DNA of 64,000 nucleotides from contig OZ249446.1 of the NCBI GenBank assembly GCA_965235115.1, positions 12,090,001-12,154,000 of the forward strand, in the 5' to 3' direction. The first letter of the stretch is position 1. Every line of letters starts with the position of its first letter. The notes below the pieces were generated by a model that was not told where the DNA came from, searched no databases, and saw nothing but the letters and a program-made list of their open reading frames with translations. The stretch is from Laetmonice hystrix. Lineage: Eukaryota. Below, in pieces: positions 1-64,000 of this stretch. Made by a program: the position numbers and the translations under genes.

Positions 1-604
1 TGATGGGGAGCTATTTTCACTCTCTGTCACAGTCCCCCCCCCCCCCCCCCCCCCCCCCACCCCAAACTACAAGGTCATTTTCACCCAGCAGTCAGTCACT
101 CCGGATCACAAAAAATAACAAGCGAGCGCAGGCACGATCGCGCTCGCTTTTAAAAAAGGAAAGCCTGTTGAATGCATTGGTGCAGAAAGGTCTGTGAAGG
201 TGAATGATATAAAACCAATGATAATATGGTCAGGTATCACTGTCAGGTCACATTAGTCATTAGGTGTCTTGATAAGATTTCAAGGGAAGTGACACCATAT
301 CAATGCACCTACTCCAAAAAAGTTCTCTGTCTTAAAACTGGAGAGAGGTCAGACCAGGCAGGTTGAGCAGAATCAGTACAGGTTTAGCATTCAGATTTGA
401 TAATTTTTTATCTGGTCAGCCTGGTCTGTACATACCAGCACTTGCAAGTGGTTCATGTTAGTCAGGTACATCTATAGATCATCTATGACTTGTACATTTT
501 AAAATTCACGTATTGTGTATGCCCTGTCTTTGTCCGAGTAGCTGATGCCATATTTGTTCTGTTTTCTCCCACAGTTCAAGCCAACCTCGCATTCTAGTGT
601 CATA

Positions 605-706
605 ATGTCCAGTACCAGGAACACAACATTCTGCGCCATGATCTTCCGTGGATTTTGTCTGTTCAGTATTGGAGTCTTCTTTGCTCTAGTTCTCAACTTG
701 CTGCAG
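605..706 (+). CDS. INSIG: INSIG coding exon 1 (exon begins at 575)
   Basis: Acceptor ttctcccacag ends 574, ATG at 605, donor CAG|gttagt at 707. Confidence 0.88.
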
Positions 707-3181
707 GTTAGTGCATTTCAGCATTGTATTACTTGATGAATAATTGTAGAGCTCTTCAAGTAGGTACACAGTTTTCTCAGAACAATAGAATATTGTCTGA
801 GCAGTGGTGAAATGGTTTATTACACTGTGTTTTTATTTTCTCCACAAATTCTCCAAATTGTGTACCGTAGTTTCCTTTTTTCTTGAAAAGGAACCATGAA
901 CACAAATTCAACGACATCTTTGAATGTTATTGGAAACTAGATCTTTATTTTAACAAAAATTGTGTTTCATATGTTGGTTTTAAAATGACGATGGTTCAAA
1001 CTTGTGTTTTACAGGTCCAGCGTAATGTGACGTTATTTAGTCCCGATGTTTTGGATACACTGTTTTCATCAGCGTGGTGGGTTCCACCAACTTGTGGCAC
1101 TGCTGCAGGTATGTACTCCGTACTACTTTGTATTTAACCTTGAGAAACAGAAGCAGGACTGTGATAATGCTGATAGAGTTTACATCTACCGTACCCATTT
1201 TGTTATCATGTCTAGGATGAAGCCCTATTTGAAGAGTGTTGTGACTGAGTAGAGATAAGAGAGTGACCTGATACTGATAGTGGTATGATAATCCATGTCA
1301 CACCTTGTGTTGTTGTGACCTCTCCTGGTGGCCTGTTTAGTGGTAATCCATGTCACACCAGGTTGTGTTGTTGTCACCTCTCCTGGTGGCCTGTTTAGTG
1401 GTAATCCATGTCACACCTTGTGTTGTTGTCACCTCTCCTGGTGGCCTGTTTAGTGGTAATCCATGTCACACCTTGTGTTGTTGTCACCTCTCCTGGTGGC
1501 CTGTTTAGTGGTAATCCATGTCACACCTTGTGTTGTTGTCACCTCTCCTGGTGGCCTGTTTAGTGGTAATCCATGTCACACCTTGTGTTGTTGTTACCTC
1601 TCCTGGTGGCCTGTTTAGTGGTAATCCATGTCACACCTTGTGTTGTTGTCACCTCTCCTGGTGGCCTGTTTAGTGGTAATCCATGTCACACCTTGTGTTG
1701 TTGTTACCTCTACTGGTGGCCTGTTTAGTGGTAATCCATGTCACACCTTGTGTTGTTGTCACCTCTCCTGGTGGCCTGTTTAGTGGTAAGGGAGTATTTT
1801 ATTGATTGCACAATGCACTCTCAATGTTGAAGTCAATGTTTTGGAACTGATACCAGTTTTATTTTTAGGAAATTATTATTTGATAAACTTAACAGTGCAT
1901 TAAATTTATATATTGCAGCTATCATAGGTCTGTTATATCCATTCTTTGATGACAAACTTGGGGAGCCCCACAAGTACCGCCGAGAATGGTCTAGTGTCAT
2001 GCGTTGCGTCGCTGTCTTTGTAGGCATCAACCATGCTAGTGCTGTATCCTTTGTTGTGTTAAAGGCAGTTTCACAGATTACATTTAACATTTGATGAGGA
2101 CTTTGCAAGGAGCTAAAAACCACAGGGGTCAAAATTAAGGATTTTTTCACGGAAGCAAACGTGCAAATAGCACTTCCAAAAATAGGTTTTACAATGTAAT
2201 TCATGATTTTAGCAAAGCAAATTGCTCCATTGCTTCCGATAATTTCAATCCCTGAACACTCTATGCCTTTTTACAGCTGTGAGAAAAATATTTTTGTGTC
2301 AAAAAAAAATCGTAATATTTTAATTTGTATTAATTTTTGCATCATTCTGATCTCAATGCATTAGCACTTCATTGATATAAGATAATAAGTTTTATTGTAA
2401 AACTAATAGTATTCAAAGAACTGGCAAAGTTTACCTTGACATTTTGCCAGAAAATTGACTTTGCTAACAACATGCAGCTGTCATTGACGTTAGCTGCCTT
2501 GTCAATAGGATTGTGGTGGCTATTTGACCGTTCAAGATCTGGGTTTGGGCTTGGTGTTGGCATTGCAGTCTTTGCCACATTTGTAACACAACTTCTGGTC
2601 TACCATGGAGTCTATAGGTGAGACATTTTGAATCAAATTTTTTTTTTTTAGTTATATTTGATATTTTTTAATTTTTCTTTTACAATTCTTTGATAATAAC
2701 TATTATTGTAAGCGAAAGTAATGATTAAAGGGCAGATTTCTCCAAATTTCGTGATAAATGATGACATTATGAGAACAAAAAATATTGTTACATTCTGACC
2801 CAGTGATAACCTTTTTTATATATAATTTGTGTTTTTAATCAATAGGTACACAGAGCCAGACTTCCTCTACGTACGCTCCTGGCTTCCCTGTATTTTCTTC
2901 TCAGGAGGCGTTACAATGGGAAACATTGGGAGACAACTTGCCATGGTAAGACTAAGATAAAAGTATGTGGTGTTAAAATGGGAATTATATTATCTATGGA
3001 GCTCATGAGCACCCATCACAGATTACTTGACATGTTGTAAATTTAAAGATAATTTGTTACTGATCAGGTCAGCTTTACAATATGGGTGTTTTAGAGAATT
3101 GAAGAGATTTTAATATTGTTTTCATGTTATTTGCAGTATGACAACCAAACCATTGAAAGCAGCAAGGAACACGAAGACTAA
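605..3181 (+). CDS. INSIG: Insulin-induced gene protein (INSIG1/2 orthologue), 6 coding exons, ~210 aa: join(605..706,1015..1108,1919..2043,2451..2617,2846..2945,3137..3181)
   Basis: Manual splicing gives one continuous frame with GT-AG junctions and matching phases (0,1,0,2,0): [210 protein letters not shown]. Near-identical to vertebrate INSIG motifs; keeps the juxtamembrane Asp of WWxFDRSRSG and a C-terminal KxHxx ER-retrieval signal. An acceptor at 573-574 means an upstream exon exists, so the true start could lie further 5'. Confidence 0.96.
1015..1108 (+). CDS. INSIG: INSIG coding exon 2
   Basis: ttttacag|GTCCAG...GCAG|gtatgt; encodes VQRNVTLF...[13 protein letters not shown]. Confidence 0.95.
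1289..1789. repeat. 55-bp minisatellite, ~9 copies, inside the INSIG intron 1109-1918
   Basis: Unit gtaatccatgtcacaccttgtgttgttgtcacctctcctggtggcctgtttagtg recurs at 1401, 1456, 1511 and onward. Confidence 0.95.
1919..2043 (+). CDS. INSIG: INSIG coding exon 3
   Basis: tattgcag|CT...GCT|gtatcctt; encodes IIGLLYP...[21 protein letters not shown]. Confidence 0.95.
2044..2450 (+). other. U12-type (minor spliceosome) GT-AG intron in INSIG
   Basis: 5' splice site GTATCCTTT and branch point TTACCTTGAC at 2431-2440, about 10 nt before the terminal AG, with no long polypyrimidine tract. Confidence 0.9.
2451..2617 (+). CDS. INSIG: INSIG coding exon 4
   Basis: ttgccag|AAAATT...TATAG|gtgaga; encodes KIDFANN...[10 protein letters not shown]...VYHGVY. 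Confidence 0.95.
2846..2945 (+). CDS. INSIG: INSIG coding exon 5
   Basis: aatcaatag|GTAC...ATG|gtaaga; encodes [33 protein letters not shown]. Confidence 0.95.
3137..3181 (+). CDS. INSIG: INSIG terminal coding exon
   Basis: ttatttgcag|TATGAC...GACTAA; encodes [14 protein letters not shown]. Confidence 0.9.
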   Translation, partial: YDNQTIESSKEHED

Positions 3182-3912
3182 GTTGGGGTGATGATCTCCT
3201 GTATACATGTATTGACATTACTCTGAATACAGCCAGACATTTATCAGCAAAGCCTGAGTCAGGTCCTGGCTACTGCTGAGGACTTCCCGGACAGTGCACT
3301 CTCTGACACAGAGGGTTGCACTCTGGGGGAAACCTGTACATTTATAAAGACCACTCCAGTCCGATAGTAAGTCTGGGAATTTAAATATTAAATTTAAGGG
3401 ATTTAACTTGAGCAGCTTGGAGAACTTCTCTTATTATAAATGTCAACTGTTGCTGCAGGGGAGTTTATTTTATGCAGGCAAGAACTTCTTTGTCGGTACA
3501 TGCATCTTGTTGCATGGGTTTGCGCAGATAAGGTTTGTATTATATCAGAATGGCCAATGACATCACATTTGTTTGACACAAAACTGACATGGAAGCTTTT
3601 GTTTGACACAAAAGCACAATGTTGTGTGACCCTTGCGCTGGTCGTCATTTGAGAGAACTGAGCTAGGACTAGTGTACATAGCAATGCTCTGATACAGAGA
3701 ATTTAAAATTTGTAAGTTTTGATATTTTAAATCTTTTTGTTCTGCAGTCAAAAGCAGGGTTCTACCTCAGATTTTGACAGATATTTGCACCAGTTTCAAA
3801 TTGAAAATACTCACATTTGACTCAAAGATGTCAAATATTTTGGGTATTTTGAATGTTAGAAGTGGCAGTAGTTAGGAAATTATTGGTTTCTCCTGTGAAC
3901 CATCCAGAACAG

Positions 3913-4057
3913 GGGTCCGTCTTACTAAGGTCTGGCTATTAACGATATTACATAGGATCCAATGAAAGTCGGACTGGTTATTAACTAGCGGCCTTCCATT
4001 CACTTCTATACTAACTTAACGATATCGTTAATAACCAGACCTTAGTAAGACGGGCCC
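3913..4057. mobile_element. PIF/Harbinger-type MITE (145 bp)
   Basis: ~36-bp TIRs GGGTCCGTCTTACTAAGGTCTGGCTATTAACGATAT / ATATCGTTAATAACCAGACCTTAGTAAGACGGGCCC (2 mismatches), flanked by 3-bp CAG (CWG) duplications. Confidence 0.8.
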
Positions 4058-6292
4058 CAGTTTTGTTCACAAGGTAGTGGTCATTCCAGAGTAGAAAGAA
4101 GTGTTCCTATGAGAACTTTGTAACAGAAGTGGCGGATTGCCACCCAAGTAAAGGCCAACAGTTCTCAGGCTACCGCATCTTCACCTTCCAAGAATATCGT
4201 ATCGCGAGAATGCTGGTACTACAGGGATGAGAATCTTCCGTGAATTTCCATGTTTTTTCCCCGTCATCAAGCGTTATGATATGATATAAAGCATATAATA
4301 TGTCGTGACCGCGTTTTCTGTTGTTAGCCGTTCTCATCCCTGGATTTATGTACAGCATAGAAATATCACCGTACTGGGGAGAAAGATTTGCCAAACTGGA
4401 CCTTAAACAGTCAAGAGTACCAGACAGGTCTATATTGATATATCTATGTGCCTGATCTGACGCGGCTACCGTTTTGGTTTCTCAAGAATAGACATGGACT
4501 ATTAGTCGTGGAGAGACCATAAGCCGGAAGAGGACGTAACTTCATATAACCAGTAATAGGTCGTTTGGTCTGTATAGTTTAAGGTAAAATTTCACACATT
4601 TTATACAGGTCTGTAGTATGGACTTTTTCTCTTTATGACCTTGGCTTATTTCAGTATTGGCAAAATAGTTAAGATGCCTTCAGGATTGAATTTTATTGAG
4701 ATTGATTTAATTCAAAGTGATTAGTGTATTCTCTTTGCTCTCGGATGAAAGGCATAGAAAAAGGATGGATCTAATATCTATTCTCGAAGAGCTGTTAACT
4801 TGGTCATCCTGTTTATGGTACCGTTCATATTGTGTTTAAAATTATTACATTTAGCAATCAGTTTGTGCAGGACATGATGTCTGAAAGAAGTAGGCAGATT
4901 ATTTGAAACATCTTTAGTTTAATGAGCTGACCCTCTGTGATATTTGGGTTTTGCTGTCAAATCTCAAGACCTTGAAAAATGATCTTCAAATAGGGGAATG
5001 GTGACTTAAGTGGAGTATGTTATGTTGCAACGCATTGTTTCCTAATGAGACTAACCCAATATATTGTAATCAAGCATTAATTATTAATTATGGTGGCTCA
5101 TTATCCCGGTGATACTCAGATCTTACGATGGTAAAGATTTGGGTAAAAATTGAAAAAAAAAACAAATATGGGAGTCTAAGAAGGGTTAATTGACTTTGAA
5201 CAAAAACTAGTTCCAGATTTTATGGACTAGTAATTGTTTTACCAAACTTTGATTTGATTTGAGTTGCATATCATTAGCTGGACATGGTATATTTCAGTTT
5301 CTTTTGTTCGGTATTAAAAAGGTTTTGGATGTAAATTGGTGCAGGTACGTAATTAAGCAAAGATGTGTCCCATTTCTGTATGCGACAAGCCACCATTGAA
5401 TGACTTCACCAATTAGAAACACATTATATCGGTAAATCCTCAGGTATGGAGGATCAACTCGGTTAAACCAGCGACCATGACATTCAGATTACGTAACACC
5501 TGCCTTTGTAGGGCGTGGAACTTTTGTGGCGAGCAACTGATGGAAACTTTGTTTGCTCTGTGTTTTAAAAATTCCGTTTGACTAGTTTAGTGAACGGGTT
5601 GCTGGTTCAGAGGGAAGCTGAGGAGAATCATTACATTATGTTTGGTCCCATCAAAGTTTGTGCAGTGGTAGTTTATGATTCTCAGGATTAGTGTATAAAA
5701 ATTGTTTTAATGTCATTGAGCGACTGAGGCACAACGGGTAAAGTTAGTGGGGACGTGTGGGGGCGGGGGGGGGGGGGGGGAGTCAGACGAGAGGGTTCAT
5801 GCTGTCGTTAATTACAATGCTAATTTAACATGGTAGGATTAGTAAAAATATCTTATGTGTTACTAACTGAATTTTCTAACAGTTCAGATTGTATAACATA
5901 ATATTTCGCCTTCTGCCAAAAAAAACCCACGAAAAAACAATTACAACATCTTAAAATATCAGCAGTGGATGGATGAAGCAAGCGTTGACATAACAGCATG
6001 ACTGATAATAGCGTGGGAAAAAACTGTAGCTATCAAAAAATAAAATACACTGGTGCTTTCATGCTGGAGGACCAAGTAAGTAGATGGCAATAAGTGGAGA
6101 GTTAAATGATGTGAGCAAGTCCTTGACCCGTCGTTGTCAAGTGAAAAAAGTATCCAGTGCCCAGGTGACAGTGTCTTACTCGATATGAAGGTTATGGCGA
6201 GGGAAGGAGACACTCCAAAATAACGGGTCATACAGCTCACAGCACTTCATGTCAGTTTGTGTATCATCCAACCATGTTTGGGCAGACCAGTG

Positions 6293-7190
6293 GTAGCTCA
6301 TAATGTGACAACACTTCATACCAGTCTGAATATAATACATGTACATGTATACCGGTAATCCAACCATGAATGATTGGGCTGACCATCTAGCTCATAATGT
6401 GACAACACTTCATACCAGTCTGAATATAATACATGTATACCGGTAATCCAACCATGGATGATTGGGCTGACCATTGTAGCTCATAATGTGACAACACTTC
6501 ATACCAGTATGAATATAATATACCAGTAATCCAACCATGAATGATCGGGCTGACCATTGTATAGCTCATAATGTGACAACACTTCATACCAGTCTGAATA
6601 TAATACATGTATACCGGTAATCCAACCATGGATGATTGGGCTGACCATTGTAGCTCATAATGTGACAACACTTCATACCAGTGTGAATATAATACATGTA
6701 TACCGGTAATCCAACCATGGATGATTGGGCTGACCATTGTAGCTCATAATGTGACAACACTTCATACCAGTCTGAATATAATACATGTATACCGGTAATC
6801 CAACCATGGATGATTGGGCTGACCATTGTAGCTCATAATGTGACAACACTTCATACCAGTCTGAATATAATACATGTATACCGGTAATCCAACCATGAAT
6901 GATCGGGCTGACCATTGTATAGCTCATAATGTGACAACACTTCATACCAGTCTGAATATAATACATGTATACCGGTAATCCAACTATGAATGATTGGGCT
7001 GACCATGTAGCTCATAATGTGGCAACACTTCATACCAGTCTGAATATAATACATGTATACCGGTAATCCAACCATGGATGATTGGGCTGACCATCTAGCT
7101 CATAATGTGACAACACTTCATACCAGTATGAATATAATATACCAGTAATCCAACCATGAACTATTGGGCTGACCATTGTAGCTCATGATG
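6293..7190. repeat. ~89-bp minisatellite, ~10 copies plus a degenerate tail to ~7320
   Basis: Unit gctcataatgtgacaacacttcataccagtctgaatataatacatgtataccggtaatccaaccatggatgattgggctgaccattgta; period 89 (6653 to 6742). Confidence 0.95.
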
Positions 7191-8580
7191 ACAATATTTC
7201 ATACCAGCACGAGTATATTCCAACCATGATTGGGTTGACCAGTGTAGTTTATAATGTGACATTTCATACCAGCACGAGTATAATCCAACCATGATTAGGC
7301 TCGCCAGTGTAGGTCATAATGTTCGAACACGAGTTGTCATTTTGCGCTCGTAGGTTGTGGGAAGAGGTAAAACATATATTCAAACTCAAATACCCGACCT
7401 GTTGGTCAGAGGTGGTACAGTATTATGTCGCTTACCAGAGTTCACAATGTTATCTTGTGATTTACTGAGTGTACCGAGAAAGTGAATCGCATGTATTAGG
7501 GAAAGGTGAAACATCGTAAACAAAATGGGAACTACAGTCACCCATGGACTGTGATATTTTATTTACTACTCCCGAGCGGACTTTATAAAGTCGGGAATCA
7601 ATCATGTGTGTAGTGTCAACCTGTTCATAAGGACGGTGTGGGAGTTTGGCCTTCCAGACCTATATAATTGAATGATTAAGTGAGGTTGGTTTGAGATATA
7701 AGGGGGTGAAGCAAGCATCAAACTCGTATTAATGTATATACATGTAATACTGATGGTCGTTTGTTGGAGGGATGGGAAGGGTGGATTTCAAAGGGATGGG
7801 GCAGCCTTGCCCCTTCCTTCTTTAATTGTCAGTCTTGTTTTTTCATATCATTTTTGTACATCTTGAAAACCTGGCTCTGTAATTTATTTTCTTGACTTAT
7901 GTTCAGTAGATCGCATCTCTTAAGGCACAACGGCGTGAGGCCATTATGTCTAGGAGTTGAGGTTCTTTGTGCTGTAGTAAAAATTCTGAAATGGTATCCA
8001 TTTAAAGGGGGTCAGAAAGGTAAAGCATATACTCATCATCACACAGACACATTAACATGATAGTTGTATATATTTATTGCAAGGGCAGACATGTACATTT
8101 GTATCATACTGTAATAAATATCAAGGGAGAAAAACGATCTATTTGCCTGGTTATTCTGCATTTCTCAAATATTTCAGCCTTCCCAGTAAAACCTTTATAA
8201 ACCTTTATTTTTGTGGATTTCCATTATTTCCTTTATTTTGGTCCAAATAACGTTTATAACCTTTTTTTTAGGGATTTTGAACCATTATATATTTTTCTTC
8301 TACCAACTGCCGCAAAAATCTTTTCTTTGAGCGATTCAGAGGATGAATGTTAAATTCGAATTCCGTACCATACTGGTCAGTGACCTGAAGCTGTAACTGC
8401 AGGCTGCAGCTGAATGATGTATGGTCTCGTTGGCAGCATGATGGGTGTGAATTGTGGGTAGACAGAACGAAATGCAGGTATATAATACTCAAATGATATA
8501 TACCCCACCTCACTCTAGTGATTAGGAAATTATATACCCCACCTGCCTGTAGTGATTAGGCCCCTATATACCCCACCTGG

Positions 8581-9799
8581 CTGTATTTTTCTTTTTTGAA
8601 ATGCACGGGCATCAGGGGTAACCCAATTACTTTGACAATGTCCCTAAAGGGAAAAGTTGTATAGTCCTCTACGGTAATTAGGTCCCTATATATACGCCAC
8701 ATGTCTAGTGATTAGGCCCCTATATACCCCACCTGCCTGTATTTTTCTTTTGAAATGCACGGGCATCAGGGGTAACCCAATTACTTTGACAATGTCCCTA
8801 AAGAGAAAAGTTGTATAGTCCTCTACAGGAATCGAACCCCGTCCCCAATATTACTGCACCCACTCGCATAGCATAAGGTGTCGACACCCATGCCCACTCG
8901 GCCACCGCGACTCCCCTTAAAAAGGAGCTTTGGTGGTCGAGCAGGACAATGGACCCTCCCCCCTACACACATCTTCCGAAATGAGACGGAATCCATATCT
9001 TCCTAGATAGAGCTACACATGATTTCTACCGAAGTGATTAGGTCCCTATATATATACGCCACCTGGCTAGTGATTAGGCCCATATATACCCCACCTGACT
9101 GTATTTTTCTTTTGAAATGCACGGGCATCAGGCGTAACCCAATTACTTTTGACAATGTCCCTAAAGAGAAAAGTTATATATAGTCCTCTACAGGAATCGA
9201 ACTCCGGCCCCAAGATTACTGCACCCATTCGCATAGCATAAGGTATCGACGCCCATGCCCACTCGGCCACCGCCACTTCCCTAAAAAGGAAGCTTTGGTG
9301 GTCGAGCAGGACAATGGACCCTCCCCCCTACACGCATCTTCCGACATGAGACGGAATCCATATTTTCCTAGATAGAGCTACCCATGATTTCTACCGAACA
9401 TTGACTGTTAAGGTCATCCTGGTACTGGCGTAGACTGTATTTTTCTTTTGAAATGCACGGGCATCAGGCGTAACCCAATTACTTTGACAATGTCCCTAAA
9501 GAGAAAAGTTGTATAGTCCTCTACGGGAATCGAACCCCGGCCCCAAGATTACTGCACCCATTCGCATAGCATAAGGTATCGACGCCCATGCCCACTTGGC
9601 CACCGCCACTTCCCTAAAAAGGAAGCTTTGGTGGTCGAGCAGGACAATGAACCCCCCCCCCCCCTACACACATCTTCAGAGATGAGACGGAATCCATATT
9701 TTCCTAGATAGAGCTACACATGATTTCTACCGAACATTGACTGTTAAGGTCATCCTGGCACTGGCGTAGACTGTATTTTTCTTTTGAAATGCACGGGCA
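8581..9799 (-). mobile_element. Tandem array of tRNA-derived SINE-like units (3 full ~300-bp copies and 2 partial copies)
   Basis: Full copies ~8737-9033, 9099-9398, 9435-9734; partials 8581-8673 and 9771-9799. Each full copy has a minus-strand A box TGGCC(G/A)AGTGG and B box G(G/A)GTTCGATTCC, but no canonical anticodon or acceptor stems. Confidence 0.65.
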
Positions 9800-10563
9800 C
9801 TCGGCCCGCAAGGGTAGGTAGGCCGAGAGGAGTCTATATAAGATGTGTGATAGGGCCCTACACTTTACGCAAATTTACAGTTAAATGTACAGAGAATCAC
9901 GGTATAATTCAGGTGAACGGTCGAACAATCAACCAACGTGTAGAATATAGGCCTAGGCCTAGGCCTAGGCCTATACCATTTCCCTTCGACTGTCGTAGTA
10001 GACAGCGCAAGATTTTGCACTACTGAGTTTATGGTTTTGCTAACGTTGAACGCAACACGACAGTGCAAAACCTTGCGCTCTCTACTTGCTTCTCGTCAGG
10101 TTTTGTGAAGCTACCGCTGGTCTATTGAAATCTTGCCTCTGCCAGAATGCGTTGCAAACCACACCAGAGGGCGTTGCCCGCACTGGAGGGCGCCTCCCTC
10201 ATCTAGAGGGCAAATCGACTATCCAGCGTAGAATAGGAGAACTTTTTTCAACTTTTGTACCGTCTGGAGATCGATCCGATGAATGATCCGATATGGGTCT
10301 AGTAATTGGTTTTCCTGTAACTGATGTCATTGTGTCTTGTCCCTCATACATAGCCATACTTATGACTACGGATATCAATGACGGGCCATGGCAAGGCTAT
10401 TTTAATCATTAATTTTGTCATAGAATACTGTACTTGCAATGAATAGATCTATGCCAGACCTTGTTATAGGCCTACCTGCTGGCAGACAGTGTAAACCAGC
10501 GGCATTAGGCCTATATAAGGGTATGCGTGTAATAGGCCTATAAACCTGTAAACGGCCACGTGG

Positions 10564-10710
10564 NNNNNNNNNNNNNNNNNNNNNNNNNNNNNNNNNNNNN
10601 NNNNNNNNNNNNNNNNNNNNNNNNNNNNNNNNNNNNNNNNNNNNNNNNNNNNNNNNNNNNNNNNNNNNNNNNNNNNNNNNNNNNNNNNNNNNNNNNNNNN
10701 NNNNNNNNNN
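10564..10710. other. Assembly gap (N run)
   Basis: 147 N. Confidence 1.
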
Positions 10711-13353
10711 AACTACATTTTAATATATGAGGTTGGGTTAACCATTTCTTGTGATGCTGCATGCCTTTTTTATTCGGTCTACAGCGCTGTTTGTCGGCTT
10801 ACATCCTCCCTCCCCCCACCCACACACCCACAACCACACTTTCCTTCACACACTTTTCCCATTCCTAGAAAGCACCCATTACTTGTTTCATATTCTTCAG
10901 TGCTCCTACTTTGGGAATAAATATAACAATACCATAGGGGCCTATACTGTTGGACAGAACTTTTACTTACAACTTGGCCACGGGAATTCCACGCTTTATC
11001 TTATAGAATGGCCCACATGGTTGCGATTATAACAAAGACTAAACACTAAAAACGACCGTCGAAGGAGCCTGTGTCACGAGAGCCGGAGGCACCTGTGATG
11101 CGAGGGTGTCTGTTTCCGTGTCGAACATGCGCAAATGAAAGTCCATGAAAGGTGGTGGTGGGAGGGGCTTTTAAAATACCATCCGGATGGATCAGTTGAC
11201 CACAGGGGCTGGATAACATCAGTTGACCACTAGGGCTGGATAACACCGTATCACAAGAACTGTGTGCAAGCGTTATACTTGGATGTTCATGTAGAATACG
11301 TATTGAGAGAAGAGAGTAATATTGATCACGACACCAACTTTCAGGCAGACGTTCCGCTCAATTCCACCAGGGGTGTCAGAATACCGTCTGGTTCCTGGTC
11401 ACGGGTGAATGATCTTTCTAATTTAAGTTTCTCTAAGAATAGAGAAAGCGGAGTCCGCGATCTTAGATTATCTCACACACAATCACAGTTTCTGTGGTCG
11501 CTACAGAGGAGTGCGTATTTCAGAGACAGTTCTGCCACAACCGTGGACTTTGCTCGTCGTGGTATGAAGAGTTAGCCAGAAAGATTCCTACATCATAGAC
11601 CTGTCTATCAAAGGTATGTTTCTCTTGATATTTGTCCAGGGTTGCCACGGGTTTCTCACCAGTTTCCGAAACCGTTCAGGGAATAAGGCACGCGAATGTA
11701 TCCAATAATAATGGCTATAAATAGACCATTGAGGCTTCACTAACAGTAACTGCAGCTACCTCCTTCATAAATTGGTGTTTTGTAGAATAATTATTATAAG
11801 TCTTTTTATGAACACTGAAGCTACACTGAGTGAACCTTAAGATGAGCATTCTGAGTAACAAAAAGTGTAGATCATGGCCTATATTATATATGCGAATGTA
11901 GGCTATAGCACGTGGGCTCAAAATAGGCCTGCATCTCCTTCTCTTGAAATGGGGCCCTTAATAAGTATTATTGAAATGAAATAGGATAATTCGCTACGTG
12001 AATGAAAAACGATTACAATCGACAATACTGCAAATAATATATCAGATAATAAACTTTGTTTGAAAGAGCAGATGTTTCGATCAGTAAAAGCCGTTTGTTC
12101 AAATTGTTCTTTTTTGATTTCGAGGACAGCTTTTGTGCATTAAGCTAGCGAATTAAGGAGTCACACCTGGACAACCGTACAGCCAGATGGGCCTACATGT
12201 TCAGAACGTGCCTTTTTTTATGGTCACGGACGGTGGGGTGGGGGTGGGGTGGGGTGGGGTGGGGTGGGGGTATAGGCCTACTTGTCATATGGCTTGCAGT
12301 ATACCTGCAGGCGCGAGCAGTATATTCAGCAGGGAGTCGAGAGCCTCCCCTTAATTTTTTTTAAATTATAGGCTGCCCCAGAAAGAATAATTTGGAAGGC
12401 CTAAAACAGTATTTCTCGGCATCTGGAGATCGAATTCTGACTGAACTGTATAGCCCCGCGGTGGCCTGGCAGTCCCTATGATTTAAGGAGCATGGTTGGG
12501 CGGGGGAAGGAAAGATACTTCAGCCCCCCCCCCCCCCTCACACCCCCACACACACACACCCACCCACCCACACATACACACTTTTAATATTGGCGGCTGC
12601 AGCCTACGCCTATGGGGACCTGAGAGACAATATATAGGCTACTTCATCCCCCTTTTTCTGTTTTTTTTTCGGTCGTAAAATGGTATAATTTATGGAGCGA
12701 CATTGCCTCACTAACTCTTACTTAGGCCTACTCCACGTAGCCTAACCTGGGCCCGGTTTACACGCCAAGTCAAATTAATTTTAATTAACGTCCAGTCAAT
12801 TTTACTTGAATCTGGTCTATTAAAATCGGGGTCTGTAATAAAGTTTAGTTTGACCCACAGCATAGTGTGGCTTTCTGGCGAGGGTCGATGGCTGCAGGTA
12901 GCCTAGGCCTGGCTACGGTTCTCGTACGGTCAAGGAGGAATTTACCCCCCCCCCCACACTCCATTAGGCCTAAAAAGACAACTGGTGACCAAGAGTAGGC
13001 GAGGTGAACCCCTGGCGGAATAGGCCCATGCCCTCCTATTCGTGCTCATGCACCGGAACAATGTGTATTCATTCTTATATACAATTTTCACTACACATAG
13101 GCCTATAGGCCTACCACGACATGCGTGTTCACTCTCGCCTCGTCCTCATCCGGGCGGGCCGCGATGTTCTCATCATTATCATTGAAAAAAACGATGTATT
13201 GTAGCCATTCGTGTTTATTCTTTTTAATTTATGTTCATTCGTTTTAATAGTTCTGGCCGCAGTTTCGTATTAAAAACGCGTAGGACTCGACCGTGCGGCG
13301 CTGTATCACTGGCCACAGCTGGTGTACTGCAAATCCCTCTTTGTGATGTTTAA

Positions 13354-13884
13354 AGGGGCATGCTATGAAACACGTTTTTTAGGATTTCGGGCAATTATCC
13401 AACATGACCGTGTACTAGGGATCTAAGTAAATAATCCCACCACAGCATTTTGTCCTCAGACGTGTTTTCGCTGCGTATGCAGCACAAGTAGATTCTATAC
13501 GACCAAACCTATAGATTTCTCCCGATAGCACATCTCCCGCCATAATTTGCTATAGACAACCTCCCAATCAACCCGTGTAATTGCATACTGTGTCACATCC
13601 TGCGTGTGCACTCTCTGCGTGTGCTTAGTCATGTGCTTCGCTTAGTTGTAAACAATTCAGCAGTTGCACTCGATCGTCCGGCATCAGAATGCCACCCAAA
13701 AAATATTGTACGAAATCGGCAGAAAAGCGGGCAAGGGAGCTTCATAAACTTCGATTTCTCACACAAAATAAAACTGATAAGTCTGTCTTTGTTTACCAAG
13801 CAATATTAATGAAGGATCTCTTTATGGAAACAGCAAAAGTTCTTTGAAATACCGATTTTTCACGTTTCCTCATAATATGCCCCT
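13354..13884. mobile_element. Kolobok-type non-autonomous DNA transposon (531 bp)
   Basis: TTAA|AGGGGCATGCTATGA ... TCATAATATGCCCCT|TTAA: TTAA duplication, 5'-RR terminus, imperfect TIR. Confidence 0.75.
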
Positions 13885-14964
13885 TTAATAGACAACACCA
13901 TGTTGTTTATTTGAAATATTTTGGTTCGTTACCACACGGTAATTCAGTCCCTGCTGAGTAAAACGACGCCACGTGACTTCAGGAATCTCGGGGAGGGGAG
14001 AACAGGGAGCCCATACCAACAGGCGGCACCAAGAGTCTCACTGCAGTGTTCGTTGGATGCATGTCAGTAGCATTTACATAATTAATATCTGATTATCTGG
14101 TACCTATAACCTACCTTTTACAAGATAGGTGTATTTAGTCACATGAGCCGTTAATGGTCCAAACAACTGCCACAGAGGAGGAGTCTACATGACTATGTTT
14201 AGTCTAATAACGCTGTCTGTCGGTATAAGTTACCCATTATGTCGAAGAAACAAAATCCACAGTGCTTCTGACATATAATAGCAAATTTGTGAAGTCCGCT
14301 TATACTGGACTTTGATAAATTCTTTCTAAGTAGAATTACTGCCGCGTTATCTCTCCTCAATTGCACCGATTCATTGGCCAGCCTAAATATAGGCATACCA
14401 TGCAGCCCACCTGCATGCCTCCCTGCTGTAGGCACGTAGGTGATCCGTGTAGACTGATAATTTATTAGACTAGGAATTTATGTGAACGTAGTGTGGGCGT
14501 GATGCGTAATGCGTACTGCGTAGTGCGTAATGCGTATTCATCAAAATCAATGAAAACTGTTGGTGTGATTCCATATGTGCGTAATGCGTGTTTTCATCGT
14601 TTTAATTACGCAATACGCAATACGGACACATGGATTCCTGGCTTTACAGTGGTGAACCAGGTAGACCTAACTGTGGCTGATCACGGGACCTTTCCCAGAC
14701 AGCAGGGGGCAGTTGTCATGTGATGTCGTTTTGACTTCAACCAAGCGGCAGGTGGGTTTATCGCCTGGTGCGTCCTTTGGGAGTTTCTCATGTGACACGC
14801 TGACACATTACGGCCTTTTGTGTGGAAGTACGATCTGGGGAAATCCTTGAGTACATTACAGAACAATCTTAAAGCCGACTAGGATTTGACACCTGCTATA
14901 ACTACCGATATTGTTGTTTCAGTTGGCGAGGCCTTCCTGATGTTCAACAGATCCACACGGCAAG

Positions 14965-16131
14965 ATGGGTATCCTGGCTTTTCTGGAGATCACATCCGGG
15001 TATTTGGCGGCCTTTGCCTCCAATATCATGGCTTCAATGGGCAGCGCATGCGCACAGGCCCTGCAGGAAGCAGTTCCAGCGTTCGAACTCAACCTTTCAC
15101 GATATGTTGTACAAACTCTCCTCTCTGCCGTTCTCATGATCGTCTCACGCCATAACGCAAGGCTTGAGAGACATCAGCTCAACCCTATGCTGCTTGCGGG
15201 CGTATTCAGCAACGTGTTTAACCTCTCTTATTACACAGCTTCAGCCATTCTCCCACTAGGCACGCAACTAGTGTTCACAAGTTTATTTCAAATACTCGCC
15301 TCTACCATTCTCAACCGAGTGGTCCTAAAGAAATCAATTCAGTGGCAGAAATTCATCTTCATGGCCATTGTCATTGTTGGACTTCTCTTTGTCTTACAAC
15401 CATCCTCTTCAAGTGATGGTTCTGGTCAGATCCGTAGGACCCCAGTCAGAAACTTCATCACAGCATATCCGCCTTTTGTGACGTCATACACGGCTGAAAT
15501 GACAAACGACACTGATAACCAACAGGTGGCAGCACCGCATGCGCCGCCAGAGTCGGACAGATCAATTGGGAAACAGATCTTAGGATATGTCCTCTGTGTG
15601 GTAGCCGCGTTTTCCTCAACAGGTCGTGCCACTGTGTACCGCGTGTCCCTTCCGACCGTTCCTATGAGCGTCCTCGGTTTCTGGGTAGGAATCCTTGGCG
15701 TTATTCCGTCCGTAGCGTTCATGTTCTTCTCTGAACAACCAACGATTGCACTGGCGCCCATCCAGTTCCTTATTCTTTTCGGACACAGCTTTGGGGCAGC
15801 GTCCTACAGCACCTTCAACATCTACGCCCAGCAGAAACTCTCGCCTGTCACGTGGGCACTCATGGACAACAGTAAGATTGTGATCAATTTTGTGCTGCAA
15901 TACACAGTGTTGGCGGGCATCAACCCGGGCCATGAGAACGTTTTGGAGATCGTCGGAGCAGTAATAGCACTCATTGGTATCGGTGGATTACCTATATTTG
16001 AGATTTTATCGGGAAACAGGGATCCGGCGACAGATTTGAATCCACCGATTGAGGAGAGGGAACGGATTTTGCCACTTAGAGAACTTATGGCGCCCAAGCG
16101 AATTGTCAAAAAACAGAACTCCACTAAATGA
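14965..16131 (+). CDS. Intronless EamA-domain drug/metabolite transporter (SLC35G-like), 388 aa
   Basis: Uninterrupted 1167-bp ORF with ~10 hydrophobic helices in two halves (CAQALQEAVPAFELNLSRYVVQ; YYTASAILPLG; FVLQP; YAQQKLSPVTWALM; INPGHENVLEIVGAVIALIG), typical of SLC35G/EamA proteins. Confidence 0.9.
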   Translation: MGILAFLEITSGYLAAFASNIMASMGSACAQALQEAVPAFELNLSRYVVQTLLSAVLMIVSRHNARLERHQLNPMLLAGVFSNVFNLSYYTASAILPLGTQLVFTSLFQILASTILNRVVLKKSIQWQKFIFMAIVIVGLLFVLQPSSSSDGSGQIRRTPVRNFITAYPPFVTSYTAEMTNDTDNQQVAAPHAPPESDRSIGKQILGYVLCVVAAFSSTGRATVYRVSLPTVPMSVLGFWVGILGVIPSVAFMFFSEQPTIALAPIQFLILFGHSFGAASYSTFNIYAQQKLSPVTWALMDNSKIVINFVLQYTVLAGINPGHENVLEIVGAVIALIGIGGLPIFEILSGNRDPATDLNPPIEERERILPLRELMAPKRIVKKQNSTK

Positions 16132-16726
16132 AAGCAACTACTTTAGTGAAATGAATACCCCAGAAAAAAGGGTTATTGTTATTGTTATAACCGGGAGGCA
16201 GGGAGGGTGGACCCCCATATCAAAAGTGGGGGCGGGGGGGGGGGCTGAAGTCTCTTTCCGCCCCCCCCCCAACGGGAAAATACCGTTTTAGGCCTTCCAA
16301 ATTAGAAGGCTCGCGCCTTCGGTGCTCGCCGCCCCTCTTAGCCGCCCCCCCCAACCTCCCATGCGCATGGCATGCGCATCGAATTACGGAATACATTGTA
16401 TTCTATATGAATGTTCTTGGAATATCTTGTTGGAATCGTTACAGTTGTATGCCATTTTAATTTCGTCGTGCTTTTGCGTACGTTTGTATTATTTTAAATT
16501 TTTTATTATTTAAATTTTAGTGCATTTTAGTGCATATTAATAATTAGGTTACACAGCTGAGGGCAATGACATTACCGCTTCACAGCGAGAGGACTTTTCT
16601 TTTGAATCAAAATATTTGTTAGAATCCTGATCTTTGTTTGAATCCAGATCTTTGTTTATCCCTTTTAAAAGTGTTTTCAATTAATTATAGTTCATGTATA
16701 CATGGTGGTTGTTGGTCAGGCTACTG

Positions 16727-17397
16727 ACTGTAGCATGGTTGTTAGCCTGGCAAAGCCTAATTGTAGCTTGGTTGTTAGCCTAAGCAAAGTCCGATTGCAG
16801 CCTGGTGGTTAGCCTGAGCAAAATATGATTGTAGCCTTGTGGTTAGCCTGAGCAAAGTCTGGTTGTAGCCTTGTGGTTAGCCTGAGCAAAGTCTGGTTGT
16901 AGCCTGGTGGTTAGCCTGAGGAAAGTCTGATTGTAGCCTGGTGGTTAGCATGAGCAAAGTCTGGTTGTAGCTTTGTGGTTAGCCTGAGGAAAGTCTGGTT
17001 GTAGCCTGGTGGTTAGCCTGAGCACAGTCTGGTTGTAGCCTTGTGGTTAGCCTGAGCAAAGTCTGGTGGTAGCCTGGTGGTTAGCCTGAGCAAAGTCTGG
17101 TTGTAGCCTGGTGGTTAGCCTGAGCAAAGTCTGGTTGTAGCCTGGTGGTTAGCCTGAGCAAAGTCTGGTTGTAGCCTTGTGGTTAGCCTGAGCAAAGTCT
17201 GGTTGTAGCCTGGTGGTTAGCCTGAGCAAAGTCTGGTTGTAGCCTGGTGGTTAGCCTGAGCAAAGTCTGGTTGTAGCCTTGTGGTTAGCCTGAGCAAAGT
17301 CTGGTTGTAGCCTGGTTGTATTCCTGAGCAAAATCTGGTTATAGCCTGGGTATATTCCTGAGCAAAATCTGGTTGTAGCCTGGTTGTTATTCTGAGC
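16727..17397. repeat. 34-bp minisatellite, ~20 copies
   Basis: Unit gttagcctgagcaaagtctggttgtagcctggtg; period 34 (17101 to 17135); degenerate at both ends. Confidence 0.95.
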
Positions 17398-18758
17398 AAA
17401 GCGTGAGTGTAGAGTTAAATTATTGCAGTATATTTGCAGTATATTAACAGCTAACCAATCAAAACGTCCAAATGGAAACAGTTGGTCAGGCATCAAGTGT
17501 ATTACTGAAATAAATTGATTAACATAGAAGTCTAGTCTATATCAATCAGATTGTTAAGCGAGGCGCTATATGAAATCAATTCACAATAAAGTACAAAGGC
17601 GATTGTTTAAATCCACATTTGTGAATTATATTTCTATATACATGTATATCCCTAATAATCACGGACAGTGATGGGGACGTGGGAATAAAACGGAAGGGCT
17701 GTCCGGTAGATTCTTTAACATTAACTCTTCCGGCAGTCGGATCTACTTAGAAACGGTGTATAACGTAACAAGGTGTGGGTGTTGGTGTGGGTGTGGGTGT
17801 GGGTGTGGGTGTGGGTGTGTGTGTGGGGGATCTCAGACTTAGGAGCGGATCCGATCCAGCACTGCACATCTATGAATTCCATCGTGACGGAATTACAAAT
17901 GAACCCCGGATCAGCAGTTTTCGTCCGGAATAAATGTTGAATTATGCAAGTAAATGCTTAATGACTCTTCTTCAATATGAATTCCTGACTTAATCTATTA
18001 TTTTCTAGATACCTTCATGTATTTATTCGGTTGCTGCCTTGGCGGAAGTGAGCGGATAACTTCCGTGACGGAATTACACGCTTTGACATGATGTTTTTAG
18101 GTTTGCAGGGGTTTCTCAGTTTCCTGCTCTCCAGAGTGTTCTAGATCAATCCTAAACCACCTTTTTTATATAGCAGATAATAAAGAAGATTTAACCATCC
18201 AAATAAGACAGTTCTATGCGTTAGCTTTATATTGCCACCCATATAAAGCCGTTGGGTCCCTTGAAATTCCGTCACGTTACGGAATTGCAGTTGCTGTAAT
18301 TCCGTCACACTAATGACTGATCGCTTTAAAAACCAGAGTTATAGGCTTCTATAGGCATTATGATAGGCTTCTATAGGCATATATGATTCTATAGAATCAT
18401 AAATCTATTTATTTATTTTTAAATTTCATATCACTGTACCGAGGCCTAATGGCAGGAAACAAGCTGTAGGCATATTGAACATGTGGGAAAAGGTCAACTA
18501 ACGCAATGGCAACGTAACCGCAACGCAATAAAACGCAACGCAATAAAAAGTAGGCCAAATTATGAGCCGGAACAGGCAGAAAGTGAAGGCTGATAACGAA
18601 TTGGCCGAACAAATATAGGCTAGGCATAGTCTACCGTCATAGGCCTAGGTTATGTGAAAATCTATATGAGGTGATTTTAAGACGACAGAGTTACTTGGCC
18701 TAAAAGCTGGGAGGATGTTCCATTTAAAGAGCAGTAAAAGCTTTGCTAAGTCGAAAAA

Positions 18759-20054
18759 TCATCGTCGATAATGCCATAATCTTTTCCACGGGACTCGTAC
18801 GTGAAACCAAAGGAGGCATATCCTACACATAATCCAGTCCTCAGTTGATTTAGGATCGAATGGGTCACCAGAGACGAAGCAGCAGTGTGCAGATTTAGAG
18901 GTGTCCTGCTTTGTCTTCTTTTGCTTGTCCTGCAATGTCTTGTTTCGATATGCAGGCCTAGCTGATACTCGATCACAGCATTTGGCTGGAGGTTTACAGC
19001 AGGCACCGACAGTCTCGCTTCCTTCACGCATTGCCCTGGAACTAGATTCTGTCCAGGAAGGTCAGGTCGTTGACCGAAGTCTATAGGACCACCTACAGCG
19101 TCTTCAACATGGCATAGCGTAGAGGGACGTCTCTGTGTCTTACGTCTTCTGTATAATACTTCTGTAAACCTTTCTCCCCAGTTGTCTGAACACAGTGTGT
19201 ATTGTCCCGGGGAATGTCTGCAGTCCATTCCACAAGACAAGGTGCCCAAATCTTGACATTGCTGCTCAATGACGTCGTCATTCATAACAATGACATGAAT
19301 GTCTGTCTCACACGATCTGATCCCATCAGCAAATGTTTCAGCATTACGGCCGTCCTGATTATCTTCGCCCCGGACATGATCAAACGATGAGCCATGCGTT
19401 TCACCTTCCCGCCAAGGCCATAGTTTGGCCCTTTTCCGTGGGACGTTGCGAAAAAGCTTCACGTGAATTTGAATGATCCATATTTCTCTATACGTTATAG
19501 CTTCGACAACAAGGCAAATATATATCTTCTTAAATTGACTTGATGGACCATCTGTCCAGATGTCGGATCACCTCAACATTCGGAAGTTTTGTTCCATCTA
19601 TAGGACTATAACACTGTAGGACTATAGGCCTAGTCGCTGACTATAACACAATGATAAAGTGTATTTACGATGGTGGACCAACAGTGTATAAATGTTGAAA
19701 CCTGCCTTCGCCGCCAATGTGCACTCTGGATTTGATTTTGTCATACGCACGTAAAGTTTTCTGCAAGGTCCATTTGCAGTAGACATGTGTTGCTGCCTGG
19801 TTCCATGACGTGTTTCTGATTGGTTATAATTATATATTATGAGGAAGCCTGCTACTCTTTTTAAACAAAAGAATGTAGAAGAATCGGGGTAGCTGACTTG
19901 CTAGGTCTTGAAATGCGTCGGTTGTCGAGCCGTGCTTTGATTTTTTGTTGTTGTTGACAAAGCCGTCTTCTTCAGTCCATTGCCACCAACTGAAGACTTC
20001 CATTACCTGATCTCTGAACTGTTGGTCGAAGAGCTTTGTAGGCCTACCTTTCAT
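18759..20054 (-). pseudogene. Sola-superfamily DDD transposase relic with a C-terminal PHD-like Cys/His finger
   Basis: Minus-strand translation gives FSWWQW...GSTTDAFQDLASQLPRF (19830-20054), LLQMDLAENFTCV*QNQIQSAHW (~19700-19790), IWTDGPSSQFKK (~19525-19560), FT*SFFATSHGKGPNYGLGGKVKRMAHR (~19385-19465) and EDWIMCRICLLWFH (~18795-18840). It carries two Trp-to-TGA stops, frameshifts, and the third catalytic D changed to Y. Confidence 0.78.
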
Positions 20055-20066
20055 ATAGGCCTATAT

Positions 20067-20535
20067 CAGGCCCGTAGCCTTCCAGGTGGGTGGGGTGGGG
20101 TGGGGTCTGAACTTAGATGGGCCAAATGAGTCCATCACGAGGGCCAAGGAAATTTCAGGTTATTTTGGTGACAGTCATCTGGTGCATTTTAGAACACAAA
20201 ATAAGGTATGGCAGGGACGTTCAAGTTTCGAGTAAAAATTCGGGGGGAGGGCAAAATATACTCTACCCCCCCCCCCCTCCATTTCAAAGTAGTGGGCCAT
20301 GGCCCCCTGATCCCGACCCCTTTCCTACGCCCCCGCATTCTAAAGACGGGAAACAGTTAGGCCTATTTTATTTATTTTATTTACAATATGGAATACAGTG
20401 GCTGGGTTATGGTAACTGCTCGGTATATGGTAACCTAACTTAGGGTGAACCAAAATCTTAGGGATGGGCAACTGCCATCCCCCCTCCCCCGACTCCCCCC
20501 CCCCCCCCCACTCCCGGCTCTACAGGCTACCCTTG
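20067..20535. mobile_element. Degenerate poly-G/C MITE-like insertion nested in the Sola element
   Basis: CAGGCCCGTAGCC ... GGCTACCCTTG degenerate inverted ends with G/C tracts, located where the transposase homology stops. Confidence 0.35.
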
Positions 20536-22108
20536 CATTCTGTTTGAGTCCTTCGCTCACGTTAACGCTCCGTTGCTATTTCCCCCAGGGCCGCCCAAGA
20601 TTCTGCATATAGGTAGATCTAAACAGGGCAGGGCCCCAGAAACTGTTGGTATCGTGGGGGCCAATGTAACGGAATTACATTCACGTGTAATTCCGTCACG
20701 ACGTTAATTGTAATTCCGTCACGGCTTGCTTTTAAATATAAACCACACTAAAACAATATATCATGATTATTTTCAGAACAAGCATTAAAAAACTTCATTA
20801 AAAACGGAATTTTATGAAATATCACGAAAAAATAACAGCGCTATCTGAACGAGATTGAAAATATTGTGACGGAATTACATTGACCACTTGTCCTTGTTAT
20901 TCTTTGAAGGGCAGACCGTCGTCAGTTAAATACATAATCTAAGCAAAACTAAACGTCATTCTGTAATCTACAGGAGTTTATCTTTAAAATGATATATAAA
21001 TATGCCAGGTATCCATATATGGCTGCGATGTAGGAACGATTGACATCAGCAAAAACTGGGCCTTGAATTTGGCGCCACATTCCTTCTTGGGTAGGTCACC
21101 TTGCGCATGCGCAGTGAGTGGGGCACTTGCAAAATACAGATTGACATTGACGTAGACGTAACAGAAAAGTCGTAAGGAACAAAATGATACCATATGCAAG
21201 CACGTGCCTGGAATTCTCAAATCTGATGTCCATGTCCCGATTTGCGTGGAATTCATGACCCGGGGGCGGGGGGGGGGGGGGGGCGCGCGCGGCCGCGGCC
21301 GCGGGAGTTGATGTCTGAAGTAGAATATAAGTTTGTGGCCGCCTTGTGTCGCCACCTAGCGATGACTGGGATTTACTTCTGCCATATCCACCAGAGGGCA
21401 GGTGTGTATCTGTAGATCAAACGGTAGCCACGTACTGAGATCGTGTATGTACACTTATTAAAGCGACAGTCTCATCCTTCAGCATTGTGCGATAGGCTTC
21501 CATCCTAACGGCCGATGTATTATTTAAAGACGTCAGTTCCTATGACAGAGTGTGATAAGCAGACTCCAACAAAGACCAGCGGACGTCGGTGCCAAGCTGT
21601 AGTTGACGCTCGGGAGGGGGGGGGGGCTCAAAATATAGGCCTATGCACATGGTCAGGTATGAAGAGGTGAGCGGTGGGTATATATGACAGTATCAGATCT
21701 TGCATGCTGGCATGGGTTGTTTATCTCAACCATCCTACGTTCTCAACTTTCCCCCGAAAAAGGCCTAGAATAGGAATCATCTGCACACTGTAGGCCTATA
21801 GGCTAGTAGGCCTATGGTGTATGACTGCCAAAGACCTAGCTCTTCTAGCCCCTTCTTGCTACCCAGAGCTTTCATGTGGCAATTTGAACTCGCAGGAAGT
21901 AGGCTTCTAGCCTTCTAGTGTCACATTGTAGAATAAGCGAGTCACACAGGGGCACGGAGTTCGCGGATAGTAATCGCCTGAAGAGATTTACTGCATGTAA
22001 TGTTAAGCCTCTTCCTTCAACAGGCTGCTTGGCACTACATAACTGATACTTCAGTAATCGAACAGATTCCGGAGGAATTTCAGACCGATCAAAGGTATAG
22101 GTGCTTAA

Positions 22109-22689
22109 AGGAAAATGTGAGTGTTCGACGGAATTTGATTGACCACTAGAATTTTTAAAATATTTTTTATGAGGGATAGCCTTTGTCCTTAGGAGTACAA
22201 AGAAACAAAAAAAATCATATGTCACCGAATTAGATTTTTTTATACAGGCCTCCGTAAAAAATGGGTCTTTACTATAGGTTTCAATGGGAAAAACAGGATT
22301 TTTCAGACATTTTGACTAATAGTTAAAAAATGACCACCAAATTTTTCATAAAACTTGGTGACAAGATAAAGTAGATCAGGAATAATAGTTTAAAACAAAA
22401 AAAATTGGGGGTCACCGAATTAAAAAAAGTTACAGCCTGCCAAACAGTCAGTGCCTTGGTAAAACACGGGTCTTAACTATAGCATTCAATGGAGTAGACA
22501 GGTTCTGGCACAGAGTTTGGTTCATGGTTTAAAAAAATACTACTGATTTCCACATCAAACTAGTTGACTGCATAAATAAGCCAATCATTTTTCTGTTAAA
22601 GCTCACTACGTGGCGCTTTGAATACTCACATTTCCCCAGTGGTACCAACGCGACTCACTAGGTGGCGCTTTGAACACTCACATTTCCCT
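22109..22689. mobile_element. Kolobok-type non-autonomous DNA transposon (581 bp) with a duplicated right end
   Basis: TTAA|AGGAAAATGTGAGTGTTC ... GAACACTCACATTTCCCT|TTAA (17/18 TIR match); internal copy of the right terminus at 22601-22637. Confidence 0.82.
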
Positions 22690-23021
22690 TTAAAGATAAG
22701 ATGGCATTTCGAAACGACCGATGAAGGGTGACAGGTGGCGCGACCTGGTGTAATATAGGCCTATGAACTACGTGTTTTATCACTCAGAGGTCGATTGAGG
22801 CATGATTGATGTAGTTTCACATCAACATCTGAGGCATGGCGACGACATGCGGTAGTTTACTTATTCTATGCCCTGGTAACCATCGAATAAACTGAGAAAT
22901 CCAATGTCCAGACATCCCCTAGAACAAAAAATAAGTTAATCATATTGTTATATAGTCCATGGGAACAAGTCGACTCTCTCAGCTGAGCCTGTCCCTGAGG
23001 CCCATATTTAGGGCCTCCGAC

Positions 23022-23308
23022 CAGGGCCGTGCGAATGATTCTTTTGAAGGGGGGGGGGGGGGTAAGGGCCTACACTTGGCCGGGGGAAGCCATGTGGGTC
23101 CGGAGGCATGCCAGAACATGTTGAAATTTTTATTTTAAAGTGTAATTTCTTGGCAGTTGGCGCATCTTAAAGCACAAAATAAAGTCTGAAATGGCATGTT
23201 AGAAGTAATAATTTTCAAGCCATGTACAGGCCTACTTGATTTTAGATGGGGTGGGGGTGGGGGTACGGACAAACACCCCGGACCCCCCCCCCCTTGCGCA
23301 CGGCCCTG
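23022..23308. mobile_element. MITE with 12-bp TIR CAGGGCCGTGCG (hAT-like)
   Basis: Perfect CAGGGCCGTGCG / CGCACGGCCCTG ends with internal poly-G and poly-C tracts; no intact 8-bp TSD. Confidence 0.6.
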
Positions 23309-26300
23309 TACGACCCTACTGCTTCTGGGGTCTCGGTATATAATCTCTGTAACGAGGCAACTTCCTGGACATTTATGTCGGGAATAGTAGCGTACACGGA
23401 TCGGTATCTCGGCTGTGAAAAGGAATTAAGGTGTAGGATTGGATGAATCCGTCCCGGGCGGTAAGCTAAATGCCCCCCCCCCCCCCTCACCCTCCCCATT
23501 TATGAATCCGACGTGTAGGTATACATAATATTATGCCTATAGCAAACATTTAAATCTCTCTTTTTAAAGGTAGTTCTTCCAGGGCAGGGAAAGGTCAAAA
23601 TAGGTCTTGGCAAATATGGAATCGTAAAACGGAAATGCAGTTTTTTCATACTTTTTGAGGGGGGGGGGCTGACAGGGGTCTAAAACAGTCCGTGGCCAAC
23701 TTATCCATCCAGGTTGTGCGCGGGTACTATCGTAAACCTTCACCAAGGGCATAAAACAAAACAACCCCTTGGTCGGCGTCACAACTCCGCCGTGAGATCT
23801 CAATCAAAAGGGAAATAAAGATTCCTTCGCAATGGTTTATGCTGACATTCACACTCTTGTTATAGCCATTCTGACACCAACCAGCCCGTAAACAACGCCC
23901 TCCACGACAGACCAGCAAATTCGACGTCGGGTTCTGCGTAGTAAGATACCAGATCCTCATGTACTGAGCTGTAAGGTAGGACCATCCTTGAGACTATATA
24001 ATATTCTCTTATAGTCAGCAGTTGAACTGATTAAATCAAGAATATTTTATTTCATAGAGGCCAATTATGTATAGTATCAATTTATCGACCTGTCACGATG
24101 CCATAACATATCACTCAATGTGCCTGACGAAATGATTTTTATTGACTGCTCTCCGTCGCCTAGATATGGAGAGAGTAGAGTTGTCACTCTTCATGCACGA
24201 AAAGTTTCCTCTTAGATTAGTGGGAAACTTCATACACTCTTTGACACTCTTCCCCACCCTCCGAGTCCCCTCTCAAGACAGAGCCCTGGATAGACAAAAT
24301 TGATAAGGGGGGGGGGGCAGTTTCTTTTAAAGAACGGACACTTTTTTTAAGAATAAGAGGGAACAACTACCCCCCGCCCCGTCCTCGCTCTCGCACCAGC
24401 CTTGCAGGGAGCCCATTCCAGTTTTTCCGACCGATCTGTGCCTGCTGGTTGCCTACTAAACCGACTCCGTGGCAATATTGGATGATATACGAGCGTTTGC
24501 AAGTGTCTTTAGCTGTTAAATACACTCGCCATTAGCGCTTTATTGCCCCGAGTTCAAGGTCACGTTAACCGGGTCACAGCGACGCGGATCGTCTCTAGTG
24601 TTACCGGAGGTGACCCCCACGCTCCCGAGGGGTACGATCGCCACCCCTCGCGCCAGCCACAGGGTACCGACCACAGGACAAGCAGTCAGGCAGAAAACTC
24701 TCCACAGAACACGCGTCTTTCATGATTAGACGGAAAGGCTTTTGATATCTACCTCTTGTCAAGGATATAGGTCAATGGTGCATTAAAAAAAATGCAAATG
24801 GGACACTTCCTACGTAATAAATCCGGGGTTAGATCTATAGTTTCCGCGTTAGGTTAACCATATATTGCGCAGGAATTCTCCGCTGAAGTGTTGTTTCTCT
24901 CAAAGCATGTGCCCTATCACCTCAGCCCGAAATGACATCTATTTCTGGCTCTCCGTTTTGCAATCACTGTTGAAATAAGAGACATGAGTACTTGAACTAC
25001 TAATTTTGGGTTATACATATACGTACATAAATGTCATCATGCTAAAAGAATATGAAATGTTGATACATTCCACCTCTTTCATCATTTCATTTTCCAAGAT
25101 TTCTGCTACACGTAGCTGGGTCGAACCGGTGTATGTCGACGAAAGCATCAGGTGCACCGTCCAATCTCAGTGTCCCCAAGGGAGGGTACATACCCCCTCC
25201 CCTCCCCCCGGTATATTCAGGAGGGTGGGAGGGTGTCATTTCCATCCTGGCTGGGCGGACCGTACACACCTCGGATCCTTTATATACGTGCCTGGCCATC
25301 AGCCGAGATCACTCTTATTCAATTGCTACGTACAGGCGAACGCCTTAGGAAAATTTCCCAGCCCCCAATTTGTCAACAGCTTGCATTCAGTGGTCGCTCC
25401 TTTTGGGTAGTGACGCTAGTGACTTTCTTTGTGTTAGGTTGGCGCTTGTGTTGGTACATGGGGCAAGCTTAACAAGTATGGCGCGATTCTCTTCAATAAG
25501 GAAAGAAAAAAAATGGAAGAAAAAGGAAAATGTGGAGATAAAAGAGGAGATAGGGAGGACGTCGCCGATTATAGTAGGATCGCCTTTCCCGAGTTGAACA
25601 AACCAAGGCGTTTAATGTAGCTGCCGCTTTTCACGTTGACCGAATTAAATCTTGGAGGCAAGTAGTTGATTTAATTCAAAGGCACTTAAATAACAAGCAT
25701 TTATAAGTAAATAGACCCGGTAGCCACAAAAGGTGGCATTCAAAAGCTGGCAGTGGGACTGGATCGAGGCATTGAGTAGTTGACGGATGGTTTGTATTCC
25801 TGTTGTATCTACCCTTGACGGGTCCCAGGCACGGCAGCAGCTGGAAGGCTTATATGTCATTCTTATATTAACTAATTATTTTTCTTTGCGGTCACCCCAA
25901 TGACAGACGAAAAAAGTGGGTGCAGGTTCGGATCACCAGAGAAATCATGCACCGGGTTTATCCAGTGTGACTTTTCCCCCCAATTAAAGTCTGTAAAAGG
26001 GGGGAATTCGAGATAAATTTATTATGGGCCTTGACATGCTGTCCGAAATGACAATTACAAATCTATCTGCACTCAGATTGACAGTGTGATGAATTTAAAC
26101 GATGGAGTTAGATCTGCATGTTTTATAAATCACAGAGACGTCATGGTAAGTATTGAGCATCCATGCGGAAATAATCCTTGTCACGTTATAGAGTAGCTGC
26201 TATGAAAATCAATACAAGTTTGCTTATATTGTCCTGTGCGTATACTAGAGATAAAAAGGTCTGTATAGAAAAACGTTCCGACAATTCCGTGGCCCCTGTG

Positions 26301-27189
26301 CTATAACTGTGTACCTGCCAAATGTGGATGAATCATGATGGCCTTTAGGGCAGGGTCTCCAATCTAGACCAAGTACCCTGTGGCCCGGGATTTTACAAGT
26401 TCTTAAAAGTCTACTGCCTGTAACGAGGTATAGGCAGGGGCTGGATTCAGAACGAGGCTAGAGGCTCCGGTTTCGCCCTCTCCACATGTCAGTGCTGTAC
26501 CTCTCATGTCTATGCCCCTGCTGAGGACAGACACATAATAAAAATGACAAAATATATTTTACTTCCACATTCATAGATCTGACCTTTCTTTGTGCTCGTT
26601 ATAACTCGAGTGACCCTTACCGTGGCCTCCTCTGCGCGCTGACGCCAAACAAGGGCGAAAATAGACGGCCGGCCATCTTGAGACCCAGCCTCGTTCGTGA
26701 CGGAGAATGGGTAAGGACGTTAGAGGAAACTTATATCGGTGTAAAATGCCAGTAAATTTCGAAAATCCACTAAAAATGGGGCTAGTCATGAAAGGTCGAA
26801 ACTTGGCCGAATTTTATTTCTTCTCAAAGGTATAAAGGTCAGGCTTATTTACACGAAGGTGTGTCATGGATGCGTGCTGTTCAGCATTGACTGAATAAAA
26901 ATGCGAGTGATGCCTGACTATTTGAACTATAGGGTTGTCATCATGATCGACTGACCATACACATAGAATTTGGTACTGGTTATTGACTGATACTACTGCT
27001 AACACGTGACCATATATAGGTTGGTGATTTACTTGTGTTTAGGTAAACTTTGTTCGGGTATGTTTACGTGTGGTCAGGTTTAGGACGTTTCGATCACACT
27101 ACAGATTAACCAGCGCCTAAAGGCTAAAGCCAGGGTCAGATTGAAGGTCATTTATGGGGGTTCTATACGGAGAGAATAGAGTCGTCACC

Positions 27190-27495
27190 ATGTTAGCAAG
27201 AACTGGCCAACGACAACATGATGTATTACCTAAATTTAAATGTAAGTCTTTCCAGCACTCCCTCATAATAGGAGGACCAAGATTCTATACTGACTTTATA
27301 AATAAGATTGACTTAAATTGTTCAATACATACCTATAAAGAAAAACTACAATTGCATTTAATAGATTATTTTTAAGATTTTGTGCACCTCCACCGGGAAA
27401 CTATAAGCACGCATGTTGCTTCAAGTTCCCACAGTTATATGTACAATTAAATATATGCATCTTCATTGATTAATAAAAAGATTGATTGATTGAAA
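27190..27495 (+). mobile_element. 5'-truncated LINE (CR1/L2-group) 3' end
   Basis: ORF end KFKCKSFQHSLIIGGPRFYTDFINKIDLNCSIHTYKEKLQLHLIDYF* resembles LINE ORF2 C-termini; followed by a short UTR, AATAAA and an (ATTG)n tail at ~27471-27493. Confidence 0.55.
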
Positions 27496-28448
27496 AATTT
27501 CATGGGCATTTTAACATAGAGAGAGAAAAGAAGGTCTGACTGGAATTATTCAACAGAGATCTAGGCCTCTATAAAAAAGAAATTGCACTTTGCAGCCCTC
27601 GTACTCAGCTGGCACTAAATTAGTGGCATCTAATCGGAGCTAGCGAATCGAGTCGACCTGGACGTGTCGCCATTCACTGTCATTTCAACGTCACGTTCCG
27701 CGTTCCGGCGTCCTTGACGCGATACGCTGCCACAAACCGGTGAGACGTTGATGTGTATGGTGCAGAGCCGTAGGCCTGCGTCTCTGTTCCATCTAACCAA
27801 CATCACGGGGAGTTAAGTACCGTTAGCCCGGAGGGAGGATAAAGAGAAAAGCATGAGGTACAATATTATAGAGCAAAAAACGACACCCCACCGTTTTTTG
27901 ACAGTTTTCTATTACACTACCCCATGGCAGGAACATGTCGTAAAAATGAAAGGGGTTTCCTATTAACACATATTTCTGATTCTGGCAGTCTTCTGCCTTG
28001 GGGCTTAACCACGTACGGAAGGTGAGCATGGGTCGTGAACCGTTATGATCCGTAGGCCTACTTCCCATCCCTGTAAAGCTTTGGCCAGCTATAATGTGAT
28101 CAATGCAATCTTAAATCAGCATAAGGGATGGATAATTTAAGACATTAAAAAGAAACAAGGAAGAAGAAGAAAGAAGTTGGATGACCACTTGTATAGCTGT
28201 TCCGTTATATACGGCGTCCAAATGACGACTTCCTCATGTATGCAGGTGATGGGGTGGGGGTGGGGGTGGGGGTGGGGTGGGGGTAAAGGGTAAATAGGCT
28301 TGACTTCCTCCAAGTTGCTCATGGTGTCACCGGTTCAGCGCTGTGGTGCCAAGAGAGGCGAGTGGCCAAGTTGGCGTCTCTCCAAGGGGCAACATGGCGT
28401 GTCCCTTCAATGACATCTCTCAGTATGGCACAGTGGGTCACCACCCGC

Positions 28449-28697
28449 NNNNNNNNNNNNNNNNNNNNNNNNNNNNNNNNNNNNNNNNNNNNNNNNNNNN
28501 NNNNNNNNNNNNNNNNNNNNNNNNNNNNNNNNNNNNNNNNNNNNNNNNNNNNNNNNNNNNNNNNNNNNNNNNNNNNNNNNNNNNNNNNNNNNNNNNNNNN
28601 NNNNNNNNNNNNNNNNNNNNNNNNNNNNNNNNNNNNNNNNNNNNNNNNNNNNNNNNNNNNNNNNNNNNNNNNNNNNNNNNNNNNNNNNNNNNNNNNN
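28449..28697. other. Assembly gap (N run)
   Basis: 249 N. Confidence 1.
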
Positions 28698-28931
28698 CTG
28701 TTGCCTGCTGAGCTCTATTCTAAAATACCAACTGTGTGAGTTTCTGGTTAAAGTTATCATGGTGACCACGAATATTAATCAAACATAATGGTTGACAACT
28801 TTAAGTCTGCGTGTGAGAAAAAAAGAAAGAAAGAAGAAGAAAAAAGAGTGCGGCCACTGAATTTTGCTAAGGTATGAGGTCATGTCTTTGAATTGGTTGT
28901 GTAATACATTACGGTCTGCAAGGGCCCTTAA

Positions 28932-29473
28932 AGGAAATATGTCACAGGGGGTATCGACCGGCATTTTCAGTTTTCTGCTTACCTGATCACCACTGACGTA
29001 CTTTATGGCACTGATTGTTTTTCATATTGATTCTGTTAACACATACTACGAGTAGACAGCTGTGAAATTCTCCCTAATGTAGAAAAATGAATAAAACTTG
29101 CTGCAGTGTCCGCAAAGTGCGACGAGTCCGCCACTTTGGCCCCCTTTGGCTGCCGCGAATCATTTGAATGGGTCCCATAATCACGTGACTGTCGCTGTGA
29201 TTACACGAGATTACACGACACAGGACTATAATGGCCCATCCGCCGATCGTGTGAAAAGGGTGCAAAACACAGCCGGCTGCAAATCCCAGGGTCTCGGAAT
29301 CTAAGTGTGTCATTTTCAGTGACCGTATTAAGAATTGGCGATTTTTTTTTACAAAATACCGGCCAAAGTTACATAAACAGGTAGGGGATCTTTGGGGCAT
29401 ATCGCAGAACCGCAATGCAGACATATTTTTGCTGAAACACGACGTATTATTTGAAATTTGTGACATATTACCT
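28932..29473. mobile_element. Kolobok-type non-autonomous DNA transposon (542 bp)
   Basis: TTAA|AGGAAATATGTCACA ... TGTGACATATTACCT|TTAA (14/15 TIR match). Confidence 0.8.
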
Positions 29474-32168
29474 TTAATGGGTCGAGTTTTGGATCGGTTG
29501 ATTGATATTCATTGGTATTGACTACGTCCGTTTAAAGTTCGAGGTAAACATTATGTTTGAGGACTCTCTTTGTTAATCTTAATAGTCAAAGGGAAGTTGT
29601 ACTATTCTCTCGTAATTCTAGAAATGAAAAAGAAATTACACAGAGCACGGTGTGTACAGTAACATTTTCTTTATTGTGGTAATCGAAACGGGGTACATCT
29701 GAACTGTGGACAACACGCTGGTGTGGAGTTGTATTTTATACTCGGACATTTGGCACTCCGTTATAATGGACATTGTAATGTAACAAGCCACGATTTGCAC
29801 GGGAGACATGGGTGCCTATCAATCCCTCTAAAAGGAGCGAATTCGAGGGACGTGTCCATTTGGCATATTGTCTGAATTTATCAAGAAACGCATGCCGGGA
29901 GTTGGACGGCGTATTTGCACACCAATTTAAAGTGCACTGTCATATGGCCGTTGTAATCTCTCCTCCAAATAGTAATTGTAAAATGTATTTTTCTGTTTTT
30001 GGGGAAAAACTATTTTAAAAGGTTTACATAATATCACACGCTGCAATACAAAATTGTTCCCGACACGTATTTCCGGTGAATCAAAAAATATCACATTGCA
30101 ACAACGATTGTATATACACATAATACCTAGATACACATAATACCTAGATACACATAATACCTAGATACATAAGGACTTAATCTCTTTTAAATATATTTGA
30201 TGTACGTAGATGACCTGTGAGTGCGCTCCGTACCTACCTAGAGGGTTATAATAGATTATATTCTTTATCGTCTAGAATATCTCTACTACTACCTGTGTGT
30301 CATAACAAACATTTCCTGGACGAATAAATAGGAGTTTTGTATGTACAATATGCAAATATGTACAAATTATACATCATCTTTGACAACTCAGTGTACGTGA
30401 TAGAAGTTTAGGCGTAGCATTAACATAAACCAAATATTATTTTGAATCACAAAGTTTAGCAACTAGAATGTACGTCATACAGCCGACTAGCAATAATTTA
30501 TCAACGCGTCATAATTGGATTAAATGCACAGTACGTTCACATTGCTAGGTGCCTCATATTATCAGCAGAAGCCATAGAACAACCTCCGACATCGTATTCA
30601 TCATTTGTTTGCTCAAAAACAACCTAAATGTTCTTAAAGCAATGACTACTTCATTGCTTAAGAGAGAAAAGACTTCTGTTGGTTTATGAATCAATGAACC
30701 TTTTTTGCGAAAAGCTGTAACTTCTCTTTGAACACGGCGTCTACAGATACGTATTTACATGGTATGGCAGAACTAATCTCAATGTCATGACCTATATTAC
30801 TTGGCCATATTCGGCAGAGTTCAAGTGAGGACTATTGCATTTGTCTGCATTACTATACAGGCTGCCCTAAACGACCAAAACCTGTTAACCTGATAATCAT
30901 CTACAAAACTAATCTCAGAGATATAATACACCATCTTGGTCTCGGCATACCGTTCCTGCCAGAAAAAAAAGCTGCTTGAGATATAAATGCTGACGACCAT
31001 TTACTGCCAATTGTGTAAGGCAGCTCGTCGTAAAAGAAGCATTTTCAATCTTCATACTGTACATGAGACTTGCATTCTGTCTTTAACCCCATCTTCATCC
31101 ATACTCGTTTCTCTGTTAGGCAGATTCAGGACTGAGAAAGAAATATCCCAGGGCAGATTCGGTTATAGTACGGAGCGTTCCTTATAGCGTTTGTGGTGTT
31201 TTATCCTATCCTTCTATCAAAATTGTACTCCCTGAGATTTTTTAAAAAGGAAACGTTATTATTTACGTTTACAAAGGTTACCTTGCCTAGCCCCGGCAGT
31301 TGCTCGTGTTGGCCTGGTAGATCAACACTTAGGTTCTCGCTTAAATTTACAATACACGCTTCTGATTGGCTGGTCTCTAAGCAGACCTAATACTTCTGAT
31401 TGGCTGGTCTGAGCAGAGCAGCCAATCAGAAGTATTAGGCTTAATCTTAGGCAAGAGCTAACCTTTTAAGGGCTGTTAAAACACGGTGAGGAAGGGTAAA
31501 TTTGAAGGAGGGAAACCTCAAACCATTTTCCCCTATAATCTGTGCCACAACTACTGGAGCCTGATACCGTACAACTACCATGCTCTGTGTGACATTGTCC
31601 TGCCGAGTCATGGTACCGCACGACTGATAATAGCATAGCTCTCCCCGCCCAGACATCCTCTGAAATACCGACTAAAATAAATACTCTCCAAACCTCATAA
31701 TAGGGCCTGTTGGATGGACGGATCTTGATGTTAGGAAGGCTAAGCACGCTGGAATAAACACGCACAGACCAGCGCGTGTTGCCTCCGCGTCACGACGCTC
31801 AAAGGTTGGTCAGGCTTTGAGAAACTCTTTTTGACGTATAAGATGTCTAGTATTTAAGCCATTGGTTGTTATACACTGACCAAGTCACGAATATCGTTCT
31901 TGGTTAAGTAGTCATCTATGCGCACAGAAACATCCGTAGCTGCAAATCCAGTCCTTTCAGTCCTGCCTGTCACACATGTAGGCCTATGTATGGCGAAGCG
32001 AACTTTTCCTGGCTCCGTTGTCACGTCACCAACGCAGAAGTCACCGTGTGGGCGCGCGTGATTCTCGTAGCTCCGAGACTTACGGCGTTATGGGCCAGAG
32101 CAGAGATGGTGGTCGTAGTTCTGGCCTCCAGACCTCTAGATATTTGCGCCATGAAACTGCTGGCGGAT

Positions 32169-32438
32169 CTAGACTTTGTACAAGATGAACAGTTCGTCCG
32201 TCCGGTGGCCTTCTATGGACGCTGCCCTACAGTAGAAGTCGTTGGGACCGTAGTCCAGGACGTTGTAGATGGCCTTGTCAAGGTGTAATAACTTGCTTGA
32301 CTTGCGGAAGCTTCGCATCCGTTGTTTTCGGGACCGGTGTCTGATATTCTGGCTCGGGTGATCGCTTGTTGCTCTGATTGTCACACCATAGGACGCTGAA
32401 CTCAGAGGCATGACTGTTCGTTTGTCACGTAACCGTCG
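32169..32438 (-). CDS. Ig-domain gene, terminal coding exon
   Basis: 89 codons plus TAG after a strong polypyrimidine acceptor; contains the F-strand-like DFYCRA motif. Confidence 0.75.
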   Translation of the reverse strand, partial: RRLRDKRTVMPLSSASYGVTIRATSDHPSQNIRHRSRKQRMRSFRKSSKLLHLDKAIYNVLDYGPNDFYCRAASIEGHRTDELFILYKV

Positions 32439-35400
32439 CTGAAAATGGGGGAAAATAGAAGATATTTAATTTTAAAACATATTACAAATATTCCTAGAAG
32501 TAATCCATTCAGGTCCATAATGGAATGTGGAATGGAATGAGGGAACATAGACCTAGCATAGGTGCATTCATAAGTACCGCAAACTGTTTTGTGTCAGTAA
32601 AATTCACCCTGTGCTTGTTTTAGGGTTGTTATAACATGAAGTGATGAAATAATTATACAAAGTCGGACCTGGCTTTACAATGAAGTATAAGGCGATGTCT
32701 GGTATACGTCAGCCTTGCCATTTACCCCTCTCTGTTCTGGGAGTAAGCACCCCTGACCACATGTTTAGAGTCCATTGTTACAAGTACCAGTTTCATCGTC
32801 TGTCGTTTACATTTCTGCCTATTCCTACCGGCGATAAAACGAATAGAATACACAAAGACGTCTCGCACGACGGGGACACCCTTGAGGTAAAACTCTGTAA
32901 CCTCGGGTGCGGTCACTTGGCTGTTTTCATGTCATTCTCCTCATAGCTGTAGGGAACAGATTTTGTTGGGGGGCAAGAAGTTGTTGCCCTAAAAATCGAC
33001 GACCGATTTGCTAGCATCATAAAATCGGGCAAATTTCACCCGATCTTTTCGCCAATAGGCTACTGGCCGATTTTTCCCCGACGGATTGCCAAAAAAAACC
33101 TCAATTTAGGGGTGCATACCCCCCCCCCCCGACCCCCGCCTTCTACGGCTATGATTCTCCTCTATACTTTATTAAGGAGATCAATCTTTCCTAAAAAGAC
33201 ATTCCGTCACGTACCAAGAGCCGATATAGAATTCCGAGTTAGCAGGTAGGAGTCCCGGCGCCGGATGTACCAGCCATCCCTTCCTGTTGTATTGATATGC
33301 ATCACAGCAAACATCTGTACGTCAGGGCAGGCCTCGAATACATAATGCCAGAGAGGAAATCGGCCGAGCCGGGTTTCTACCCCTGATTGGCATGTATCAT
33401 CCGCGGTCGGCTTATAATATTTGACGTATAAAAACGAAATAGACGACGCTACGTCCGGACGAGCACGTCCGACGTCCAGTGTTGGAACGTCCTGTCTTTG
33501 TACGCGCAGGTACCCTGATCCCAGCGATTACTGTCCTTCAAAAACTCGATCCGATTGCCGTGTTTGACATTAATCGGGGGGTCCTCCCCCTCCTCCCACG
33601 CAGCCGGCCCTGTGTGTACACTACGACCACATTAATGACTACTTGAGCCTGAGGTACACTCCACTTGTTTTGGTATCCCTGGCACAACGGATCCACCTCA
33701 AATATTTGACCAGAAGACAGAAGAGACATTGAGTAAAAGAAACCGCGGGATGTCGTCAGGAATTTAATGTTACGTTTCCTATCCATTCGTCGCACCAACA
33801 ATCATAATATTTTGATACCAAAAGGCGCACTTTTTGCCCACCACTTATACTTCCCGGCTGAGAAGAAGTGGTGGTCGTTTTTCTGTGTGTAGAACTCTCG
33901 GTAGCCACCCCCGTATGGCCTTTCACATGACATGGTTCGAACAATGCCTTACAGGAAGCCAGATTACTGTCGACAATAAGCACCCTATACCCTACTAAAG
34001 AGCGGAGGTGGTTATTGTATACACACGTTTTAGCGCATCACTCGTTACATAGAGAGAACTTAAGTTCTTTTGTCACTAATAAATGGGTGGGATACAATCT
34101 TGTCGAAGGTGTCTGTTGGGCAGGCCCAAATACGCCTACATCTCTCGTGTTTGAATACTTGAATCTCATGTATCACCCAGCAGAAGGTCATAAAACTCCA
34201 CATGAGGTCTCTGCACAGATATACACAGAGATTCGTACAGATGATATAGTAGGCCTATATGAGGCGAAATATACATAACATATGCCTATAGGCTTCATAA
34301 ACTTAACCCACCACGTGTATAAATATAAATAGGAAAACTGGTGTAATCATCAGCCCTCGTCTATCAATGTTTTTCTATATCAGTCGGGGGGGACCTTATA
34401 GCCAAATGTCGTTACAGATTGGATTAAAGCACCAACAGGGTGGGGAAGTCTAATACTGCGGCATGAGTGAGTCCGCACAGACACAAGGAAGGAGCCTTTC
34501 CCGGCCCTGGTTGAGAGCCATACAAAGTCATTTCCTCCTTGCTGAGTGTACACATGGGGGTGGGGATAGGGCTACATGATTCAGTCCCTCTACGTCAAAC
34601 ATTTGTAGCAGTCAGAAAAACGATAATTCATGAGATATTCCGCTCTAATTTCAACATCTCGATCACATTCTCCAACACTTCGAGTCTCAATTATCTTTGG
34701 AATTATCTACGCCTTATGAAAACACAAACTATCTTAGGAAAATAGCATGAGGGGTTGTATTTTATATTGACAAACTCCCATCCAAGGGAGATTTATCCAC
34801 CTTGAAAGTAGGTTGTAAGTGGCCCCGTTTTACAATAAGTCGAGGGTTTGGTTCGTGCCCCTTAATTTACGGGCAAACTGAGGGGTCATGCCGGGTTAGC
34901 CGTGCTCCTCCTAGACCTTCTCCTCTTGTACATTCAATATTGTGTCTATTGACAGGTCCTTTCCACCTGAGATCTCGTTTTACAAGAGCCCATTGCTTGG
35001 ATTTAATGGACACCTGTCAATATGAAGGAGAGGTGAGGGCAAACAGACAGGTCTAACATAATGTCGGACAGGTAAAGCTATCTGACGAACTCATACAGCC
35101 GCAAGACGTACTCCTTGCCGTCTACTACAAAAGACAAATGGGAGAAATGCCTCCCAGTGTTATCCAGGTGTGGTAGTTTGGCTGAACATGAAGGTTAAGT
35201 TAAGGTCATCATCAAAGGTCCTTGCGATGGTTACAATTGATTCAGTGAATAGTTTGTTCCCGATTTCTCAGCCATATGAGTTCGTTGTTTCTTTCGACTT
35301 CCCACGAACACAAATTATGCTCGATTGTTCCGAAAATATATATTACAGATCGTCACATGTAAAAGAAAAAGGCTGCAAGGCATAGCCATGGGATTAAAGT

Positions 35401-37152
35401 AAAGTTTTTAAGGATAACACCAACCTCTTATAGTTTATAATCTCAAAAAGGCATTGAGATATCCTAAATGGTGTAGGTTTTAATTTTTTGATACTAGCAT
35501 TGTGGATCAGAGGATCAGATCTTAATATAACTTAACATTGCCCATCAGGGGATCAGGGATCATGAAGTTCAGCTCGGACGATTCTTCTGTGGTTTATCAG
35601 GAGCTAAGTTTGCACCTCAAGCGATGCAAACAGTTTCCTGGGAGAAAGAGAGAGAAAGAGAAAGAAAGAGAGAGGGGGTGGGAGAGAGGGGCGAGAGAAA
35701 GAGAGAGGGAGGGGTAGAAGGAGAGAAGAGGAGGAGAGAGAGAGGCGAGAGAAGGAGAGGAGAGAGAGGGTCATGACCCATGCACTGGCCGGCTGAAGTT
35801 CACACCCCACAACTCCCCCAATCTCTCCCTCTTCATGACATCTCATGGAACGCTGCTTCGCAAGGTGTTACGTCATGTGTAACAACATGAGGCACCTTTC
35901 AATGTACTCGGCCGTAGCCCTGGCTGTATACACTGGAGAGAGTGGGTCGTCCTAGTTAGGAAAAGATTATAACAGAAAGGACAATTGTACTTTTTTCAGC
36001 GATTGATTGTAAGGATGAGGATTACTTGTCTTAGAGCGAGGGTAGCAAGGAAACGTTCCCAATAACTAAAATATATCAAATAAAATAACAACAAAGACAC
36101 CATGAAACAGGTTTTTGTTGGAGATGCGCACTTTTAAATTTTCTTGTGGGGCCTGTTGGCACCTCTGCTTTTAATAACTCCTGCCCCTCTTTCAAAAATG
36201 TTGTCTTGGTGCATGGAACTGATTTTGTAAAGAAACCAATGAATGTCAGTCCCATGATTAGTGAATCTACTACCAGCTGTATAACACGTACCAGAGGTGG
36301 CCTTGAAGTGACAAAGGCTATCTCAAGTGGTTGGGAAGGGGTTGTTGTGGTTTGCAGTCAGAAAGGGCGGCTGCAGCCATTTTCGTACCAATCCGTGCGT
36401 ATCGTTGTCGATTAAACGGTGGTTCTTTGCTTGGATACTTGCGTGGGTTGTACAAGCCGCGCCCAATGCGACCGCATTTTGACGTGATAAAATCAGGAAC
36501 CAGCCCATGTGCCAAGGTCACGGTTAGCCGAAGCTTCTCTCTTGTCAATCATACACATAGATTTGCGCAGTATCTGTGGTGATATTTCACGCTATGGCAT
36601 AACTATTTTTATCCTGAAAACTATTATCCGCAGCATGGAGTTTCATGTATGCCTGTTGAGAACTGGAGAGGATGATTTACGGGTACCAAGATATGTAATA
36701 ATTATGAAGCCTAGATATTGGAATTTGTTACCGTGTGCTACCGCCTGATCTGGGTTATGCTATAGAAGACATGAGTTTCATAAAATGACAGGTCCTTTGA
36801 TAGAAGTAGCAGGGTGCGTTTCACACTACTGCTGCTAAGTTAATCTAACTCGTACTATCTTTCCCTCATACTGTCGTTCGGAAAGCAACGTTAATTTACC
36901 TAATTATGAGACTTGTTATGAGACTTATGAGACTTATATACTTGTTTATGTGGCATCACTGGTATGAGGTGTGAAGGAGCCTGCCGTGGGGTGTCAGAAA
37001 CCAAGAGAAAAACTCATTTCCTAATGTCAAGTTGAGCTGACATATACGTTCATTGTTTTCATCTGATGTATTCGTTAAAGGATTGAAGAGGGATGTTATC
37101 TCTCGAGGGTCGGTTACCATTGACTTATATAAATGTGTGATAAAGTTTGGCT

Positions 37153-37206
<54 letters not shown>

Positions 37207-38832
37207 GAGAAAGAGAGAGATATACAACGTGAAAAAGAAAGAAGAAAACAAACACCCAGAACATTCTATGTGGGACTACCCTGACGATAAAAGTTATAAT
37301 TGCCACACGCGCAGGCGCATTGTGTTATAACGAGACTTGTGGACCCTGACAAGGATGGATTGCCCGCCCGGTAGGGGGCACCACCGGCTCGGGTGACCAA
37401 CCGCGCCCCTTGACATGCGCGTGGGATGACGTCATCTTTTTCCACGCCCGTTTCGCCCCAGGAGGGCACGGGGGTGTTCGCTTCCTGGTGATGGGTAGGG
37501 CGCGTTCTGCCGTGTAATTACATTGTCATTCTGCACCTCAAGAAAGTGTACCCTATGACCCTTTTTGGAAGGCCGTGAGCTGATCGCACCGGGGACGCCC
37601 CACTAAGGTTTTCATTGAGAAACTTCGTACGTGGTACGCGTTTTATCATCCGAATATCGCTCTTATCAGCTGACGAATGGCTTCTCTAAATATAGGGGAA
37701 ACTTTTTTTACAAACCAGTCAAATTGCCATTTCATAGTTGACGTTTCACAGGAGGATAAAAGTCCAAACTTACATCATGAGCTGTGATCACATACAAGCA
37801 GCTCACGGAACAGGAAGGAGGTGCGTGTTATACAGCGACAGTTGAAATATCTTGTGCTGCTCCCGCCCTCCTCCACCCATCATAAGGCACGGTCGCTAGG
37901 TGTGATACCAAACGGTTCAGGGCGTGTCCAATAGTTCAACCCCGCAACATGGAGACACATCTTGCATCGCCCTAAACAATGCTAAGTGACAAGAATGACA
38001 GAGCTCAAGTTTGACTCCCTGGGCTGGGCTCCACAACCGATTGACTATGTCCACCGCCTAAACCGCGCCGAAGACGGCACGAGCGCCACCTGGTGTGAGA
38101 TTCAGACCACGTGGCCACACGTTAAACACAGGCATGTCGTCGTGCTGCCCTCTCTCACCATGAGGTCGCCATAGCCAGCGCACGCGCCAGTCGTAAGCAC
38201 CGGCAGCCGATGTTAAATTACAGTTACTATATATGGCAGCGTTCTTTATTAATACAACCCTCCCACTCAATTCTTTCTCTCCGTATATTATTTCTTTGAT
38301 CTCAGGTTCCCTTTTGTTTATGGTACCGTACAAGGCCGTGGAAATACGCCCTTTATAGTACCTTTCTTCGCCACACCCACACAACACCCACAACAATCCA
38401 CTTCCTTTCTTGGTAAAACGAAATTTTGGGAGGGGGGGGGGGCTGGGGGTTATTCTAAACTTAGACCGACACACGCTTTATTCTTAGAATTATCATGAAG
38501 CTTAACTCCTCCAGACTGCCCAATTTTGACAATGGAAAGCATGGTGGAAGGTGACATCTAGTTCCATTTGATCAAAGTTGGGCAGATTGGCAGAAGAGAT
38601 TTTGATAAAGTTGTTCACTCACATAGAAGGAGATCATTGGGATGTCCGACACCTCGTAGCCCCGCTTGGCCCGACATTTGATGGTGACTGACTCGCCCCT
38701 GTGCATCACCCAATACTTGGGCTTCACGTTAATACTGAACGGTGGTTCCCGTTTGTTCGGTTTCGGGTACTCGATGGCCGTGGCGTACGTCGCTCCCAAC
38801 ACGCATGCGGCCAGGATGTACATGGAGAGCAT
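32169..38832 (-). CDS. Secreted single immunoglobulin-domain protein, 159 aa, two coding exons: complement(join(32169..32438,38623..38832))
   Basis: Exon A (acceptor tttcag|a just before the ATG; donor TAT|gtgagt) encodes signal peptide MLSMYILAACVLGATYATA plus Ig strands A-C (...GESVTIKCRA...PMISFY). Exon B (acceptor cttctattttcccccattttcag|) is in matching phase 0 and encodes ...KLLHLDKA...DYGPNDFYCRA...ELFILYKV*. The paired Cys are residues 53 and 140; no TM helix. Confidence 0.75.
32942..33153. mobile_element. hAT-type MITE (212 bp) in the Ig-gene intron
   Basis: TIR CATAGCTGTAG / CTACGGCTATG flanked by a perfect 8-bp duplication ATTCTCCT (32934-32941 and 33154-33161). Confidence 0.85.
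35640..35770. repeat. GA-rich polypurine low-complexity tract
   Basis: Nearly pure A/G over ~130 bp. Confidence 0.9.
37148..37220. repeat. (GA)n microsatellite
   Basis: Direct reading of the sequence. Confidence 0.95.
38623..38832 (-). CDS. Ig-domain gene, first coding exon (signal peptide and N-terminal half of the Ig fold)
   Basis: 70 codons bounded by a canonical acceptor (38835-38834) and a GTGAGT donor (38622-38617). Confidence 0.78.
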
Positions 38833-41800
38833 TCTGAAACGAGGCATAAACGGTGACGTCACACAAGTGCGTTCAAAGACAGGCGAAGGGCGAAGGGCGA
38901 AGGCGAACTTTAAAAAGAATCCATGTGGGGGACTTTTTCTTAAAGGAAAAGAGTTTGTTTTCAGTAATTAATCATGAAAGGCGAGGTAAATCTACGATAA
39001 CATCGTTTGAAACGTTAGCTTCGTGTTAATAAAATTATTGATAAATAAATGATAACGTATAAATATCGGAGCATTGGAGACGTTAGCATGAATACAGCAG
39101 TGATCGTGTGAGTAGAGGCAAAAGTCTTCACTTAATTTTCCAATAATTGAGACAAATGGAATTCTATGTTTAACTGCATGGTCAGAAAATAATGATGTAT
39201 ACAGGCTTAATGGGTATATATAGACAATATGGTCAATGATACATAGCCTACATGTAGTTGGGACATTCATGTTTGTGGAAAGTCGAAAACTGGATTGATG
39301 AATTGTGGGTTTCTGAAGGTTTGCGGCAGTTAAAATTTACATTGCCCCATGACGAAACCAAAACAATAATTTCAGAGTGATATATTGTACTTAATTTGTA
39401 CTTAATTCAAAGTGGTATATTGTACTTTATTTGTGTAGATATTATACATGTGTGTGTGGTTGGTTCTGGTCTCTCATGCTGAGTTCACTGTAAATGTATT
39501 TATATACGGTATCTTATTTATACCACGACATTTGGTTATAAATAGGCCTATGTGTTTATTCGAACTACAACTATCCACTTAGGAGATTTAATAGGGGCAC
39601 CCCCCCCCCCCCCTCCAGAACCCCCAGCCACCCGACTGACCTGAAAAATACTGTAGGGTGGGTATATGATCGAGTGAATATCCTACAATAGTAACGATAC
39701 AAATGCTATACCAAAGGTAGGGTCTCGTATTATGTGGCCCACCCAGCATTAGTTACCCCCTCGGTCATCTCGAAGAGGGCGACTGGGGGTCAGGAAGGGT
39801 CATGACCAGAGAAGGGTAAACTTGTAGGAGTGTTGACGGGGCGGGATGCGTTGACCCATGTCCACATACGATGACAACCTCATTGAACCGTGTACAAGAG
39901 GTTAGCTTTGTATGATAAGTCAGGCCACCCCCAATTAACGCAGATAATACAGGTGGTATATTCATAAAGACGTATACATGTATATTAAGGAGGTTGTACC
40001 ATGCCAAAAGTTGATTATCAAACACTTCAGTCACTTTCCAATATACTGTATCTTTGAAAGTGGAGTAAAGAAAACAGGAGCAACAAAAAGTTATAATATG
40101 CTGTATGTGGGGTGGGGTGGAGGTGTGTGTGGGGGTGTGGGGGTGTTGGGGGAGGGGTCTGTGGGGAGCGGCGGGTGTTTTACAAGGTTGCTTGCTGCAT
40201 GTCACCAATATCCACACTAGGGTATGTTTGCGGAAGACTCATCAACCACAGCATTTCAAACATGACAGTCACAGTCCGTCCCTCTCACTTGATCAATCTG
40301 GATGGAGAAGGAAGACGAAGAGGCCGAGGGGTGTAGAGGGAAGGGGGAAACTGCAACGGGAGGAAATGGGTGGTTATCTACTTCCGCTGACAACTGTTGT
40401 CTGCGGTCACAGTTTGCAGTTCTGGCGCCTATCCTCCGTTTGATGAGTCAATAGTTCCGATCACGGCCACCAGGTGGCTTAATCGTCTCTGACTCATACC
40501 TTTAGAAATTTGGATGAAACCTCGTAATTGGCCAAAGACGGATGTGATTTCTTGCTGAACCGGTGCAGCTGAATAAGCATTACGTGGGTGCCCAACACGT
40601 GTACATGTTTGCCCTGCTCCTGCCCGGAGGCGACGGCTTTTATCAAATGATCACGTTTTACGTGGTCTTAGGATCGGGTGAAATCTTTGGGGAAACTGAT
40701 CTTTTCAATGTACGTCAGCTACCCGGGTCACACAAAACGTCGTAAAACGTTTTATTCATATATTATAACACGCTTAATAAACATTCTTTTCTAGTTGCTA
40801 TATCCTTGCTGGTTTTGTAAGAAGATGTAAGAAATCATGGTCCCGCCCCAGGTCAACAGAAAAACCTGTGATCCGATCCGCCCTCTCTACCTACTAGTGG
40901 TATTGGTTTCTCTGAGTTAGCATTTCCGAGGTGAAAGCAGCGTTTTTCCTCGCCATGAACCCCACAGGAAAAGGCCAAAGGTTTAGGTAGAAGGATGGCG
41001 TGGCCTGCCAGCCACCTTTTAAACTATTGGTGTGAGGTACGACACCAGCGGTATGCCATTTGGTCCTTAATTGATACAAGATGAATCAGATGTCACTCCA
41101 AATGTCGGATAAGATCGCCTTGCGTGGGCGGAACATACATACCGCCTCAATAGATAAACCTTTATTTGTGTGTGTACCTGCATGAATGACATATAGCGAA
41201 TCTACCTGAGCAGATAACCTGACCGGCCAGGCCAGATGTTAAAATACTGGCTCGTCAGGGCCAGGAAGTGATTGTTTAAGTTGTTGGAGTGGTGAGTAAT
41301 GGTGCAGGGGCATGTTTTGATCTAGAAGACAGCGGCGACCCACGGAAGCTTATATCATGTAATAAGACCGGAAATGACGTCACGTCCATTAGCCTACATG
41401 ACGTCACAAGCAAACGTGACCTCCAGGAAGCATATTCAGCCGCCCACCCAATGATATAAACTCTATAGGACCACGTAAAGAAACAAGACTTGCAGAACTA
41501 AACTACGAAATCAGAAATTACAGGCACCATTCAACATTAGCATGCTCCTTGCCACGGTTCCTCATGGATTGTTTCAAAACACTGTAGCCTAATTGGATGG
41601 TGATTTGTAATGGGTGACCTGCTCAAAGCATCCGACCACCCACGCACAAAAACCTTGTGTCCTTAATTATACACTTTACCATCCTATGACGAGGATATAT
41701 AGATGCTCTGGTTGAGGTGCTCTTCCGTGACTAACTATACCGATAAAAAACACGACTTGCTGCGAAGATTACCAACTCCTAATGTTATGTGTAAGAAGGC

Positions 41801-44800
41801 GCTTTAAAGAGGACTTTGGCGAGGATATCGATATGGAAACATGCTCACCTAGGGTTATGACCCGGAGTTGAATGAAGGTGAGAAGAGAGAAAAAAAACAC
41901 AATAGTTTTCCCACTTCTTCTTACTTTTCTCGTTTATTCAACTGGAGGAATAGTTGAGTTGATCTTAGCTGAGCTGAGCTGAGCTGAGCTGCTACTCAGC
42001 GATGCGAGTGTGAATCCAGAGTATAGCGGCCTAACATACTTTTTACACGATTTTGAAGTGTTTGAAAGAAATGCTGGCATTGCTAACAGGATAACCGTGG
42101 TTGCAACCATTGCAGACCTACACTCGCTCAATGTGGGGACTTAATGTTAGAGAAAGGCCTTTCCTACTCCACTCCACACGCACTCCTTTAGCTCAAGGTG
42201 AAAAGGTGATTGAAAAACAGGAACGGAATAAGATTTTCTTTTCTATATAAATTGGCGTACCCACCAGAACCCGACTAAAAGTGGTTGTTTTGGAAAAACT
42301 GCGCCATGTTGGCTGGGACACGGCATGTTTGACTGGGTGTACACGGGATGGTAGGAATGTAGTTAGGATGTGTGTATGTGTACAGCTCGGTGTGTTTATT
42401 CGGACAGCGGGCTGAGGATTGGATGGGAAGGACACGTGCCCGTAGCCTCCCCTCCCCCCAAACACTACCACCAACGGCAAACTGAGGCACGCTTCAACTG
42501 GAATGTGGACACCACTGGTCATGAACCCTGAGGCGTGGCTGCAGGACTCGTATTCATGGTGGGCAGGAAAAAATTGATCACGGAGGGGCTGGGGGTTGGA
42601 TGGAAGAGGGATGGGGCTATAGGGAGATTTTGAAAGGGGGTCCACGGAAGCAACCTGGTGAAAAGAGGACCAAACATGATCAATTCAGAAAGCTCTATAG
42701 TAAAAAAACAATAATAACGAAAACAACAAGAAAAGATGGAGTTTCTATCCACTGATTGCACAACCATTAAACTCCATCCACGCTCCTACTCCGTGCCATT
42801 GTCTACGAGTTGGTGATGACATCGCGAGATGGTTCCCGCTTCAAGCACTCTGTGCACAGATCTGATAGCACACGACATACGTCGTACTACAGCTGATCAA
42901 CGCAACGGAAGCGGAAGTCCTCTGCTTTGACATTGGGCTTGACCTTGGCGCCATCCCCTTCAACCAATCACCGTACTGGGACCAGAGAGTGTCCGCCAAT
43001 CAGGAAACTTCAGACAACAGGCTGGAGAAGATTTTGTCCTGATTCAGAGGAAATGCTCCACCAACCACCATAGCCTCGACATCAAATGAGACAGAGGATA
43101 AGCTGACTTCATCATGGTCACCAATATCGTTTGTTCCGTAGTCATACGAAGAAGCGTATCGGCCATGTGGATCTGGATGATAGCGGCCCAAAATCGCACT
43201 GAGGTTTCGCTATCGAGTTACAGCGTTATCTAACGTTTAATGCATTACTGGAGAGAGTTCTATATCATTTTGGTACGGTACCCATGCACCTACAAGGTAT
43301 TGCCAATCTATATCAACAACCAACTTCAGTAGGACCGAGGTTGGTCACGTGACTGAAGGTGGCGCGGTGCACTCTGGCCATTATCTGGAGTGGTCCGATG
43401 TTGTAGTTTGAGGCGAGTGTTTTATGACGTCCCAACAGGCGCATGTTAAGTGAGACGAAGAAGCGTCAACATTTGGCTAACGCACCTGTCATCATCTGCT
43501 CGCTGATAAGTTATCCGATTTATGGGACGCCGGGATATACGAAGATAAATACGTGTTGAGGACTAATAATAGTTAGCGCGTACCATTTATAACTGTCGCG
43601 CATTCAGTATATAAGCGTCACTGTCCGCCTACCAAGAACAATATAACTTTGTACTTTCTCTGTATAATGACCAAATCTTGGGCAAATCGACAAAGATAAT
43701 AAGGGTGCAAATGACGGGAAATGCCCAAGAGTACAGCAAGACGATGTATAGGCTCCTCTTCGTGAACCCAGGTTATTTTATGTTTGAGGTAATTCCAGCG
43801 TAATTAGAACCCGTAATGAAGATGTATGTTGTAGATAGGACCGATAGCATTGTTTTCACGCAAAGTCATAATCAGGATCGAAATGGATAGGAATCGCGAC
43901 TGTCAACCCACTCGTGTACATCTGACGATGAAAACGTCAAAATAGAGTAATGAGTTCACGTGTAATTACCCGAACAGATCTTTTAACTTTGAGGTTAAAT
44001 AATTTATAATGGCGCTCCTTGATATATCGGTTGGTGTTGCTGTTTGTGTATATGGTTATGGAGCACCTGCGCATATAGACCTGATGTCCTATATATAGGT
44101 AAAGAGGGTTGTTAAAATGTTGACACCACGCAGGTCAATACGACCCAGTGGCCATGCTCTGCTTTACGGCCGCATGCGCAGAATCGAAGCCGTTTCAGAA
44201 TGGCTTGTTTTTACCCCATAAACAAGGGGGTTGATGGGATTATTTTTGGCGGGAAACGCGCGCTGTAGCGAACTTGCACGGGGGTGGGTAGGGGGTGAGT
44301 GATGGGTAATTAAGATACGACCCGGGTTGTTGAGTGCTCCCAACCCCAGTGTACGCCATCAAAAGATTGTCCATGCATGGATCATCTAAAAATAGTTTTT
44401 TTCGTCACTGGTCAGCTTGACCCATGCGCACTGGCATGCTAGGACCTTGGCGCGGTTCTGGCCTTTCTTCTTTATAGGTTAATGGGCCGGGCAACGCGGC
44501 CGGGTAAACAGGCTGAAAGAAAACGAAAGTAAAAATCAAAATATTTTGTTTTCCTCGCCTGATTAACATATTCTTTGTCATCATACCAGTTACTTTTTGT
44601 ACCAGGCCGACAGGAACCTGAAGAAAGGGGATTTCTAACAGGTTAGCAACCCGTCTCATATCCATGTAGCCTAAAGAAGCGAAAAGTCAGCAATTCTTCG
44701 GTTTCTGTAAAATGATCTTATCGTAAAAAGTAAAACTGCAGAGATTATAAATGTTTGACATATCTAATCAAGGGATATTAATACATAACATTCCATCCTT

Positions 44801-45499
44801 GGCGGGAAGGAAAAGACATCTCTGAGCGTTGACTTCTCCGCCTTTGTTAAAGTGATCTGAGGCAATGGTCAAGTATCTTACTACGCAGATCGAGTTTCCC
44901 CTGACCATCGTATGTTTCTTTTTGTGATGCAAATATATCCGATTCTGAAGAGCTATTTTCGGCTCTCCACTGACCCATAGACAACAACAACAGTGTGGTG
45001 CCTTTTTATCAACTAGGGCAGTGTTTTGGCGGGAAACGTGAGGGAAGTATCCCAGCGTGGGAAGTGGGTCATACTCGCAATGTTTTCAATGAGAGGTCAG
45101 TGACACATATATAATCTGGGATTGCATGTCAAGGCACCGTCTTGGAGGTAGGACAACACAGAAAGAATTTTACTACGACAATAAAAATTGCACGAGAAAA
45201 TACGTTAAGACGAGTTGAAAAGCTGTCTTTCGAAAAAAAAGTAACTTTTTCATTCGCGGTCGAAGTTATTACTTCAATATGCCATATTCTAATTGGTTCC
45301 TAGTTTGACTGTAAACTTCGAATGGTTTTTAAAAGGAGAAGACCCAGAGATGGTGTATCATTCTTTAAATACTGGTTCAGCTTGTAACAATATTTAGTTG
45401 GCTCCTTCATGATCATTAAGTGGCGGATACAATACCATTCTCATGGTATTTTCACTGTTCTTTTTAAATTGGACTAAATGAAATGTGACATTTATCCAT

Positions 45500-45519
45500 T
45501 CTCTGTCTCTGTCTCTCTG

Positions 45520-45568
<49 letters not shown>
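45500..45568. repeat. (CT)n microsatellite
   Basis: Direct reading of the sequence. Confidence 0.95.
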
Positions 45569-45571
<3 letters not shown>

Positions 45572-48500
45572 CCCTCTCCCCAACCATTAAAACTTGACGT
45601 CATGTCGAATAGTTATATCTTTCATATAACGTTGGAGTCTTTTCTTCACGGGGTTTTCCTTTAAGCTTCATTTAAACTCACGTTAGCTTCCACCCGGAAG
45701 GTATGTGTCAATCTCCTTTGAAGGGAAAGCATCTGTTGAAGGAGTAACCCTAGCATAAAATAAGAAATGCCTGCTGATAATGCTGATGGCCTTACACCAC
45801 AGGGGAGCGCGATTGTGTTGAGCGTGATGACCAAAACATCACATCCTTGGGCGTCTTTGACATGTGACCTTGTCGGAATGAGGTCATGTCATCGTGCAAG
45901 GCGAAACCGTTCCAGCCGTGACGCGTAACGAGGCAAAACATATATCACTCTCTATTACGTAAGGTTGTCATCGTGATTCATAGAGGAAATCAACAACATT
46001 TTTTGGTGGATAACCTTGAAATGCGACCACTGAAAGAAGTACTTCCAAGGCGCACTTTTTTTTAGGAATGCTTCTTTCGTAACTTTGAGATTACGCAATG
46101 GTTAAGTGTGAGATGTCGTCGAGCCCGCTGCTCTCCATACGAAGGCACTTCCCTGGGAACCATGGAGATGTCACGATATAATCACAACACACAGTCATGC
46201 CAGGGGCGCTGGCATTCAAAGTCAACCCCCCGCACCTTTTTTCCTCACTTTGTTCCTCCACATCCATCCATACTGTCCAGACCCTATGCGGAACTGGGCT
46301 GTCAGGGCTGGGGGCGAGAAGGTTGAGATTGACGCGGCAAGTCTCGCGGCAAATGTCGGCTAATGAGCTGCAATTGTGGTCGGTCAGCTGCATAAGTGAT
46401 GCAATCGCTCCTGACCCATATAACATTATGCGCAGTATATTTTTGGTTTATTTACATAGGTGTCACGTTTCAAAAGGTGCTGCGATTTCAGCAGATTAAA
46501 GTTGAAATCAGTATAGTCACCTGCGACATAGTCTCATCTATATCTCAAATCTCTGAGAGCTTATATAACCTGACGGCGACGATCCTTGGTAAACATGCAT
46601 CTTGATTAACTATCGACTTCCCATTCCTCGTATAGTGCAAGAAGCAACCTTTTTTTATTGCCTTACATTTTGTCGATTGGGGAACAGATGTGCAAATATC
46701 AATAGACGCGCGGTGTCCAGGATATTTGAGACTATCCATACTTAAAAAAATTCTTGTATATAAACACACCTACAAATGGTGAATATGTAATGATTATTTT
46801 GACGCTGCCGAGGTATTCGCATGCCTATACCCTATAGAAGGCCAGGACTTATTGTCCAGAGAGTGGTGCATTCCATCATGGGCAGCTTATTTTGTGTATA
46901 TGGCCTCCCGCCGCCGGGTACCCCCCCCCCCCCCCCCACCCCCACCCCCACCCCCCGTTTACAGCGCAGGTATATTAGCCACGCTGCCGCTGACATACCA
47001 CGACATACTTCGGGTCTGACCCCGACGAGTAGATCCATCATTGAATGGTATCACAAGCTTGCAGCACATTGCAGCCTGCCTGGCGTTTTGACATCCACCT
47101 GACTGCCTTTAGGCCATAGTTATTTAACAGTTCGTTTAACGAATAGTTTGGGGAAGAGGAAAACGTGGGCTTCGAAGACATAGTACCTAGATACTACAGA
47201 AAAATAGACCGTTATTTTATTTTTCTAATTTAAACCTTTTTTTACGATTTGTATTATAAATATCGAAGATATGTCTATAGATGTTGAAAAACAATAAATA
47301 ACTTTGTCTTAGATTTGTCCCCCCTCCCCAGTTTTGTTGTTGCCATGGTAAATTCAATTTAGCTCGAGCTCCTGGTATTTCCCCGTAGTTTAAAATAATA
47401 TACAGAACCGATGCACCGGAAATGTTAATAAGTTCACATACTTGACTTTATCATTATTTTAACATCTCGGAATTAACATGGCCACACACATTTTCGGCGG
47501 GAAACACAAAATAAAATTGTTTTCATGGATTTCTTTACTTGAGGGTCCCATTTCCGGAAGGCATGTAAACCGCGCCGTCATATAAGTATGGCCTTACCTA
47601 TCGCATAACACCCTGGCATGCTCGCGGATGTCAAGCTACACCTGCTGGCCACCTCCACATTATACACAGGTTTAACCTTTTTGAACTTTACAGAAGTATT
47701 GCAATAGTTATTGCAAACATGCACGATTGCATTGTCGGCATTGCTGGTGAGAACACGCAAAGGCCCTTTGTAAAGGCATACCTTCCGTATCGTGGTATTT
47801 CTAAAAATCCCTGCTGATATTGTAAAGTTGATGGCGTTTCAAGCAATGGTTATATATCAATGCCATTTTACTGTATACAGTCTGTCCCAATAAAAATGAT
47901 AGTCTCTGCGTCATTGTCAAAAAGAGATACTGGTTGTGATCAGTAATGCGTGACCCTGTCAACACCAAACTTGCTGAGAGTTATTTAGGGGGATCAAAAT
48001 TTATGTTCAACTCCAACTTCAAAATTCAAAATTCGACAATCCTCTAAATATCTAAGTGTCTTTCACACCTAAAGTTAGACTATCATTTTGGGGGGGACAT
48101 ACTGTAGGCCTATATACCATGCATGTAGGTTTCGTTTGCTGATTTGTAACTTTTGATTCCCAGTCCCTTTAAGAAGCGAATCCAGGCACACTAGTGCTGT
48201 GACGGAGTTCTGTATAAACGTATGCCTGCACTGGGGCGGAGCGGGGTGGGGTGGGGGCGCAGGGCTACGGGGCACGTGCCCCTAGACACTTAACAAAATA
48301 GGCTTTAAAAAGATTAAGAATCGAAATCGCGTAGGGGTACACGGAGAGGAATACGTGTGTGCCGCCCTAGGACCCCCCCCCCCCCCGACACCTTGCTGGA
48401 TGCGGACGTCATGCCTCAGAGCGGGAGAGTACCATAACCAACGATTTCACATAGAGAATCTCTGTCCTGACATTGTACAAACTCAGCAATGACCCCAGCA

Positions 48501-51500
48501 ATGTCAAATGGCACAATTAGGCACCTCAATTAGGCCTAGCTATATCAGAAAGACTTCCACTCTTTTACATCAAGACTGGGAATCAAGACGTCCTAAGATA
48601 AGTGTCAAAATTGTCAGCGCCTATATGAAAGATAAACAATATACAATTAGGGGCGACACAGTTGAAGTTGTACAGTATCGCGCCACTAGAGGGCGGGTCG
48701 CAGACACCTGGTGGGTCGAGGTCGCGGAGCTGAAGAAGTCTGGGTGGGGAAGATACTTCACAAGTTTACACGATAACGTCAGATACGGCGTCACAATGTC
48801 GATGAGGGACGCCACGTCTTAACACGAGCGTCCGTGACGTACGGGCGTTTGTTATTGTCACGTGGTCGCTGAGACGCAGCCGGGTGACGCCAGGTGGCGC
48901 TGCTGGGTGGAAGGTGGTTGGATTATTCAACCCACCACCGCCACCACCACCCATCACGGCGCCCCTAGGCCAAGCACCTTAGCGATGAGATGGCACGCCC
49001 AGAAACCCCGTGCCGAGTGCTGAGAGCAGGTTTTGGGTGGATGGGAATGTTTTCTGATCGAGACGAGGTGATAAAAAGACTATGAAAGTGCACTATAGAT
49101 ATGCGACATATGTCTATCGGGAGGCAACCTATAGTTGCCTCGGTTTAAACTGGTTGAGGCAAATACTTAGGTTGTTTGGACTACACACGTGCTTGTCATG
49201 TCTGTCATACCACGCACCCCTGGCAGTTTCTTGGCTCGCTCCACCTTGGCGTGTCATTAACAAAATTTCAAACGTGTAAAATAAATTAAATTATACGCCT
49301 ATGAATATCAAATTCCACCTGGATTGAATTCCACATATCCAAGTAATTTCCAGAGTCAAGTTATTCTGAACGGAAGTCAAGGAGGGTTCGTTATGGATTG
49401 AGACAAATCGAACGAAGAGTATGTTCGGCTTGCCACAAGTAAATAAAACTTTTGCATTGTAGATGATAGGCTCCAAATAAAACCTGCTTCTGGTGTTTGT
49501 TCCCGAGTAGTGAATATTAGTGTATCAACAGGAAATCTCCATATCCAGGGGTGCTCCGAGCCAATGTACCAGCATGTAGACAAATGAAGTGCACCGCCCC
49601 ATTTACCCTTTTCTTTTACATTGTTGTGAATTGTTTGACAAGTCATGAACTACGAATACCCACACGAATTCAAAAGAAATCGTTCGGATACAACACCGAG
49701 GCTCCAACACGAACGAGGAAGGCGACATTGAAAACTGACTTGATATAAAAAGAGCAGAAAAACCTACTGTCAGCTGTTGGTCGCCAGTGAATGCTTGGTC
49801 CGATCTGAATACAACTGAAATCCAGGGCTGACATTTGTCATTCTCTGCGCGTCCTCCCCTCAACTTAAATCATCGTCATTAGTCAATTTCCCAGTGCCTT
49901 GTAGCCAGGTGTTTTGTAAGGGCCACCAAAAGAACCCGGCAGATACCAGTTTCTAATTTGCCAGTAGCGGTTAGAATATATATTATATATAATATATGGT
50001 ATTTTATTTATATGTATTAGGCCTATATATTGACAAGAGGAATGTAAATTTACTTCAGACACCTATGATAAGTGATCAAACACAATAGTTATTTTATGAC
50101 CCAGTAATCGATGGAGCTCAGATTATGTTTGGTGTCGTAGATCGAGGTGGGGGGGGGGGGGGTCCAAGATCACGTAGTGTACGATCAAAGCGTGTTCATA
50201 CGGACATGGCACCTACACATTTAATTACCTGGCATACATCAATGAATGTACGCAGGTGCCCTCACGTATGCTGGTGTATACTTTCACATGGGTGTGTGCG
50301 TGTGCATGGTGATTGACGGGTTGTTATACATGTAATCATCACCATCGTTCTGTCTCCACCAGCTCTTAGCGTCATCTTGATTTGGACCTTAGCCAATGTG
50401 GTCAATATAAAACAAGAAGGTTTAATCGTACAGGTTTATCCTTAACTCGTGACGAGAGGGATTAAGGAAGTGTCGTCAACTCGCACGTGGTGCACACACC
50501 CCGGCAGACCACGTGCGTCTAACGTGCGCACGCACCTCATCCATGGCTCTCGCAAACATGACGTTTTACGTCAGATCACGATATCGTCTTCAATGCAGTT
50601 TATTTTCACCTTCAAATATGAAGATCAAGTCGACATTCCTGCATTCTTCTATATGTAAGGGTGTACACACTGAAGTGGTAAGATCGAAAAAAGCGTGTTT
50701 AAAAGAATTCAACCTTTTTTTCGCTACGGCGTAGAATGCACATGAAGAAGTATACCTGGAGGGGAGGGGCATTGACCTGTTGGCCAAATGTCTACACTGG
50801 CGGGTACACCCCGAGTGGTAGGTAAACTCATCACAACTTGGAGATTAACTTAACGAGACATGTGGCTTGAGAAGAAATGGGAGAGCTTCCGTAACAACTG
50901 CAAATCCCAACCGGATTACTGACACATCGCTGACTTTAATTACAGGAGGCGGCCACAGATCGCGTTTGTCGAGATTATTCCATGCTACATGGCAAGGCAG
51001 TCCTTTACATAAGGTTTACACCTTGGCCTCAATCGTTAGCCACAATTACAGTTCACACACGGAACATTGGCCACAATAGTATGTTAGCCACAATTGTATG
51101 CCACCTTGGCCACAGACCATCAAGCCACAATTCAATTATCACAAAATCATTTAATGCCCCGAATAAACGGTTCAAAAGAAAATCCCTGATCAGATTATTC
51201 GACGAGTGACGTACGCGCAGCGGTAATCGTGCCATCGGCAGCTTTACCGGCCCCACGTGGTTCGGAGGTCCTACCACCACCAGATCGGCACAGTGACTTC
51301 AAACCGTAACAGGCACGCTCAAACGTCGGCAAACATCACTTACTTTGCTAGCGGTGATTTCCACATGTTGGTCGCCCTCGCGCCGATGACGAGTTGGTCA
51401 AGATTCATGCACCAATTAAGGCGACTCGGAGTTCAGATTTGTTGGACACACGAACGCTTGCAGTCGTGTTGTCACTGGCGTTCCCAAGTGTTGTTAGGCG

Positions 51501-52473
51501 ACCACGTGGTTTACCCGCGAGTCGAACGCGATGTAAACAGAGATGCAGCAAGCACGCTGTGGGACTCGCTCAGTTACTACATTCCTGACTCCTTCTTTCC
51601 TTCGTATATCATTTAATGACTCTTATAAAGTGCCCGCGGGCTAGAAGTCCGCGACTCTAATAATATAATATTTCAACAGGGTTCTTTTTAAACGTATAGA
51701 AAAAACCCACAACACACCTTATTATATGCTGGCCTAGTGGATTGTTTGTATGTATGATCGCACAGTGTGCTTCCTCGATCGTCCGTGCTTGTACAACTAC
51801 TTGTTGATTGTCGCTCACTTCGGTTAGCACGATTGGAAATGGTGTAGTGTTATAAAAGTTTGGTGATTGTCCAACGTTCTGGTTCGCGCAGCCTGCTTCT
51901 GCTGGTTCACCTATAAATGTGTTCTAATTGGGCCGATACGCAGGTTTAAATATATAGGGGGCGCTGCGCTAATGTGGGGTCATCGGCAGACAAGAGCAGA
52001 ATTCGGCATATTGCGGAAATGCTATACAGCCCACCGGCACTGGGCCCCACGACCTGCCCGGTGATTCACACTCGGAGGGGCTCGGCACGGGACGGCAGGA
52101 GAGGGGTGAGAGAGAGACGGGGTGGGGGTAAGGCGGACCGCGACGGAGGTTGTCAGTCAAGTGGGAATTATGGCTGCAAATGGGTCGTGATTGGTGGAGA
52201 AGGGTAGAAGCACGCGAATAGAGGAGGGGCTTGTGGCTGGCGGGGGTGGGGTGAGGGACGGGCCAGGCCATCAGACAGGTAGCCCGGCTAACTGGTGGAG
52301 ATTCCGTGGTTACGAAAGGCGAGTGAGTGGTGGGAGCCACACGGCAGTGACAGTGGAGGCTGCGATCAGGCAAGCCATCACGGTGGGATCAGAGGTACAT
52401 AGTCAGTGTATACCGGCTCTAGGGACCAGCAACATACGACTATACTTTACCTGAGGCAGTCATGTTAACTTGG

Positions 52474-52846
52474 NNNNNNNNNNNNNNNNNNNNNNNNNNN
52501 NNNNNNNNNNNNNNNNNNNNNNNNNNNNNNNNNNNNNNNNNNNNNNNNNNNNNNNNNNNNNNNNNNNNNNNNNNNNNNNNNNNNNNNNNNNNNNNNNNNN
52601 NNNNNNNNNNNNNNNNNNNNNNNNNNNNNNNNNNNNNNNNNNNNNNNNNNNNNNNNNNNNNNNNNNNNNNNNNNNNNNNNNNNNNNNNNNNNNNNNNNNN
52701 NNNNNNNNNNNNNNNNNNNNNNNNNNNNNNNNNNNNNNNNNNNNNNNNNNNNNNNNNNNNNNNNNNNNNNNNNNNNNNNNNNNNNNNNNNNNNNNNNNNN
52801 NNNNNNNNNNNNNNNNNNNNNNNNNNNNNNNNNNNNNNNNNNNNNN
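52474..52846. other. Assembly gap (N run), followed by a GA-rich microsatellite to ~52928
   Basis: 373 N. Confidence 1.
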
Positions 52847-52951
52847 GGGAGAGACAGGTAGGGAGAGAGAGGCAGAGAGAGAGGCAGAGAGAGGCAGAGA
52901 GAGAGAGGCAGAGAGAGGTTGAGAGAGGGCCAGACGTAGGCCTACATATTG

Positions 52952-53180
52952 TAATACGACAGAAGGGTGACCACACTTTTGACAATGAAGACATAGATAT
53001 TCTAATACGACAGAAGGGTGAACACACTTTTGACAATGAAGACATCGATATTCTAATACGACAGAAGGGTGAACACACTTTTGACAAAGCAGACTTAGAT
53101 ATTTTAATACGACAGAAGGGTGAACACACTTTTGACAATATAGACGTCGATATTCTAATACGACAGAAGGGTGAACATAC
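52952..53180. repeat. 51-bp minisatellite, ~4.5 copies
   Basis: Unit taatacgacagaagggtgaacacacttttgacaatgaagacatcgatattc starts at 52952, 53003, 53054, 53105, 53156. Confidence 0.92.
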
Positions 53181-56100
53181 ACGTCGATATTATCATATGA
53201 TAGCAGGGCAGTAATACGAGCTATAACAGGGTTACGCTACTTCTTTGATAACTGAGAGGGTCGATGTTGTATTTTTGTATCGTTCGGTTTCCGGATTCGT
53301 TGGGCAATCAATCTCTAGCTACAGGCCATCGTTTTGTAATAAAAGGTTTACTTCGCTTCCTCTGACCTGATTGGATCCCGCTATATACAAAAATTATAAC
53401 ACAAACATATAAACATCTTTAGTCCTTTGATATACACTGGGTGTATTTCTTATCGCCGATCTTCCCACACAAATTACGACAGGGCCTCTCAAACAGTTTG
53501 GCCGTAACTAGACTGCATGACTCTAAGTAGATCAGAAGTCGCCTTACCTTCCGCTTCCACGGCTGGCAATTTGTCAGAAGGCGAACGTTTGGCTTTCTTG
53601 TTTGACTCATAGCACGTTAATATCCCCAACGTGACTTCTCCACCGTCGCCTTTTCTACTTGAATATGAGCAATAACCACCCCCGAGGCCAAGTTCACTTT
53701 GCCAGTTATTTAGATGTCAAGAATCAGGATCGTTATCCAAGAATCTCGTCATTTTCATAACTGAGAACACTTGATTTATTACCTGGACGTCACGTGACGA
53801 GCCTGCATTCTGTGTAGGTCTATAATACACCACTGTAATTCTGTCCGCACCCATCCAACCATAAACCCAGTCATAACCTGTCCCCATGATCGGACGATCA
53901 TTACAGTAAGCACTCTACCGTCTGGGATGGGTACTTGTAGGGTATGTCATGTATAGTCACTGTGATATCTTCTCGTTATCATAGTATAATCATAATCATC
54001 ATCATAATATCGTCCCCCGTGAGGCCTGCTCTTACAAAGACTGAGTTCTGGCCCTGCTGCTGCTGCTGCTAGTTACGGTCAATACCCGTAAAAGGTTTAA
54101 GATATAATGGGGCTCCCCCGACTTTACGGCACCGTGTATTTCGGTAGATTTTACAGTGATTTTTACTACTCTAAGCAAGAAAAGAACCCACACCATGTTA
54201 GTGCACAACGTTTGCAGGTTAAGAGTTCATGGTTTCGGTCAGCGAACCCTACTAACCAGGGTGTTACTCATAGAGAAGTGCATTCTCCACAGTAATGACC
54301 AAGCGGGACAGAAGTGTGTAACCTGTCACCCTGTCACCCGCCCACGCACTCCTTGGGCCTGTGTCGGTCACGCACGACAAGCGACCTGCCGACTTGCAAA
54401 ATTTGTCTTGTCGTCTTCCTGAGATGAAATCTGAGTAGGTGTCTCTACATGTAGGTAGAACCGAGCACAGGCCAGTACGGATATAATAACTGGCTCTCCA
54501 AAAAATAAGACGCAAAACTGTTATGTGTGTGAATGGTGCAGCAGAGATGATTGTGTATAGAATTCTGCCGCCGGTTTATAAGGCACGAATCGCCTTTGTT
54601 GTACGTCGTCCTCTGGTTTGTCTCACTCGCTGTGAGTGGCCACTTCAGGCTGTCGTATCAGCTCATCAAGGCTTACATTTCTGTTAATATGGAAAGCTGC
54701 AGAATAAAATAAAATTTTCTATGTGGTAATTGATGATGAAAAACAAAATAATGTACTCTATCTAAAGGAACTTTACGTCTCTAAAGGGGAGGAGTAGCTC
54801 ACCTGTAGGCCTACCCGCATCGCTTGTCTTCAAACTCCCCTCCAGAAAAAGTCGAGATATGCCACTGATTTGCTTGAAGTAGATATTGTAACTGTTATAA
54901 TTACGATAACGCATTGCATCAGTTGATATGGTTTGGTTTATTCGGATCCCGACATAAGTCCGTCGACTTCGCAACATATCCTTGGATATTCTAGCCATGA
55001 TTTTTTTAGTTTCACCTTAGGCCTACTTTTCTACTGACACGATGGCCGTCTAGCGTTAGTTTCCCGAACTTTCGGAGGCCCTAGGATGTTTATTACAAGT
55101 ACCCCCTCGGACCTTTAGGAGAGTATATGCATGTCATCCAGGGGTTAGTGGCGCACATATACCACCGAATTTAAGTCGTTTTTAACGAGCAAAAGCCGTC
55201 GGATACACGTAACACGAAAGGGCGTCTGTCAGGGGGTAGAAGTAAACAATTACAATTGTTTCTAACTTCACTCTCACAAGACAGGGAGAGAACTTTTATA
55301 GCTGCATTCCCAGGAACAGGAGGACTGATCGCAGGCTCCAGGTTTCACAAGTCGGGGTTGGGATGGGTTGGGGTAATTACCCTCGGTCGGAAACATTCAG
55401 CAACAACTGCCGCTCCTTAATCCTACCTTCAGGTCATTCTCCCTCGTGTAAGCGATGTCTGTAATCGTATTAAAAATAAAAGTTATATTAGTTTCGACAA
55501 GTTGGAATGGAAAACATCTGAAGGATCATAATGTTGTACCAAGACTTTGGGAAAACTAGTTTTGTTCTTTACATTTCCAAGGATGTCGCATAATAGAGAC
55601 GTCGTCTTTTGTTAAATAATGAATATAAATGATTTAATTTGATGTTTTAACATAATCGTTTCGAGCAACTATCTCAATTCCTACACCAATTCATCATGAT
55701 GTCGTTGGAGACCCGTTTAGTATCAATGTTATCTGTACTACTAAAAGTAGAAAACTCCTTTAGACTTCATTTACTTATATTAAAATTTAGGCAGATCCTT
55801 TCGTGCGTGCCCTTTAGTTGGCATAGTTCCATTTACACAATGGAGAGGCAGTTCAATCCCTTGTTGCCACCCGCCATTTTTAGAAATACTGTCCAGCTTG
55901 TATCCGGGCTGGTACTGTATCCATGCTCGTACTGACGCTGCCGACAGAATATGTGATTATGCCATTCTAAAGGTATGAGTACTTAGTTTCTCGGAAACGG
56001 AATGGCCGGCCCCTTGACCTCTCATACTCTACCCCCTCAACCTTTGGCACTGCCCGGGTTGCATCCTGACCCCACTCGCTATGGTGACATATCTCAGCCC

Positions 56101-57894
56101 CATGCATTAAGTGTATTCCAGGAACCGTGCCCGCTGCAGTCACTGGCAATTTGCATTGAACGATAATTTCTCACCCAGGGGTGTTTAGATAAACTAGTCG
56201 TCAGCCGTCGGGGAAGGCGATCCCAAAGGGCCTGTTTATAACCGGGTATTAATTTGTTCCAAGTCCGCACGATACCAGATGCTTGACCTTGCGAGGCCCG
56301 CGGGCGATGGCGTCTCCTCAGTTTTCATTTTTGTGTCACGAACCGGGATGTCGAGAACGACCCTCATCTGGATCATTAACACCTAAACGTTTTTTGGGGT
56401 GGTATTTCATTCCAGGCCTCTTCCCTGGAAGTATGAAAAAAATAGGGGCAGGGTAGGGGAGCGTTGTGTGATTTATAATGAAAAGTTTCGTTTGCTGACA
56501 AGGCTATTGACCCAGATGTACGCTGATTCCGACCTTGCTCAGTTCCTCGTTGTCGAAACCTTTCACGGGTGCGTTGTGAACGGTTACCTCGTCTGGCTCT
56601 GGGCGAGAGCGTATTGAACTTACCCAGGCGCCTCCAGGACAATTCTTGCTCTTAAATCGTCGTATGTCCTCGTGATTGAAAACTTTTGTCTGTTTTATAC
56701 AATCCGCCTATATTATGTATCAAAATGCCATATTTGATTAAAGTTAAAAAAAATTAAAAATAATGAAAGGTTGGGTCACATGGTGTACTGTGATACTGCT
56801 ACCTTCACTCAGTCAGCGTAAACTTGCTGATGTAAACTCCAAAAATGAGAAAGCTTTATGAGAAAGAGAAAAACAGATAACGGGCATAGTATTCTAGGAA
56901 AACTACCAACCACACAACATCTGTGAAACAGATGCAAGTTAATCGGGATGTAAGCTCTCCTGGTCTTCTGGGGGTCGAGGTGGCTCGAACTGGTCTAAGG
57001 CTCCAACTCGTGACCATACCATACCATACCAAGAAAGTTGCTTAGTTCAGGTCAGTGGTTTTCCATTGGTACGACTGGTCCCAGTTCGTAAAGATATTGT
57101 TTAAACTTAAGCGTAAGCTTGTACATTTCTATCGATACAGCTAGAGATTATAATAGAGTATTAAAGGTTATTACTCCTGGATACAGTTCCCTGCGACCGA
57201 CATGCTAGGAGGACTTAACACTACCCATGAAAATACTATCATCATCAGCCTCATCATAATTCACATCATCAGCATACTGGCGTCCCAGGTACAAAAGGTT
57301 CGTTTTCTAAGTGACATGTGTACGTTGTGCTCATTCCGTGTCGGTTTCCCGATTTACGAGATCCGTTAGCGGAATGAAGAAAGGCTAATGGCGATTAAAT
57401 TAAGTTCTTGTCGGCCAAAACAACATTTGGGATTGACAGCGATTGCCGGAGTTACGTCTGACACGATAAGGGAGCAACTGCTTTATTCAACTACTGATAT
57501 TCAAACAATCATGGCCCGGCGTAATTCTTCATCTTTCGGTCACGTGTCACTTCCGATGTCACGTGACCCCGTTTGACCAAACTGACCTATTTTTATTATG
57601 CCGTCGAGAATCATGCCAGCCTCAAGAATGACAACTCCCTGTACGTTCTGAACTTGCCAAGACTTCTCATAAAAGTAACTGACCCGAAACCTAACAGTAA
57701 GAGGTGCCAACGACTAACAAATTTAGAAGCTCTAGAGTGCTACTAGTTTTTTGTTTCACTCTCCAGAGGTGACACAAATAAGAAAGTGCAGATAAAATTA
57801 GGAATAGGACCATTATAATGGACCCCTTAAAAGAACGTGTGATTTAAAGGAGCGATTTCGCCTGACAGATTTACGGAGTTTGATTCTTCCGTAG

Positions 57895-59522
57895 TCAGAC
57901 ATTCAGACAGACATACCGACAGACAGACAGATAGTCAGTCAGTCAGGCAGTCAGTCAGTCAGTCAGTCGCGCAGCCAGTCAGTCACTCAGACAGTCAGTC
58001 ACTTAGATAGTCAGTCAGTCGGACAATCAGCCAGTCAGTCACTCAGCCAGCCAGTCACTCAGCCAGCCAGTCAGTCACTCAGTCAGACAAACAGACACTC
58101 AGACAGTCAGTCGAACAGTCTCTCAGTCAGTCAGACAGTCAGTCTCTCAGTCAGTCACTCCGTCAATCAGTCAGTCAGTCAGTCAGTCAGTCAGTCAGTC
58201 AGTCAGTCAGTCAGCCGAACAGTCACTCAGTCAGTCAGACAGTCAGTCGAACAGTCACTCAGTCAGTCAGACAGTCAGACAGTCAGTCGAACAGTCACTC
58301 AGACAGTCAGTCAGTCAGCCGAACAGTCACTCAGTCAGTCAGACAGACAGCCGAACAGTCTCTCAGTCAGTCAGACAGTCAGCCGAACAGTCACTCAGTC
58401 AGTCAGACAGTCAGTCGAACAGTCACTCAGACAGTCAGTCAGTCAGTCAGTCAGTCGAACAGTCACTCAGTCACTCAGACAGTCAGTCGAACAGTCACTC
58501 AGACAGTCAGTCAGTCAGCCGAACAGTCACTCAGACAGTCAGTCAGTCAGCCGAACAGTCACTCAGTCAGTCAGACAGTCAGTCGAACAGTCACTCAGAC
58601 AGTCACTCAGTCAGTCAGACAGTCAGTCGAACAGTCTCTCAGTCAGTCACTCAGTCAGTCAGACAGTCAGTCGAACAGTCTCTCAGTCAGTCACTCAGTC
58701 AGTCGAACAGTCTCTCAGTCAGTCACTCAGTCAGTCAGACAGTCAGTCGAACAGTCAGTCAGACAGTCAGTCGAACAGTCTCTCAGTCAGTCACTCAGTC
58801 AGTCAGACAGTCAGTCGAACAGTCAGTCAGACAGTCAGTCGAACAGTCACTCAGACAGTCAGTCGAACAGACACTCAGTCAGTCAGACAGTCAGTCGAAC
58901 AGACACTCAGTCAGTCAGACAGTCAGTCGAACAGTCACTCAGACAGTCAGACAGTCAGTCGAACAGTCACTCAGTCACTCAGACAGTCAGTCGAACAGTC
59001 ACTCAGACAGTCAGTCAGTCAGTCAGTCGAACAGTCACTCAGTCACTCAGACAGTCAGTCGAACAGTCACTCAGACAGTCAGTCAGTCAGCCGAACAGTC
59101 ACTCAGTCAGTCAGACAGTCAGTCGAACAGTCACTCAGACAGTCACTCAGTCAGTCAGACAGTCAGTCGAACAGTCTCTCAGTCAGTCACTCAGTCAGTC
59201 AGACAGTCAGTCGAACAGTCTCTCAGTCAGTCACTCAGTCAGTCGAACAGTCACTCAGTCAGTCACTCAGTCAGTCAGACAGTCAGTCGAAAAGTCAGTC
59301 AGACAGTCAGTCGAACAGTCACTCAGACAGTCAGTCGAACAGACACTCAGTCAGTCAGACAGTCAGTCGAACAGACACTCAGTCAGTCAGACAGTCAGTC
59401 GAACAGTCACTCAGACAGTCAGACAGTCAGTCGAACAGTCACTCAGTCACTCAGACAGTCAGTCAGTCGAACAGACAGTCAGTCAGACAGTCAGTCGAAC
59501 AGTCACTCAGACAGTCAGTCAC
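57895..59522. repeat. Complex (CAGT)n-derived tetranucleotide satellite, ~1.6 kb
   Basis: Built from 4-nt modules CAGT/CAGA/CACT/CGAA/CTCT/CAGC, with a 540-bp higher-order duplication. Confidence 0.95.
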
Positions 59523-59755
59523 TGTGAACGCGTGCTCTTTGATCGTTGGTTTAGTAACGCTCCAATACTCTAACCACAGCCCCGCCCTTACAGAACCTCT
59601 TGATCATTTGCCATCTTGGCGACAAGTAAGTCCTTGATCGTACAGTGTCACTTGCACGTTGTCAGCCCACACACTCGGATACATACATACATACTTACAT
59701 ACACATACAAGACGCTCTGTGACAGTCAACTAGCAAGATTTTCTAAAATTCCTAT

Positions 59756-60091
59756 TTTTGAATCACAGGTATAATGATATAGTCATACTTGGAGTCCTTA
59801 ACTATTGAATCACAGGTATAATGATATAGTCATACTTGGAGTCCTTAACTATTGAATCGCAGGTATAATGATATAGTCATACTTGGAGTCCTTAACTATT
59901 GAATCGCAGGTATAATGATATAGTCATACTTGGAGTCCTTAACTATTGAATCACAGGTATAATGATATAGTCATACTTGGAGTCCTTAACTATTGAATCG
60001 CAGGTATAATGATATAGTCATACTTGGAGTCCTTAACTATTGAATCGCAGGTATAATGATATAGTCATACTTGGAGTCCTTAACTATTGAA
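59756..60091. repeat. 47-bp minisatellite, 7 copies
   Basis: Unit aatc(a/g)caggtataatgatatagtcatacttggagtccttaactattg starts at 59761, 59808 and onward. Confidence 0.95.
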
Positions 60092-60858
60092 GGCTGTCAC
60101 TAGTGACATCAGTTTTTGTATTTACTGACGAAATAGGATATTTTCAACTGAATTGAAAAAAGATCGTCTTTTATCCATGTTTTGTCATATGAACAGGAAA
60201 ACGATGATAGTTGTATTTAATTTAGTGTATAAAAAGAGTATCTTTTCTTATCTTACCAGGTGGCAGGGAGAAGTATTTTTCAATACATTCTGGACAATGT
60301 TTTGTTTTAACTGCCCTTTAAGAGAGCCCAGCAGTGGTTATACAGTAGCTAAAAACTAACTGTACGTAATTAGGGTGATCTTTAAGAAATTTTAGTTCTC
60401 ACAAATTCCCATAAACTGTTGTTCTTATTACTCACCGCCCCCCCGCGTGTGGTGTTAAGAAAGTGATCTCGATCTATGTATCGGCGTACGGCCCATGCCA
60501 ATCGAGCCTGGCCCATGAAAGTTCTTAAAGAGCCTGCCAACTACCTGTCACATCGGACGAGTAGACGCATGACATTGGTTCTCTACATAATAACCATTTG
60601 GCCGTATTCTTGGGCTCTCTTCCAATGACACAATACGCCGTAAAGACAATATAAGTGCGTCGTATTTAAGCTATGGGTTTGAGCAGAGAGTAGAGACTAT
60701 TATTCTTAGGGGTGGGGGTCGCAGGGCTGATGGGGGGGGGGGGGGTAAGTTGAACTCAGCGGTTTTAGTTTATTATATATTTGAAGTAAATGAAAATCTG
60801 AGCATGTGCCGACAGAGCCTACAGAGATCACGTGACTGAAGGTGGAGCACGTGGTCAA

Positions 60859-60928
60859 ACATGGCGGCGGGCACATGGCGGCAGGCACATGGCGGCGGGC
60901 ACATGGCGGCGGGCACATGGCGGCGGGC
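60859..60928 (+). repeat. 14-bp tandem repeat x5 (ACATGGCGGCGGGC), each unit carrying a YY1-like core
   Basis: Units start at 60859, 60873, 60887, 60901, 60915. Confidence 0.85.
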
Positions 60929-61246
60929 TGGGCGGGTTGCGACATTTAACCGTCCGTAACGCAAGCACAAGACGCCGGTTGCAGAATCCTGCGCAGATGG
61001 CACAGTATTTACTCCTGTCGCTGGCCATCCTTGCCGGGCGAAAACAAGGCGGAGGCTTGCGGGAGGCTAGGGAGGCTAGGGAGGCGCAGGGCCTCAACTC
61101 AATCACTGCCATGCTTCTCAATCGATATAACGTGGCTCCTGGAATGAGCTAATGGTACGGGCTCTTAACAACAGGTGGCGCAGTGACATTGGGCGGAGGG
61201 CATTGTGGGAGGGCGGGGTAAACTGTCCCCCTCCCAAACTGCCACA

Positions 61247-63802
61247 CCATGGCTTGGTCTAACAAACTCCTACCGACCATGGCTTGGTTTAACAAACTCC
61301 TGCCAACCATGGCTTGGTCTAACAAACTCCTGCCGACCATGGCTTGGTCTAACAAACTCCTGCCGACCATGGCTTGGTCTGACAAACTCCTGCCGACCAT
61401 GGATTGGTCTGACGGTCTGACAAACTCCCGCCGACAATGGCTTGGACTAACAAACTCCTGCCGACCATGGCTTGGTCTAACCAACTCCTGCCGACCATGG
61501 CTTGGTCTGACAAACTCCTGCCGACCCTGGCTTGGTCTAACAAACTCCTGCCGACCATGGCTCGGTCTAACAAACTCCTGCCGACCATGGCTTGGTCTAA
61601 CCAACTCCTGCCGACCATGGCTGGGTCTGACAAACTCCTGCCGACCATGGCTTGGTCTAACAAACTCCTGCCGACCATGGCTTGGGCTAACAAACTCCTG
61701 CCGACCATGGATTGGTCTAACCAACTCCTGCCGACCATGGCTGGGTCTGACAAACTCCTGCCGACCATGGCTTGGTCTAACAAACTCCTGCCGACCATGG
61801 CTGGGTCTGACAAACTCCTGCCGACCATGGCTTGGTCTAACAAACTCCTGCCGACCATGGCTTGGTCTAACAAACTCCTGCCGACCATGGATTGGTCTAA
61901 CCAACTCCTGCCGACCATGGCTGGGTCTGACAAACTCCTGCCGACCATGGCTTGGTCTAACAAACTCCTGCCGACCATGGCTGGGTCTGACAAACTCCTG
62001 CCGACCATGGCTTGGTCTAACAAACTCCTGCCGACCATGGCTTGGTCTAACAAACTCCTGCCGACCATGGCTTGGTCTAACCAACTCCTGCCGACCATGG
62101 CTTGGTCTAACCAACTCCTGCCGACCATGGCTGGGTCTGACAAACTCCTGCCGACCATGGCTTGGTCTAACAAACTCCTGCCGACCATGGATTGGTCTGA
62201 CAAACTTTCGCCGACCATGGCTTGGTCTGACAAACTCCCGCCGACCATGACTTGGTCTGACAAACTCCCGCCGACCATGGCTTGGTCTGACAAACTCCTG
62301 CCGACCATGGCTTGGTTTAACAAACTTCTGCCGACCATGGATTGGTCTAACAAACTTCTGCCGACCATGGCTTGGTCTGACTAAATCCTGCCGACCATGG
62401 CTTGATCTGACAAACTCCCGCCGACCATGGATTGGTCTGACGGTCTGACAAACTCCCGCCGACAATGGCTTGGCCTGACAAACTCCTGCCGACCATGGCT
62501 TGGTCTAACAAACTCTCGCCGACCATGGCTGGGTCTGACAAACTCCTGCCGACAATGGCTTGGTCTGACAAACTCCCGCCGACCATGGATTGGTCTGACG
62601 GTCTAACAAACTCCCGCCGACCATGGCTTGGTCTAACAAACTCCTGCCGACCATGGCTTGGTCTAACAAACTCCTGCCGACCATGGCTTGGTCTGACAAA
62701 CTCCTGCCGACCATGGATTGGTCTGACGGTCTGACAAACTCCCGCCGACAATGGCTTGGACTAACAAACTCCTGCCGACCATGGCTTGGTCTAACCAACT
62801 CTTGCCGACCATGGCTTGGTCTGACAAACTCCTGCCGACCATGGCTTGGTCTAACAAACTCCTGCCGACCATGGCTTGGTCTAACCAACTCCTGCCGACC
62901 ATGGCTGGGTCTGACAAACTCCTGCCGACCATGGCTTGGTCTAACAAACTCCTGCCGACCATGGCTTGGTCTAACAAACTCCTGCCGACCATGGATTGGT
63001 CTAACCAACTCCTGCCGACCATGGCTGGGTCTGACAAACTCCTGCCGACCATGGCTTGGTCTAACAAACTCCTGCCGACCATGGCTGGGTCTGACAAACT
63101 CCTGCCGACCATGGCTTGGTCTAACAAACTCCTGCCGACCATGGCTTGGTCTAACAAACTCCTGCCGACCATGGATTGGTCTAACCAACTCCTGCCGACC
63201 ATGGCTGGGTCTGACAAACTCCTGCCGACCATGGCTTGGTCTAACAAACTCCTGCCGACCATGGCTGGGTCTGACAAACTCCTGCCGACCATGGCTTGGT
63301 CTAACAAACTCCTGCCGACCATGGCTTGGTCTAACAAACTCCTGCCGACCATGGCTTGGTCTAACCAACTCCTGCCGACCATGGCTTGGTCTAACCAACT
63401 CCTGCCGACCATGGCTGGGTCTGACAAACTCCTGCCGACCATGGCTTGGTCTAACAAACTCCTGCCGACCATGGATTGGTCTGACAAACTTTCGCCGACC
63501 ATGGCTTGGTCTGACAAACTCCCGCCGACCATGACTTGGTCTGACAAACTCCCGCCGACAATGGCTTGGCCTGACAAACTCCTGCCGACCATGGCTTGGT
63601 CTAACAAACTCTCGCCGACCATGGCTGGGTCTGACAAACTCCTGCCGACAATGGCTTGGTCTGACAAACTCCCGCCGACCATGGATTGGTCTGACGGTCT
63701 AACAAACTCCCGCCGACCATGGCTTGGTCTAACAAACTCTCGCCGACCATGGCTGGGTCTGACAAACTCCTGCCAACCATGGCTTGGTCTGACAAACTCC
63801 CG
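61247..63802. repeat. 30-bp minisatellite, ~85 copies, with 180-bp and 1314-bp higher-order structure
   Basis: Unit ccatggcttggtctaacaaactcctgccga; the diagnostic variant cttggactaa occurs at 61441 and 62755. Confidence 0.97.
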
Positions 63803-64000
63803 TCCAGCCGATAGCCTCGGCAGCCGTTCTGATGGAGAATGGCAGGCATCCCACCTCCATATATTGCCGCCTGCTCCTCACTTTATCTGACATCGAGCAT
63901 ATATCACAAATATTTTCTCTTTAAACACAAATCACGGCCATCGGCGTGTAGCGTACATGTGGGCTACTTTATTGTGTGTTGTTTCCCATTGTCTGCTGCA

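What the first reader, a model, noticed from the sequence alone, without database searches (positions are those of the whole stretch)
32169..38832. Hidden gene: small secreted, highly basic single-Ig-domain protein split by a 6.2-kb intron
Seen: two ORF fragments join in phase 0 through canonical splice sites into a 159-aa protein with a signal peptide, one Ig-like fold (TIKC...DFYC, Cys 87 residues apart), Phe in place of the usual C-strand Trp, and a long Arg/Lys-rich insert (RRLRDKR...NIRHRSRKQRMRSFRKSSK). It has several dibasic or furin-like sites (NKR, RDKR, RSRK) and no TM or GPI segment. Known: stand-alone secreted Ig proteins (e.g. nematode OIG/ZIG types, ImpL2-like binders) act as ligands or modulators, and basic patches typically bind heparan sulfate. 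Inference: an uncharacterised extracellular signalling, matrix or defence protein, possibly proteolytically processed. It lies beside >20 kb of apparently gene-free, motif-rich upstream DNA, as developmental regulators often do. This is the best candidate for a novel system in the window.
Basis: partly seen in the sequence, partly recalled or inferred. Interest (0 to 1): 0.75.

Follow-up and report, generated by a model that had tools for sequence, protein, structure and literature searches.

The report
Unannotated secreted single-Ig gene in a worm
The two ORF pieces form a real, conserved two-exon gene for a small secreted protein with one antibody-like (Ig) domain. It belongs to a family missing from protein databases and is a solid but fairly ordinary new orphan member of the huge Ig superfamily, with unknown function.

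Summary
On the minus strand, 38832-38623 and 32438-32169 join in phase 0 through GTGAGT and Y-tract/AG sites into 159 aa.

The gene is real. Exon 2 has homologues in at least seven other sources. In all six contigs read, similarity starts exactly at an equivalent acceptor, and the homologues end at the equivalent stop. Exon 1 has a 59%-identical homologue that stops at the donor.

A relative yields a 177-aa protein (P0010) from an intron-less contig that reads ...DIPMISFY|RRLADRK... Genomic contigs of the same species carry the intron there. An in-frame stop lies 3 codons before its ATG, so the protein is complete and not part of a receptor. The window protein aligns to it end to end at 46% identity. 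dN/dS between two relatives is 0.07.

The Ig fold is supported at moderate confidence. AF2 of P0010 gave pLDDT 70, and Foldseek returned 237 PDB hits, nearly all Ig domains. ESM features and a PDB profile hit agree, but no Pfam Ig model matches.

The dibasic "furin" sites are not conserved. The basic insert is a lineage-specific D-E loop, with exon-2 net charge running from +17 to -1 across the family. Function is untested. No RNA runs exist for this species.

The scan holds no earlier finding of this family on other DNA.

The parts
38776..38832 (-). Start codon and predicted signal peptide (MLSMYILAACVLGATYATA | IEY). The cleavage site is inferred from the A-x-A rule.
   Evidence: The Met and ATYA(T/A)A-IE are conserved in P0006 and P0010. 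No SignalP run was possible.
38833..38847 (-). Possible 5-codon N-terminal extension (MPRFR) from an upstream in-frame ATG. It would add a positively charged n-region.
   Evidence: It is not conserved: P0010 has a different 9-residue extension and P0006 has none.
38623..38775 (-). Exon 1, mature part: Ig strands A, A', B (with Cys53) and C (DIPMISFY).
   Evidence: P0006 is 59% identical, E 4.5e-20. The PDB profile search hits Ig B-strand regions, with FcRL5 at E 7e-4. Strand assignment follows the AF2 model of the orthologue.
32439..38622 (-). Intron of 6184 nt, phase 0, GTGAGT...TTTTCAG. It contains GA/CT microsatellites and a high-copy repeat near 33011-33057.
   Evidence: The intron position is conserved in six relatives' contigs. 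The intron is absent from contig L013.
32169..32438 (-). Exon 2: strands C', D, the D-E loop, E, F (with Cys140) and G, plus the TAG stop.
   Evidence: Exhaustive HMMER hits P0001, P0002, P0003 and P0005 and the profile hits P0007-P0009. The homologues end at the equivalent stop. dN/dS is 0.068 between two relatives.
32295..32369 (-). Variable, Arg/Lys/His-rich D-E loop insert (TSDHPSQNIRHRSRKQRMRSFRKSS).
   Evidence: Its length varies by about 20 residues among homologues. Net charge of the exon-2 product ranges from +17 to -1. It is disordered in the AF2 model (residues 106-130 of P0010).
29670..29675 (-). First canonical AATAAA downstream of the stop, implying a 3'UTR of about 2.5 kb. This is inferred only.
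   Evidence: The relative's contig has at least 2.4 kb of unspliced sequence after the stop. Variation is low across 31000-32508.
38854..38861 (.). Perfect CRE palindrome TGACGTCA, 22 nt upstream of the ATG.
41375..41406 (.). Pair of perfect CREs 24 bp apart, 2.5 kb upstream of exon 1. Further CREs lie at 37427-37434 and 45595-45602.
   Evidence: One search found 6 in the window against 0.73 expected, and no shuffle of 100 reached 6. One search shows the flanks differ, so these are not copies of one repeat.

Best explanation
SHOWN: This is a real, single-copy, two-exon protein-coding gene on the minus strand. Its CDS is 38832-38623 plus 32438-32169, giving 159 aa. It belongs to a family that is kept under strong purifying selection in several marine animals. 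These are probably polychaete annelids, according to other notes of this scan. The family is absent from annotated protein sets.

SUPPORTED BY MODELLING OF A 46%-IDENTICAL ORTHOLOGUE: After an N-terminal signal-like segment, the protein is one divergent I-set-like Ig beta-sandwich with strands A A' B C C' D E F G. It has the canonical B-F cysteine pair, Phe in place of the C-strand Trp, and a disordered D-E loop of variable length that is strongly cationic in this lineage.

INFERRED: The protein is secreted as a soluble single-Ig binding protein, acting as a ligand, co-factor or decoy. It is comparable in kind to C. elegans OIG-1, Drosophila Noktochor or vertebrate IL-18BP. The best-conserved stretch, the C-C'-D edge (DIPMISFYRRLxDxxxxMPLSSxSYGV), would be the recognition surface. 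The cationic loop would add lineage-specific affinity for anionic matrix or cell surfaces. The cluster of CRE motifs at its 5' end suggests control by bZIP factors (CREB/ATF).
For: Gene and splice:
- Exon-2 homologues start at the same acceptor in L003, L006, L007, L010, L011 and L012, and the homologues end at the equivalent stop.
- The exon-1 homologue P0006 has the same Met, and its similarity ends at ISFY|VS.
- P0010 (177 aa) on contig L013 reads straight across ISFY|RRLADRK. L003-L005 are 99.7-99.9% identical downstream but carry an intron there.
- An in-frame stop lies 3 codons before the ATG of L013.
- The joined window protein against P0010 gives 46% identity over 168 aa, E 1e-53, with no break at the junction.
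- For L010 against L011, 34 of 44 differences are at third codon positions and dN/dS is 0.068.
- GC3 is 0.80 and 0.63.
- Both exons are single copy in the 627-Mb genome.

Fold:
- AF2 gave pLDDT 70.4 and pTM 0.55 with Ig strand order.
- Foldseek against PDB gave 237 hits at E <= 1e-3, nearly all Ig domains among the 50 listed.
- Swiss-Prot hits were the Ig domains of IGFBP7, IGFBPL1 and OIG-1.
- Atlas shape hits were mostly I-set clusters, with TM up to 0.81.
- ESM features scored 0.94 and all 10 of the best family-bearing hits were in the Ig clan.
- The exon-1 profile hits Ig B strands in PDB.

Regulation: 6 CREs against 0.73 expected, 5 of them within 8.2 kb around exon 1.
Against: - There is no RNA evidence in this species, because no RNA run is on record.
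- Whether run ERR14707600 is RNA was not stated. That is inferred from the missing intron.
- The window's own joined protein could not be folded or sent to Pfam, because it has no reference. All fold evidence comes from an orthologue.
- Only one of five AF2 models was confident. A second run on the mature part reached only pLDDT 52, although its weak Foldseek hits were again almost all Ig domains.
- No Pfam Ig family matches, even at E <= 10.
- The exon-2 profile finds no Ig protein in PDB.
- Secretion, cleavage, binding partner, the role of the cationic loop and CRE function are all untested.
- The h-region could also act as an uncleaved signal anchor.
Confidence: 0.7

Rival explanations
1. 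The gene is real, but the protein is a cationic defence effector. It would be an antimicrobial or microbe-coating Ig protein that acts mainly through its Arg/Lys-rich loop, not a ligand or decoy.
For: The mature protein has net charge +16 and pI 10.2. Loop length and sequence evolve fast, as in many immune effectors. The family seems lineage-restricted.
Against: The charge is not conserved: exon-2 net charge falls to +2 and -1 in L012 and P0008. The Ig core is under strong purifying selection (dN/dS 0.07). The gene is single copy with no expansion, unlike most invertebrate immune effector families.
Confidence: 0.15
2. The hydrophobic N-terminus is an uncleaved signal anchor. The product would then be a type II membrane protein displaying one Ig domain, not a secreted protein.
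For: The segment through ATYATAIEY is unusually conserved for a signal peptide. AF2 draws one long helix over residues 7-35 of P0010, running past the predicted cleavage site.
Against: The hydrophobic core is only about 16 residues and contains Thr, Tyr and Gly. A textbook A-x-A site follows it in all three species. AF2 usually models signal peptides as helices.
Confidence: 0.1
3. The two exons are part of a larger gene, such as a receptor or multi-Ig protein, or in this species they are spliced to other exons.
For: A tttcag|A acceptor-like site sits just before the ATG. No RNA data exist for this species.
Against: The relative's contig has an in-frame stop 3 codons upstream of its first ATG and a stop after exon 2. 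The start Met and the stop are conserved. The exhaustive HMMER search found no longer protein carrying exon 2 apart from a chance tandem-repeat hit.
Confidence: 0.04
4. There is no gene: these are chance ORFs with chance splice motifs.
For: Neither piece gives a significant Pfam hit (only ICAM_N at E 0.26). The first word-indexed protein search gave nothing.
Against: All the comparative evidence above argues against this.
Confidence: 0.01

Closest known systems
C. elegans OIG-1 (one-Ig-domain secreted protein; Swiss-Prot Q9N5Z2)
   Same: Small (137 aa), with a signal peptide plus a single Ig domain and no anchor. It is structural hit rank 6 in Swiss-Prot models, E 4.7e-5, TM by hit 0.56.
   Different: Only 17% identity in the structural alignment, and no sequence-level relationship was found. 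OIG-1 has no cationic D-E insert. Its synaptic role cannot be transferred.
Drosophila Noktochor (NKT), a small secreted Ig-domain protein (PMC10877950)
   Same: The same kind of molecule: about 19 kDa, a signal peptide plus one Ig domain, secreted and acting on other cells through a candidate receptor.
   Different: No homology was tested or shown. It is cited only as a functional analogue.
IL-18-binding protein / poxvirus YLDV-IL18BP-like soluble decoys (PF22009)
   Same: These are the nearest clusters by protein-language-model features, with score 0.94 and 181 of 256 shared features. They are also secreted single-Ig proteins of 150-200 aa.
   Different: PF22009 does not match P0010 even at E <= 10. 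IL-18BP is, to my knowledge, known only from vertebrates and poxviruses. This is a resemblance of type, not family membership.
C-terminal Ig domain of IGFBP7 / IGFBPL1 / KAZALD1 (IGFBP-related proteins)
   Same: These are the best Foldseek and Atlas shape matches: E 5e-6 to 1e-4, and rmsd 2.4 A over 105 residues.
   Different: Those proteins carry N-terminal IGFBP and Kazal domains. Here the CDS is complete with the Ig domain alone.
I-set Ig domains of cell-adhesion proteins (NCAM Ig1, neuroplastin/basigin Ig, MyBP-C C1)
   Same: Same strand topology and B-F cysteine pair. PDB hits gave TM by target of 0.60-0.75.
   Different: Phe replaces the C-strand Trp. The E-F turn is longer (D-Y-G-x-N-x-F-Y-C). 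There is a 25-45-residue D-E insert. No Pfam I-set, Ig_3 or V-set model matches.

Membership tests
Immunoglobulin superfamily (Ig-like beta-sandwich, I-set type) | Seven-to-nine-stranded Greek-key beta-sandwich | tested here: met
   The AF2 model of orthologue P0010 has pLDDT 70.4 and strands A A' B C C' D E F G. Foldseek gave 237 PDB hits at E <= 1e-3, nearly all Ig domains among the 50 listed. Atlas I-set clusters gave TM up to 0.81. Caveat: this is an orthologue, not the window protein, and the second model reached only pLDDT 52.
Immunoglobulin superfamily (Ig-like beta-sandwich, I-set type) | Conserved Cys pair in strands B and F | tested here: met
   Cys53 (TIKC) is conserved in all 3 exon-1 sequences. 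Cys140 (FYC) is invariant in all 8 exon-2 sequences. The disulfide itself was not measured.
Immunoglobulin superfamily (Ig-like beta-sandwich, I-set type) | Invariant Trp in strand C | tested here: not met
   All three exon-1 sequences have ISF(Y), with Phe at that place.
Immunoglobulin superfamily (Ig-like beta-sandwich, I-set type) | D-x-G-x-Y-x-C (tyrosine corner) before the F-strand Cys | tested here: inconclusive
   The family consensus is L-D-Y-G-x-N-x-F-Y-C. An aromatic residue (invariant Phe) is at C-2, but Asp and Gly are shifted by two residues.
Immunoglobulin superfamily (Ig-like beta-sandwich, I-set type) | Significant match to a Pfam Ig model (I-set, Ig_3, V-set, ig, C2-set) | tested here: not met
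   No Ig family matched at E <= 10 on P0010 or on the window's two pieces (only ICAM_N at E 0.26).
IL-18BP-like (PF22009) | Match to PF22009 | tested here: not met
   No hit at E <= 10. The only link is an ESM-feature resemblance of 0.94.
IGFBP-related proteins (IGFBP7 / IGFBPL1 / KAZALD1) | N-terminal IGFBP and Kazal domains preceding the Ig domain | tested here: not met
   The complete CDS is 159-177 aa with only a signal segment before the Ig domain, and an in-frame stop lies upstream in the relative's contig.
Neuropeptide / prohormone precursor | Conserved dibasic cleavage sites flanking conserved short peptides | tested here: not met
   RDKR, RSRK and NKR are not conserved among homologues. 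RDKR lies in the C-C' part of the fold, RSRK in the variable loop and NKR before strand A.
Secreted protein (classical signal peptide) | Cleavable N-terminal signal peptide and no other membrane anchor | not testable with these tools
   An n/h/c pattern with A-x-A is present and conserved. There is no second hydrophobic segment or GPI-like tail: the protein ends ...FILYKV. No SignalP tool was available.

The most novel reading that the evidence does not exclude
The family is an annelid-restricted, bZIP(CREB/ATF)-inducible secreted cytokine-like ligand or decoy. It would be a functional analogue of IL-18BP or OIG-1 that arose independently. Its conserved C-C'-D edge would bind a receptor or a soluble factor, and its fast-evolving cationic D-E loop would tune retention on heparan-sulfate-like matrix.
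Probability: 0.15. Interest if true: 0.55.

Novelty: new member of a known kind. Interest (0 to 1): 0.35.

Why it matters
The finding adds a conserved, selected and so far unannotated small gene to a worm genome. It also defines a new orphan branch of the Ig superfamily that standard Pfam models miss.

Small secreted single-Ig proteins are often ligands or decoys, as with OIG-1, Noktochor and IL-18BP. The gene is therefore a reasonable candidate for an extracellular signal in annelids.

It also shows that such genes can be recovered from ORF fragments in metagenome and run assemblies. It does not open a new kind of biology by itself.

Tried and rejected
- Pfam on the two window pieces found nothing.
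- The word-indexed protein search with the 98-aa open frame of exon 2 found nothing, although relatives exist. The blank was a sensitivity artefact.
- The ESM Atlas search on the exon-2 piece alone gave only noise.
- No RNA run is on record for this species. The junction could therefore not be tested here. I used read laying only for DNA variation, on 4501 letters that avoided the microsatellites.
- P0004 (451 aa) from the HMMER search is a tandem-repeat chance hit.
- Exon 1 is not present on the short relatives' contigs.
- DNA of the 321-kb contig that carries P0006 was not available. Exon linkage could therefore not be shown in a third species.
- Two JGI metagenome scans found nothing.
- MAFFT repeatedly laid the exon-1 fragments over exon 2. 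I tested whether this reflected an internal repeat, and hhalign says no, with probability 0.2%.
- The PDB profile search with exon 2 gave only a chance ERAP2 hit.
- Paper searches for the assembly accession and for the peptide DIPMISFY found nothing.
Pfam, AF2 and Atlas were therefore run on the orthologue P0010 instead.
Full report
**1. The observation**

On the minus strand, an ATG at 38832 opens 70 codons that end ...TTC TAT|GTGAGT, with the last coding base at 38623. A strong acceptor, TCTTCTATTTTCCCCCATTTTCAG|, precedes 89 codons and a TAG, spanning 32438-32169.

Joined in phase 0, the two pieces give 159 aa. The features are:
- Cys53 and Cys140, 87 residues apart.
- Phe in 'ISFY'.
- The quoted Arg/Lys-rich stretch.
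- A mature part with pI 10.2 and net charge +16.

The intron is 6184 nt.

**2. Is it a gene?**

First searches gave no lead.
- Neither piece gives a significant Pfam match.
- A first word-indexed protein search found nothing.
- Both exons are single copy in the 627-Mb assembly.
- No RNA run is on record for the species. The three holders are DNA runs of one sample.

The exhaustive HMMER search with exon 2 then found four short ORF-type proteins at 41-51% identity: P0001, P0002, P0003 and P0005. A profile search added P0007, P0008 and P0009. These are prokaryote-style ORF calls on short eukaryotic contigs from run assemblies, marine metagenomes and one NCBI assembly.

In every contig I read, protein similarity begins exactly at a pyrimidine tract plus AG that is equivalent to window position 32438. 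The contigs read were L003, L006, L007, L010, L011 and L012. The homologues end at a stop equivalent to the window's. Upstream of the acceptor the DNA is AT-rich and unrelated.

Exon 1 found one homologue, P0006, at 59% identity and E 4.5e-20. It has the same initiator Met, and its similarity ends at ...DIPMISFY followed by 'VS', as expected from a GTnAGT donor.

**3. The junction**

The 90%-identity cluster of P0001 holds a second member, P0010, of 177 aa. It is encoded on contig L013 from run ERR14707600. There the codons for ...DIPMISFY run straight into RRLADRKTIMPLSS....

Genomic contigs L003-L005 are 99.7-99.9% identical to L013 over 2.1-2.7 kb, from the acceptor through the region downstream of the stop. 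They carry intron sequence immediately upstream of CGCCGCCTC. L013 is therefore a spliced, cDNA-like copy of the same locus, and it proves the predicted exon 1 to exon 2 junction in a relative. A retrocopy is unlikely, because L013 stays colinear with the genomic locus about 1 kb beyond its only AATAAA.

An in-frame stop lies three codons before the first ATG of L013. The product is therefore a complete small protein and not a piece of a receptor.

The window's joined protein aligns with P0010 residues 10-177 at 46% identity and 67% positives, E 1e-53. Apart from one residue in the A'-B region, the only gap is an 8-residue one in the basic loop.

**4. Selection**

Two related exon-2 sequences, L010 and L011, differ at 44 of 255 positions. 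Of these, 34 are at third codon positions. dN is 0.066, dS is 0.98 and dN/dS is 0.068. Most amino-acid changes fall in the D-E loop.

In the window, GC3 is 0.80 for exon 1 and 0.63 for exon 2, against about 0.45 at codon positions 1 and 2 and in the intron.

Contigs of the one DNA sample show no variant in exon 2. That alone is not significant (P = 0.11). They show only 3 of 36 variant sites in 31000-32508, which covers exon 2 and the presumed 3'UTR, against 33 sites in the adjoining 3 kb of intron (P about 5e-4). This is weak supporting evidence, because it comes from one sample and from contigs rather than reads.

**5. Fold**

The joined window protein has no reference, so I did not send it to any tool. 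I used the orthologue P0010 instead.

AF2 with a five-row alignment (A7) gave mean pLDDT 70.4 and pTM 0.55. The model has strands A, A', B, C, C', D, a disordered segment at residues 106-130 (the basic insert), then E, a short E-F helix, F and G.

The fold searches agree:
- Foldseek against PDB gave 237 hits at E <= 1e-3. Nearly all of the 50 listed are Ig domains, including neuroplastin and basigin Ig, MyBP-C C1 and NCAM Ig1 (TM by target 0.75).
- Swiss-Prot models gave the Ig domains of IGFBP7, IGFBPL1 and KAZALD1, and C. elegans OIG-1.
- AFDB clusters and Atlas shape searches were dominated by Ig and I-set domains, alongside a few bacterial beta-sandwich proteins. One I-set cluster matched at TM 0.81 and rmsd 2.3 A.

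Two independent lines point the same way. ESM features of P0010 place it next to Ig clusters, with a best score of 0.94 and all 10 of the best family-bearing hits in the Ig clan. The closest are IL-18BP-like single-Ig decoys. A profile of exon 1 hits the A'-B strand region of FcRL5 (E 7e-4), CD22, Fc receptors and antibody light chains.

There are caveats.
- Four of the five AF2 models were poor.
- A second run on the mature part reached only pLDDT 52, although its weak Foldseek hits were again almost all Ig domains.
- No Pfam Ig model matches P0010 even at E <= 10.
- The exon-2 profile finds no Ig protein in PDB.

I put the Ig-fold reading at about 0.9.

**6. What is conserved and what is not**

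Conserved features:
- The signal-like segment with A-x-A|IE.
- The B strand (S-x-T-I-K-C-R-A-K).
- The C-C'-D stretch (DIPMISFY-RRL-x-D...MPLSS-x-SYGV-x-I).
- Strands E, F and G (K-x-L-x-L...Y-x-x-L-D-x-G-x-N-x-F-Y-C...F-x-V-x-K).

Features that are not conserved:
RDKR aligns with ADRK, GDRR, KED, DRD and GHDA, and NKR and RSRK also vary. RDKR lies in the C-C' part of the fold and RSRK in the variable loop.
- The cationic insert. It varies by about 20 residues in length, and the net charge of the exon-2 product runs from +17 to -1.

Processing into peptides is therefore unlikely. High basicity is a trait of this lineage, not of the family.

**7. Mechanism (inferred)**

The most economical reading is a secreted, soluble single-Ig binding protein.

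By analogy with other IgSF proteins, the best-conserved contiguous surface, the C-C'-D edge, is the likely partner-binding face. This rests on my own knowledge that the GFCC' face is the usual IgSF interaction surface. The cationic D-E loop would add affinity for anionic matrix or cell surfaces in some lineages.

Known molecules of the same kind are OIG-1, Drosophila Noktochor (a secreted Ig protein of about 19 kDa acting on other neurons; PMC10877950) and IL-18BP. Membership of any of these families is not supported.

The rival readings and my odds are:
- A cationic defence effector, about 0.15.
- A type II anchored form, about 0.1.
- Part of a larger gene, about 0.04.
- No gene at all, 0.01.

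**8. Regulation (a lead)**

The perfect CRE palindrome TGACGTCA occurs 6 times in the window against 0.73 expected, and none of 100 shuffles reached 6. Five of the six lie between 37427 and 45602, around exon 1:
- One in the intron at 37427.
- One 22 nt before the ATG.
- A pair 24 bp apart, 2.5 kb upstream.
- One further upstream at 45595.

Their flanks differ, so they are not copies of one repeat. It is untested, and the transcription start is unknown.

The large upstream ORFs carry no Pfam domain above its cut-off. That does not prove the region is gene-free.

**9. Taxon and novelty**

Other notes of this scan call the genome a polychaete annelid. I did not test this. The homologues come from marine metagenomes and run assemblies, which fits.

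The exhaustive search of 1.84 billion representative proteins found no annotated full-length relative. Two JGI metagenome scans found none either. Paper searches found nothing.

The family is thus unannotated and, as far as these tools see, lineage-restricted. In kind, however, it is one more secreted single-Ig protein.

Verdict: a real gene and a new member of a known kind, of modest interest.

Noticed in passing
window 37427-45602 (sites at 37427, 38854, 41375, 41399, 45595) and 15479: There are six perfect CRE palindromes TGACGTCA against 0.73 expected by shuffling. Five cluster around exon 1 of the gene, including a pair 24 bp apart, and their flanks differ.
   Followed up: partly
window 14965-16131 (+): A 388-aa single-exon ORF matches the EamA-like transporter family (PF00892, E 2.7e-14). 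It is probably a real intronless or large-exon gene.
   Followed up: partly
window 31393-31432: A short element with an 18-nt inverted repeat (cagccaatcagaagtatt / aatacttctgattggctg) has a summed contig depth of about 5,000-16,000 against about 60 for its flanks, so it is very high copy in the genome. It lies inside the presumed 3'UTR. A second high-copy piece lies at about 33011-33057 in the intron.
   Followed up: no
window 61246-63800 and 57896-59523: A 30-bp minisatellite has about 84 copies and produces long spurious ORFs in all frames. A (CAGT)n-type satellite of about 1.6 kb lies nearby.
   Followed up: no
L013:1-79: The 5' end of the relative's spliced contig begins with an open frame ending ...MQQQQQQQQPLEQLLAREHL*. 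It could be the tail of an upstream gene merged into the contig, or a uORF in the 790-nt leader.
   Followed up: no
window 38833-38847: An upstream in-frame ATG (MPRFR-) has a weak Kozak context. Just before the conserved ATG there is also an acceptor-like tttcag|A, which could mark a 5'UTR intron.
   Followed up: partly
L010:224-481: P0005 (52 aa) is an under-called ORF. The contig carries a complete, intact exon 2 of 85 codons with the conserved acceptor.
   Followed up: yes
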